A program made the translations under genes and the position numbers. 64,000 nt of DNA from Octopus sinensis (lineage: Eukaryota): assembly GCF_006345805.1 (NCBI RefSeq), contig NC_043002.1, forward strand, positions 13,702,001 to 13,766,000, in the 5' to 3' direction. This document shows, piece by piece, positions 1 through 64,000 of the stretch. Positions within the stretch are counted from its first letter, which is position 1. Each line of letters begins with the position of its first letter. The notes under the pieces were generated by a model. That model was given only the letters and a program-made list of their open reading frames with translations. It did not search any database and had not been told where the DNA came from.

Positions 1-14
1 TTTGGTTTTGCCAA

Positions 15-150
15 CTGAGTGGATAGGAAGAACGTGAATGACATATTATGCTCAAGAACACAATACGCCACCGAGTCCAGGAATTGAAACCACAATCATA
101 TATTTAAGCTACGCACTCCTACACCTCAATCACTAAGCTACACGCCCTCA
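15..150 (-). mobile_element. Degenerate tRNA-derived SINE 5' portion
   Basis: Reverse complement begins GTGAGGGCGTGTAGCTTAGTGATTGAGG (A-box-like) with a downstream GGTTTCAATTCC B-box-like segment; resembles SINE heads at 15478 and 23651. Confidence 0.5.
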
Positions 151-1159
151 CACACCCTCGCACGCACACACACGTACACACATATTTATGAGTAGCCAAT
201 ATGTCACTGTTATACGTACATATAGAACAATACATCACTTTTGTTTTGGTTACATATTTATTGGTAGTGCTAAGAAGTAGAAGCTAATATCACAGTGATC
301 TGATTTTACTATTCGACTCCCAGCTGAATTCTTGTCGTTTGCGTCGGCAATATTCTTGTAAATGGCGTAGGTGTTTTATAATTGCATCCTCTGAATACAT
401 AAATTTCTGACCGATTTTTTTTGTTTATTTTCTAAAGAAGGGTAATCAATTTTGGTTAGGTTATTATTTCCATATGAAGTTTGTTGCAGTTCAGTTGCCA
501 AGTTATCGAACTTTATTTTATCACCAACAGATTTAAGGGACAAATAATAAGAAAATACTAATTAAAAAAAAAGAAGAAAATACTGTTTTCTTTACGCTTT
601 AACAAACAAAAAGACAATATAATAATCGTAACTGGGTCATGAACACTTATAGCCGTTGGCTCATCATTAATTGACAACTTATCTTCATTGAAAAGAACCG
701 TGTTAAAGGTAGGAGCAAATAGGTTAATAGAAATTCGAATCCGTTAAATAACAACAACGACAACAACATAAAGAATAAAATAGGCTCAAAGGAACAATAT
801 GAAGAGTAGACGAAGCATCGGCGTGCCTAAGGAAAAAACACAAAAAGCTAAACAACAATAAATTCAATCAAGCATTTACAAGTAACTAAATTAAGGATTT
901 CTTTGGGAGAAATAATCGAAGAAGGCAGCAATTTTTGGAAGGCAATTGGCAGATAAAAATGTTATGAATTTTTTTTTTTTCATCGACTGAAGTGTTGAAA
1001 TATAATTTGTTTTAATGAACGTCTTGTGAGAAGAAATGCTGCGATAAATTGAAGGCGAAAACGAGCAATGAATCAATCTTCTACTTAAACGATCGATTTG
1101 AAATAACAACAACAATAACAACGGCAGCATTTCCATTGTAGGCTGTCGTTTTGGAGAAG

Positions 1160-1288
1160 GGGGCACTTGATGAAGTTGACCTCCAGTTCTTCACTGGCAC
1201 GTATTTCGCCGGCCCGGAAAGGATGAATAGCAAAGTCAACTCGCAAGGCATTTTGTCCGGCATGGTAAGCATTCTGCCAGCTCGCTGC

Positions 1289-1290
<2 letters not shown>
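1160..1290 (-). mobile_element. SINE core fragment
   Basis: Reverse-strand match to the GAGCTGGCAGAA...GACTTTGC..TTCATCCTTTC.GG core seen at 11958, 19027 and 54663. Confidence 0.6.
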
Positions 1291-1328
<38 letters not shown>

Positions 1329-1375
1329 TAATAATAATAATAATAATGATAATAATAATAATAATAATAATAATC
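1290..1375. repeat. (AAT)n microsatellite
   Basis: Direct inspection. Confidence 0.95.
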
Positions 1376-2480
1376 CTATTGCTAACTTGCAATAGGATGC
1401 ACCATCCAAAGGCAGGCTCAGATCGTCTTTATCTTCTCAGAGCTCAAGAAGGTTGTGGCTTGATCCAGTTTAAAATCTCTTAGAAAACCATGACAAATGG
1501 ACTGGCAAAACATCTCGAAACATCTAATGACTGGATGCTAAAACTCGTTGAAAATCAAGAAAGACGTAAGAAGCTTCATTCTTTTATGAAGGAGAGCACA
1601 GATTTGCTAGTGAGTTCATGTATAATACTCAGGTTGAACAGCATGATGAAAGAGCGGTCACTGTAGTTGCAAAGAAGGTGAAATCAATAGCAAAGCAAAA
1701 TGCGTTTGAAATATTGACTGATAGGTTAAAACAAAAAACCTTCGCCTGGCAAAAATGTGGCCTGTAGCAAACAAGCTGATGTAGACCAGAAGCACATCCA
1801 TCAGTAGCTACGGAGCTCGGGGCTAAATGCAGAGAGCAAAGGTTTTATCTTTGCTGCACAAGATCAGAGCTTATGAACCGGTACTACCAGAGCCAGTGTG
1901 AGGAAAGATGGAGTAGACCCAGAGTACCGATACTGCGATACGATTGAATCAATGGCACACCTAATCTCTGGGTGTAAGGTTTTAGTACCTGTAAATTATA
2001 AATCAAGACATGACAAAGTTGGTTAAAATCTACACTAGATAATATGTCGGCATTTTAAATCAAAACTGCTAACAAATTGTACAAGCACGACCCTGAGGCT
2101 GTAACTCGGGGAGAAAATGTAACGATTCTTTGGGACTTTCCAATGTGTACAGCTCAGATCATCAGCGCTAATAAGCAAAATATTGTTGCGAAGGACCAAA
2201 ACAATAAAGTCTGTTTTTTGATTGACAGGGGCATACGTTATGACCGTAATACCTCAGCAAAAGTATTCTATAAGCTCAGAAAATATAAAGATCGAAATCG
2301 AAAAGATGTGGCATCTCAAGATGGTTACAAGACCAGTGATTGTAGGAGCTCTTCGAATGATTAAATATGGAACTGAAAGTTATTTGAGAATGATCTCTGG
2401 CTTACCATCCATGCTGGAAGTGGAAAAGATTGTCTTAAACGGTACGTCGTACGTACTGAGAAGAGAATTGCCGTTGCAAT
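1376..2480 (+). mobile_element. 5'-truncated, decayed R4/Dong-clade non-LTR retrotransposon (post-RT region, CCHC remnant, restriction-like endonuclease)
   Basis: Broken frames give HPKAGSDRLYL, GFIFAAQDQSL, HLISGC..RHDKV, ILWDF..ANKQNIV..CFLID and KYKD..IEIEKMW..PVIVGAL; begins right after (AAT)n. Confidence 0.85.
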
Positions 2481-2609
2481 ATTTCTCCTTTTTCCCATTT
2501 ATTTCCTTCGTTTAATTTTCCATCTTTTATTTTTCCTTTTTCTCTGTCTTCCCCCTTTTCTCTATCACATGTTTTTGAAGATGAAAGAATCTTATGTGTT
2601 TATATTAAT

Positions 2610-2990
2610 CGCTGTGGCACTCCGTTGCTTACAACGACGAGGGTTCCAGTTGATTCGTTCAACGGAACAGCGTGCTCGTGAAATTAATGCGCAAGTGACT
2701 GAGCACTCCACAGACACGCGTACCCTTAACGTAGTTTTCAGGGAGATACAGCATGACACAGGGTGTGACAAGGCGAGTCCTTTGAAATACAGGTACAACA
2801 GTAACAGGAAGAAAGAGTGAGAGCAAGTTGTGACGAAAGAGCACAGCAGGGTTCGCCACCACCGCCTACCGGAGCCTTATAGAGCTTTAGGTGTTTTTGC
2901 ACGATAACACTCATAACGCCCGGTATGGGAAACGAAACATTTTTGCTACGACCACGGTTCCGCTGCCCTAAACAGTAGGTCATTGCGTCT
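2610..2990 (-). mobile_element. tRNA-derived SINE
   Basis: Shares GAAACAGGAAGAAAGAGTGAGA...CGGAGCCT...GCCCGGT segments with copies at 18480, 57960 and 60370. Confidence 0.7.
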
Positions 2991-3084
2991 CCACAAATAT
3001 TAATAGCCTACCAATGTATACAGTGCGTTTCTCTGCCCTAGGTGTCAGGAAGACACTCGGCAAGAAATGGAAACAGAATTGAAA

Positions 3085-3655
3085 GCTGATAATGATAATG
3101 ATAATAATGATAAATGCTCTGATGCAGTACCAGGCAGTGGCCCTCATGGTTTTTGATCTTAACTGATTGGAAGTGTTATATACATGTTTTGTCTTGGTAT
3201 AAATAAAAGATGGGCTACTGCAAATATTCTGTTCAATACCACAGATTTGCATGACCTTAACCAGTTGAGCATGTCCTTTGGTAGGTGATGATATGTGCAT
3301 CTCTGAACCCGAGCAGAAGTAGTCGGGGAGCATCATAGCTATGTGTTGAGAGGAATTCTTTAGGGTTTGAATAATTCACCCCTGGAAACATGGGTGTTTC
3401 ATGCAACATCCTTAAACAACCCTTATTCAGGGACCTTTTGATTGGGCTTGGCTACTTCTCCTGTAGAAAATTCTAACTGGGGACCACATGCAAGATCATC
3501 CGCTGTTTATCTTGATATGAGACGACCAATGTCGCACTCATATGGTTGTGCGACGTCTAGACGTACGTGACGTGTAATCATAATGTTTATACTGGGCTTC
3601 GTATATTTTACCCCAGTGTCACTTTGATGGCATGCACTGCTCTCTCACTCAATAA
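3085..3655. mobile_element. Probable interspersed repeat flanked by short AAT/GAT runs (family unassigned)
   Basis: Balanced-composition block between ATAATGATAATG and CTCACTCAATAAT; only one copy in the window, so support is recollection of a cephalopod repeat only. Confidence 0.3.
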
Positions 3656-3790
3656 TTACGATGAAAGAAAGTTTGTTTTAGAAACGTTGAGATGTATTTT
3701 CTTATTTTCTTATTCTCAAACGCATGATAATGCTAATAAATAGCGTGATCAGTATAAATTATCCATACATTGCAGAAAAATACGTTACCG

Positions 3791-3862
3791 GCCAGCCATG
3801 AAACTCGAACTCACATCCCTGTGATTACGCGTCAAGTACTTTACCATTAAACTAAACTGCCG
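3791..3862 (-). other. tRNA-like SINE head or tRNA pseudogene
   Basis: Reverse complement has A-box TAGTTTAATGG and B-box GTTCGAGT at tRNA spacing, but the acceptor stem does not pair. Confidence 0.45.
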
Positions 3863-4254
3863 AGTAACAATTTCTTCTGCAATTTTAGAACTTATAAATT
3901 TCGCTTCATAAGACGCTAACGTTGAATTCAATTGGGACAACGCTCTCGGGTAATATCTGGACGTCGACGAAAATCAACAAGCTAGTATGTTCTGGAGGAC
4001 GTTCGTACCGGAGCCTATGGATAACTTACAGAAATTCTTGACGCGGCAGTGCTACCGGGGAAACTGTCGGTTCGGGATAAGCTCTATAGACTTTCCTGAG
4101 ATACGCACAGAAGAACGAAACTGTTCGTATACCCTCGTCCAGCGCCTGAACAAGGCTCACTTGTGGGTTTATGTCGTACACCTGTAATGGGCAGAACGTA
4201 TGCGGTAATCGGCAGCGCCCATCGTGGAGATCGTCCCACTGCCTTCCTTTTGCC

Positions 4255-4460
4255 GGGAAAGCTAGCAGAATTGTTAGCACGCCGGACAATATGCTTAGCA
4301 GTATTTAGTCCGTCTCTACTTTCCGAAATCTAATTCCAGCGAGGTCGACTTTACCATTCACCCTTTCGGGATCGATAAAATACGTACCAGTTGAGCACTG
4401 CAATCGACTCTCCGCCCCCTCCGAAGTCGCTGGCCATGTGCCAAAATTCGAAACCAATAC
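4255..4460 (+). mobile_element. SINE copy
   Basis: GCTAGCAGAATTGTTAGCACGCCGG...GAGGTCGACTTT..CCTTTCGGG.TCGATAAAAT..GTACCAGTTG shared with 11958 and 19027. Confidence 0.75.
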
Positions 4461-5454
4461 TATCATAATTGTTGCTACTATGTTTGTCGTTGCTGTTGAC
4501 ATGTTGATCACCATTGTCTCGTGTATTACCATTATCATTGTTATTTATGATCATGTGAACAAGGAGGATGAGAAAACAAGAGACAGAAATAGTGGTGAGT
4601 GGTTGTTTCATTTGTATTTGTTTGTTATTATTAGTTTGAATTTTTTCTTGTCTCTCCATTAACTTTGATGTCAAACATTATTTCGACACTCCGCTGTTGC
4701 CTCGTTCTAATAACATCTGCCATATATTTTCATATTCCCGCTTACTCTCATTATTTGTTTTCTGAAGATAATAGTTTCATTTATCTTTTTTAAGTGGCAG
4801 GAATATAAGCCAGCGAACTTTAGTTGTTGTCCGTCTGCATTTCACTGCTTTCTGAAACATCTAATCCGGCGCCCTGTTGTCTTTAGCTACCACTAATATG
4901 ATATCGTACAACCGTTGAAGCTACATCGTTGAAATATAATGATATCAGACACGGAAAAAACACATAAAATGGTTAAACATTTTATATAAACATTTCATAA
5001 ACATAATGCAGAATATAATGGCGTTTATACTAGTCTGCAGAATGACAGTGGCGCAAGTGAAGATATATCTATATTTATAAAAGAGGGGAATCGGAAGAAA
5101 TGAGTAGTGTGTACATAGAAACCAGATTATTGTAACTGGGTGCTGACTAATGTATTGAAATGTTACTGGCAAAAGAAGGATTAGGTCGAATACTGCTATT
5201 AGTTTGCAAAGGGGCAGTAGATTAAAATTTTAATACATAGCAAAGCAACCTTAATGAATCCTCAATAAAACGACTCTTTTGCTGTGATATTACGACTTCA
5301 ATCAAACTACAGATTGACCCGAAAAAGTAATGAAAGTTGTAAATGCCAAAATTTTTTCTCTCTAAATAACGAGAAAATTCGATGCACAAACAAATGAAAA
5401 ACGGAAATGCTTTCTCTTGGGAAGCGAAATCATGCGATACGAATGAAACCACAG

Positions 5455-5499
5455 ATAATGATGATGATGATGATGATGATGATAATAATAATAATAATG

Positions 5500-5556
<57 letters not shown>

Positions 5557-5558
5557 TA

Positions 5559-5596
<38 letters not shown>
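5455..5596. repeat. (GAT)n-(AAT)n-(ATT)n compound microsatellite with head-to-head AAT/ATT
   Basis: Direct inspection. Confidence 0.95.
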
Positions 5597-5597
<1 letters not shown>

Positions 5598-7030
5598 TGG
5601 ATGACTTCAAACTCTATGGTAAAGATGAATCCCAAGTCAGTTCCCTCGTTGATACAGTATATACTTTCAGTGCTGATATCAGAATGGAGTACGAACTGAA
5701 AAAGTGTGGTTTGTTAGTCTTGAAGAAAGGCAAAATCAAATGTATGGACAGGTTAGCGATACTATCGGAGGAGGTTATGAAGCAGATAGAAGAGACGGGC
5801 TATAAGTACTTGGAGATATTGAAAATAGATAAATTGATGGAGAAAGAATGGCAGAAACATTTAAGGTGGATTACTTGCGCTGAGTGAGACAGATACTTAA
5901 GTCGAAATTAAACGGACGGAATAAGATTGAAGCTATGGTTTTGGTATTTAGATATGATCAGGGGTAATCGTATGGACAGTAGACGAACTAAACAGCTTAG
6001 ACAGAAAGACAAGGAAGTTGCTGACTAGATATGGAATACTCCAACGAAAACGTGACATAGAGAGACTGTATGTGTCAAGAAAAAGAGAGGGAAGAGGACT
6101 GATTGGATGCGAACACAGCATTAGAGCAGAAGAAAACAACATAGCGTGATGTGTAAAAAATGCCACAGAACCAGTATATTGGAAGAATGTTAGGCTTGTG
6201 TAGGGTGGAAGATAGCAAAGGTAAAGAACTGTACAAGTACTTGAGAATGAATGAAAATGAAAATAGGTAGATAAAGAAAAGAATGCATGGACAATTTCAT
6301 AGGGATGTTGAAAATAAGACAGAAAATAAAGAAGACGTCTATGGATGACAAAAAGGGATTTAAAATCGGAAACGGAGGCTGTAATCTGTGCTGCCCAGGA
6401 GCAAGTATTAAGAACTAATTACATCAAATGCAAAACAGACAACAGGCCAGAAAGTGATAAATGCAGCATTTGCTGACAAAATATTAAAACCGTATGCTAC
6501 ATTACCAGTGAATGTACACCACTAGCTCAGAAGGAATATAAGAGAAGTCATGACGATAAGGATTGTCTTTGGACACTTTGCAACAAGTATGGACTTGACA
6601 GAGCAAATAATGTGTTACGAGCATAAATCTGAAGGCATTATCGAAAATGATAATGCAAAGATCCTATGGGATTTTATAATTCACTGCGACCATGAGATAG
6701 AGAATAGGAAACCAGACATAGTGTTAATTGATGAAGAAAGCAAACAATGCTGGGTCATAGATATAGCATGCTCATCTGACAACAAGGTATGCGATAAGGA
6801 GCAAAGAAAAGTCGATAGATATGATAGACTAGCTTGAAATGTTAAGCAGCTCTGGTCGATGAAAAAGCTGGTGGTAGTACCAATAAATTTCGGAGCCCTG
6901 GGAACAGTGAGTAAAACTCTTGAGAAATATATGGAACAAATAGAGGCTGCAATAAGGGTGGAGCACTTGCAGAAAACAGCACTGCTTGGAACAGCTCGCA
7001 TACTCTGGAAGGTGCTCGAAAAATATGGGT
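5597..7030 (+). mobile_element. 5'-truncated, decayed R4/Dong-clade non-LTR retrotransposon (RT C-half to RLE endonuclease)
   Basis: LFMDDFKLY RT catalytic motif at the 5' junction, GYKYL, RDIERLYVSRKREGRGLIG, ILWDFIIHCDHEIENRKPDIVLID, FGALGTV..LQKTALLGTARIL; runs into (AAT)n at 7031. Confidence 0.9.
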
Positions 7031-7077
7031 TAATAATAATAATAATAATGATAATAATAATAATAATAATAATAATA

Positions 7078-7128
<51 letters not shown>

Positions 7129-7166
7129 TAGTAATAGTAATAATAGTAATAATAATAACAATAATG

Positions 7167-7208
<42 letters not shown>

Positions 7209-7255
7209 TTAATAACAATAATAATAATAATTATAATAATAATAATAACAATAAC

Positions 7256-7304
<49 letters not shown>

Positions 7305-7333
7305 GTAATGATAACAACAACAACAACAACAGC

Positions 7334-7376
<43 letters not shown>

Positions 7377-7953
7377 GTAATTGTAATGACCTTGATGATC
7401 TTCATAATGTTATAATCGTTACTGCTATTAGTACCTTCTTGCACTTCTAAGTCGGTCAAACCTCATTTGCATAATGATCATCCTTTAATTCGTTATTTAT
7501 GCCATACAGTTCTCATTCCCCTTATCCTACTCATTTCACTCCGCCTTTCTCTCTTCCTCTATTCCCACCACCTCCTCCTCCTCCTCTTCCCTTTTATCAT
7601 CAGCATCATCTTTCCCAATAATCATTATCATCGTGTTACTCTTCGTCGTGATAATAATAACATTAATGAGGATTAATACGATGATAATGAGTAGGAATGC
7701 AATGGATGCCATAATTTTCTTCTTAATGATATTATTAATTACCATTGCAATCGTGATTATCGTTTGGATCGTCATCAAAGTTATCGTAAAAGTTGTCATC
7801 ACCATACTTTTTCATCGTTCCTATAATCACCTTTTTTTGGTCACTTTTGTTTCACATGCTAATCATAATGATAATGATGGTGGTGATAATGCTGATTATT
7901 GCTATCGTCTTCGACATCATCATCATCATCATCATCATCATTATCATCATCAA

Positions 7954-8024
<71 letters not shown>

Positions 8025-8436
8025 ACATACTCATTATCAATAGCATTACCGCTAACTTACCAACCTCATCGGTGACTTCGACAGCAAATTCATCATCAGT
8101 ACTTTCCTGCTGCTGCTGCTGTTCCTCCTCCTTCTATTCCTACTCCCCCTCCTGCTCGTCATCGTCGTCGTCGTCATCATCATCATCAACATCATGTTCA
8201 TTGCCGTCGTAGTCGTCATCATGACCATCGTCGTCGTCGTCATAATCATGATCATCATCGTTGTGTCGTCGTCGTCATTATCAGGATCATTTTAATCATC
8301 ATGATCATCATCACCATTATCATCTCCATTTCTAGCATCATTATCACCCTACCTATAATTACCAAAACCATCATCTCTATAATCACCATTGTCGTGTCCG
8401 CCATCCTTCACACAACCAACTTTAGGACCATCATCG

Positions 8437-8476
<40 letters not shown>

Positions 8477-9957
8477 AATCATCATCATCATCATATCATC
8501 ATCATCATCATCATCACAGCCACTCCTATCAGTACAATCACCGTAATCCTTCAGCAACATACTCACCATCATTCTTCACCCATCATCCAATAGTCTTCCC
8601 CGTCACAGGCCACAACCATCACCACCACCACCACCACTACCGTCATCTTTATAACCGTCAGCATAGTTGCCGTCGTTATCGCCATCATCATCATCATTAT
8701 CATCATTATCATCATCATTATCATCATCATCATATCATCATCATCATTAACCTCCTCCTCCTTCTCGTCATTAATCATCACCATTACATCACCGTCATCG
8801 TACTAGGTTGTTGTCATCAACAGCATCAACATCATACTAGCACCAGAACAATCACCATCACCATTATCATCATGATCATGATCATCATGATCATCGATAA
8901 TCTTCAACATCACATGGCCATCATCACCACCATCATCAACATCATTTTCACAACCATCAGCCTCGTGTTTCCCTCATCGTCACTGCCAATGCCATCATCC
9001 CTTTCACCCTCCTCCTCTTCCTCCTCGTCCTCCTCGTCCTCCCCTGCCAAACTTCCCTCTCCTCCTCCCACTCCTTCTCTTCTTCCTCATTATCATCATT
9101 AATTATCATCAGCCCATCATCATCGTCGTCGTTATCTGCCTTCTCCTCCTCCGCCACCGCCGCCTCAATATTATCCTCTTCCTCCACCTCCTCCTCTATA
9201 TCATCTCCATCATCATCATCATACCGGTAAAATTTTCTTTCGCGAAGAAAGAAATTCAGAATATTTTCAACAAAGAAGCATAACAAAGTACTGAAAAAAA
9301 AAGAAAGACATCAAAACGAAAAAAAAAACAGAGAAAAAGAAAAAGGAAGTCATGAAAGATAAAAGAAGAAAAGAAAACAATTTGAATAAAAAAATAAAAA
9401 CTTAGGGCTCAAAAATAACGGAAGAAGGGAAACGAAAACTTGGAAAGACTCATAAAATGAAACAAAAACTACTGAATATTAACCCCCACTCAAGTAATAA
9501 TAATAATAACAACAACAACAATAATAATAATAATAATAATAATAATGATAATTATTATTATTATTATAATTATAATTATAATAATAATAAAAATAATAAT
9601 AAGAATAATACAATAAGAATAATAATAATGGTAATAGGAAAAATTACAATAATGCTAATATTATTATTATTATTAATAATATTAATAGTAATAATAATAT
9701 TAGTACTAGTTGTAAGAACAACGACAGCAGCAGCATCAACAACCGCCACAACACCAACAACAATAAGAAGAATCATGAAAATAATAATAATAATAATAAT
9801 AACAACAACAACAACAACAATAATAATAATAATAATAATAATAACGTTAATAATAATATTAATATTAATAATAATAGTAATGTTAATAATAATAATGATA
9901 ATGGTGATGATGATGATGATGATAATAATAATAATAATAATAACAACATTAATAGTA

Positions 9958-10026
<69 letters not shown>

Positions 10027-10045
10027 GGAACAATAATAATAATAA
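7031..10045. repeat. ~3 kb compound degenerate trinucleotide tract: (AAT)n, then (CAT/CGT/CCT)n, an A-rich spacer, then (AAT/AAC)n
   Basis: Direct inspection; all ORFs here are homopolymeric. Confidence 0.95.
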
Positions 10046-10513
10046 AATGTAAACGAAAAAATTAATATATTAAAATTTTTCGAAGATTTTGTAAAAAATA
10101 AAAAAAAAGTATGCTAAGTGTATTGATCAGAAAAGATTGCCAAATGGTGATCTCTGTGAAGAAATAAAAATCGATTTGCAATTAAAACAGTAGGTTTGAA
10201 TTCAATTTGCATATATTACTGATATTAGTATAGCTCATTAAGATGCAGTAATATGGCCTCATATCAATATCTCGTGTTGTTGACAGTGGTATGATGGTTA
10301 GTGGTGGAGATTGCTTGATGATCGAGGCGTCTTAATATGTGTGTGTAATCGCCAACCAACTCTACGTGTCAGTGGTTCGCCTCCTACCCTTGGATACTCT
10401 CTCTGTCCTCTGTGTCCAATTTAAGAATATTTCAGTGAACAACCCAGTTACCATTAGGAAATTAGTTATGTCAATAAGGTTCTGTAATATTATGCACCGT
10501 AAAACCAGTAACA

Positions 10514-10537
10514 TCTATCTATCTATCTATCTATCTA

Positions 10538-10590
<53 letters not shown>

Positions 10591-10611
10591 GTCTGTCTGT
10601 CTGTCTGTCTA

Positions 10612-10698
<87 letters not shown>

Positions 10699-10711
10699 GT
10701 CTGTTTGTCTG

Positions 10712-10746
<35 letters not shown>

Positions 10747-10825
10747 GTCTATCTATCTATCTATCTATCTATCTACCTATCTACCTTTAATCTATCTGTC
10801 TTTCTGTCTGTTTGTCTCTATCTAT
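10514..10825. repeat. (TATC)n/(TGTC)n tetranucleotide microsatellite
   Basis: Direct inspection. Confidence 0.95.
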
Positions 10826-11190
10826 ACACACAAGAAGCTGTATATGGTTAATACGCTCAGGTAAATTCGAACGTCACTATGCTAATCGATCTTGTATTTC
10901 GACTCACTTTCCCCTTTACGAGGATTATGTCTTCATAATATACACGATTCATTAGTACAACAAATAGCATACATTTCATTCGCCGTATAGGAGAAGCTGT
11001 TCTCGTGTGACGACACACACCAACGATTTATACGTCCACGTTCAAATTCACCTGAGCACATTAATTTCTTTTCAAGAATAAATATGCTAGTCACCAACTT
11101 GATACTTGCTGTCCGTCCATAGGGCATATGACGATTTATTACATATACTAATTGATATGGGTAAGTATATATATATATATAAGTATATAA

Positions 11191-11228
<38 letters not shown>

Positions 11229-11459
11229 TATATATATGTATGTATATATATATATATGCGTGTGTGTGTGTGTGTGTGCATCACTAAAACTCAAGAACTA
11301 CCCTACCAAATTCATTGAAACTTTACACATGCCTTACTTATGTGTCATGGGCCAAAGAAGTTTCAGAATCATTGCACTTCATTTTTATCTGCAGACTGTT
11401 AAAGAGCAATGACTCATATATATATATATATTATATATATATATATATATATACACACA

Positions 11460-11673
11460 CAGAGTGGGCCAAAAGTAGATTTACAGTTATCACGTAGTCA
11501 CTTTAAATTTCTTTTAAATCATCTTATTACGTTTAAATTTCAATCTTACAATTAACTAAATTAGCATAGAAGAATGGTTTCGTATTTTTAGTAATTAAGA
11601 TCTAAACTGCTAATATATGAAGAATGCGAAAGAGATAGTTGAATACCTGTCGACCTACCATTGGGCCACCCTG
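11460..11673. mobile_element. Tc1/mariner-type MITE (~214 bp)
   Basis: Imperfect ~27-bp TIRs CAGAGTGGGCCAAAAGTAGATTTACAG and CTGTCGACCTACCATTGGGCCACCCTG; right end followed by TA, left end inside a TA/CA repeat. Confidence 0.65.
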
Positions 11674-11957
11674 TATATGTCTATACATATGTATATATAT
11701 TAGTTTCCTTTATGCCTTCTGGTATTTTTCCGGCTTTACACAACTACATTTTTGAATATATGTATGTGTGTGTGTGTGCACGCGCATGCGTGTGCGTGTG
11801 TGTGTGTGAGTGTGTGCCTGTGTATGAGTTTCTACATGCCTGCCTTTTGAATGCTGAGGAGTAAAATGATAAAAATGTTAATTCGAGCTGAGTTGCAAAA
11901 TCAAAATAAAATCTTGACCATGGGGGTAGTTGAGAGTCCACGGTACTTCAATTTAAT

Positions 11958-12190
11958 GCGGCGAGCTGGCAGAAACGTTAGCACGTCGGGCAAAATGCGT
12001 AGCCGTATTTCGTCTGCCGTTACGTTCTGAGTTCAAATTCCGCCGAGGTCGACTTTGCCTTTCATCCTTTCGGGGTCGATTAAATAAGTACCAGTTACGC
12101 ACTGGGGTCGATATAATCGACTTAATTCGTTTGTCTGTCCTTGTTTGTCCCCTCTGTGTTTAGCCCCTTGTGGGTAGTAAAAAAAAAAAA
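11958..12190 (+). mobile_element. SINE copy with A-tail
   Basis: GCGGCGAGCTGGCAGAAACGTTAGCACG...GCCCCTTGTGGGTAGT(A)n; homologues at 28680 (minus) and 54663. Confidence 0.85.
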
Positions 12191-12709
12191 AAAGATACTT
12201 CAATTTGCAATAATGTAAAATTAAATTAATTGGTTGATTTCCACAAATACAGTAACATATAATGAACAAAGTAAAGTAACGAATGTCCGCTGCTGAATCT
12301 CGCTGTTTCGTAGCTTTAAGCAGATATGAATTTCACATTAGAGTGAAAGCTAGGATATTGTATGAAGTTCTTCGTGTAGGACAAACTGACAGTTCAACGC
12401 CAAATGACATAAGACCACATTAATCATAAAATTGTGATGCAATTACTGCGATGAATTATCTAGTCATGTGAAGGCACATGGACTAGGGATGAGAAGACAT
12501 GGGGGTGGGGAGATACTGATAGAACGTAATATCGTGGGTTCAATTCCCGAGCCGGGCAGTGAATTGTATTTTTTTAAGCAAAAACCCTTCTACTCAGCTG
12601 CAAATGAGTAACGGTGTGACGAGCAGGGGTCTCGTTTATGGGGTAAGTTGTGATCTAGGACAATTATGCGTCATGGCAACGGCCTTATGAGTTCTAGAGT
12701 TGAAAACAG

Positions 12710-12771
<62 letters not shown>

Positions 12772-12855
12772 TTATATTAGGTCATCCCATATATATTTTC
12801 TGGATTTTTAAATAGTTCTTTTATCTTTCAATATTAAGATAAACACATTTATTTT

Positions 12856-13849
12856 CTAATCTAAAATATACTCTACTTCATTTTCTACAATGCTCTTTCC
12901 TTGATCTGGTAGAGTTGCAAGGCCCTTCTTCCAAAATTCACTTGTCCGAGACGAAAAATACTCCTCCAGTACTCTTCTGACCTCGTCTACAGAATTCATA
13001 TTTTTCCCGTCAAAATCATTCTGAAGACTGCCGAATAAATGATAATCAGATGGGGCAATATCAGACGAATATAATGGGTGGGGCATCGTTTCCCATTCAA
13101 ACTGCCGAGCATTATCCTGATGGAAGAACACCTTTCGTCTTGAAATCGAAGATGGCCGTTTCTCTTCTAGCGCTGACTTAAGCCGCTCAAGCTAGTTGCA
13201 GTACATCTCCTTTCTTATCGTTTGGTTTGGGTTTAAGTGTTCAAAATGGATTACACCTTGCATATCCCACTAAACAGATAGCAACACCTTACGTGGGTAA
13301 ATACCTTCTTTAGCCTGGGGTGCCGTTGTTTCTCCTTTCCCTACCCACTGTCTTCGACGTTTGGCATTTTTATAGAGAACCCATTTCTCGTCACCAGTCA
13401 CTATTCAGTCCAAAAAAGGTTCATTCGTGAGGTGTGAGTGCAAAAAAGGAGCACATACTCATTCTGTGCGCGCGATTAGACTCGGAACGTTTGTTAGGAA
13501 CCCATTGACCTAATTTGCTGACTTTTCCGTTGGCACAGAGGTGACGATGAATGGTTGAACGACCAAATCCAAGCTTCTATACTAATTCCTCAATAGTTAC
13601 AATGTGATTTTGTTCCACCAAGCTGTGGAGAACATTCTCGTCGAGCTCTATAGATCCTCCAGGACGTGGCTCGTCTTCAAGGCTGTAGGAGCCGGCTCAG
13701 AATTTCTGGAACCGCTATTGAAACTGGCTTATGCTTATTGGCCGTTCCCCATCTACTGCGTTAACATTCCTCGCACTTTCCTTTGCGTTGTTGCCTTTAT
13801 TGAACTCATTAAGCAAGATATGCCTGATATGCTCCTTTGTGACTTCCAT
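12856..13849 (-). pseudogene. Mariner (DD34D-type) transposase pseudogene
   Basis: MEVTKEHIRHILL N-terminus, EDEPRPG linker, GQWVP motif, HQDNAR and PHPLYSSDIAPSDYHLF catalytic motifs; several stops and frameshifts. Confidence 0.9.
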
Positions 13850-13974
13850 TATAACTTTCAAAAAACAACTGTTAAAATATCGAACTACGCTCTTCAAAAC
13901 TTCCACTAACAATAACAAGGTAAAATTATTGTTCATCTGCAATACTTAAAGCGTGTATAGTTTTAAATATCTTT

Positions 13975-14465
13975 TTTGAACGAATTGAAGGCATGACTGA
14001 TCTCGATTATTATGACCGTCTTAAAACCTTGAAACTCTACTCTCTCCACCGCCGCCGCGATCGGTACGTCATTTGTAAGATGTGGAGAATATACCGCCAG
14101 CATTGCTCAAACGACCTGAACATTAGTTTCAAGATTCAGCCAAGGCTGGGACCACGGGCCATACGTCCCCTGCTCAATGTATATAGGTGATATACTTTCT
14201 TTTCCTGTTTAATATTGTCCCGAAAGAGATCAATGAGGAAAAGGATCCCATCACCTTTAAACGGAGTCTGGAAAGATTTCAAGGAATACCAGATAAGCCA
14301 CCCATACCTGGATACAACTCACTCAACAAGAACTCACTTCTTGAATGGACCATAAACAAAACTTGACTTAAACAGGATTTAGATAATCCTATCAGGTGGT
14401 ATATTAAGTTAGACATGGCCAGGACCAATCTTCGGTCGAAACATATCTAAGTTTTTATTTAAGTT
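13975..14465 (+). mobile_element. CR1/L2-group LINE 3' fragment
   Basis: LDYYDRLKTLKLYSLHRRRDRY and LFNIVPKEI...FKRSLE...IPDKP..PGY C-terminal motifs. Confidence 0.75.
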
Positions 14466-14657
14466 AATGGAGATACTATATCTCGTCCCTCTCCAATTTT
14501 TAGTTCATGCAATTGAAAAAAGCCGCATCAGTTATGGGATGATCCAATATATCTATGGTTAGTTGAACTGGACTTTTGAAAGCTATGTTAGCTATCTATC
14601 CTTTCCAACAAAGCAAATGACAGCTTATAAACCGGTGATAGCAGGAGTGTCCATCGA

Positions 14658-14930
14658 GTTGGCACAGAGGTGACGATGAATGGTTGAACGACCAAATCCA
14701 AACTTCTATACTAGTTCCTCAATAGTTACAATGTGATTTTGTTCCACCAAGCTGTGGAGAACATTCTCGTCGAGCTCTATAGATCCTCCAGGACGTGGCT
14801 CGTCTTCAAGGCTGTAGGAGCCGGCTCAGAATTTCTGGAACCGCTATTGAAACTGGCTTATGCTTATTGACCGTTCCCCATCTACTGCCTGTTCATTTGC
14901 AATACTTAAAGCGTGTATAGTTTTAAATAC
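14658..14930 (-). repeat. Local partial duplicate of the adjacent mariner (about 13529-13970) with an internal deletion
   Basis: Near-identical to 13529-13757, then jumps to about 13930-13970. Confidence 0.9.
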
Positions 14931-15444
14931 CTTTGATATACTGATGATGTTGGTGTTTATCTTAATGGTCAATCATTTACTAAGTAAGTGACTTGTGTTC
15001 ATGTATTATCTTTAAATCAGATAAACTGGACAAAAACATGATATTAAACTCTGTTTCCTTTCACAAAGCGGATGCAAGTAGAGCAGAATATTTTCTGAAT
15101 ACTTAAACTGAAGAAAGCAATGTAAAAATATTCAATAATTCCTCATTTCTAGAATGTGGGGTTTGATATCAAACATATTTTACAAGATTATATTGATTTA
15201 TCAAAGAAATGCTGTAAATTCCTCGAGGTGATGTATTGCGATTTATTTAAATATACATTAGTTTTAATAATACGAATATATTCACCGTGTTACCTGACAT
15301 CAATACATATGATATTCTTGAGAAACGCAGATGATGAATCTCCCTCGAATATGACACTGAGGTGCAAAATTGGATAAAAGATAATGGATAGAGAAGTATC
15401 AGTATGATGGAATAGTTGAAGTGCCTTTGATGTTAGACCAACTC

Positions 15445-15700
15445 TGTCAATTGGAGGCGCATGTCTTAGTGTCAATTGGAGGCGCGTGTCTTAGTGGTTA
15501 GGGTGTTGGCTCATGATCGTAAGATTGTGCTTTCGATTCTTGGATCGAGCAACAGGCTTATGATATTGAGCAAAACACTTCATTCTACTCAGCTAGCAAA
15601 AATGAGTAATCCTGCGGCAGATCGGTGGTCCGTCTAGGTGGAGAATATATGCACCATGCAAACCGGTCCTTACGAGTCGGTATGACTCGAGTAAGGAACT
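15445..15700 (+). mobile_element. tRNA-derived SINE with a short tandem duplication of its 5' end
   Basis: GTCAATTGGAGGCGC.TGTCTTAGTG occurs twice, then GTTAGGGTG...TTCGATTC B-box-like segment. Confidence 0.65.
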
Positions 15701-17630
15701 TTAACTTTTTTTAAACCACTCTATCAGAGCTACTCAGAATCACGAACGATATAAATGTCGGTAAATTGGCTGAGTCGAGAAAGAGGCAGAATACTTAGCA
15801 GTATTCGTTGCATGTCTCTACTATCAGGCTTCTAATCCAGCCATTCATTGGGGAATCCATGACTAAATTACTTTTTCAGTATCGAATATACTAGTCCAGT
15901 AACGGGTGTGTTACGTTTCTCTCTTGAAGAAATTAATCCCGTCCCGATTTGAGAGGTGATGGTCTCTAACTTTAGATAAAGAAGACACAAAGATGACACC
16001 ATTTTGACACTATCAAGAGATCAGGGTCTGACACATGGAAATGATGTCAGTGTAGAACCAATCTTTCTATATTCCTGCAGCAACACTAAAACTCCAGTCA
16101 CCATGTAGTAATTTAATGATGGAAGATATTAACACGTGTTTCATGCCATTCGTTTCAAATGAAATTTTGGATTCACGTGATGTATTCACCGATTCCATAA
16201 TTCTGACATTGTTCACAACAACAAGCTCTGTAACCCAACGCACCATAAACTGTTATACATAGCAACTAAAATCTCTTCAAGCCCCATCAAATAGAATATT
16301 AAATAAGGAAGAAGAAAATGCAGACATAGGATAATGTGGACTTGGATCTACTGTTTGGAAATGTGATATGTGATGGTTATAGGAATGCTTTGATCCTAAT
16401 CTGGTTTGGTAGAATCGATATGAAGCTAAACCCATTGAGGAAAAAAAAAAGAGAAGAAATTTTCAGTACTTTAGTCATAGCAGCATAGTGCGAGTGGTTC
16501 ATGATCATTGAAAGTGAAATAAGTTTCACTGGTCTGGACAGTTACAGGATAAGAACCTGCAATGTCTGTTTCCCAATCAGCATATATTAACAAGATGAAT
16601 AGTGGACGGAGGACTAAGAAAAGGAAATTGATGAGTTGTTTGATGGTTTTATAATGTCGAGTTAGAATGTTTTATCTACGAAAATGTAGATAAGTTAAAG
16701 ACTTCTATTGTTTAACATTGTTAATTTCGTATTTATTAGCTTCTTTGAATTGTGTACTAAAAAGGAGACGAAAAGAAGAGAGTAAGAAGCAAAAAAGAAG
16801 TACAGAAAGAGAGCAGAAATGTGTTAAAATACAAATTGTGTCTGGATTACAATGTAATAGAGTGTAGAATAAGAAAAAAGAAAAGAAAAGAATAATGCGC
16901 CCGTTTACCGCTTGTTTATGAGAAGTTAGTTTTCTATTTAGCGCCAACCACATTGAAATATATGTTAATACATACGAAAATAGTCATTTAGAAGCGGAAC
17001 AATAAAATACCATAAAAATCTACAAAGAAGCTCAGATGTTAAATAAATTCAGAATTATTAATGAAAAATAAAAATAAAGTATTTTAAATTTCAATACACG
17101 TAGGCACATATGTATACATATGTCACATACATACAAATGCACTTACACACACGACTTTGCAGGCACATATGTACAAAAATAAACACAAGCGTACACAACC
17201 GTATATATATATATACTCATATATGTATGTATATATATATACAATTAAAGGAAACAAAATGGAAGACATAAAGGTATAGTTTAGTTTTCTTTACTAATTG
17301 TAATACTTCAAATAGGAAAAGAAAACTCGATATAAAATAACAAAGGAACGTAGTAACAAAACATAACTTTTTTTTGAAAAGATAGATGTCAAACTATAAT
17401 GCAAAGAAAAGAATTTAACAAAAGTAATTCTTAAGGAAACTTACTGAAGACAAAACGAGACCAATGAATAAATAAATAAATAAATACATGAATAAATAAA
17501 TATATAAAAATAAGTATATAAAAATAAATGAATATATTTAAAAAGAGAGCATTTTTATAGCTCAGACATATAGTACACTTTTGTAAGTGATAAGAGCTCT
17601 TCAGGTTTTTTTCTTCTAATATATCCCGAT

Positions 17631-17746
17631 TTACACACACACAAGCACAAGCACATACACATGCACACACACAGACACACATACACACACACACACACAC
17701 ATACACACAGACACATACACACACACACACACCACACACACACACA

Positions 17747-17792
<46 letters not shown>
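17631..17792. repeat. (CA)n-(TA)n microsatellite
   Basis: Direct inspection. Confidence 0.95.
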
Positions 17793-17793
<1 letters not shown>

Positions 17794-18479
17794 AACTCTC
17801 TGAACAATTTTATTTTCTGATTGATTTGAAAATTATAGGTATTTAGGAAATTCTAAATGTTATATAGAAAATTTTGTAGATTTATTTTTTTCTGTCATTA
17901 AAATTTTAGGTTTTAAGAAAGTAAAGATAAACTAAATAACTAAATAGAAAATAAGCTATAAACTAGTCTTTTCAGAATCAATATCGAATATTTTTTTGAC
18001 CAACCACAAATGCCCTACTTCTAAAAATCAGTTAGAGTGGAGTTTGTTTTGACGTTTATAATTTTACTACTAAATTTACTGCGATCGTTGGTTCTTATTC
18101 TATCTCTTTTCATAAAAGTGTACTTAGTTAAACGTGTGTGTATGTGTCAGTCTGTCTATCGCTCTGTTCCTCTCACGCTGAATAATAAAAATGCTGTTTC
18201 GCTTTACGCTGATACAGCAGTTGTTTTCTTTTTCCAATCAGGACTCCCGCCATTAGCTACATAGAATAATCTCTAATTCGAGCCTACTCTAATCTACTAA
18301 GAATGCGTGTGGCAACTTGATGATCCACCCACCACACACGATAGACTGGCGGTTGCACGGGCGCGAAAACTACGTTGTTATCCTCATTCCGTGAACGGTG
18401 ACTTTTCACCGGTGGAGAGCTGAACCATCTTGGGGTACAGAGGATTCGCAATCTAGCTTAGGGTCTGAAAGTTTACCAC

Positions 18480-18703
18480 ACCATAGTGGGTTACACCATG
18501 GTTCCTCTGCTTTGTGGCAGAAGCAGGAAGAGAGAGGGAAATTTGTGGTGAAAGAATACAGCGAGGTCCCCCACCGGCGGAGCCTCGTGGAGTTTAGGTA
18601 TTTTTGCTCAATAAACACCCACAATGCCCGGTCTGGGAATCAAAACCGCGTTCTTACGACCGAGACTCCGCTGCTCTAATCACTGGGCCATTGCGCCTCC
18701 ACT
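18480..18703 (-). mobile_element. tRNA-derived SINE
   Basis: Reverse complement begins TGGAGGCGCAATGGCCCAGTGATTAGAGCAGCGGAGTCTCG; same family as 60370-60684. Confidence 0.8.
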
Positions 18704-18714
18704 GTGGTTGTTCC

Positions 18715-19460
18715 TGTTATTGCCTTTCATCCTTTCGGGGTTGATAAATTAAGTACCAGTTGCGTACTGGGTAGAGCTAATCGACTGGCCCCTTCCCCCA
18801 AAATTTCGGGCCTTGGGCGTAGAGTAGAAAAGATTATTAATGCGGCGAGCTGGCATAAACGTCTGTCTTTACGTTGTGAGTTCAAACCCCGCCGAGGTCG
18901 CCTTTGCCTTTCACCCATTCGCGGTCGATAAATTCAGTACCAGTTGCGTACTGAGGTCGATGTTATCGACTGGCCCCTTCCCCCAAAATTTCGGGCCTTG
19001 GGCCTAGAGTAGAAAAGATCATTAATGCGGCGAGCTGGCTGAAACGTTAGCACACCGGGCGAAAACCTTAGCAGTATTTCGTCTGTCTTTACGTTGTGAG
19101 TTCAAACCCCGCCGAGGTCGCCTTTGCCTTTCACCCATTCGCGGTCGATAAATTCAGTACCAGTTGCGTACTGAGGTCGATGTTATCGACTGGCCCCCTC
19201 CCCCCAAATTTCGGGCCTTGTGCCTAGAGCAGAAAAGATTATTGTTGGTATTGACTAAGACGGCGAGCTGGTAGAATCATTCGCGTGCTTGACTAAATGC
19301 ACAACGGTATTTTCCCCTTCACTACGTTTTGAGTTCAAATTCCACCGAGGTCAACTTTGCCTTTCATCCTTCCAGGGTTGATAAATTAGGCACCAGTGAA
19401 ACATCGGGGTTGATGTAACCCCGCCCAAATTTCAGGCATTGTGCTTTTTAGTAGAAAGTA
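18715..19460 (+). mobile_element. Tandem run of four SINE units
   Basis: Repeated TTGCCTTTCA.CC...GTACCAG...AAATTTC.GGC.TTG.GC....AGTAGAAA; units 2 and 3 share private variants. Confidence 0.85.
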
Positions 19461-20569
19461 TTATTATTGTTGTTGTATCTGAGAAAGCAGAAACATGCCC
19501 CAAACATTCCAATCATGACCCTCCCTTATTAATATATTTCTTGATATTGCTTCCCTGCTGCACTCTCCAACATATTTTGTAATATCTTAAGGAGTAATTT
19601 GAATGAGAATTAGCAACTTTGTTTAACTATTTCAAATGCTGATTAGAGGATCAGATACGGTAGGCTGTACTGCAGTTACCGACCTGAAGTTCAACAAGCC
19701 CGTTGCCGAAAGCATTCAGTATATTTTGATATTTGTTTTTATTATTTTTCTCGAGTCCTACGCCTCGCAAGACAGACTGCTTGGTTTCCATGGCGTATAA
19801 GTGATCGAGTCCATAATATTTCCCTGCAGCAATTCTGAGTGGATGTGATTTGTCGATTACACCGACCCAGGTGCTTCATTCGTACTTTATTGACCCAGAA
19901 GGGAAGAATAGTAATGTCGACCACGGTGGGATTTGAAACCAGGAAGTAAAGGCCGGGAAGAAACGCAGCGAAACATTTTATTCGGTGCGTTTACGAAGCT
20001 GCTAAGCACACTGCTTCACCAAATTCAGGTCTGAGTTCAAATTTTTTTTGTGGACTAAGGCATAGAAAACAATTCGAATATAAACCAACTAATGGCTTTA
20101 AATGACAAAACATAACACATCGTAAAGTAAATGAATTGGCACTTACTTTAGTAATACCTTGTGATGGGAAAACAGGAAATTTGACAACTAAAGGTGATGC
20201 CAATGGTTATTAAATCTGGGTCACGGAATCGATTTTCTGAGAGACGCCTTTTATTCGGCAAACTTAATTCCATGCATCTAGAAAAAATACATTGTATTCC
20301 TTAGCACTTGACACAGTTACTTTCTCAGTATTCTCTTTAGAATTTTATTATTGTATGCTTTACAAATAGTTTAGAGTGACTAAGTTAAGATTGACCGAAT
20401 CAAAGTATATTTCACTTCCAGTTTCTTCCTTCTTTTTGTCTTTCTTTTATTCTTCTGCATTTCCCTCTGTCTCTATTATTCTCGTCACCTCTCACCTTCT
20501 TACACTCATGTTCTCTCTATATATATATACATATATATATATGTACATATGTGTTGTGTGTGAAACTAT

Positions 20570-20642
20570 CTATCGATCTATGTATGTATGTATGTATGTA
20601 TGTATGTATGTATGTATGTATGTATGTATGTATGTATGTATG

Positions 20643-20675
<33 letters not shown>

Positions 20676-20690
20676 GTATCTGAGTATGTG
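20570..20690. repeat. (TATG)n-(TATC)n microsatellite
   Basis: Direct inspection. Confidence 0.95.
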
Positions 20691-21414
20691 TATCTGTATG
20701 TGTGAAGTGTATGTCAATTCTGTGAAGGACTTCATTTTAGTGGAAGTATGCTTACCAAAATCTAATAAATTTTGCAGTGACTTATACAATATTTAAAAAT
20801 ATCGTATGATCTAGTTCCACCATTCAAAGTTTCATATATGTACATATACATATATGGCACAAGAGAAGACTAATATGAATTCAGCAAAGTATAATGAACA
20901 CAGACACTATACACATACATAACTTACCTTCTTCGCTCCCTCAATAGAACACCACGTTTTTCTTTTTGCATTTCAGCCCTTCAGATTCTCATCGGCGCCA
21001 TTCTTACAATTTAAATGAAATAAAGATTTTTAATAAAAAAAAATCTTTCCATAACACTCATTTTCTCCTTCTACTTCCTGCTTCTCACTCCCCATAGTTC
21101 TTTTGATTCTCAATAAGCACAACCGTTGGAACTGAAAGACACTTACTCTTTATTTAAAATATTTTATCTCAAATGTTAAACTAAAACTTTACTCATCGTC
21201 TTTGACATTTCTCTCTATTTTTTTTTACTTTTGTGTTGTTCTAATTGTGACTTTGAAAGACGCATCTGCACATACGATGCATCATCTTGCCTGTAAGGTG
21301 CAGGCATCATCTTGTACATCATCTTGCCTGCAAGGTGCCGGTGCCTGAAGGCTCGAAACGATCGTAGTGGTATGTTTCTCTGTGTGTGTAAGTCTGTGAT
21401 TATATATAGAGAGA

Positions 21415-22310
21415 GGCACAGGTGTGGCTGTGTGGTAAGAAAAATGCTTCCCAACCACATGGTTCCGGGTTCAGTCCCTGGTAAAGTGTCTTCTGCTATA
21501 GTCTCGGCCCGACCAAAGCCTTGTGAATGGTTTGGTAGACGGAAACTGAAAGAAGCCCGTCGTACATATTACTCTTTTATACTCTTTTACTTGTTTCAGT
21601 CATTTGACTGCGGCATGCTGGAGCACCGCCTTGTAATCGAGCAACTCGACCCCGGGACTTATTCTTTGTAAGCCGTACTTATTCTAGCTCGGCTCTTTTT
21701 GCCGAACCGTTGTACGGGGGACATAAACACACCAGCATCGGTTGTTCAAGCAATGCTAGGGGGGACAAACACACTCACACAAACACACACCGTATATATA
21801 TATATACCATATATACGACGGGCTTCTTCCAGTTTCGTCTACCAAATCCACTCACAAGGCTTTGGTCGGCCCGAGACTATAGTAGAAGACACTTGCCCAA
21901 AGTGCCACGCAGTGGGACTGAACCCGGTAAACAAGCTACTTACCACACAGCCACATGTGGTTGGTAAACAAGCTACTTACCACACAGCCACACCTGACCA
22001 GGGTTCCACGCAGTGGGACTGAACCCGGAACCATGTGGTTGGGAAGCATGCTTCCCATATATGTGTGTGTGTGTGTGGGTGTGTGGGTGTGTGTGCATGT
22101 GTGTGTGTATCTGAGAGTCAGTGTTTGTCCCTCCACCATCACTTGACAATCGATGTTGGTGTGATTAAGTTCCCGTAAGCTAGCGTTTCAGCAAATGTGA
22201 CAGATGAAATAAGTCCTGGGATCGATTTGTTCGACTAGAGGTGGTGCTCCAGCATGGCTGCAGTCAAAGGACTGAAACAAATAAAAAATAAAATAAAAAA
22301 GAATATATAC
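21415..22310. mobile_element. Cluster of microsatellite-containing SINEs in both orientations
   Basis: Head GGCTGTGTGGTAAG...CCACATGGTTCCGGGTTCAGTCCC on + (21415); full copy on - (21575-21965); rearranged + copy to 22310; same family at 25315 and 56045. Confidence 0.85.
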
Positions 22311-22329
22311 ATTCTTTTATTTACGTGTG

Positions 22330-22845
22330 GTTATGTGAGTGAATGTATGTGTATATGCATGTAGTATACATGCATGTATGTTTGTATGCATGTATGTATG
22401 TATGTATGCATGCATGCATGTATGTATGTATGCATGTATGTATGTATGCATGTATGTATGTATGTATGTATGCATGTATGTATGTATGCATGTATGTATG
22501 CATGTATGTATGTATGTATGCATGTATGTATGTATGCATGTATGTATGTATGCATGCATGGATGCATGTATGTATGTATGATTGTATGTATGTATGTATG
22601 TATGTATGCATGTATGTATGTATGCATGTATGCATGCATGGATGCATGTATGTATGATTGTATGTATGTATGTATGCATGTATGTATGTATGCATGTATG
22701 TATGCGTGTATGTATGTATGCATGTATGTATGCATGTATGTATGTATGAATGTATGTATGCATGTATGCATGCATGCATGCATGTATGTATGCATGTATG
22801 TTTGTATGTATGTATGTATGTATGTATGTATGTATGTATGTATGG
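22330..22845. repeat. ~515-bp (TATG/CATG)n tract
   Basis: Direct inspection. Confidence 0.95.
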
Positions 22846-23465
22846 TTGTGTGTCTATGTATCACCTTAGTGATATTTCTTTCATCATTGGCACAAAGAAA
22901 AGATTAATTCATACAATTTAACGTCTATGCACTCTAAGCGTTCTGAAACGTTGTCGAATTTGGTGTCAATGGCTGAATGAGAAAAATTTCCAAATTTCTC
23001 TTTCGTCCTTTTCCGTTAACCGTTTCTATGTTGCACTTTGATTTTCTTTATTTGTTCCGTAGCAGCGCTCACAACATCCTACATCTTACCTCACCTATCA
23101 ATGCCCTTCCATCCTCTCTGACCATTCTGTAACTTTTGTCCTCCTGCGTTCCTTGTCACTCTCTCTTATCGTTTTCTTACAAACACTTCCTTCATACTTT
23201 CCTCATGTTCCCACCCTATCGATTCTTCCATTATGTCATTTTTCCGGGGCCCCATACCTGCACTTTGTTATCCCATTTCCTTCTCTCTCCAATAATTTCT
23301 TTACGCGCTAAAATCACCACTGCAGGCCAAATCCAAAATTCAGCACTTTTATGCCGTTTCCCATTGAAAGTTTCGATGAAGGCAAATACTTTAGAATTTT
23401 TGTCCTGTTCTATTATTTCGAAACTTAGTTCCTTCTTTCTTCTTTCGTTCACGTTACTATATGGT

Positions 23466-23515
<50 letters not shown>

Positions 23516-23617
23516 TACACACATAAATACACACACATACATACACATACATACATACAGACAGACATACACACACCCATAAATGCATACATACATACGC
23601 ATTATAACATGCATATG

Positions 23618-23650
<33 letters not shown>

Positions 23651-23653
<3 letters not shown>

Positions 23654-23985
23654 AAGGTGCATGGCTCAGTAGTTACGGCGTCGAGCTTACGATCGTGAGG
23701 TTGTGAGTTCGAATCCCGGATCGGGCTGCGTGTTTTGTTCTTGAGCAAGACACTATATTTCACTCAGCTGTAGAAATGATTTGCGACGTCATAGGTGCCA
23801 AGCTGTATCGGCGTTTGCCTTTCCCTAGGATAACATCGGTGGCGTGGAGAATGGAGGCCGGTATGCATGGACGACTGCTGGTCTTCCATAAACAAACTTG
23901 TCCGGCCTTGTACCCGGGAGGGTAACTTTCTTGGTACAATCGTATGGTCAGACCTGACCGAAGGGCTCTCAGTATCTCTCTCTCT
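23651..23985 (+). mobile_element. tRNA-derived SINE
   Basis: GTGAAGGTGCATGGCTCAGTAGTT (A box) and GAGTTCGAATCCC (B box). Confidence 0.8.
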
Positions 23986-24026
23986 CTCTTCTTTCTCTCT
24001 CTCTCTCTCTCTCTGTATATATATAT

Positions 24027-24057
<31 letters not shown>

Positions 24058-24121
24058 AAACATTATTGGTGAATGAGGAAATGGAGCTGACGCAGATTGA
24101 ACAGAAATCGTTTTTATTTCA

Positions 24122-24201
24122 TTCTACACGTGTTTCGAAAGGCACAAATTACCAAAATCCGATTGAATAATGGGACCATATTGTGTCTTTCTCTTCAGGG
24201 A
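24122..24201 (-). ncRNA. Minimal type I hammerhead ribozyme motif
   Basis: CUGAAGA core, stem II GAAAG-A-CACAA/UUGUG-C-CUUUC, GAAA, palindromic ACACGUGU stem III, GUA site. Confidence 0.7.
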
Positions 24202-24676
24202 AAAAAGGAAATCCGTTAGAGAAACAAAAACAGAACAGAGGTGGAGCAAAAACCAAATCGAACTACGCTCCTAACGGTTATCACGGCAGTAGCCACCCAA
24301 CGGTTATCACGGCAGTAGCCACTGACAGCCGAACGATCAACGCACACACGTACACAAAAAGTGTTTTCTACCCCTACGCCAACACACACATATATAGAAG
24401 TATAAACACACCACACGTCTCTAAGTAGATTTTTCTCGCCCCTTATAAAACATCCAATATCCTTAAATAGTCAGACTTTATTCTCGGTCACTAAGAACAT
24501 CTATACACCCTCACCCACATGATTGACCGATGCCTGACCTGTAGAATTCTTTAGCCCCCCGGTTCTCAGCAAACACTGATAAACATTTTCGCCATGGGCT
24601 CTTAGGAGCATAGTTCGATTTGGTTTTTGCTCCACCTCTGTTCTGTTTTTGTTTCTCTAACGGATTTCCTTTTTTC

Positions 24677-24756
24677 TTCCTGAAGAGAAAGACACAATAT
24701 GGTCCCATTATTCAATCGGATTTTGGTAATTTGTGCCTTTCGAAACACATGTAGAA
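24677..24756 (+). ncRNA. Minimal type I hammerhead ribozyme motif
   Basis: UUC-CUGAAGA-stem II-GAAA-CACAU-GUA-GAA; stem I UUC/GAA. Confidence 0.7.
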
Positions 24757-25101
24757 TGAAATAAAACGATTTCTGTTCAATCTGCGTTCAGCTCCATTTC
24801 CTCAATTCACCAATAATGTTTTAATTTCAATTATCCGCACCAACGCACGGTTGCAACGCCAGATGGTTGTACCTCCAACCGTGCTGTTTACTGCTGTGAT
24901 TTTTGCTACTAAGGTATCGGTTAACTTTTGATTAATCTACAACAAGATTATTCATCTTTCTATTTCACATAATATATATATATATATATATATACAACCG
25001 ATAAGGGTGAGAAAATTGGATACTAATTTAATAGTACATCCATTTACCACCAAGTGGCTTAGTGCATAAAAGACCCGGATTATGATATATTTTATACATA
25101 A

Positions 25102-25216
25102 ATATAAGAGAGTGGCCATGTGGTCTACTCTAGCACTAAAAATAGATCCGCTTTCTTTTGTGGCTGAAACCTTGCGGATCTATTTTTAGTGCTAGAGTAG
25201 ACCACATGGTCACTCT

Positions 25217-25223
<7 letters not shown>
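25102..25223. repeat. 122-bp near-perfect hairpin (50-bp arms, 22-nt loop), probable MITE
   Basis: ATATAAGAGAGTGGCCATGTGG...AAATAGATCCGC versus GCGGATCTATTT...CCACATGGTCACTCTCTTATAT, one mismatch; TA ends. Confidence 0.9.
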
Positions 25224-25262
<39 letters not shown>

Positions 25263-25314
25263 TATATATATATATTATATATATATAATATATATATATA
25301 CATATATACTCTAT

Positions 25315-25712
25315 TCTCTTTTACTTTTTTACTTGTTTCAGTCATTTGACTGCGGCCATGCTGGAGCACCGTCTTTAGTCGAGCAAATCATCGACCCCGG
25401 GACTTATTCTTTGTAAGCCCAGTACTTATTCTATCGGTTTCTTTTGGCTAATCGCTAAGTTACGGGGACGTAAACACACCAGCATCGGTTGTCAAGCAAT
25501 GCTAGGAGGACAAACACATACACACATACACACACACCACACACATATATATATATACATATATACGACAGGCTTCCTTCAGTTTCCGTCTACCAAATCC
25601 ACTCACAAGGCTTTGGTCGGCCCGGGCCTATAGCAGAAGACACTTGCCCAAGATGCCACGCAGTGGGACTGAACCCGGAACCATGTGGTTAGTAAGCAAG
25701 CTACTTACCACA
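25315..25712 (-). mobile_element. Microsatellite-containing SINE
   Basis: Same family as 21575-21965 and 56045-56445. Confidence 0.85.
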
Positions 25713-25987
25713 CAGCCAGAACATAATTATAAGTAGGGTTCAGGAATGAGTATATATATATATATAGACATATATATGTATGTATTATGTATGTATATAT
25801 ACACACACATACACACATACATATATGTTTCACATTTGCTACAGGATATTCTCATGCTATTGTTCAGTATCGGTTGGACTATATGTCCTTCATTTTTGTT
25901 CAATCCCTCAGTAATACTCTGTATATCTGTAGGGCATCTAAATAAACAATACATAGAACGTATATTCCTACCAACGGAATAGTATGT

Positions 25988-26058
<71 letters not shown>

Positions 26059-26858
26059 GTCTATGTATCTATCGGTCTATCTGTGTATATGTCCATCTGT
26101 GAGTGTGACTCACTGTCTAGTTGTATGAATACGTATGTATATATATATATATATATTATATATATTATATATATATATATATATACACACATGCATGTAA
26201 GTATATCGTGCGTGTATACATAATATATACCCATCCAACTATCTGTACTTATACACTCATACACACTTTCACACACGGGCAAGACGTACACACACACAAC
26301 CAAACACTCACTCTCACACATATATATATATATATAGGTACACACACACGCACACATATATATAGGTACACACACACACACATATATATATGTCACTCTC
26401 TCACTCATTCTCAATCTCTCCCCTCTCTCTTTCTGTATATATGTGTGTATCTGTGTGTTCATAACATACATGTATTTGTTGAGTACTGAGTGTAGCACAT
26501 TTCCAAGAAGTGAACAAAGAACAAAAAAAGCTCAATAAATAACCACGGCTGGAAATTTGCTGTACCGACAATATGTCTGCCAGATAAAAATCTAAAATAA
26601 ATAAATAAATGAAAAATACCTCGTAATGCAAATATATGATTAAAATACCTAATTACTAGCCAGACTGTTTAGTTTCTAGACAACCATTTAAGACATTCAT
26701 CATCTGTAGCTTTTTAGTGGAAAATGATTGTAGAGATAGCCGAAACACGGCTAAATATAAATGACTGTGGCATTCCACGCTCTAGTATATACAGTAGATA
26801 TCTATAATGTTATACAGAAAACATTTATAAAACATTATATATATATATATATATATAT

Positions 26859-26898
<40 letters not shown>

Positions 26899-27399
26899 AA
26901 TAGAAGTATGTTACAAAAAGAAGATAGAAACTACACGTGGAAATGTAAGGGAAAGGTAAGAAGAAAATTAAGCGAAAATGTACATTGGAAATCAAAAAAA
27001 GTAAAGGCTTTTTCTGAAAAGTAACGATGGATATATATACAATTAGATGAACTGAGGTAGGAGTAAAAGTAATAAAAGTCATTATTGTGAATTGTTAAAG
27101 AGATTCAAAAGCATACCGCTTTCGTAAAATTACTAAACATTGCTTTCAATGCACACCAATTACTGAACGGTGTCAGGTCTACTAGCCCCTGAGTAAAAAT
27201 ATTATGTGTAAGGGAGGTAAGTAGTTCTGGATTTGGTGCAATTAGGGTAGATATAAATATGTATATGTAATGTGAATGGTGTATGGGATGTATGGGGGTT
27301 AGTGGTATTAATTGAAAGCTTAGTAATGTTCTGTATTATGTTATGTGTGCATATTGAGTTGTGGAAGATATTTATTAATGAAAGTTGCCTCTTCATTTA

Positions 27400-27460
<61 letters not shown>

Positions 27461-27544
27461 ATACGAGAGACGAAGAAACTATGTTAACCCTGTGATGTAC
27501 GTTTGTTCTCAGCCGCATGGACTACTGCTCCCAGAGGGCTAGTA

Positions 27545-27910
27545 ACTAATTTCGGCATTGAGTGTTATACAAGTGCCAGAACAAGAAGCCACGTTATTGT
27601 AATAAAAGTACCATCCTCTCCATCGAAATTCAGGTGCAGCTACTGCAATACTCTTGTGTTCATAGGCCCATAGTCTTTCAATGGCCCTGCCGCTAAAATT
27701 AAGAAATCTCGATAAAGCGAAAGCAGATGTATTCAAAAAGAACTAGTCATGCTCCTCTCCACAATACCGGATGAAACAACAGCTCGACATGAGGTGCAGA
27801 CGAAGGCAGCGGAATCAAAACCCGCTTATTACCAAATGCGCCAACAGCTGAGAGAAAGGCACATACAGGAATGGTGATGTCAAACGCCCCAAACTGAGGA
27901 ACTCAGAAAG
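27545..27910 (+). mobile_element. CR1/L2-group LINE 3' fragment
   Basis: KVPSSPSKFRCSYCNTLVFIGP..FN..LRNL...VFKK..LLSTIPDE C-terminal pattern. Confidence 0.65.
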
Positions 27911-28088
27911 ACCACAGTTGTACTCCAGCATGATTGCAACCGCATGGTTGAATCGAGTAAAAGAATAAAACAATAAAGGAATATGCAAAACATGTATTAT
28001 ATATATATACATAGATACATACATACATATATATATGCGTATGTATATATATATATATATTATATATATATATACATATATATATGCG

Positions 28089-28124
<36 letters not shown>

Positions 28125-28211
28125 ATATAATGTGTGTATATATATTTATACTCGCACATATATATATACATTTATATATGTATAAATAAATATATATATG
28201 CTTATATATAT

Positions 28212-28672
28212 ATGTGGTGGTATCAAAAAGTTCTTGGACTAATAATGTTTAATAGAAAATAACTTATTTACCTACGTTTAACATCATCTCCTTCGAAATG
28301 GTCACCTTGCGCACCAATATACCGGTGCCAGGATTTCCGTCACCTTTGAAATCCGGTCTGGAAGTCGTGTTCCGTAAGCGAGTTGATGTCCTTCGCCGAT
28401 TCTCTTTAGATCTCGACAACGGTATTGAAACGGTGATCTTCGGGCTGCATTTTCATCTTGGGGAAATGGATGGAAGTCCGCAGATGCTAAATCTAGTGAA
28501 TAGGGTAGGTGCAGAAACGATACCTTGTTGTTGTTAGTGAGAAACTCACGAGTAAGAACAGCTCTCTGACAGGGTGCATTGTAGTCGAGAATAATCCAGG
28601 TCTTCGCACCCCACAGATTGGGTCGCTTTCACCGAATATCTTCCCTAAACGCTCCATGGATGATGTGGCATT
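28212..28672 (-). mobile_element. Mariner 3' fragment (second family)
   Basis: Minus strand gives YNAP..HLPYSLDLASADF..FPKMK..RF..YIGAQGDHFEGD; terminal GTGGTGGTATCAAAAAGTTC after TA. Confidence 0.8.
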
Positions 28673-28679
28673 AGGGGAC

Positions 28680-28890
28680 GTATTCTTGTTTCTTTATTGC
28701 CCACAAGGCATTAAACATAGAGGAGACAAACAAGTACATCAGCTCCAGTGCATAACTGATACTTAATTTATCGACCCCGAAAGGAAGAAAGACAAAGTCG
28801 ACCTCGGCGGAATTTGAACTCAGAACGTAACAGCAGACGAATTACCGCTAAGCATTTCGCCCGGCGCGCTAATATTTCTGCCAGCTCGTC
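28680..28890 (-). mobile_element. SINE copy
   Basis: Reverse complement of the family at 11958. Confidence 0.85.
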
Positions 28891-29408
28891 TTGGGGGACG
28901 TATTTTTGATGTGCAATACCACATTTTCGGGGATGATGCCCGTGGCAGACCTTCCAGGTCACTCGTCGTCTTTCAGGGACGTTCTTCCGCTTTTGAAGAG
29001 TCCGTGGTACTCGAAACATTACTTACAACTCATTGCCTCGTCGCTGTAAGCTTGCTAAAGCATGTTCAATGTCTCTGTAGCAGATTCTCCAAGTTTTACA
29101 ATAAAATTTCATGTTGGCTCTTTGTTCCTGTCCATCACAAAATCACAGACACAAATTATTGTTATTTAAAATTTGCTAATGAACCTAGAAAAATTGTTTG
29201 ATCACAATACAAATATCTACAATTAGACATTTGATTTTAAAATGAGGAAGTCTCCAGGGTATGTGTAATGCACAACAAAGATCCGAATTAGCGCAACATT
29301 TGCCCACAACATGAGGTTGTTTCGAATTCTCGATGAAACATGTTTACTTCATTGTAGTCACACAGCAATGTACTTTAGAACTAAAGATTCTGCCAGCCCA
29401 ACACCTTG

Positions 29409-30100
<692 letters not shown>

Positions 30101-30150
30101 AATGATAATAATAATAATATAATAATAATAATATAATAATAATAATAATA

Positions 30151-30243
<93 letters not shown>
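30101..30243. repeat. (AAT)n-(ATT)n head-to-head microsatellite
   Basis: Direct inspection. Confidence 0.95.
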
Positions 30244-30244
<1 letters not shown>

Positions 30245-30960
30245 GTGCTGCGATAGAGATGAGTCAAGTAAAGCTAGCCAGAACAGAAGTCATATGGTCG
30301 CCCAGGGCTGAAATAATGAAGGCAATTCAAACTCAATCCAGTTATAAATACCTGGGAATACTCGAGGTAGATTGAATCAAACACTACGATATGAAGGAAA
30401 AGACAAAAATAAAATACCTGCCCGAGTGAGAAAAATATTGGCTTCAAAGCTGAATGCTATAAACATAATTTCGGCAATAAACTCGCCCACAGCTGCAGCA
30501 GTTCGGTATGGCGCTGGAATACTTAAGTGGACAGAGGAGAAGATAAAGGTGATGGACAGGAAGTCAAGAAAGCTCATAACGATGCATGATTCCCATCATC
30601 CACGTGCAGACACTGATACATAAAGAGAGCAAATGGAGGAAGAAGACTGATAAGTGTGAAAGACTGCATGCCTTTAGAACTCGATTGCTTAATATGATAC
30701 CTACCCAAAGTAAGGAAACCATGCTGGAGACAGTAAAGAACGATGGAGTATTGAGAGCAGAGGAGAAAAGGAAAAAACAAAGGAAGAAGTACAAAAAGGA
30801 CATAAAGAAGAAGTACGCAAGAAGGAACAACACAAACAATTCGATGTAGCCACAAAGAGGTTGTTGGTTGATGAATGAAACCCTAAAAAATAAAGAGAAA
30901 GAGAACCCTATACTGGCGGCGCAAGGCCAAGCTTTGGCCACGAATTGGAGGGTCAACCAT
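30244..30960 (+). mobile_element. Internal R4/Dong-clade fragment (RT thumb region), internally deleted
   Basis: YKYLGILE..KILASKLNAINIISAINS..YGAGILKWT..DRKSRKLITMH..HHPRADTD, ILAAQGQALAT. Confidence 0.8.
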
Positions 30961-32015
30961 AGGAACGAGCAAGGGCATTTTGTTTTTAGCCGATTATATC
31001 GATTCCGAGATAAATGGCAAATGCAAAGCGAAAATGAGATGAAGTCAGAATGTCAGAACGTGAAGAACTGTTGTAAGCATTGTGAAATTCCTCTATCAAG
31101 AGCTCAGCCGGTTTGAAATGCAAGAATCGTAGAACAAAAATCCTGACGATGTCTTTATTTGGTGAATAGGAATGAAAGAAATTTACAAATTTATAAACAC
31201 ACATAAGGCTATGTACAAAGTTTTACACGTATTGAATATAGGTCCTTATATCTATTTCATATTTAGTATAATAATAAAATTCCCTTGGCAAGACTTCATC
31301 TAGTTGTCTTAACTATGTAGCGAAGTGGGGATCAGGTTAAGCACATATTCCTCGAATAGGCTTCGTTCTCGACAGTTCAATCCTTACATCGGTTACTTTC
31401 TATTTCCCTTGATTTCTATGTTATCTTTGCTAATCTATGCCATTCTGCAATCCTCGTACTTATTTATGCACCCACTTATAAGAGCCCACTCGATCATCCT
31501 TTCATACACGATATACAGCTGCGTTAGATTACCATTTCCCGTTTTTTCCTAACTCTTTTTGCCAATATCGTTTCATGTGTCTTCTTTCCGTTCGTACAAC
31601 GACCCGTAAACCCTTGTATTTATGTAGGTGTGTGGTTTTACTGTTTTATTTTTTCCTTTTCTTCTATATGTACACACGCTTCCGTAACTATACATATACG
31701 TTTGATCACCTGCCTTTATACATACATATATACGTACATACATACATATATGCAAGCATGTATATACATACACACACACACACACACACTTAATTTGGAG
31801 GTTTCCAAAAAGCGATTTCTAATATTGATTCTTCAGATTTTGCTGGTGGTTTACAGGCGTAAATTTGCGAATATGAAAATAATACTTTTATATGATGTGC
31901 TGTGAATTTATCGAAAAAATACAATAGAATTCAACAATTTTGTTTAAAATGGGGAAGAGAAGATATTAAAATACATAAGAATACTTTGATTCATGCCGAC
32001 GATCGTTTCGTACAG
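30415..32015 (+). repeat. Duplicated block R, copy 1
   Basis: Colinear with 44135-45700, with scattered substitutions and indels. Confidence 0.95.
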
Positions 32016-34359
32016 ATATGCTTTCTTTTTTATACGGATATGCTTTCTACGCATACGTCTGTGTAGTCCTATTTTTGTGTGGACAAGCATATACATATGT
32101 GTGTATATATACGGTTCTTACATGCTTCAAATTTTGCCCCCTTACCCTTTATTATCTCTTCTTTGCCTTTCGCCCATAAGAGTTCTTTTTAATCACATAA
32201 TCTTTTAATTAATTATATCCCATTTTTTTGAGCCGGTTCCCTTCATTGAAGCCAGATGCAAGTTAATCACACCTTAGTTTGCAGTAGCTACACCATAAAT
32301 TTGCTAGCGAAATGAAACCACACCACTATCTATTTCGTTTAGGTAATCTGTGAGTAGGGAATTCCACTGGCCCTTTACCAGTTCCATTTTCCTCACCCTT
32401 ATTTCGTTTCTTAAATGTATGTCTCATTCCGAGGCCACCTTTATTTTGCGTTTTTCACTACGGCATATAATTTCAAGCTGAACTATCGAATGTATCTGGT
32501 GAAAAAGACACCCGACAGCCTTGAAGCATTCGTATGTAGAATTACTTTACTTGTACTTGTAGCGACATTCACCTCGGGCGGGTTGAGTCGGCTTCTTCTA
32601 CTCATGGAAGAAGTTTCGTGGGATTATGTAGATTTCACAAGCGGTCCCCAATAATCCCGCATGTGAAGACATCCTGTTTGCCGCAGATTGTCCGCAGACG
32701 CAGGGACACAACGACTGAGGAGCCGCCGGTTGCCGAAGAAGACACTCCGAGGATTTTTACCAGAGTCCCGTCTGCCGGGTTGTGGCCCTAATACCACTCG
32801 GTATCAGACCAATCGGCCTTGGGTGGCCCTACCAGGAACCGAAGTTCCCGATGGCATAGCTCTGACACTACCCGTTACCAGCGTTCCCCTCCCCACGGTG
32901 AGGAGGGGATGGACTTTGGAGACGTATGTAGAGTAATAGGTAACGCGTGTTTCTTTTGAATCAGTTCTAGTACTCGACTATTTCTTCCATTCTTTTTATT
33001 TTACAGAGATAATTATCTCATAATAGCAAAATTTGTTGATTTCGAACGGAAGATACATAGTTTACCAGCTTTTCCGAATTACATTTCTATTTTCGATATA
33101 GGAACGAAGTGCATTTCTTGCATTGATTAATAAACTCTGTTGATAAATTACCGATTCATCGGCGCTTTCTATACAAGCCTGGTCTATGCTACAGACTAAC
33201 CATCTAGAACTAACAAGAACAGGCTAACCATTCAGACAAACCATATCGAAGGGATTAATTCGAAGTTTCTGCTTGCTTGCCTTCACCAGACACTGAAAAT
33301 TCGAGTTCGGTTTCATAGTGGGGGGGGGGAGAAAGATGAACGAATAAATAAATGATTTAAAATAAATATATTGTAATTGCTGTGTGACAAAGTATATATA
33401 CTATGAGTATAAAATATAGTGTCTTTCAAAAACATCCTGAATTTGAACACTATATCTCGTGTTTAAGAAAAGACAAAACATTTTACATTTTATATTTTAT
33501 GAACATCGTCACTTACTCTCTCTCCCTCTCTCACTTTGTCTTTCCCGTGAAACTCTCTGCCTCTCTTCTTCCACTTTTCTTTATCTTGTTTTTCTTTTTG
33601 TTAGACGCCGTCAAAAAGATATGGCTGAAAATAGATTTTTACCGCTATCCGCGGGTGCCTCGGGAAAAAAATAAGTTGACAAAACCAAGATAGGATGTTT
33701 GCAAATGTCCTCCTAAAATTTGAGCGACATGCGTGCTAATTTGTGGATGTGCATGAACTACAATCACGTATACACACACACACATCTTGCCGTGTATATA
33801 TACAGATATATTTAAATATATATGTATTCCCAACCACAAGGTTCTGGGTTCAGTACTATTGCGTGACACCTTGGGCATTGTCTTCTGCTATAGACTCGAG
33901 CCGACCAAAGACTTGTGAGTATATCTGGTTGACGTAAACCGTAAGAAGCCCGTCTTATATATGTATATATATAATTATAGTATATTCTGTTAAGAACATA
34001 GTAGAATACAGTATAAAAGCTCACTCGTCCACTTTCACATTTAAACTTTACTTTCCAGTAGTAGTATTATATGTATTTCCAGGTTTGCATTTGGGCATCT
34101 CTCATGTGTGAATACATAATTGAAAAAATTGGAGTCAACAAGAAGAGTACGGTTGAACATTTATTTTTTAATCACTACAATTGTTTGCACGCAACGTAGT
34201 TCTCCAGATGTGCAGGTACTTGATTAAGAAACTATTTCCCTGCATTACGAGGTCTAGTTGTATTTCCTCAGGTGATATGTAAATATTGTCTCTGTAAATT
34301 TAAAATCCTCGGCTTCAAGAACATTCTATTTCTCTGTCGTGACCTTAATTTAGTAGTAG
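31840..34359 (+). repeat. Duplicated block U, copy 1
   Basis: Recurs at 36146-38280 (+), 39941-42468 (-) and, more diverged and partial, 46540-47782 (+). Confidence 0.95.
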
Positions 34360-36152
34360 GAAAATTTTCGGTGATAATTTTCGAAAAATTTTTGTTGAAA
34401 ATTTTCGGTGAAAATTTTCGAAAAATTCTTGTGGAAAATTTTCGAAAAACTTTTATTTAAAAATTTTCGGTGATAATTTTCCAAAAATTTTTGGTGATAA
34501 TTTTCCAAAAATTTTTGTTGAAAATTTTCCGTGAAAATTTTTGGGTAAAATTTTCGGTGATAATTTTCGAAAAATTTTTGTTGATAATTTTCGAAGAATT
34601 TTTGTGGAAAATTTTCGGTGAAAATTTTTGAAAAATTTTTGAGAAAAATTTTCGGTGATAATTTTCGAAAAATTCTTGAGAAAAATTTTCGGTGAAAATT
34701 TTCGAAAAATTCTTGAGGAAAATTTTCCAAAAATTTTTGGGTGAAATTTTCGGTGATAATTTTCGAAAAATTTTTGTTGAAAATTTTCGGTGAAAATTTT
34801 TGAAAAATTTTTGAGGATAATTTTCGGTGACAATTTTCGAAAAATTTTTGTTGAAAATTTTCGGTGAAAATTTTCGAAAAATTCTTGAGGAAAATTTTCG
34901 AAAAATGTTTGTGTAAAAATTTTCGATGATAATTTTCGAAAAATTTTTGTTGAAAATTTTCGAAAAATTTTCCAAAAATTTTGAAGTAATATTTTCGGTG
35001 ATAATTTTCCAAAAATTTTTGGTGCTAATTTTCGAAAAATTTTTGTTGAAAATTTTCGGTGAGGCATCTTGACTGTAGTAGTAAAGCAGTATTCACTCTA
35101 TATATACACAGAAATCAGCCACCTAAAAATCTATTTTTAGCCATAACAAATCTATTTTTAGCTCGGGGAAAATTTTCGAAAAATTCTTGAGGAATATTTT
35201 CCAAAAATTTTTGGTGTTAATTATCGAAAACTTTCGGTGATAATTTTCGCAAAATTTCTTGGTAAAATTTTCGGTGATAATTTAAAAAAAATTTTTGGTG
35301 ATAATTTTCGGTGAAAATTAAAAAAAAATTTTTGGTGATAATTTCCGATGATAATTTTCGAAAAATTGTTGTTGAAAATTTTCAAAAATTTTTTTGGTGA
35401 AATTTTCGGTGATAATTTTCGGAAAATTTTGGGTGATAATTTTCGAAAAATTTTTGTTGAAAATTTTCCGTGAAAATTTTTGGAAAATTTTGGGTAAAAT
35501 TTTCACCGAAAATTATCACCAAAAATTTTTTAAAAATTATCACCGAAAATTTTTAACAAAAATTTTTCGAAAATTATCACCAAAAATTTTTCGAAAATTT
35601 CACCCCAAAATTTTTTTCGAAAATTTTCCTCAACAATTTTTCGAAAATGTTCAATAAAAATTTTTCGAAAATTATCACCGAAAATTTTACCCAAAAATTT
35701 TTCGAAAATTTTCCCCGAGCTAAAAATAGATTTGTTATGGCTAAAAATAGATTTTTAGGTGGTTGATTTCTGTGTATATATAGAGTGAATACTGCTTTAC
35801 TACTACAGTCAAGATGCCTCACCGAAAATTTTCAACAAAAATTTTTCGAAAATTAGCACCAAAAGTTTTTGGAAAATTATCACCGAAAATATTACTTCAA
35901 AATTTTTGGAAAATTTTTCGAAAATTTTCAACAAAAATTTTTCGAAAATTATCATCGAAAATTTTTACACAAACATTTTTCGAAAATTTTCCTCAAGAAT
36001 TTTTCGAAAATTTTCACCGAAAATTTTCAACAAAAATTTTTCGAAAATTATCACCGAAAATTTCACCCAAATATTTTTGGAAAATTTTCCTCAAGAATTT
36101 TTCGAAAATTTTCACCGAAAATTTTTCTCAAGAATTTTTCGAAAAATTTTTG
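34360..36152. repeat. 37-bp dyad satellite arrays with two inverted cap modules (palindrome 1)
   Basis: Monomer GAAAATTTTCGGT-GATAATTTTC-GAAAAATTTTTGTT plus a 24-bp variant; caps at 35058-35168 (+) and 35712-35820 (-); strand switch near 35500. Confidence 0.95.
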
Positions 36153-38280
36153 TGAGCCGGTTTCCCTTCATTGAAGCCAGATGCATGTTAATCACACCTT
36201 AGTTTGCAGTAGCTACACCATAAATTTGCTAGCGAAATGAAACCACACCACTATCTATTTCGTTTAGGTAATCTGTGAGTAGGGAATTCCACTGGCCCTT
36301 TACCAGTTCCATTTTCCTCACCCTTATTTCGTTTCTTAAATGTATGTCTCATTCCGAGGCCACCTTTATTTTGGGTTTTTCACTACGGCATATAATTTCA
36401 AGCTGAACTATCGAATGTATCTTGTGAAAAAGACACCCGACAGCCTTGAAGCATTCGTATGTAGACTTACTTTACTTGTACTTGTAGCGACATTCACCTC
36501 GGGCGGGTTGAGTCGGCTTCTTCTACTCATGGAAGAAGTTTCGTGGGATTATGTAGATTTCACAAGCGGTCCCCAATAATCCCGCATGTGAAGACATCCT
36601 GTTTGCCGCAGATTGTCCGCAGACGCAGGGACACAACGACTGAGGAGCCGCCGGTTGCCGAAGAAGACACTCCGAGGATTTTTACCAGAGTCCCGTCTGC
36701 CGGGTTGTGGCCCTAATACCACTCGGTATCAGACCAATCGGCCTTGGGTGGCCCTACCAGGAACCGAAGTTCCCGATGGCATAGCTCTGACACTACCCGT
36801 TACCAGCGTTCCCCTCCCCACGGTGAGGAGGAGGGGATGGACTTTGGAGACGTATGTAGAGTAATAGGTAACGCGTGTTTCTTTTGAATCAGTTCTAGTA
36901 CTCGACTATTTCTTCCATTCTTTTATTTTACAGAGATAATTATCTCATAATAGCAAAATTTGTTGATTTCGAACGGAAGATACATAGTTTACCAGCTTTT
37001 CCGAATTACATTTCTATTTTCGATATAGGAACGAAGTGCATTTCTTGCATTGATTAATAAACTCTGTTGATAAATTACCGATTCATCGGCGCTTTCTATA
37101 CAAGCCTGGTCTATGCTACAGACTAACCATCTAGAACTAACAAGAACAGGCTAACCATTCAGACAAACCATATCGAAGGGATTAATTCGAAGTTTCTGCT
37201 TGCTTGCCTTCACCAGACACTGAAAATTCGAGTTCGGTTTCATGGGGGGGGGGGGAGAAAGATGAACGAATAAATAAATGATTTAAAATAAATATATTGT
37301 AATTGCTGTGTGACAAAGTATATATACTATGAGTATAAAATATAGTGTCTTTCAAAAACATCCTGAATTTGAACACTATATCTCGTGTTTAAGAAAAGAC
37401 AAAACATTTTACATTTTATATTTTATGAACATCGTCACTTACTCTCTCTCCCTCTCTCACTTTGTCTTTCCCGTGAAACTCTCGGTCTCTTCTTCCACTT
37501 TTCTTTATCTTGTTTTTCTTTTTGTTAGACGCCGTCAAAAAGATATGGCTGAAAATAGATTTTTACCGCTATCCGCGGGTGCCTCGGGAAAAAAATAAGT
37601 TGACAAAACCAAGATAGGATGTTTGCAAATGTCCTCCTAAAATTTGAGCGACATGCGTGCTAATTTGTGGATGTGCATGAACTACAATCACGTATACACA
37701 CACACACATCTTGCCGTGTATATATACAGATATATTTAAATATATATGTATTCCCAACCACAAGGTTCTGGGTTCAGTACTATTGCGTGACACCTTGGGC
37801 ATGTGTCTTCTGCTATAGACTCGAGCCGACCAAAGACTTGTGAGTATATCTGGTTGACGTAAACCGTAAGAAGCCCGTCTTATATATGTATATATATAAT
37901 TATAGTATATTCTGTTAAGAACATAGTAGAATACAGTATAAAGCTCACTCGTCCACTTTCACATTTAAACTTTACTTTCCAGTAGTAGTATTATATGTAT
38001 TTCCAGGTTTGCATTTGGGCATCTCTCATGTGTGAATACATAATTGAAAAAATTGGAGTCAACAAGAAGAGTACGGTTGAACATTTATTTTTTAATCACT
38101 ACAATTGTTTGCACGCAACGTAGTTCTCCAGATGTGCAGGTACTTGATTAAGAAACTATTTCCCTGCATTACGAGGTCTAGTTGTATTTCCTCAGGTGAT
38201 ATGTAAATATTGTCTCTGTAAATTTAAAATCCTCGGCTTCAAGAACATTCTTTCTCTGTCGTGACCTTAATTTAGTAGTA
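36146..38280 (+). repeat. Duplicated block U, copy 2
   Basis: Near-identical to 32222-34359. Confidence 0.95.
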
Positions 38281-39940
38281 GGAAAATTTTCGGTGATAAT
38301 TTTCGAAAAATTTTTGTTGAAAATTTTCGGTGAAAATTTTCGAAAAATTCTTGTGGAAAATTTTCGAAAAACTTTTATTTAAAAATTTTCGGTGATAATT
38401 TTCGAAAAATTTTTGTTGAAAATTTTCGGTGTGAAAATTTTTGGGTAAAATTTTCGGTGATAATTTTCGAAAAATTTTTGTTGATAATTTTCGAAGAATT
38501 TTTGTTGAAAATTTTCGGTGAAAATTTTTGAAAAATTTTTGAGAAAAATTTTCGGTGATAATTTTCGAAAAAATTTTCAGAGAAAAATTTTCGGTGATGA
38601 AATTTTCGAAAAATTCTTGAGGAAAATTTTCCAAAAATTTTTGGGTGAAATTTTCGGTGATAATTTTCGAAAAATTTTTGTTGAAAATTTTTGGTGAAAA
38701 TTTTTGAAAAATTTTTGAGGATAATTTTCGGTGAACATTTTCGAAAAATTTTTGTTGAAAATTTTCGGTGAAAATTTTCGAAAAATTCTGAGGAAAATTT
38801 TCGAAAAATGTTTGTGTAAAAATTTTCGATGATAATTTTCGAAAAATTTTTGTTGAAAATTTTCGAAAAATTTCCAAAAATTTTGAAGTAATATTTTCGG
38901 TGATAATTTTCCAAAAATTTTTGGTGCTAATTTTCGAAAAATTTTTGTTGAAAATTTTCGGTGAGGCATCTTGACTGTAGTAGTAAAGCAGTATTCACTC
39001 TATATATACACAGAAATCAGCCACCTAAAAATCTATTTTAGCCATAACAAATCTATTTTTAGCTCGGGGAAAATTTTCGAAAAATTCTTGAGGAATATTT
39101 TCCAAAAATTTTTGTGTGTTAATTATCGAAAACTTTCGGTGATAATTTTCGAAAATTTTCCCCGAGCTAAAAATAGATTTGTTATGGCTAAAAATAGATT
39201 TTTAGGTGGCTGATTTCTGTGTATATATAGAGTGAATACTGCTTTACTACTACAGTCAAGATGCCTCACCGAAAATTTTCAACAAAAATTTTTCGAAAAT
39301 TAGCACCAAAAATTTTTGGAAAATTATCACCGAAAATATTACTTCAAAATTTTTGGAAAATTTTTCGAAAATTTTCAACAAAAATTTTTCGAAAATTATC
39401 ATCGAAAATTTTTACAAACATTTTTCGAAAATTTTCCTCAAGAATTTTTCGAAAATTTTCACCGAAAATTTTCAACAAAAATTTTTCGAAAATTGTTACC
39501 GAAAATATCCTCAAAAATTTTTCAAAAATTTTCACCGAAAATTTTCAGCAAAAATTTTTCGAAAATTATCACCGAAAATTTCACCAAAAATTTTTGGAAA
39601 ATTTTCCTCAAGAATTTTTCGAAAATTTTCACCGAAAATTTTTCTCAAGAATTTTTCGAAAATTATCACCGAAAATTTTTCTCAAAAATTTTTCAAAAAT
39701 TTTCACCGAAAATTTTCCACAAAAATTCTTCGAAAATTATCAACAAAAATTTTTCGAAAATTATCACCGAAAATTTTACCCAAAAATTTTCACCGAAAAT
39801 TTTCAACAAAAATTTTTCGAAAATTATCACCGAAAATTTTTAAATAAAAGTTTTTCGAAAATTTTCCACAAGAATTTTTCGAAAATTTTCACCGAAAATT
39901 TTCAACAAAAATTTTTCGAAAATTATCACCGAAAATTTTC
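38281..39940. repeat. 37-bp satellite arrays with inverted caps (centre of palindrome 2)
   Basis: Array 38281-38960 is mirrored by 39269-39940; caps 38960-39070 (+) and 39159-39268 (-) flank a ~90-bp satellite spacer. Confidence 0.95.
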
Positions 39941-42468
39941 CTACTACTAAATTAAGGTCACGACAGAGAAATAGAATGTTCTTGAAGCCGAGGATTTTAA
40001 ATTTACAGAGACAATATTTACATATCACCTGAGGAAATACAACTAGACCTCGTAATGCAGGGAAATAGTTTCTTAATCAAGTACCTGCACATCTGGAGAA
40101 CTACGTTGCGTGCAAACAATTGTAGTGATTAAAAAATAAATGTTCAACCGTACTCTTCTTGTTGACTCCAATTTTTTCAATTATGTATTCACACATGAGA
40201 GATGCCCAAATGCAAACCTGGAAATACATATAATACTACTACTGGAAAGTAAAGTTTAAATGTGAAAGTGGACGAGTGAGCTTTATACTGTATTCTACTA
40301 TGTTCTTAACAGAATATACTATAATTATATATATACATATATAAGACGGGCTTCTTACGGTTTACGTCAACCAGATATACTCACAAGTCTTTGGTCGGCT
40401 CGAGTCTATAGCAGAAGACACATGCCCAAGGTGTCACGCAATAGTACTGAACCCAGAACCTTGTGGTTGGGAATACATATATATTAAATATATCTGTATA
40501 TATACACGGCAAGATGTGTGTGTGTGTATACGTGATTGTAGTTCATGCACATCCACAAATTAGCACGCATGTCGCTCAAATTTTAGGAGGACATTTGCAA
40601 ACATCCTATCTTGGTTTTGTCAACTTATTTTTTTCCCGAGGCACCCGCGGATAGCGGTAAAAATCTATTTTCAGCCATATCTTTTTGACGGCGTCTAACA
40701 AAAAGAAAAACAAGATAAAGAAAAGTGGAAGAAGAGAGGCAGAGAGTTTCACGGGAAAGACAAAGTGAGAGAGGGAGAGAGAGTAAGTGACGATGTTCAT
40801 AAAATATAAAATGTAAAATGTTTTGTCTTTTCTTAAACACGAGATATAGTGTTCAAATTCAGGATGTTTTTGAAAGACACTATATTTTATACTCATAGTA
40901 TATATACTTTGTCACACAGCAATTACAATATATTTATTTTAAATCATTTATTTATTCGTTCATCTTCTCCCCCCCCCCTATGAAACCGAACTCGAATTTT
41001 CAGTGTCTGGTGAAGGCAAGCAAGCAGAAACTTCGAATTAATCCCTTCGATATGGTTTGTCTGAATGGTTAGCCTGTTCTTGTTAGTTCTAGATGGTTAG
41101 TCTGTAGCATAGACCAGGCTTGTATAGAAAGCGCCGATGAATCGGTAATTTATCAACAGAGTTTATTAATCAATGCAAGAAATGCACTTCGTTCCTATAT
41201 CGAAAATAGAAATGTAATTCGGAAAAGCTGGTAAACTATGTATCTTCCGTTCGAAATCAACAAATTTTGCTATTATGAGATAATTATCTCTGTAAAATAA
41301 AAAGAATGGAAGAAATAGTCGAGTACTAGAACTGATTCAAAAGAAACACGCGTTACCTATTACTCTACATACGTCTCCAAAGTCCATCCCTCCTCACCGT
41401 GGGGAGGGGAACGCTGGTAACGGGTAGTGTCAGAGCTATGCCATCGGGAACTTCGGTTCCTGGTAGGGCCACCCAAGGCCGATTGGTCTGATACCGAGTG
41501 GTATTAGGGCCACAACCCGGCAGACGGGACTCTGGTAAAAATCCTCGGAGTGTCTTCTTCGGCAACCGGCGGCTCTCTCAGTCGTTGTGTCCCTGCGTCT
41601 GCGGACAATCTGCGGCAAACAGGATGTCTTCACATGCGGGATTATTGGGGACCGCTTGTGAAATCTACATAATCCCACGAAACTTCTTCCATGAGTAGAA
41701 GAAGCCGACTCAACCCGCCCGAGGTGAATGTCGCTACAAGTACAAGTAAAGTAATTCTACATACGAATGCTTCAAGGCTGTCGGGTGTCTTTTTCACCAG
41801 ATACATTCGATAGTTCAGCTTGAAATTATATGCCGTAGGAAAAACGCAAAATAAAGGTGGCCTCGGAATGAGACATACATTAAGAAAACGAAATAAGGGT
41901 GAGGAAAATGGAACTGGTAAAGGGCCAGTGGAATTCCCTACTCACAGATTACCTAAACGAAATAGATAGTGGTGTGGTTTCATTTCGCTAGCAAATTTAT
42001 GGTGTAGCTACTGCAAACTAAGGTGTGATTAACTTGCATCTGGCTTCAATGAAGGGAAACCGGCTCACAAAAATGGGATATTAATTAATTAAGAAAGATT
42101 ATGTGATTAAAAATAACTCTTAGGGGCGAAAGGCAAAGAAGAGATAATAAAGGGTAAGGGGGCAAAATTTGAAGCATGTAAGAACCGTATATATACACAC
42201 ATATGTATATGCTTGTCCACACAAAAATAGGACTACACAGACGTATGCGTAGAAAGCATATCCGTAATAAAAAGAAAGCATATCTGTACGAAACGATCGT
42301 CGGCATGAATCAAAGTATTCTTATGTATTTTAAATCTTCTCTTCCCCATTTTAAACAAAATTGTTGAATTCTATTGTATTTTTTCGATAATTCACAGCAC
42401 ATCATATAAAAGTATTATTTTCATATTCGCAAATTTACGCCTGTAAACCACCAGCAAAATCTGAAGAA
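39941..42468 (-). repeat. Duplicated block U, copy 3 (inverted)
   Basis: Reverse complement of 31840-34359. Confidence 0.95.
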
Positions 42469-42493
42469 TCTGCGGACAATCTGCGGCAAACAG

Positions 42494-44125
42494 AAAAATT
42501 TTGGGTAAAATTTCCGGTGATAATTTTCGAAAAATTTTTGTTGAAAATTTTCGGTGAAAATTTTCGAAAAATTCTTGAGGAACATTTTCAACAAATTTTC
42601 AACAAATTTTCAAAAATTTTTAAGTAAAATTTTTAACAAATTTTTGGAAAATTCTTGAGGAATATTTTCGAAAATTTTTGGTGTTAATTATCGAAAAATT
42701 TTTGTTCATAATTTTCGGTGAAAATTTTTGAAAAATTCTTGAGGAAAATTTTCGAAAAATTTTTGTTGAAAATTTTCGGTGAAAATTTTTCAAAAATTTT
42801 TAAGGAAAATTTTCGGTGATAATTTTCGAAAAATTTTTCTTGAAAATTTTGGGGTGAAATTTTCGAAAAATTTTTGGTGATAATTTTCGAAAAATTTTTG
42901 TTGAAAATTTTCGGTGAAAATTTTTGAAAAATTTTTGGTGATAATTTTCCAAAAATTTTTGTTGAAAATTTTCGGTGAAAATTTTCGGTGATAATTTTCC
43001 AAAAATTTTTGGTGATAATTTTCGAAAAATTTTTGTTGAAAATTTTCGGTGAGGCATCTTGACTGTAGTAGTAAAGCAGTATTCACTCTATATATACACA
43101 GAAATCAGCCACCTAAAAATCAAGTTTTAGCCATAACAAATCTATTTTTAGCTCGGGGAAAATTTTCGAAAAATTCTTGAGGAATATTTTCGAAAAATTT
43201 TTGGTGTTAATTATCGAAAAATTTTTATTGATAATTTTCGGTGATAATTTTCGCAAAATTTTTTTTGAAAATTTTCGGTGATAATTTTCGCAAAATTTTT
43301 GTTGAAAATTATCGTGGAAAGTTTTCGAAAAATTCTTGAGGAAAATTTTCGGTGATAATTTTCCAAAAATTTTTGGTGATAATTTTCGGGGAAAATTTTC
43401 AAAAAATTCCTGAGGAAAATTTTCGAAAAATTTTTTGGTAAAATTTTCGGTGATAATTTTTGAAAAATTTTTGGTGATAATGTTCGGTGAAAATTTTTCA
43501 AAAATTTTTTTTGAAAATTTTCGATGACAATTTCGAAAAATTGTTGTTGAAAATTTTCGAAAAATTTTTTGGTAAAATTTTCGGTGATTATTTTCCAAAA
43601 AGTTTTGGTGATAATTTTCGAAATTTTTGTTGAAAATTTTCGTGGAAAATTTTCGAAAAATTCTTGAGGAAAATTTTCGGTGATAATTTTTGAAGAATTT
43701 TTGGTGATAATTTTTCTGTGAAAACTTTCGAAAAATTAACTAATATGCTCCATATGCTGAAGTCTATAAACGTCGACAGCAGAATCTGGTGAGGCATCTT
43801 GACTGTAGTAGTAAAGCACTCTATATATACACGGAAAGCAGCCAACTAAAAATCTATTTTTAGCCATAACAAATCTATTTTCGGTGAAAATTTTTGGAAA
43901 ATTTTTGGATAAAATTTTCGGTGCTAATTTTCAAAAAAGGTTTGTTGAAAATTTTTGGGTAAAATTTTCGGTGATAATTTTCGAAAAATTTTTGTTGAAA
44001 ATTTTCCTTTGGTAAAATTTTCGGTGATAATTTTCGAAAAATGTTTGCTGATAAATTTGGGTGAAGATTTTCCAAAAAATTTTGGGTAAAATTATGGGTG
44101 AAAAGTTTCGGAAAATTTTTAGGTA
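42494..44125. repeat. 37-bp satellite arrays with two same-orientation cap modules
   Basis: Caps at 43048-43158 and 43788-43880; the latter is preceded by ~50 bp of non-satellite sequence. Confidence 0.95.
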
Positions 44126-44134
44126 AAAAAGTGT

Positions 44135-45700
44135 ATACCTGCCCGAATGAGAAAAATATTGGCTTCAAAGCTGAATGCTATAAACATAATTTCGGCAATA
44201 AACTCACCCACAGTTGCAGCAGTTCGGTATGGCGCTGGAATACTTAAGTGGACAGAGGAGAAGATAAAGGTGATGGACAGGAAGTCAAGAAAGCTCATAA
44301 CGATGCATGATTCCCATCATCCACGTGCAGACACTGATACATAAAGAGAGCAAATGGAGGAAGAAGACTGATAAGTGTGAAAGACTGCATGCCTTTAGAA
44401 CTCGATTGCTTAATATGATACCTACCCAAAGTAAGGAAACCATGCTGGAGACAGTAAAGAACGATGGAGTATTGAGAGCAGAGGAGAAAAGGAAAAACAA
44501 AAGAAGTACAAAAAGGACATAAAGAAGAAGTACGCAAGAAGGAACTACACAAACAATTCGATGTAGCCACAAAGAGGTTGTTGGTTGATGAATGAAACCC
44601 TAAAAAATAAAGAGAAAGAGAACCCTATACTGGCGGCGCAAGGCCAAGCTTTGGCCACGAACTGGAGGGTTAACCTTAGGAACGAGCAAGTGCATTTTGT
44701 TTTTAGTCGATTATATCGATTCCGAGGCCAATGGCAAATGCAAAGCGAAAATGAGATGAAGTCAGAATGTCAGAACGTGAAGAACTGTTGTAAGCATTGT
44801 GAAATTCCTCTATCAAGAGCTCAGCCGGTTTGAAATGCAAGAATCGTAGAACAAAAATCCTGATGATGTCTTTATTTGGTGAATAGGAATGAGAAAAACA
44901 ACTTACAAACTTATAAACACACATAAGGCTATGTACAAAGTTTTACATGTATTGAATATAGGTCCTTATATCTATTTCATATTTAGTATAATAATAAAAT
45001 TCCCTTGGCAAGACTTCATCTAGTTGTCTTAACTATGTAGCGAAGTGGGGATCAGGTTAAGCACATATTCCTCGAATAGGCTTCGTTCTCGACAGTTCAA
45101 TCCTTACATCGGTTACTTTCTATTTCCCTTGATTTCTATGTTATATCTTGCTAATCTATGCCATTCTGCAATCCTCGTACTTATTTATGCACCCACTTAT
45201 AAGAGCCCACTCGATCATCCTTTCATACACGATATACAGTTGCGTTAAATTACCATTTCCCGTTTTTTCCTAACTCTTTTTGCCAATATCGTTTCATGTG
45301 TCTTCTTTCCGTTCGTACAACGACCCGTAAACCCTTGTATTTATGTAGGTGTGTGGTTTTACTGTTTTATTTTTTCCTTTTCTTCTATATGTACGCACGC
45401 TTTCGTAACTATACATATAAGTTTGTTCACCTGCCTCTTTTATACATACATATATACGTACATACACACACACATTTAATTTGGAGGTCTCCAAAAAACG
45501 ATTTCTAATATTGATTCTTCAGATTTTGCTGGTGGTTTACAGGCGTAAATTTGCGAATATGAAAATAATACATTTATATGATGTGCTGTGAATTTATCGA
45601 AAAAAATACAATAAGATTCAACAATTTTTTTAAAATGGAGAAGAGAAGATATTAAAATACATAAGAAAATTTTGATTCATGCCGACGATCGTTTCGTACA
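44135..45700 (+). repeat. Duplicated block R, copy 2 (includes the R4/Dong fragment)
   Basis: Colinear with 30415-32015. Confidence 0.95.
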
Positions 45701-46243
45701 GAGATATAAAAATCATGCAAATTCATGGTTGAATTGAATTAAATTATATTAATTAAATTCAATATATGCCAATTTACTCATCAGTGCAAGAAGTACAAAC
45801 AAAATTTTCAAAATGACCTAGCAGATTCATATTTATTCTTATGAGAAAAAGAGATGTGAGTCTAGTTAGATTAATTTAATTGTTGAGTTTTGTGGGATTT
45901 CTTTCAATAAATTCACAAGACGTCACAGACAAGTGTATGTAAATATATATATATATACATATATATTTACATACATATATATGTACATATATATATATGT
46001 GTGTGTATATATATATACACACACTCACACGTACACACACATATATATATATATATAGCTATATATACATATATCTATATCTATATATATACATATATAT
46101 ACTTAGATACATATATATATACATGCACACACGCACGCATATATGACAAATTAAACGTGCGGCTTATTAGTAATTATAACCTAAAAGCATAATTAATGGA
46201 GCTCGTATATTAATGTGAACTCTGTTAATTTTCCCTATATATG

Positions 46244-46277
<34 letters not shown>

Positions 46278-46381
46278 TATATAGTTAATCCAAACAAGAA
46301 AACACAAAAAAACACAACAACGCGAGGACGTGGAACAAATATAGTATTATTGAACGCTCAGAAAAGAAGGGAAGAAGGAGG

Positions 46382-46416
46382 GTTTAACGTTTCGAGCGGA
46401 GCTCTTCGTCGGAAAC
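46382..46416 (-). ncRNA. Degenerate minimal hammerhead motif in a Penelope-like terminal repeat fragment (about 46280-46500)
   Basis: GUUU-CCGACGA-A-GAGC-UCC-GCUC-GAAA-C-GUU-AAAC: stems I and II pair, palindromic AACGUU stem III; core has U4C and an extra A. Confidence 0.55.
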
Positions 46417-46539
46417 ATAGGAGAAGGAAAGATCCAGAAAAGGGAAGACAGAGGAAAAAAATCGCCAACGGTACACACGAGGTCACATTTTGAATAGGTA
46501 TGCCTTTATATTTCTATATATTTTAAATGCGTGTATAAT

Positions 46540-47782
46540 TATGTTTTGATACGGACATGCTTTATACGCGTACGTCTGTGTAGTCCTATTTTTGTGTGGA
46601 CGAGCATATTCCTATGTGTGTATTTATACGGTTCTTATATGCTTCAAATTTTGCCCCTTTCTCTTTTTTATCTCTTCCTTGCCTTTCACCCCTAAGAGTT
46701 CTTTTTAGTCACATAATCTTTCTTAATTAATAAATATCCCATTTTTTTGAGCCGGTTTCCCTTCATTGAAGCCAGATGGAAATTACTCACACCTTAGTTT
46801 GCAGGAGCCACACCATCTATAAATTTGAGTATGCAGCTAGCGAAATGAAACCACACCGCTATCTATTTCGTTTAGGTAATCTGTGAATAATACCAGTTCC
46901 ACATTCCTCACCCTTAGTTTCATACTTAAATGTATGTCTCATTCCGAGGCCACCTTTATTTTTCATTTTTCACCACGGCATATAATTTCAAGCTGAACTA
47001 TCGAATGTATCTGGTGAAAAAGACACCCGACAGCCTTGAAGCATTTGTATGTAGACTTACTTTACTTGTACTTGTGGCGACATTCACCTCGGGCGGGTTG
47101 AGTCGGCTTCTTCTACTCATGGAAGAAGTTTCGTGGGAATATGTGGATTTCACAAGCGGTCCCCAATAATCCCGCATGTGAAGACATCCTGTTTGCCGCA
47201 GATTGTCCGCAGACGCAGGGACAGAACGACCGAGAAGCCGCCGGTTGCCGAAGGTAGACACTCCAAGGATGTTTGGCCCTAATACCACTCGGTGTCAGAC
47301 CAATCCGTCTTGGGTGACCCTACCAGGAACCGAAGTTCCCGACGGCATAGCTCTGACACTACCCGTTACCAGCATCCCCACCACGGCGAGGAGGGGATGG
47401 ACTTTTGGAACGTATGTAGAGTAATAGGTAACGCGTGTTTCTTTTGAACCAGTTCTAGTACTCGACTATTTTGTTCCATTCTTATTATTTTACAAAGATT
47501 ATTATCTCATGATAGTAACATTTGTTGATTTCGAACTGAAGATGCACACTTTACCAGCTTTTCCGAATTTCATTTCTATTTTCAATATAAGAACGAGGTG
47601 CATTTCATTCATTGATTAATAAACTCTGTTGATAAATTACCGATTCCTTGGCACTTTCTATACAAGCCTGGTTTATGCTACAGACTAACCATCTAGAACT
47701 AACAAGAACAGGCTAACCATTCAGACAAACCATATCGAAGGGTTTAATTCGAAGTTTCTGCTTGCTCGACTTCACCAGACAC
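46540..47782 (+). repeat. Duplicated block U, copy 4 (older, partial)
   Basis: Visibly more diverged from 32030-33292; truncated at the palindrome at 47784. Confidence 0.95.
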
Positions 47783-47813
47783 AGTTAAAAGGCTATATAT
47801 ATATATATATATA

Positions 47814-47983
47814 TAGCCTTTTAACCTACAAATTTAACACTGCGACACAGCATTATATATCTTTCTATCTCTCTATCTCTCTATCTCTCTTATATTCTCA
47901 ATCTCTCGACCTCTCTTTCCCTCTATTTCTCTTTCTTTCTCACTCTCTCCCTCCCTGTCTCTCTGCATATCTAGTACGATATG

Positions 47984-48076
<93 letters not shown>

Positions 48077-48079
48077 TGC

Positions 48080-48152
<73 letters not shown>

Positions 48153-49680
48153 AAGAGTGGAAAGGAACACACGAGTTGACATATATGAAAAAACAAGTCA
48201 AAAATAGGAAATGCTAAGATAATTTTATAGTGAATCTTTCAGTACCGGTTTCGGTCATTTTGAGACCTTTTCAACTGTAACGATTAAATAATTAAATTTA
48301 GAAAAATTAGAAGAAAAGTTTTTTAAAAGAATATTTCTGTAGTAGTGTTCAGATATAAGTAGCATTCTGCCTTTCTCTGACTCCCTTGTTTGCACTTGTG
48401 TGTTCGAGGTCGTTTTGAGTTCTTGGTAGGATAGGTGAAGAATAATAAGGCTGATGTAAAGAGGGGGGGGGGGAAATCTGGGAATACCTTAATGGTCGTA
48501 TTTTGAATGGTCAGTGGCTGACAGTAGTCGCAGTTCAATTCAGGAATTGTTTATGGAATTTGCGTAGGCGTTATACTGAAAGACATTAGTGACAAGGTTA
48601 AGGGGTGGAAGGTGAAGTAGAAGAAGAAGAAGATGACGATGTTGATGATGATGATGATGAAGAAGAAGAAGAAGGAGAAGGAGAAGATGGTGGTGATGAT
48701 GGTGGTGATGATGATGACGACGATGATGATGATAATGATGATGATGAAGAAGAAGAGGAAGGAGAAGAAGAAGAAAAAAACAGAGAAGGGAGAATATGAA
48801 TGGGTGTAAGTGATGGGGCTGATTAGTAATGGATTCTATGGAGTGTAATATTTGTGTGTGTATATATTTCTTTTATTCTAAAGTTGAGGTATATTAATTG
48901 TTTGTCGTAGACCCGTTAAGAAGTGGCTTGTATTTTGTAATAAAGAGATTTTCTTTACTTATTCGTTGTCTCGAGGTTGTATCGTCCCTAAATTGGTAGA
49001 GGGGGAAAATTCTGAAGTTTGGTGTTTTTTTGTTGGCGCAAGTATCTATGTGTTGGCTAAAAGCTATTTTTCTGTTTTAGGGAATTTTTATCTGGGATCT
49101 GTGCTGGGCCATTCGTTTACGCAAACCATTTTTTGTTTGGCCTATGTACTGCTCTTGACACCCGGAGTAGGTTAGTGAGTATATTAGGTTCTCCGAAGCA
49201 CATGTGAAGTTGCTTTTCACTGTAAACCGTTGTCCCTATTTGAAGGAGAACTCTGATCCCTCAATTAGATAGTCGCATATCCCGCAATTGGGTCTTCCAC
49301 ATTTTTTTACTGTCGGCTTCTGTGTTGAAGAGTGAATTCGGGCTTGTGTAAGGAGACTTTTCATGGATCTAGGCTGTCTTTTGCTTTTTATGATCGTGTG
49401 TGTTTGGAGGATTGTGTTCATTCTGTGGTCTTTTTTTAGGAGGGGTATGTTGTGGAGGATGGTGTCGAAGGCTTCGTTATTGAGAGGGTTGTGTGTGGAG
49501 ATGTATGGTAAGGCTTTTGGTTGTAAGTTTTTCTTTGATTTGGGATGTCTCAGTTCCTTGATGTTAAGTTGAAGGGCACGTTGAATGCACTTGTCAATAA
49601 GTGAAGGTGGATAGTTCCTGGTGATAAGGGTATCTTTTAGTTCTTGTAGTCGTGTGTCTCTGATGTTTGCGTTAGAGACT
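47814..49680 (-). mobile_element. Inverted copy of the 3' end of the Penelope-like element plus its downstream flank
   Basis: Reverse complement of 52646-54472 with several substitutions and indels. Confidence 0.95.
48240..48277 (-). ncRNA. Minimal hammerhead motif, U3-A8 core (inverted repeat copy)
   Basis: CAG-UUGAAAA-GGUC-UCAAAAU-GACC-GAAA-CCG-GUA-CUG. Confidence 0.7.
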
Positions 49681-49752
49681 TTCTTCTAATCTTTTCTTCT
49701 AATCTTCTAATCTTTTCTTCTAATTTTTCTAAATTTAATTATTTAATCATTA

Positions 49753-49790
49753 CAGTTGAAAAGGTCTCAAAATGACCGAAACCGGTACTG
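49753..49790 (+). ncRNA. Minimal hammerhead motif, U3-A8 core (5' pLTR)
   Basis: CAG-UUGAAAA-GGUC-UCAAAAU-GACC-GAAA-CCG-GUA-CUG. Confidence 0.7.
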
Positions 49791-49910
49791 AAAGATTCAC
49801 TATAAAATTATCTTAGCATTTTCTATTTTTGACTTGTTTTTTCATATATATCAACTCGTGTGTTCCTTTCCACCCTTATACATATCATTAACCCACATGA
49901 GATACAGAAA

Positions 49911-51145
49911 ATGCCGACAAAAACAGACACAATCGCCTCCATAAATGTAGAAATACTGAAAGAACTCAAGAAATCAACACAAATTTGTCAACATTTTTGA
50001 ACAAATTTGACTCGACACATCAACCCAATCGAGAGAACAATGAGGAAACATATACGAAAAATACAACCTCCGAAATTGTCGAAAACCTTGGAAACTTATG
50101 CGAAACAATTAGAACATTTTTCTCTAACAACGCTAACCAAGGACCTCCAAACGCGTCATTATATGGGATCAATACTCTAACAACATACCAAATGAAACAA
50201 CACATAATCCCACAATGGAACAAATCACTCAGAGATAGAAAGTTCGCCTTTTGGAAGATGATCCAAAACAACAACAAAGCGGATATATACGAAAAATGGC
50301 TCAACCGGACCCCGTTAATCCTCCCACGTAAATTCCAGTTCAAAGCTATTACAGAGGAACCTGAAACACAAAGACACCTCAGGGAGAGAATGGCACTGGA
50401 AAAAATGAAAATGGAAATAGAACTTCTGAAATTGAGGGCCCAAACGAATGAGGATAAAATAAAATCCACCGATGAAGATATCAACGAAGAAATTCGCAAA
50501 ATGACCCAAGGCCCAGATCAAGAGAAGTTCTCCAAACTATGGAAAGAGGACTGTGAAAAAGAAGAACTAAAATCTCTCCAACGCTGGGAGAAAAACGCCA
50601 TTTGGTTCTCAGACTATGAAGCCGTCTTTCAAACAGAGCACGCCTCCAACAACCCTTTCCAGAAAATAAGAAAACCAAAACAACACCCAAACACCGATAC
50701 ACACCTGTCTAAAAATCGGAACCTTCACTACTTTCAAAAAAAGATTACAGGACCTAACCCTAACTCTGTAAGCAGCCAGCGTTACAATATCAGGAATACC
50801 CCCACTTCAAGCAGAGAAAGGATAAATCAACACCCACAGCATAGACACTGCAACCTTATCCCCACCCAAAAGAGTTACCAACGAAATCTCCGCCCCATAA
50901 ACCGGTTAAACAACCATGCACAACAAACCCACTCCACTTACAATGATTACCAACGAAGGCCTCCTAGAACACCACACCCGAATATGGGATATCGGGATGC
51001 TCTCCTCAATACTGCTCCAAGAACACACACCATAAATCACAACAGGAGATCCCACATCAACAAAGAACAACTATATAATAGCTACCGTCCCAACCACCGC
51101 ATTCATTTTTTAGACCCAATACGCAAACACAGAGACACAAGATAG
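49911..51145 (+). pseudogene. PLE upstream ORF or N-terminal region (predicted helical and basic, ~410 aa)
   Basis: ATG at 49911 (MPTKTDTI) shifts near 49980 into the 386-aa ORF 49985-51145; charged helical segment, then an Asn/His/Arg-rich tail; function not recognised. Confidence 0.7.
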
Positions 51146-53423
51146 CACCAAACAAGCAGGAGGAACCAAAAGTAATAAAAATTATCAATCTAACTCACAA
51201 GGAACTAACAGCAAACCAAATTAACATACTTTCCAAGGACTCAAGTTTACACCCACCCCACAACACCCCAACTACAACGAAATGAAAGAAGACATCGCAG
51301 AATTCTGCAGAAAATTAAGACTTACTGAGGAGCTATACGATAAATACAACGAGGACGAATCGTTAGCCAGAAATAGGAGTAACTACACCCCCTCGAAAGG
51401 TAAGAACAAAACACTTGATGATTTCTGTGACCACATATCAAATTACCCATATCAACATATGCACAAACAAAAACACAAACCAAACTTCAGCAAAAAAGAA
51501 TGGGCTGAGTTGAACAAATTAAAACAAGATAAAACAATAACAATCAAAGAGGCCGATAAAGGGAGTGCTGTTGTCTTAATGGATACGACATTTTACATAA
51601 CTTTGGTACTTTCTATGCTGGAAGACACAACATACTATGAAAAGGCACAAAACTACAGTCAACAAAAATAATGAGGGAACTAAAATCCATGTTAAACCCA
51701 TACAAAGAAGGGCTCACCGACAAAGAATATGATTATATGACCAATTTCACAAGTAAAACCAGCCAATTCTACGGTATACCTAAGATCCACAAAAGTGAAA
51801 AAATAAGCAACGCATGCAAGATAGCTACAGACAAAATAATTAAAGTCCCTAATCCTAATGACCTCAAATTGAGACCCATAATAGCAGGTCCCGCATGCGA
51901 AACCCACCGCCTCAGTAACTTTTTAGACACCCTGTTAAAACCACTCCTCAAACATGTCAAAAGCTATATAAGGGACGACTTAGATATGCTCAATCACCTA
52001 CCGAATACTATAAACAAAAACACCATACTGGTATCCTTCGATGTAGTCAACCTCTACTCCAATATCCCCCCAACCTAGACTAGAGGCAATCCAATTCTGG
52101 CTAGAGAATCACGCCAACGAACTACCACACCGCATCAAAAAAGAATTTGTGATAGAAGGGGTTAAATTCATCCTGGAAAATAACTTCTTCGCCTTCAATG
52201 ACAACTTCTACCGACAAAAATCGGGGACTGCGATGGGTACACGAATGGCCCCCTCCTTTGCCAACCTAGTCATAGGATACCTAGAGGTCAGTCTGTATCG
52301 TAAGGTTCTAGAAAGATATGGCAGCCCTTTCTCCATCTACATAGAAAACAACTGGAAGAGATATCTAGATGGCTGTTTCATCCTTTGGCATAAAAATATA
52401 GAAAAACTCATAGAATTCCAGAAAATTTTAAACGGACTGGACGTAAACATCCAATTCACGATGGAATATAGCCAACAACAACTCCCCTTCCTCGATATCC
52501 TCATTAAGAAAGCTAATCATATAATAGAAACAGACATATACTATAAGCCTACAGACTCTAAGCAATATCTTCCATTCAATTCATGCCACCCCAGACACAC
52601 CAGGATGAATATCCCCTTCAATCTAGCAAAAAGGATATGCACTATAGTCTCTAACGCAAACACCAGAGACACACGACTACAAGAACTAAAAGATACCCTT
52701 ATCACCAGGAACTATCCACCTTCACTTATTGACAAGTGCATTCAACGTGCCCTTCAACTTAACATCAAGGAACTGAGACATCCCAAATCAAAGAAAAACC
52801 AAAAGCCTTACCATACATCTCCACAAACAACCCTCTCAATAACGAAGCCTTCGACACCATCCTCCACAACATACCCCTCCTAAAAAAAGACCACAGAATG
52901 AACACAATCCTCCAAACACACACGATCATAAAAAGCAAAAGACAGCCTAGATCCATGAAAAGTCTCCTTACACAAGCCCGAATTCACTCTTCAACACAGA
53001 AGCCGACAGTAAAAAAATGTGGAAGACCCAATTGCGGGATATGCGACTATCTAATTGAGGGATCAGAGTTCTCCTTCAAATAGGGACAACGGTTTACAGT
53101 GAAAAGCAACTTCACATGTGCTTCGGAGAACCTAATATACTCACTAACCTACTCCGGGTGTCAAGAGCAGTACATAGGCCAAACAAAAAATGGTTTGCGT
53201 AAACGAATGGCCCAGCACAGATCCCAGATAAAAATTCCCTAAAACAGAAAAATAGCTTTTAGCCACACATAGATACTTGCGCCAACAAAAAACACCAAAC
53301 TTCAGAATTTTCCCCCTCTACCAATTTAGGGACGATACAACCTCGAGACAACGAATAAGTAAAGAAAATCTCTTTATTACAAAATACAAGCCACTTCTTA
53401 ACGGGTCTACGACAAACAATTAA
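51106..53423 (+). pseudogene. PLE reverse transcriptase-GIY-YIG endonuclease pseudogene
   Basis: Segments 51106-51240, 51282-51671, 51671-52078, 52149-52883 and 52898-53423 are separated by indels or stops; catalytic YxDD reads YLDG. Confidence 0.93.
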
Positions 53424-54038
53424 TATACCTCAACTTTAGAATAAAAGAAATATATACACACACAAATATTACACTCCATAGAATCCATTACTAATCAGCC
53501 CCATCACTTACACCCATTCATATTCTCCCTTCTCTGTTTTTTTCTTCTTCTTCTCCTTCCTCTTCTTCTTCATCATCATCATTATCATCATCATCGTCGT
53601 CATCATCATCACCACCATCATCACCACCATCTTCTCCTTCTCCTTCTTCTTCTTCTTTATCATCATCATCATCAACATCGTCATCTTCTTCTTCTACTTC
53701 TCCACCTTCCACCCCTTAACCTTGTCACTAATGTCTTTCAGTATAACGCCTACGCAAATTCCATAAACAATTCCTGAATTGAACTGCGACTACTGTCAGC
53801 CACTGACCATTCAAAATACGACCATTAAGGCATTCCCAGATTTCCCCACCCCCTCTCCACATCAGCCTCATTATTCTTCACCTATCCTACCAAGAACTGA
53901 AAACGACCTCGAACACACAAGTGCAAACAAGGGAGTCAGAGAAAGGCAGAATGCTACTTATATCTGAACACTACTACAGAAATATTCTTTTAAAAAACTT
54001 TTCTTCTAATTTTTCTAAATTTAATTATTTAATCGTTA

Positions 54039-54076
54039 CAGTTGAAAAGGTCTCAAAATGACCGAAACCGGTACTG
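54039..54076 (+). ncRNA. Minimal hammerhead motif, U3-A8 core (3' pLTR)
   Basis: Same motif as 49753; stem I extendable as AUC-G-UU-A-CAG/CUG-A-AA-GAU. Confidence 0.7.
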
Positions 54077-54125
54077 AAAGATTCACTATAAAATTATCTT
54101 AGCATTTTCTATTTTTGACTTGTTT

Positions 54126-54173
<48 letters not shown>

Positions 54174-54238
54174 CTATGTATGTATATATATATGTACATA
54201 TCTATATATGACGTATTATATATATATATATATATATA

Positions 54239-54279
<41 letters not shown>

Positions 54280-54662
54280 TAATATATACATATATACATA
54301 TGCATATGTATATATATCCATATTATATTAGATATGCAGAGAGACAGAGAGGGAGAGAGTGAGAAAGAAAGAGAAATAGAGAGATTGAGAATATAAGAGA
54401 GATAGAGATATAGAGAGATAGAAAGATATATAATGCTGTGTCGTAGTGTTAAATTTGTAGGTTAAAAGGCTAATTTGCTATGTATGAAATATACCATCTT
54501 CAGTACACATACTGATTGGATTTTTTTTTTGTAATGCGCGAGGGAGAAAAACCATACATCGACCTCTGATAATTAATTCCTTCTTCTAACAAGAGGCCTT
54601 GTTTATTCCAACTCCTGTACGTGTTTCAAAAGTAATAATGTTTCTCTTCATTATATAAGAAG

Positions 54663-55420
54663 CGGTGGGAGCTGGCAGAAACGTTAGCACGCCGGGCGAA
54701 ATGCGTAGCCGTATTTCGTCTGCCGTTACGTTCTGAGTTCAAATTCCGCCGAGGTCGACTTTGCCTTTCATCCTTTGGGAGTCGATTAAATAAGTACCAG
54801 TTACGTACTGGGATCGATATAATCGACTTAATTTGCTTGTCTTTCCTCGTTTGTCCCTTCTGTGTTTAGCCCCTTGTGGGTAGTAAAGAAATAGGTATTT
54901 CGTCTGGCGTGACGTTCTGAGTTCAAATTCCGCCAGGGTCAACTTTGCCTTTCATCCTTTGGGAGTCGATTAAATAAGTACCAGTTACGTACTGGGATCG
55001 ATATAATCGACTTAATCCACTTGTCTTTCCTCGTTTGTCCCTTCTGTGTTTAGCCCCTTGTGGGTAGTAAAGAAATAGGTATTTCGTCTGGCGTGACGTT
55101 CTGAGTTCAAATTCCGCCAGGGTCAACTTTGCCTTTCATCCTTTGGGAGTCGATTAATTAATTACCAGTTACGTACTGGGATCAATATAATCGACTTAAT
55201 CCGCTTGTCTTTCCTCGTTTGTCCCTTCTGTGTTTAGCCCCTTGTGGGTAGTAAAGAAATAGGTATTTCGTCTGCTTTTACGTTCAAATTTTGCCGAGGT
55301 TGACTTTGCATTTCATCCTTTCGGGGGTCGATAATTTAAGTACCAATTGCGTACTGAGGACGATCTAATCGACTGCTCTTCTTTCCAAATATTTCGGGCC
55401 TTATGCCCAGAGTAGAAAAG
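54663..55420 (+). mobile_element. Tandem SINE multimer, 184-bp period
   Basis: One 5'-complete copy, two near-identical 5'-truncated units joined by AAAGAAATAGGTATTTCGTCTG, and a final unit with a different 3' end. Confidence 0.9.
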
Positions 55421-56044
55421 AAAATATTATATAAGAATCATAATTAATGAATCACTGGTTGACTGAACGATACAGTATAGGAAGGGGGATGCACAATGAG
55501 TAAGATTTACAGCACTTTTAATTTTGAGGAAAAAAGGGTGTTTACAAATGTTCCCTTACTTTACGAAACTATATCACCAAAGCAAATGATTTTTTTAAAA
55601 TTCATTAAAAGCACAATAACATAATCTGAACTTTATTACAGAAAATTATCTTCCTTGTCTTTGCACCTATCAAAACAAATTTACCAGGGGCAAAATGAGT
55701 AAGACAGGATAAGGCAAATTTGATTTTTCAGTTCTTCAGAATTACATCTGAAAAATACTGATATAGATCTATATCCATCGTTAGACATTAGAAAGATGAA
55801 AAATGCAACAAGATTAAAAGTATCTTGGTCAAATGAAATAAGATCATGGTAAAATGGCACATGATATAGAATTAATGAAACTGGACAAAATCAAAACGCT
55901 GAACAGAAAATATTCTCTGTAGTTTCTTCCCGATCTTCTGGAATGGCTCTTTTCATGATATATTTACGGTCCATACTGAAGAAATTAGAGAGGAAATCGT
56001 TGAAATAAGTCATCCTAATGTTGCCCCTATTTAGACATCATTTA

Positions 56045-56445
56045 CTCTATTACTTGTTTCAGTCATTTGACTGTGGCCACGCTGGAGCATTGCCTTTAGC
56101 CGAACAAATCGACCCCAGGACTTATTCTTTGTAAGCCTAGTACTTATTCTATCGGTCTCTTTTGCTAAACCGTTAAGTTACGGGGACGTAAACACACCAG
56201 CATCGGTTGTCAAGCGAGGTTGGAGGGGGGGGGGCAAAGACAGGCACACAAACATATACACATATGCATATATATACATATATACAAAGGCTTCTTTCAG
56301 TTTCCGTCTACCAAACCCACTCACAAGGCTTTGGTCGACCCGAGGCTATAGTAGAAGACACTTGCACAAGTTGCCATGAAGTTGGAATGAACCCGGAACC
56401 ATGTGGTTCGTAAGCAAGCTAGTTACCACACAGCCAATCCTACGC
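56045..56445 (-). mobile_element. Microsatellite-containing SINE
   Basis: Same family as 25315-25712. Confidence 0.85.
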
Positions 56446-57959
56446 CAAGAAAATTAGAAAATTGAAAATTATGAAAATAGACATTAGCGTAGGAAAACAA
56501 TTCACTTGGAATGTAACAGAGTAAAGAATATTGATCGTCAACATCAAAAATTATACAGATATTTTATTAGCAGCCTCAATTACAATTTCTTCGAAGTTAA
56601 GGAAATTTTCCTTGAAAAAATAAAGTACCTGTTACCTGACGATGTTTGAAACTCTCTCAATTTTAACATCAACTATATTGACCAACTTTTACTCACACGG
56701 ATCCTGATGCAGTACAAAACGAAAATGCAAAACTTGCAATTTAATACTTTCAAACTGGTAGGGAGAAAATAACGAGAATTCAGAGATAACTCGTCTTACT
56801 CCAGTTACCAATTTTGTCTCACACACTAATATATAAAATTCTACTTTGGTATTTCTTCTCGATTACAAATCTATTTAATTCGTTACTATGCATTCAGTTA
56901 AGTTGCTTCATAAAGAGAACTGGAAATGGTTCATTTATTTATCGTGTATCTACGTGAAATTGACTTCACAGTACTTCCGCTTTTAGAATGGATTCGACCA
57001 CATTACTGTAAATCAACGAACGAAATAGTTTCTTTAGTTTTTCAGTGCTACTGACAGATGTAACATATATTTCCTATTTATATAGTTACTTGCTTTGAAC
57101 GAGGAGAATTTTAAATATGGTAGTTAGTGATAAAACGTAATTTTCTTTCCTCTCTGTATTTATCCGATACCCCTACTGATTTGGGCCACAATTTAAGTAT
57201 CGATAGAATAAGTAACAGTCATACATAGTGGTCGACTCTATTGTATATAATTACTTTTCCTCTTTCCATTAAATTGGTTTTGTACCCTGTCAAGAGAAAT
57301 CAATAGCAAGAAGTAAGAATGTGATGGCGATATTGAAAATGATGATGACGATGATGATGTTTAAAATGCAAAAGAAGGAAATACAAGATATTTCTCTCTA
57401 TATATTTAACCATGAGTATATGGAAGCTTGTAGTCTGTCTTCAATTGTTGGCATGCCACTTATTTGTCTACGAATTTGTTTTTAATACTTTGTGAATGGC
57501 AATTAACCAACGGGAAACACACAGGAATTGGAAAAAAAAAAGAACAGCAGCTAACAATAAAATGCAAAAAAGAAAAATGTAAATAAATGTGTTCATTCAT
57601 CTAGTCTGGGTGTTAGACTAATGTCTAGAATGTCAGACTACAGAGAATCAATTTAAAAACATTGCTTAACAAGCAAGTATTTGAACGCAACACTGACATA
57701 CAAATATTTAAAATAAAATAACAAAAATAGCCTGAGATGAGAAACCAATGGTTTGCTATAAACGCAAAAACAATAATGTGAAATGTAATAAAACGGCATC
57801 AAGAATTTGGCAACCCTCCTCCGAACATGTGGTGCCGTTGGAGAAACCCAACGATTACAGATAGAACCATGTCAAAAGATTTAATATGAAAATATCAGAT
57901 TACTGGGTATACATTGCAGATTTGGGCTAAAATAATATCCTCTTCATTTATAATGTAAA

Positions 57960-58222
57960 AATCTTCAACCCTCTCTCGGTGGACGTCGACTCTGAGTGTT
58001 CAAGTGGTTGAAATGGTGCAGCCTTTTATTATTATTAAGAGAGAGTGAGAGAAAGTTGGGGTCAAAGAGTACAAAAGGGGTCACCATCACCCCTACTAGA
58101 GCCTCGTGTAGCTTTCAGGAGTTTTCGCTCAATAAACACACACACAACGCCCGGTCTGGGAATCGAAACCACGATCCTCCGACCGCGTGTCCACTGCCCT
58201 AACCACTGGGCCATTACGCCTC
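57960..58222 (-). mobile_element. tRNA-derived SINE
   Basis: Same family as 18480 and 60370. Confidence 0.75.
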
Positions 58223-60369
58223 TTTCATGGCAATTTCACTAAAATTCTTCCGATATACTCTCATATACATGCTCTGTGAATGAAAGTGGGTAACCGTAGA
58301 CATAGCTGTGAGGTTAAGAGGCTCGTTACGCAACCACGCCGTTTTGGATAAAACTGATAGTGCAGCACTTCGGACATGTGTTTTCTATTATAGTTCTCTG
58401 TCGACCAAAGCCTTGTGAATGGATTTGGTAGAGAGAAATTATGTGGAAGTTTGCCGCGTGTGTGTATGTGTGCGTGTATGTTTATAAATATAACTATGTG
58501 TATATATGTGCGTTTGTGGGGGAATGTGTGTTTATGTGTTTGAATCTGTACATGTAAACATCTCCACATCGTGACAGCCGGTGTTGGTTTGTTTCATTTC
58601 TTATAAGTTAGTGATTTGGTAAAAGGGTACGAGGTCGATTTGTTTCACTTACTTGAGCACCAGTCTAAGTACCAGGACAAGTAAAAGAAAATATGATGGT
58701 TGAAAGCATACCTAATGAACTACAACAGATATAATCGAGGTAATCCCTTTGTCTGTCCTTGTGTGTCCCCTCTGTGTCTAGCCCCTTGTGGGCAGTAAAG
58801 AAATATGAAAGAGAACCGAACCTGGGACTTCGTGATTTCTAAATGTATCTGCCAACCAAAATGCTATAGAGATATTAAATAAAACGGTAGCAGTGAACAT
58901 TTTTAGCACGTTGTTCTGCTTAGAATACAAGTAGCTATGGTTGCATCTCAACGGCTGGACTTCTTGTTTTCGTAAAACGAAATGTTGAAAGGTTCCCAGC
59001 AGGTATTGTTGAAGCATATGGCAACAACCCAGCAGAAGTAGTCTCCAGTTATATTAAACAGCAGATCGTACATGTACACATTTAGGTTTCAGCCACTTCT
59101 TTTATACAAAAAATCAGTGATTAAATAATGCTACGTGTACCAAATTGTGGTTGCTTTACGCATATCTTAATCACGAGACACATTTAAGAAATTCGGAACG
59201 AAAACAAAACTGGGTACATTTAGCGAAAAACTCATGTTTAAATTGATGGATTCAGCCTGCTAATGAATTGAATATGATATTAATTTCTTGTCAATAACAT
59301 ACTCGTTATATTTTATGTAGTATTTATTTTTCCTCCTTATATAAAATCATTCATTCTGAGAAAGCAAAACAATTTCATAGGCTTCGTAACTTGATAAATA
59401 TTATTTCCCTCTTTCCACGTGTTCATGCTCTCCAAAATAATAAAAACAATCTTTACAAAAATATTTTTATATAAAAAAAAAATGAACATTAATCAAAATA
59501 TATTGTCTGCTTCCATCGTTAAAGATCATTATCCTCATTGTAATTACTATGGACCGACGAGTAATAAATTGCAAAACTTTTGTCTGTGTACAGTAGGAAA
59601 GAAAATCGATATCTCGTCAATAATAACGGTAATTCTATTGACGAAATATAGTCGTACTAAATTGCACCAAAATTTCCTTAAAATTACCCCCTACCGCATA
59701 AAAATTGATGAATATACGAGATAATTAATCATGAATATATGTCATCCCAAACAACATTCAACGACACATACCTAATCAAGCTAGCTCTAGCAACTCTTCC
59801 TCTGATGTTATCTTCTGTTCCAAACACTTAACTATCATAGCATATTGGAAAACATTCGCCCAGTGTTCTTCCGACCACCTAGAGATTATCCTAACAGTGC
59901 ACGCCACGTTAATGTCGAAAGAAAACATTTTATAAACTTCAGAAATACCTAATGGTTTGACTTTTAGTAGGAAACAAACATGTTCAGAATTCAATGGCTT
60001 TTCTATTTCTGGCATATACACTACGGTAGAGCTCCGCGCTCTCTGTTTTCGGATTGAAATTACTTGACATTCCCGCAAACACATAGAAATATACTCTTAA
60101 TTAGATAGCAACATAGTGACACCATAAAAGGAAAGTCTAGTAAACATGCTTTCAACGCCAGATATGAAATGAAAGATGAGGAAAACTTATCAAATGGCTT
60201 TGTGTTCGCATGGAGCGAAGGAAGATATTTTAATCAAATTTTGCGTTGTATTAGTGCTAACAAAGAGATATGAAAATGAAATGCAAAATTTAATGTGATT
60301 TGCCATTTATGTAATGAGGAATAGTCCAAAACGAGTCATTTTTGGAGTTGATGTAATTTGAATTTTTAT

Positions 60370-60684
60370 TTATTTATGCGCCCTTTTCAAGCCTAGCCAG
60401 GCTCATGTGCCCGGTTTCCCGGTTTCTATGGCGTATGTGCCCCTCCCCACCCAGCTAGACAGGACGCCAGTCCATCGTCGCGTTACTCAAGAAACAGGAA
60501 GAAAGAGTGAGAGAAAGTTGGGTGAAAGAGTACAACATGGGTCGCCACCACCCCTGCCGGAGCCTCGTGGAGCTTTAGGTGTTTTCGCATCAATAAACAC
60601 ACACAACGCCCTGTCTGGGAATCGAAACCGCGATCCTTCGACCGCGAGTCCGCTGCCCTAACCACTGGGCCACTGCGCCTCCAC
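60370..60684 (-). mobile_element. tRNA-derived SINE
   Basis: Reverse complement TGGAGGCGCAGTGGCCCAGTGGTTAGGGCAGCGGACTCGCGGTCGAAGGATCGCGGTTTCGATTCCC has A and B boxes. Confidence 0.85.
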
Positions 60685-61869
60685 AATTGGAAATATACAG
60701 CCAAGAAATCAAAGTGGTTTGATTGGTTTTCAACGGGAAATAACACAAGTATTATGTATATGCAGTTGCACTTTAATCATATTTCATCAATTTCTCAGAA
60801 ATCTGACTGCAAATAGCTCCTACTAAATCTGTTTACTTGACTCCCTTCTCACAAAGTCGTTATATTCAATAGCATAAACATAGCTCACGTAGTCATAAGA
60901 AAATTACCCTAGCTTATAATTCTATCTTCACTTATCACTGATTCATTCACCACTGATTGACAAAACACGGTACGCTCATTTGTGACCCATGTTACGCTCA
61001 CTACAATTTTTTCTCTGGCAACAAAATTCAGTGATTAGTCAAAGATATCGTATAGACTAAAGGAAATTCCATCATCCATCCACAATACGGAGGACAATTT
61101 GGGATCTCGCATCGAAACCGGTTTTCTCCATATGCTCTATTATTCGTTTATCAAGGATTTATTTAATACGGTTTTCTCTTGGAACTAATCACTCGTGATA
61201 AACAAGGCTATATTTATACAAATCTCTCTTATGCCCAACACACGTAGGATACACAGCTCACAGCAAAAAATGCTTAGGCGATGCACACAAATAGTTTGAG
61301 TAATCACAGAAGCAAAATTTTGATTATCAAAGCAATGTGGGAAAACTATATATTAGAGGAATCAAAGACGACACCAATTATGTTCCGAAACTCTCTCAAC
61401 AAGCTAGAATTATTAGAATGTATAATGAAATAAGATACTATGAATGCGTAGGCGTTATTTTCTATATACTAGATATGTTTCCTATCACTTGTTGAAGCAA
61501 GCGTATTTTTTTCGGTTGAAGAAACAAATGGTAGAAAATATCATTTTCATTCAGCATTCGCAGGCGTTCACTATATTGATTTTTTTTATAGAGCAAAAAG
61601 GGTTTGTCAAGGTTACTTGTTTTATCATGTTCAAAAGAAGTGGAGTTCTGGTCGATCACGCCCTTTTTACAATTTTTTCCTGAATTGATCTTAGGAACTC
61701 AAACATCGATCATATCGATGTGGTTAATGTTCTTGTTGAACGGTTGCAGGCGCCAGCTGCATGAACAACATAGGGAGTTCTAGTGGAACAATGTTGCAGA
61801 GACAAAGGACTAGGTGAAGTAATGTATGAGTAAATAAAATACGGGTGATGAGAGGCAAAAGGACGAGTG

Positions 61870-62291
61870 GGATCTTTTCAATTTGAATGGCAGTTTTTAA
61901 CATAATTTCTAGGTAACTAAAAAATTTAAAACTTCGTATACTGATAAAATGTGTTTATAAAACATCTTTTTCTCTTGGCTTTATTGAGAAAATTTGATAT
62001 TTTGTAAGATATTTGTTGTTTTTTTTTCTTCAATTTTTGCAATTTCAACCAATCACTGACGTCTGTTGAGGTAAAAGTATTCTGTGTCGTATGAATATGT
62101 CCCTCGTTTAAGAGACAGATTGGGTTTATTTAGATTTGTGAAGAAATAAAGATACCCTTTCCCCACCCCTAACCCTAACCCTAACCCTAAAACATATTGG
62201 AATGCAATAGATCGATACTAGGGTCATAATTATGGGTGACAGTTTCATATGACACCGCTAGAAAAAACTGCCGTTCAAACCGAAAAGATCC
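61870..62291. mobile_element. 422-bp MITE with GG-terminal TIRs and 8-bp TSD (Merlin- or MuDR-like)
   Basis: TIRs GGATCTTTTCAATTTGAATGGCAGTTTT and AAAACTGCCGTTCAAACCGAAAAGATCC; perfect TSD GACGAGTG at 61862-61869 and 62292-62299. Confidence 0.88.
62167..62190. repeat. (CCCTAA)4 interstitial telomere-like repeat inside the MITE
   Basis: Direct inspection. Confidence 0.9.
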
Positions 62292-63971
62292 GACGAGTGT
62301 TTTGGGAATGCCTGAATAATAGTGACACTAACTAGTAGGCTTGTGAAAAAATGCGAGGAAGAATTTAGGAAACTACCTATATTTTGATATAAGGATGAAG
62401 TTCTGGATATCTGTTGCAAAATTACATTCTCTAGCATAATTTTAAGTATATAGAACGAGGGCAGAACAAATACATTTTCAAAAGAAGTAGTTATACTCTT
62501 TTATTTTACGGCTGCGAAATATGGATTTTATATTTAATACTCATTTTAGAGACAGCTTATTTAGCAAAAATGTCATTGTCACAATTTCCATCTTTCTTGG
62601 ATAGCTTGTGAGTAATGTTAAAAGCCTTGGATTTAGCAAATGCTCTATGAGTAAAAAGTCTTTTGCGACATAGCAGACAACGGTTGGCGGGTTGTGTTAA
62701 TTATTCTATGAAAAACAATGTTGTGGCCAATGGCATCCTTACAAATCTAATATTTTGATACAATGCTGGACAATTCCAAGCCCTTTCACCATCCATACGT
62801 TTGTGGCAGCCCGAGAGAATATAAAAGCCGGAAGTGTCATTAGTTAAAGTGGAAGGTAAATGACTAACTCAAAAGCAGTCTAACAAATAGCTCCCAAATA
62901 GTCGTTCCACTGAAAGTGGTAGCAAATTCTGAAACGCTGGTTTTTATAACTGTACCCAGCAAACTAACTACAGAGGAGGAGATTATGAAGGAACAAACCA
63001 GAAGTGCAATGTATATATCAAATACTCAATTTTAATAAAACTTCATGATTATCCAGAGAAACAAGTCACACAGGACGAAATATCAAAGCAGGTGAAAAAC
63101 TAATCATGATTACTAACATGAAGTTATGTATTTTCAATAAGTATGATACATATGTGACCATTTTAATGAAATTCTGAGTCTGTTGCGCATCATGTATTTG
63201 ACGAAATAATACTGATTCTATACATACATACATCAACAAGTATTCGAAAGATTAGAATTACGACTATAAATGTGTTGGAAAAAGAAGGCAATTGTATTTA
63301 AGCATAAGTTCTTGAATTAGGAATAACTACGATGTTGGGTTTTCTGCAGAGACATATGTATAAGGTGTAAGAAAAGGATACATGTTCATTCCAGTTGGAG
63401 AGATACCTTACTGAAAGTGTATAAAGACAGACGTAGAAAAACAGGTTTTTCATTCATTAGTATTACAGTTAAAACATTGGAGCAAAATTAATCTAGAGTG
63501 GTTCATTCAATATGTTGGATAATATATTTTCGAAGAGTAGACTACAAGAGAAATAAAATGACAGAGATTTCACCATCCTTAATGCTTCGGTAGCTATATA
63601 ATTCATAAATGATTTTATACGTCTCTGCAGTGTTTTCACACCACACATTTTAAACAAGAAAAGCATTACGTAATGGATATTCAACTTTTGGTTATCCATG
63701 TTTCACCTTGATTAGGGCTAACAAGAGTAAAACGTTTACGAATTTTTGGTGTGAGATGTAAACAGGACATTACCGTGCTGCAGGAGATACCAACATATCA
63801 GCTGTGCAAAAATTACAATTCTTATATGACATGTTTCAAGACAAAACTGCCGAATTCGCGAAGGGCTTTTCGGATGACGCAATACACGGTTTGACTTTGT
63901 TTCTTCAGCCACGTTAATGACCAATGATATGCGTATGTTGCAATAAGAGAATACATTTGTTCTGTATTCTA

Positions 63972-64000
63972 TTGGGTTGTCGGGAAAGTTCTTGCCGATT
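63972..64000. mobile_element. Start of a mariner-type TIR cut by the window edge
   Basis: TA followed by TTGGGTTGTCGGGAAAGTTCTTGCCGATT, resembling the TA-TT.GGT.. termini at 12777 and 14547. Confidence 0.5.

What the first reader, a model, noticed from the sequence alone, without database searches (positions are those of the whole stretch)
34360..42468. Two large palindromes centred on the satellite: candidate satellite-driven fold-back amplification system
Seen: palindrome 1 (about 34730-36150) and palindrome 2 (36146-42075, ~2.9-kb arms, ~90-bp spacer) both turn around inside satellite between inverted caps. The centre of palindrome 2 looks like that of palindrome 1 with the middle deleted. 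Monomer order in the outer arrays is mirrored, whereas the two inner arrays of palindrome 1 are not mirror copies. Inference: the self-complementary array lets a replicating or broken strand fold back and copy flanking DNA, giving inverted then tandem duplication. This is the strongest candidate for an undescribed system here, but palindromic read artefacts can mimic it.
Basis: partly seen in the sequence, partly recalled or inferred. Interest (0 to 1): 0.75.

Follow-up and report, generated by a model that had tools for sequence, protein, structure and literature searches.

The report
Nested palindromic duplication around AT-rich satellite
In non-coding, transposon-rich DNA of an octopus-type genome, about 3 kb of ordinary sequence is present three times (twice forward, once inverted), with every rearrangement joint touching a hairpin-prone AT-rich satellite: a clear example of a known way of making inverted duplications, not a new system.

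Summary
Both palindromes are in the sequence at the stated coordinates, both turn around in the satellite between inverted 106-nt "caps", and the centre of palindrome 2 is the centre of palindrome 1 minus 455 bp.

- A third copy of the arm (A1, 31827-34359) forms a larger palindrome with the right arm, which runs on to 42470.
- The arms of palindrome 1 are as young (99%) as those of palindrome 2.
- The distal joint carries a 23-nt insertion copied from 870 bp away.

The arms hold only LINE and SINE debris and no genes. The host is an octopod, judged from retroelement homology.

The most economical history has four steps:
- A fold-back inverted duplication of about 3.4 kb seeded in the self-complementary satellite.
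- A 3.9-kb tandem duplication across its centre.
- A deletion in the second centre.
- Small monomer-sized indels.

This matches known fold-back and template-switching rearrangements, so it is a new member of a known kind.

An assembly artefact is not excluded (about 20%). The copies differ mainly by 1-nt indels, which look like consensus errors, and no reads were available. However, the centres are asymmetric, the structure is internal to the window, and no adapter remnants are present. Whether this satellite does the same at other loci could not be tested.

The parts
30414..31746 (+). X1: LINE-derived flank. It is the start of an older direct segmental duplication, repeated at X2.
   Evidence: 97.3% identical to 44135-45470. 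The translation shows retroelement-like ORF debris that continues upstream of 30414 (the LINE call rests on my own knowledge).
31827..34359 (+). A1: non-coding arm, copy 1, in the ancestral context. It is contiguous with X1 in the same way that A4 is with X2.
   Evidence: Inverted to 42470-39943 at 98.3% including satellite. Substitution identity to A3' is 99.72%. 31761-32016 matches 45447-45702 at 93.8% across the 31827 breakpoint.
34360..35062 (+). Sa1: outer satellite array, forward. Sub-repeats are 12-13 nt with AAAATTTT cores, and the main periods are 24 and 37 nt.
   Evidence: Tandem Repeats Finder periods 13/24/37/61/74, orientation markers, alignment to Sa2 and Sa3'.
35063..35168 (+). 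cap1: 106-nt non-satellite block inside the array.
   Evidence: Exact 19-20-mers mark six copies of the cap; sequence.
35169..35712 (.). Centre of palindrome 1. The inner arrays meet head to head at about 35503/35504 on an AAAATTTT core, and they are not mirror copies of each other.
   Evidence: The orientation track flips at 35500. Mirror alignment is 88%, which equals the satellite background. Folding z = -12.6.
35713..35818 (-). cap1': inverted cap.
35819..36145 (-). Sa1': inverted outer array. It is truncated at the equivalent of about 34662 and carries a 74-bp (2 x 37) deletion.
   Evidence: 95/96 and 355/359 identical to the reverse complement of Sa1 and cap1.
36143..36150 (.). J2: tandem-duplication junction. 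Inverted satellite joins arm position 32222, with at most 1-3 nt of microhomology.
   Evidence: Junction compared with both parental sequences.
36146..38281 (+). A2: arm copy 2. It starts at the equivalent of 32222.
   Evidence: 99.35% substitution identity to A1 and 99.16% to A3'.
38282..38964 (+). Sa2: outer satellite array, forward.
38965..39069 (+). cap2.
39070..39159 (.). Centre of palindrome 2: a 90-nt asymmetric spacer, made of the first ~76 nt of the forward inner array (35169-35243) plus the last 14 nt of the inverted one (35699-35712). It equals the centre of palindrome 1 minus 35244-35698.
   Evidence: Alignment blocks 203/203 and 141/142 identical, with TTTTCG at both deletion edges. 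Folding z = -38.
39160..39265 (-). cap2': inverted cap.
39266..39941 (-). Sa3': inverted outer array, full length.
39942..42470 (-). A3': inverted arm. It reaches the equivalent of 31827, further than A2 does.
42471..42493 (+). J3: 23-nt templated insertion, an exact same-strand copy of 41600-41622, which lies 870 bp back in A3'. There are 2 nt (TC) of microhomology on the entry side.
   Evidence: Exact 23-mer found at 41600 and 42471, and its reverse complement in A1, A2 and A4. Junction context.
42494..44129 (+). S4: one-orientation satellite block, laid out as Sa4, cap4 (43053-43158), Sb4, a unique 54 nt, a partial cap (43793-43872) and Sc. It is an older paralogue of S1, about 81-85% identical in the arrays and about 98% in the cap.
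44130..44135 (.). J4: junction of the older tandem duplication, where the end of the satellite joins the equivalent of X position 30414.
44135..47782 (+). X2-A4: older direct copy of X1-A1 (97% falling to 94% and then 89%). It has an 842-bp insertion at 45702-46544 and ends at the equivalent of 33293.

Best explanation
This is a very young, nested segmental duplication of gene-free DNA. It was produced by DNA replication or repair errors at a hairpin-prone, AT-rich satellite. It is a mutational by-product, not an encoded system.

**Proposed history**

1. **Starting state (inferred).** X-A-satellite, with caps inside the array and a small native orientation switch near 35503.
2. **Inverted duplication (inferred from anatomy).** A broken or stalled 3' end inside the satellite paired with an inverted copy of the repeat just inside cap1. 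It then copied back through cap, Sa and A for about 3.4 kb. This made a palindrome with a spacer of about 500 nt: A Sa cap | spacer | cap' Sa' A'.
3. **Return to the original template (junction shown, process inferred).** At the equivalent of 31827 the copying end switched 870 nt back, copied 23 nt, and re-entered the original template in satellite at 42494.
4. **Tandem duplication (structure shown, order inferred).** A 3.9-kb duplication ran from arm position 32222, across the centre, to inverted-satellite position ~34662. It created J2 and a second centre.
5. **Centre deletion (shown).** The second centre lost 455 bp between two TTTTCG motifs, the kind of central deletion that stabilises long palindromes.
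6. **Small indels (shown).** Monomer-sized indels of 24 and 74 bp followed in the arrays.

Steps 2 to 4 could equally be one multi-switch replication event.
For: **Three copies.** The three arm copies are 99.2-99.7% identical at substitutions over 2.1 kb. The satellite arms are about 99% identical apart from whole-monomer indels.

**Junctions in satellite.** Every junction has a side in satellite.

**Hairpin potential.** The satellite folds on itself far better than shuffles: z = -7.4 in one orientation and -12.6 at the turn. Its inverted self-matches are 71-78% complementary over about 300 nt.

**Order of events.** Centre 2 is centre 1 minus 455 bp, with 100% identical flanks and a 6-nt microhomology. 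The tandem step therefore copied an existing palindrome centre.

**J3 scar.** J3 carries an exact 23-nt templated insertion from 870 bp away, with 2-nt microhomology.

**Not an element end.** The outer breakpoint at 31827 lies inside sequence that is continuous in the older paralogue X2-A4, so it is a breakpoint and not the terminus of a mobile element.

**Against a read-through chimera.** Both centres are asymmetric with real spacers, there are no Ns, no PacBio or ONT adapter remnants were found, and 20-30 kb of unique flank lies on each side.

**Match to described cases.** Human fold-back inverted duplications show the same anatomy: a single-copy spacer of 766 bp to 70 kb, short inverted homology at the spacer edge, and insertions at some junctions (PMC3907307).
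Against: - No read-level evidence was available.
- Differences among the three young copies are about 1:1 indel to substitution with few transitions. Older paralogues in the same window show about 1:9 and an excess of transitions. Most of the differences therefore look like consensus errors. That fits a very recent event, but it fits an assembler over-copying one repeat equally well.
- The inner arrays of palindrome 1 are not mirrored. The model needs either a pre-existing orientation switch or rapid array turnover.
- Shared variants do not resolve the order of copying. Site 32228 groups A2 with A3', site 32541 groups A1 with A3', and A2 has the most private changes.
- Without an unrearranged allele, the inverted microhomology used for the fold-back cannot be read.
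- Only one locus was seen.
Confidence: 0.58

Rival explanations
1. Assembly or sequencing artefact. The genome would hold fewer copies, for example one arm or one simple palindrome. Chimeric long reads or a wrong path through near-identical repeats would have produced the extra copies and joints.
For: - The copies are near-identical, and their differences have the spectrum of consensus errors: indels as common as substitutions and a low share of transitions, unlike older paralogues in the window.
- AT-rich hairpin-forming repeats are hard to sequence and assemble (own knowledge).
- No reads could be examined.
Against: - Template-complement or missed-adapter chimeras turn around exactly, with no spacer, at fragment ends. 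Here the centres have about 500-nt and 90-nt asymmetric spacers.
- The structure is internal to the window with long unique flanks and no Ns.
- J3 has a 23-nt templated insertion, and the copies differ by discrete 24-, 74- and 455-bp indels. A repeat-path error would not create these.
- A multi-pass SMRTbell model fails because the last reverse segment runs 395 bp beyond the supposed insert end at 32222.
Confidence: 0.2
2. Homology-driven origin. Inverted cap-satellite arrays already existed at the locus as an old inverted repeat. Template switching or recombination between them, as in DUP-TRP/INV-DUP events, copied A in inverted orientation. No de novo fold-back at microhomology would be needed.
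For: - The head-to-head inner arrays are only 88% alike, as expected if they are an old spacer or old inverted repeat.
- S4 also holds short patches of reversed monomers around 42580-42640, so orientation switches are native to this satellite.
Against: - High mirror identity starts only 22 nt inside the cap and covers cap plus Sa at 99%. Any old right-hand repeat must have been almost completely overwritten.
- The order of the copies (forward, forward, inverted) is not the forward-inverted-forward order of DUP-TRP/INV-DUP.
Confidence: 0.14
3. Foldback-type transposable element. The inverted satellite arrays, or the whole 10.6-kb palindrome, would be the long terminal inverted repeats of a mobile element.
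For: Foldback elements such as FB, Galileo and Tetris have long inverted termini built of tandem sub-repeats (own knowledge). Palindrome 1 resembles that superficially.
Against: - The outer ends are not element termini. 31827 lies inside sequence that is continuous in the X2-A4 paralogue.
- The right end is a templated-insertion joint, and the right arm of palindrome 1 is simply truncated at J2.
- There is no target-site duplication and no transposase ORF.
- The same satellite also occurs as a plain direct array, S4.
Confidence: 0.03
4. A selected, functional palindrome: a hairpin-RNA or small-RNA locus, or a dedicated amplification system, maintained by arm-to-arm gene conversion.
For: The 2.9-kb arms with a 90-nt loop would give a near-perfect hairpin if transcribed. 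The arms contain transposon fragments.
Against: - There are no genes and no Rfam families.
- No expression data were available.
- The near-identity of the arms is explained simply by youth.
- The junction scars point to an accident of replication.
Confidence: 0.05

Closest known systems
Fold-back inverted duplications with a single-copy spacer (Hermetz et al. 2014, PMC3907307; earlier yeast, Tetrahymena and CHO work by Butler, Rattray and Tanaka, cited from my own knowledge)
   Same: - Inverted arms are separated by a non-duplicated spacer (about 500 nt here; 766 bp to 70 kb in patients).
- The turn lies where inverted homology is available.
- Microhomology or inserted sequence is present at the other junction.
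   Different: - This case is interstitial, with a return to the same chromosome, not a terminal deletion with telomere or translocation capture.
- It is kilobase scale rather than megabase scale.
- It is seeded in a tandem satellite rather than in dispersed repeats or 2-8-bp microhomology.
- It was followed by a tandem duplication.
[quoted passage not shown]
   Same: It is replication-based, with template switching between strands at short interrupted inverted repeats. It yields extra inverted copies in place with no loss of sequence.
   Different: - ODIRA predicts forward-inverted-forward with fold-back junctions at both ends. Here the order is forward, forward, inverted.
- Only the centres are fold-back junctions; J2 and J3 are not.
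- The presence of an origin is unknown.
MMBIR/FoSTeS complex rearrangements and DUP-TRP/INV-DUP (Lee 2007, Hastings 2009, Carvalho 2011; own knowledge)
   Same: Several switches occur within a few kb, junction microhomology is 0-3 nt, and there is a short templated insertion from nearby (23 nt from 870 bp away).
   Different: - The copy order differs from DUP-TRP/INV-DUP.
- A single-event origin is not shown. The deletion-derived second centre favours at least two steps.
Palindromic AT-rich repeats (PATRRs) of human 11q23, 22q11 and 17q11 (Kurahashi, Emanuel; own knowledge)
   Same: Both are AT-rich (GC about 26% here) and capable of forming hairpins or cruciforms, and both sit at rearrangement breakpoints.
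   Different: - PATRRs are single near-perfect palindromes that break at their centre and give translocations.
- This is a tandem array of 12-13-nt units with 8-12-nt palindromic cores, and the outcome is a local inverted plus tandem duplication.
Stabilising central deletions of long palindromes ('centre-break'; Akgun 1997, Cunningham 2003; own knowledge)
   Same: The second centre has lost 455 bp at the axis of symmetry between 6-nt microhomologies, which leaves an asymmetric spacer.
   Different: This is inferred from one sequence and was not observed as a process.
Foldback transposons (FB, Galileo, Tetris; own knowledge)
   Same: Both have inverted arrays of short tandem repeats facing each other.
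   Different: There are no element termini, target-site duplications or transposase. The arm boundary is a breakpoint inside otherwise continuous DNA.

Membership tests
Fold-back inverted duplication | Two copies of a segment lie in inverted orientation next to each other. | tested here: met
   31827-35190 against 42470-39138 at 98.3%; 36146-39069 against 42074-39160 at 98%.
Fold-back inverted duplication | A single-copy spacer (the fold-back loop) lies between the arms. | tested here: met
   About 500 nt (35191-35690) in centre 1, and 90 nt cap-to-cap in centre 2. Neither spacer is mirrored.
Fold-back inverted duplication | Pre-existing short inverted homology lies at the spacer/arm boundary. 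| tested here: inconclusive
   The satellite offers abundant inverted homology. The bases actually used cannot be read without an unrearranged allele.
Fold-back inverted duplication | A distal terminal deletion healed by a telomere, translocation or ring (the classical human form). | tested here: not met
   The right arm rejoins local sequence (S4, X2) through a 23-nt templated insertion.
ODIRA inverted triplication | The copy order is forward-inverted-forward. | tested here: not met
   The order is A1 forward, A2 forward, A3' inverted.
ODIRA inverted triplication | Both novel junctions sit at short interrupted inverted repeats. | tested here: not met
   The centres qualify. J2 and J3 join non-mirrored positions.
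ODIRA inverted triplication | A replication origin lies inside the amplified segment. | not testable with these tools
   No origin data exist for this organism.
MMBIR/FoSTeS-type rearrangement | Microhomology of a few nt at the junctions. | tested here: met
   At most 1-3 nt at J2, 2 nt (TC) at J3, and 6 nt (TTTTCG) at the centre deletion.
MMBIR/FoSTeS-type rearrangement | Short templated insertions copied from nearby sequence. | tested here: met
   42471-42493 is an exact copy of 41600-41622 on the same strand.
MMBIR/FoSTeS-type rearrangement | All junctions were made in one replicative event. | tested here: inconclusive
   The copy tree is star-like, which is compatible with one event. The deletion-derived second centre suggests at least two steps.
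Foldback transposon | Defined termini flanked by target-site duplications. | tested here: not met
   The breakpoint at 31827 lies inside sequence that is continuous in X2-A4. J2 and J3 are not termini.
Foldback transposon | Dispersed multiple copies in the genome. | not testable with these tools
   The host genome is not in any searchable collection. The satellite and cap are absent from the metagenome and viral collections.
PATRR-like cruciform hotspot | An AT-rich sequence able to form a long hairpin or cruciform. | tested here: met
   GC is 0.26 in the satellite windows. Folding z-scores are -7.4, -12.6 and -38.
PATRR-like cruciform hotspot | Recurrent breakage at the palindrome centre in independent events or individuals. 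| not testable with these tools
   Only a single assembled locus is available.
Palindromic read or assembly artefact | An exact turn with no spacer, and/or an adapter remnant at the turn. | tested here: not met
   The spacers are asymmetric, and there is no adapter match within 3 mismatches.
Palindromic read or assembly artefact | No spanning reads, or abnormal read depth. | not testable with these tools
   No read data were available.

The most novel reading that the evidence does not exclude
This AAAATTTT-core satellite, with its cap blocks, could be a recurrent, genome-wide fragile site in octopods. It would repeatedly seed palindromic and tandem segmental duplications, as a tandem-array analogue of human PATRRs. 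In doing so it could create long perfect hairpin loci from transposon-bearing DNA that may feed small-RNA pathways.
Probability: 0.12. Interest if true: 0.6.

Novelty: new member of a known kind. Interest (0 to 1): 0.3.

Why it matters
If real, this is a well-preserved, very young natural example of several things together: a hairpin-prone AT-rich satellite nucleating an inverted duplication, secondary tandem duplication of a palindrome, and stabilisation of that palindrome by a central deletion. All the junction scars are still legible, and it comes from a cephalopod genome, a lineage known for heavy repeat content and rearrangement.

It gives concrete, PCR-testable junctions at 36146 and 42471-42493. 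It also gives a simple genome-wide test: do arrays of this satellite sit at orientation switches more often than expected?

It does not reveal a new kind of biological system. Its practical value is as a case study and as a flag for checking the assembly.

Tried and rejected
1. **The satellite as a coding sequence.** ORFs of 160-229 aa lie on the CACC strand in all three frames. They exist only because that strand has no TA or TG dinucleotides. A search of 5.8 billion proteins found only two unrelated low-complexity hits.
2. **Other loci with this satellite.** Two satellite patterns in metagenome contigs and the cap in viral contigs all gave zero matches. A literature search for the motif found only unrelated uses, and a search for octopus satellite DNA found nothing relevant. 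The host genome is not in the protein collection either: there were no self-hits.
3. **RNA genes.** No Rfam family and no tRNA was found in the window.
4. **Sequencing adapters at the turns.** None were found.
5. **A missed-adapter multi-pass read model.** Rejected because the last reverse segment passes the supposed insert end and the centres are not exact.
6. **ODIRA and DUP-TRP/INV-DUP as exact models.** Rejected on copy order.
7. **Foldback transposon.** Rejected on termini.
8. **Ordering the events from shared variants.** There are too few sites and they conflict.
9. **Mirror relationship of the inner arrays.** A rare variant, AATTGTTG, sits at mirrored distances from the turn, 135 and 132 nt. 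Overall similarity is no better than background, so this stays unresolved.
10. **Pfam on the neighbouring retroelement ORFs.** No hits. Homologues did identify the retroelement.


Full report
**What the window is**

The 64-kb window is eukaryotic and full of microsatellites. It has no Rfam or tRNA hits and no convincing host gene.

A degenerate Penelope-like retroelement lies at 49985-52883. Its closest named relatives are in Octopus vulgaris, O. bimaculoides and Argonauta hians, at 57-67% identity. The matched proteins carry RVT_1, GIY-YIG and PF26215. The host is therefore an octopod; the species is not determined.

**Anatomy of the locus**

Reading left to right:

- X1 (30414-31746), LINE-derived debris.
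- A1 (31761-34359), non-coding, with a SINE-like piece.
- Sa1 (34360-35062), satellite, forward.
- cap1 (35063-35168).
- Inner forward array (35169-35503).
- Inner reverse array (35504-35712).
- cap1' (35713-35818).
- Sa1' (35819-36145), reverse. It is truncated at the equivalent of ~34662.
- J2.
- A2 (36146-38281), which starts at the equivalent of 32222.
- Sa2 (38282-38964).
- cap2 (38965-39069).
- A 90-nt spacer (39070-39159).
- cap2' (39160-39265).
- Sa3' (39266-39941).
- A3' (39942-42470), which reaches the equivalent of 31827.
- A 23-nt insertion (42471-42493).
- S4 (42494-44129), one orientation, with its own cap and a partial cap.
- J4.
- X2 (44135-45470).
- A4 (45447-45702 and 46544-47782).

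The satellite is confined to this locus: 206 of the 216 AAAATTTT cores in the window lie in these blocks.

**Check of the observation**

- Palindrome 2 is 98% self-complementary over 5.9 kb.
- Palindrome 1 looked weaker, at 84-92%. That is only because its right arm has a 74-bp (2 x 37) deletion. Otherwise its arms are 450/455 identical.
- Centre 2 equals centre 1 minus 35244-35698. The flanks match 203/203 and 141/142, and TTTTCG sits at both edges.
- The outer arrays are mirrored monomer for monomer.
- The inner arrays of palindrome 1 are 88% alike in mirror register. That equals their similarity to unrelated parts of the satellite.

What was missed:

- A1 is a third copy, and with A3' it forms a larger palindrome (31827-35190 against 42470-39138, 98.3%).
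- An older direct duplication, X1-A1 against X2-A4, shows that X-A is one continuous ancestral sequence.

**Age and quality of the copies**

Over the 2.1 kb of non-satellite arm, the three copies are 99.2-99.7% identical at substitutions.

Their differences are unusual. Indel events are as frequent as substitutions, and transitions are in the minority:

| Pair | Transitions | Transversions | Indel events |
|---|---|---|---|
| A1-A2 | 1 | 5 | 8 |
| A1-A3' | 5 | 6 | 12 |

Older paralogues in the same window behave like ordinary divergence:

| Pair | Transitions | Transversions | Indel events |
|---|---|---|---|
| X1-X2 | 22 | 6 | 3 |
| A1-A4 | 49 | 38 | 10 |
| Retroelement arms | 40 | 22 | 8 |

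Much of the 0.3-0.8% difference is therefore probably consensus error, and the real copies may be almost identical. That fits either a very recent event or an assembly problem.

The few informative sites conflict: 32228 groups A2 with A3', and 32541 groups A1 with A3'. The tree is effectively a star.

**Junctions**

- **J2.** Inverted satellite is joined to arm position 32222 with at most 1-3 nt of overlap.
- **J3.** The inverted arm stops at the equivalent of 31827. An exact 23-nt copy of 41600-41622 follows (same strand, 870 bp back, 2-nt TC microhomology on entry), and then satellite S4 begins.
- **J4.** The end of S4 is joined to X at the equivalent of 30414. In X1 the retroelement-like reading frames continue upstream of that point (the LINE assignment is my own knowledge), so X2 is the truncated, derived copy.

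All five joints (two turns, J2, J3, J4) have at least one side in satellite.

**Properties of the satellite**

- Units of 12-13 nt are grouped in 24- and 37-nt periods, and GC is about 0.26.
- The units are built around AAAATTTT and TTTTCGAAAA palindromic cores.
- Orientation is readable only from the GGTG/CACC punctuation.
- Arrays match their own reverse complement at 71-78% over about 300 nt.
- As single-stranded DNA, a one-orientation stretch folds 26 kcal/mol better than shuffles (z = -7.4). The head-to-head turn has z = -12.6 and the centre of palindrome 2 has z = -38.
- Removing a cap restores the satellite periodicity (...CGGTGA|AAAATTTTCG...). The caps therefore look like blocks embedded in the array.
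- Caps are about 98% alike even between S1 and S4, whose arrays are only about 81-85% alike.

**Most likely history**

The outer right arm (A3') extends further than A2 and mirrors the A/Sa boundary exactly. A2-Sa2-cap2 carries the first ~76 nt of the forward inner array, which the right arm does not contain. The simplest reconstruction is:

1. An inverted duplication of about 3.4 kb forms a palindrome: A Sa cap | ~500-nt spacer | cap' Sa' A'. It is seeded by intrastrand pairing or strand switching in the satellite. It is closed by two further switches, the 23-nt insertion and then re-entry into the satellite.
2. A 3.9-kb tandem duplication runs from 32222, across the centre, to the inverted array. 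This creates J2 and a second centre.
3. A 455-bp deletion occurs at the axis of the second centre.
4. Small monomer-sized indels follow.

Steps 1 and 2 may have been one multi-switch replication event; the star-like tree allows it.

The non-mirrored inner arrays imply that an orientation switch already existed in the array. S4 also has short reversed patches at about 42580-42640.

**Comparison with what is known**

- The anatomy is that of fold-back inverted duplications: arms, a single-copy spacer, a turn where inverted homology is available, and microhomology or an insertion at the far junction. In patients the spacers are 766 bp to 70 kb, the inverted microhomology is 2-8 bp or about 300 bp of repeat, and five of 21 junctions carry insertions (PMC3907307).
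- It shares the replicative strand-switch logic of ODIRA (PMC4689423, PMC10766183, PMC10766186). It fails ODIRA's forward-inverted-forward order and its two fold-back junctions.
- The microhomologies and the templated insertion fit MMBIR/FoSTeS (own knowledge).
- The AT-rich hairpin-prone seed recalls human PATRRs, and the central deletion recalls stabilising 'centre-break' events in long palindromes (own knowledge).
- A foldback transposon is excluded, because the arm boundary lies inside sequence that is continuous in the paralogue and there are no termini, target-site duplications or transposase.

**Artefact question**

Evidence against an artefact:
- The spacers are asymmetric rather than exact turns.
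- The structure is internal, with long unique flanks and no Ns.
- There are discrete structural differences between the copies.
- J3 has a templated insertion.
- No adapter remnants were found.
- A multi-pass read model does not fit.

Evidence for an artefact:
- The differences between copies have an error-like spectrum.
- This kind of sequence is difficult to sequence and assemble.
- No read data were available.

I put about 20% on the structure, or its copy number, being wrong.

**Verdict**

- The claim of an undescribed system is not supported. This is a gene-free, very young, nested inverted-plus-tandem segmental duplication of a known mechanistic kind.
- Whether the satellite is a recurrent hotspot could not be tested, because neither the host genome nor any relative carrying the satellite is reachable.

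Interest 0.3. Novelty: new member of a known kind.

Noticed in passing
window 47814-54472: A second, unrelated inverted structure. The arms 47814-49680 and 54472-52646 are 94.9% identical and lie around a 3-kb spacer that carries degenerate Penelope-like retroelement ORFs (49985-52883). The left arm is an inverted copy of the element's 3' half. The homologues carry RVT_1, GIY-YIG and PF26215 and are closest to octopod proteins. Inverted partial copies are typical of Penelope-like elements (own knowledge).
   Followed up: partly
window 30414-33293 vs 44135-47782: The older direct duplication X1-A1 / X2-A4 shows an identity gradient along its length: 97.3%, then 93.8%, then 88.9%. The second copy has an 842-bp insertion (45702-46544), and homology ends abruptly at 47782, where the retroelement palindrome begins. 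The gradient is unexplained; partial gene conversion or two layers of duplication are possible.
   Followed up: partly
window 35063-35168, 38965-39069, 43053-43158, 43793-43872 (and inverted copies): The 106-nt 'cap' blocks inside the satellite are about 98% alike even between arrays that are only about 81-85% alike. Removing a cap restores the satellite period. The spacing of 740 nt between the two caps in S4 suggests a loose higher-order unit, or a small insertion that targets the array. The second cap in S4 is preceded by 54 nt of unique sequence (43738-43791).
   Followed up: partly
window 34350-35067, 38272-38969, 39261-39950, 43113-43598: The satellite is open in all three reading frames on the CACC strand (ORFs of 160-229 aa), because that strand lacks TA and TG dinucleotides. 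Gene finders may call these spurious ORFs as proteins.
   Followed up: yes
window 54711-55374; also 11953-12185, 19022-19191, 28745-28887: A 184-nt unit is repeated 3.6 times in tandem at 92% identity, and dispersed single copies occur elsewhere in the window at 84-95%. This looks like a SINE-like element forming a short tandem array. From memory it resembles a common octopus SINE.
   Followed up: no
window 13529-13759 / 14658-14888 and 24056-24274 / 24823-24602: A 231-nt direct repeat pair at 98.7% identity lies 1.1 kb apart and looks LTR-like. A 220-nt inverted pair at 96.9% identity lies about 330 nt apart and looks like the terminal inverted repeats of a small DNA transposon.
   Followed up: no
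window 7031-7381, 9495-10045, 10513-10809, 22343-22844, 27998-28213: Microsatellite tracts here are exceptionally long and frequent: (TAA)n up to 183 units, (ATCT)n, (ATGT)n of 126 units, and (TA)n. The window 8001-10000 has a GC skew of -0.49, driven by (CAT)n and (TCC)n tracts.
   Followed up: no
window 47782-47830 and 54460-54475: The outer ends of the retroelement palindrome sit in a small perfect hairpin, GTTAAAAGGCTA(TA)nTAGCCTTTTAAC. Its half-site recurs at 54464.
   Followed up: no
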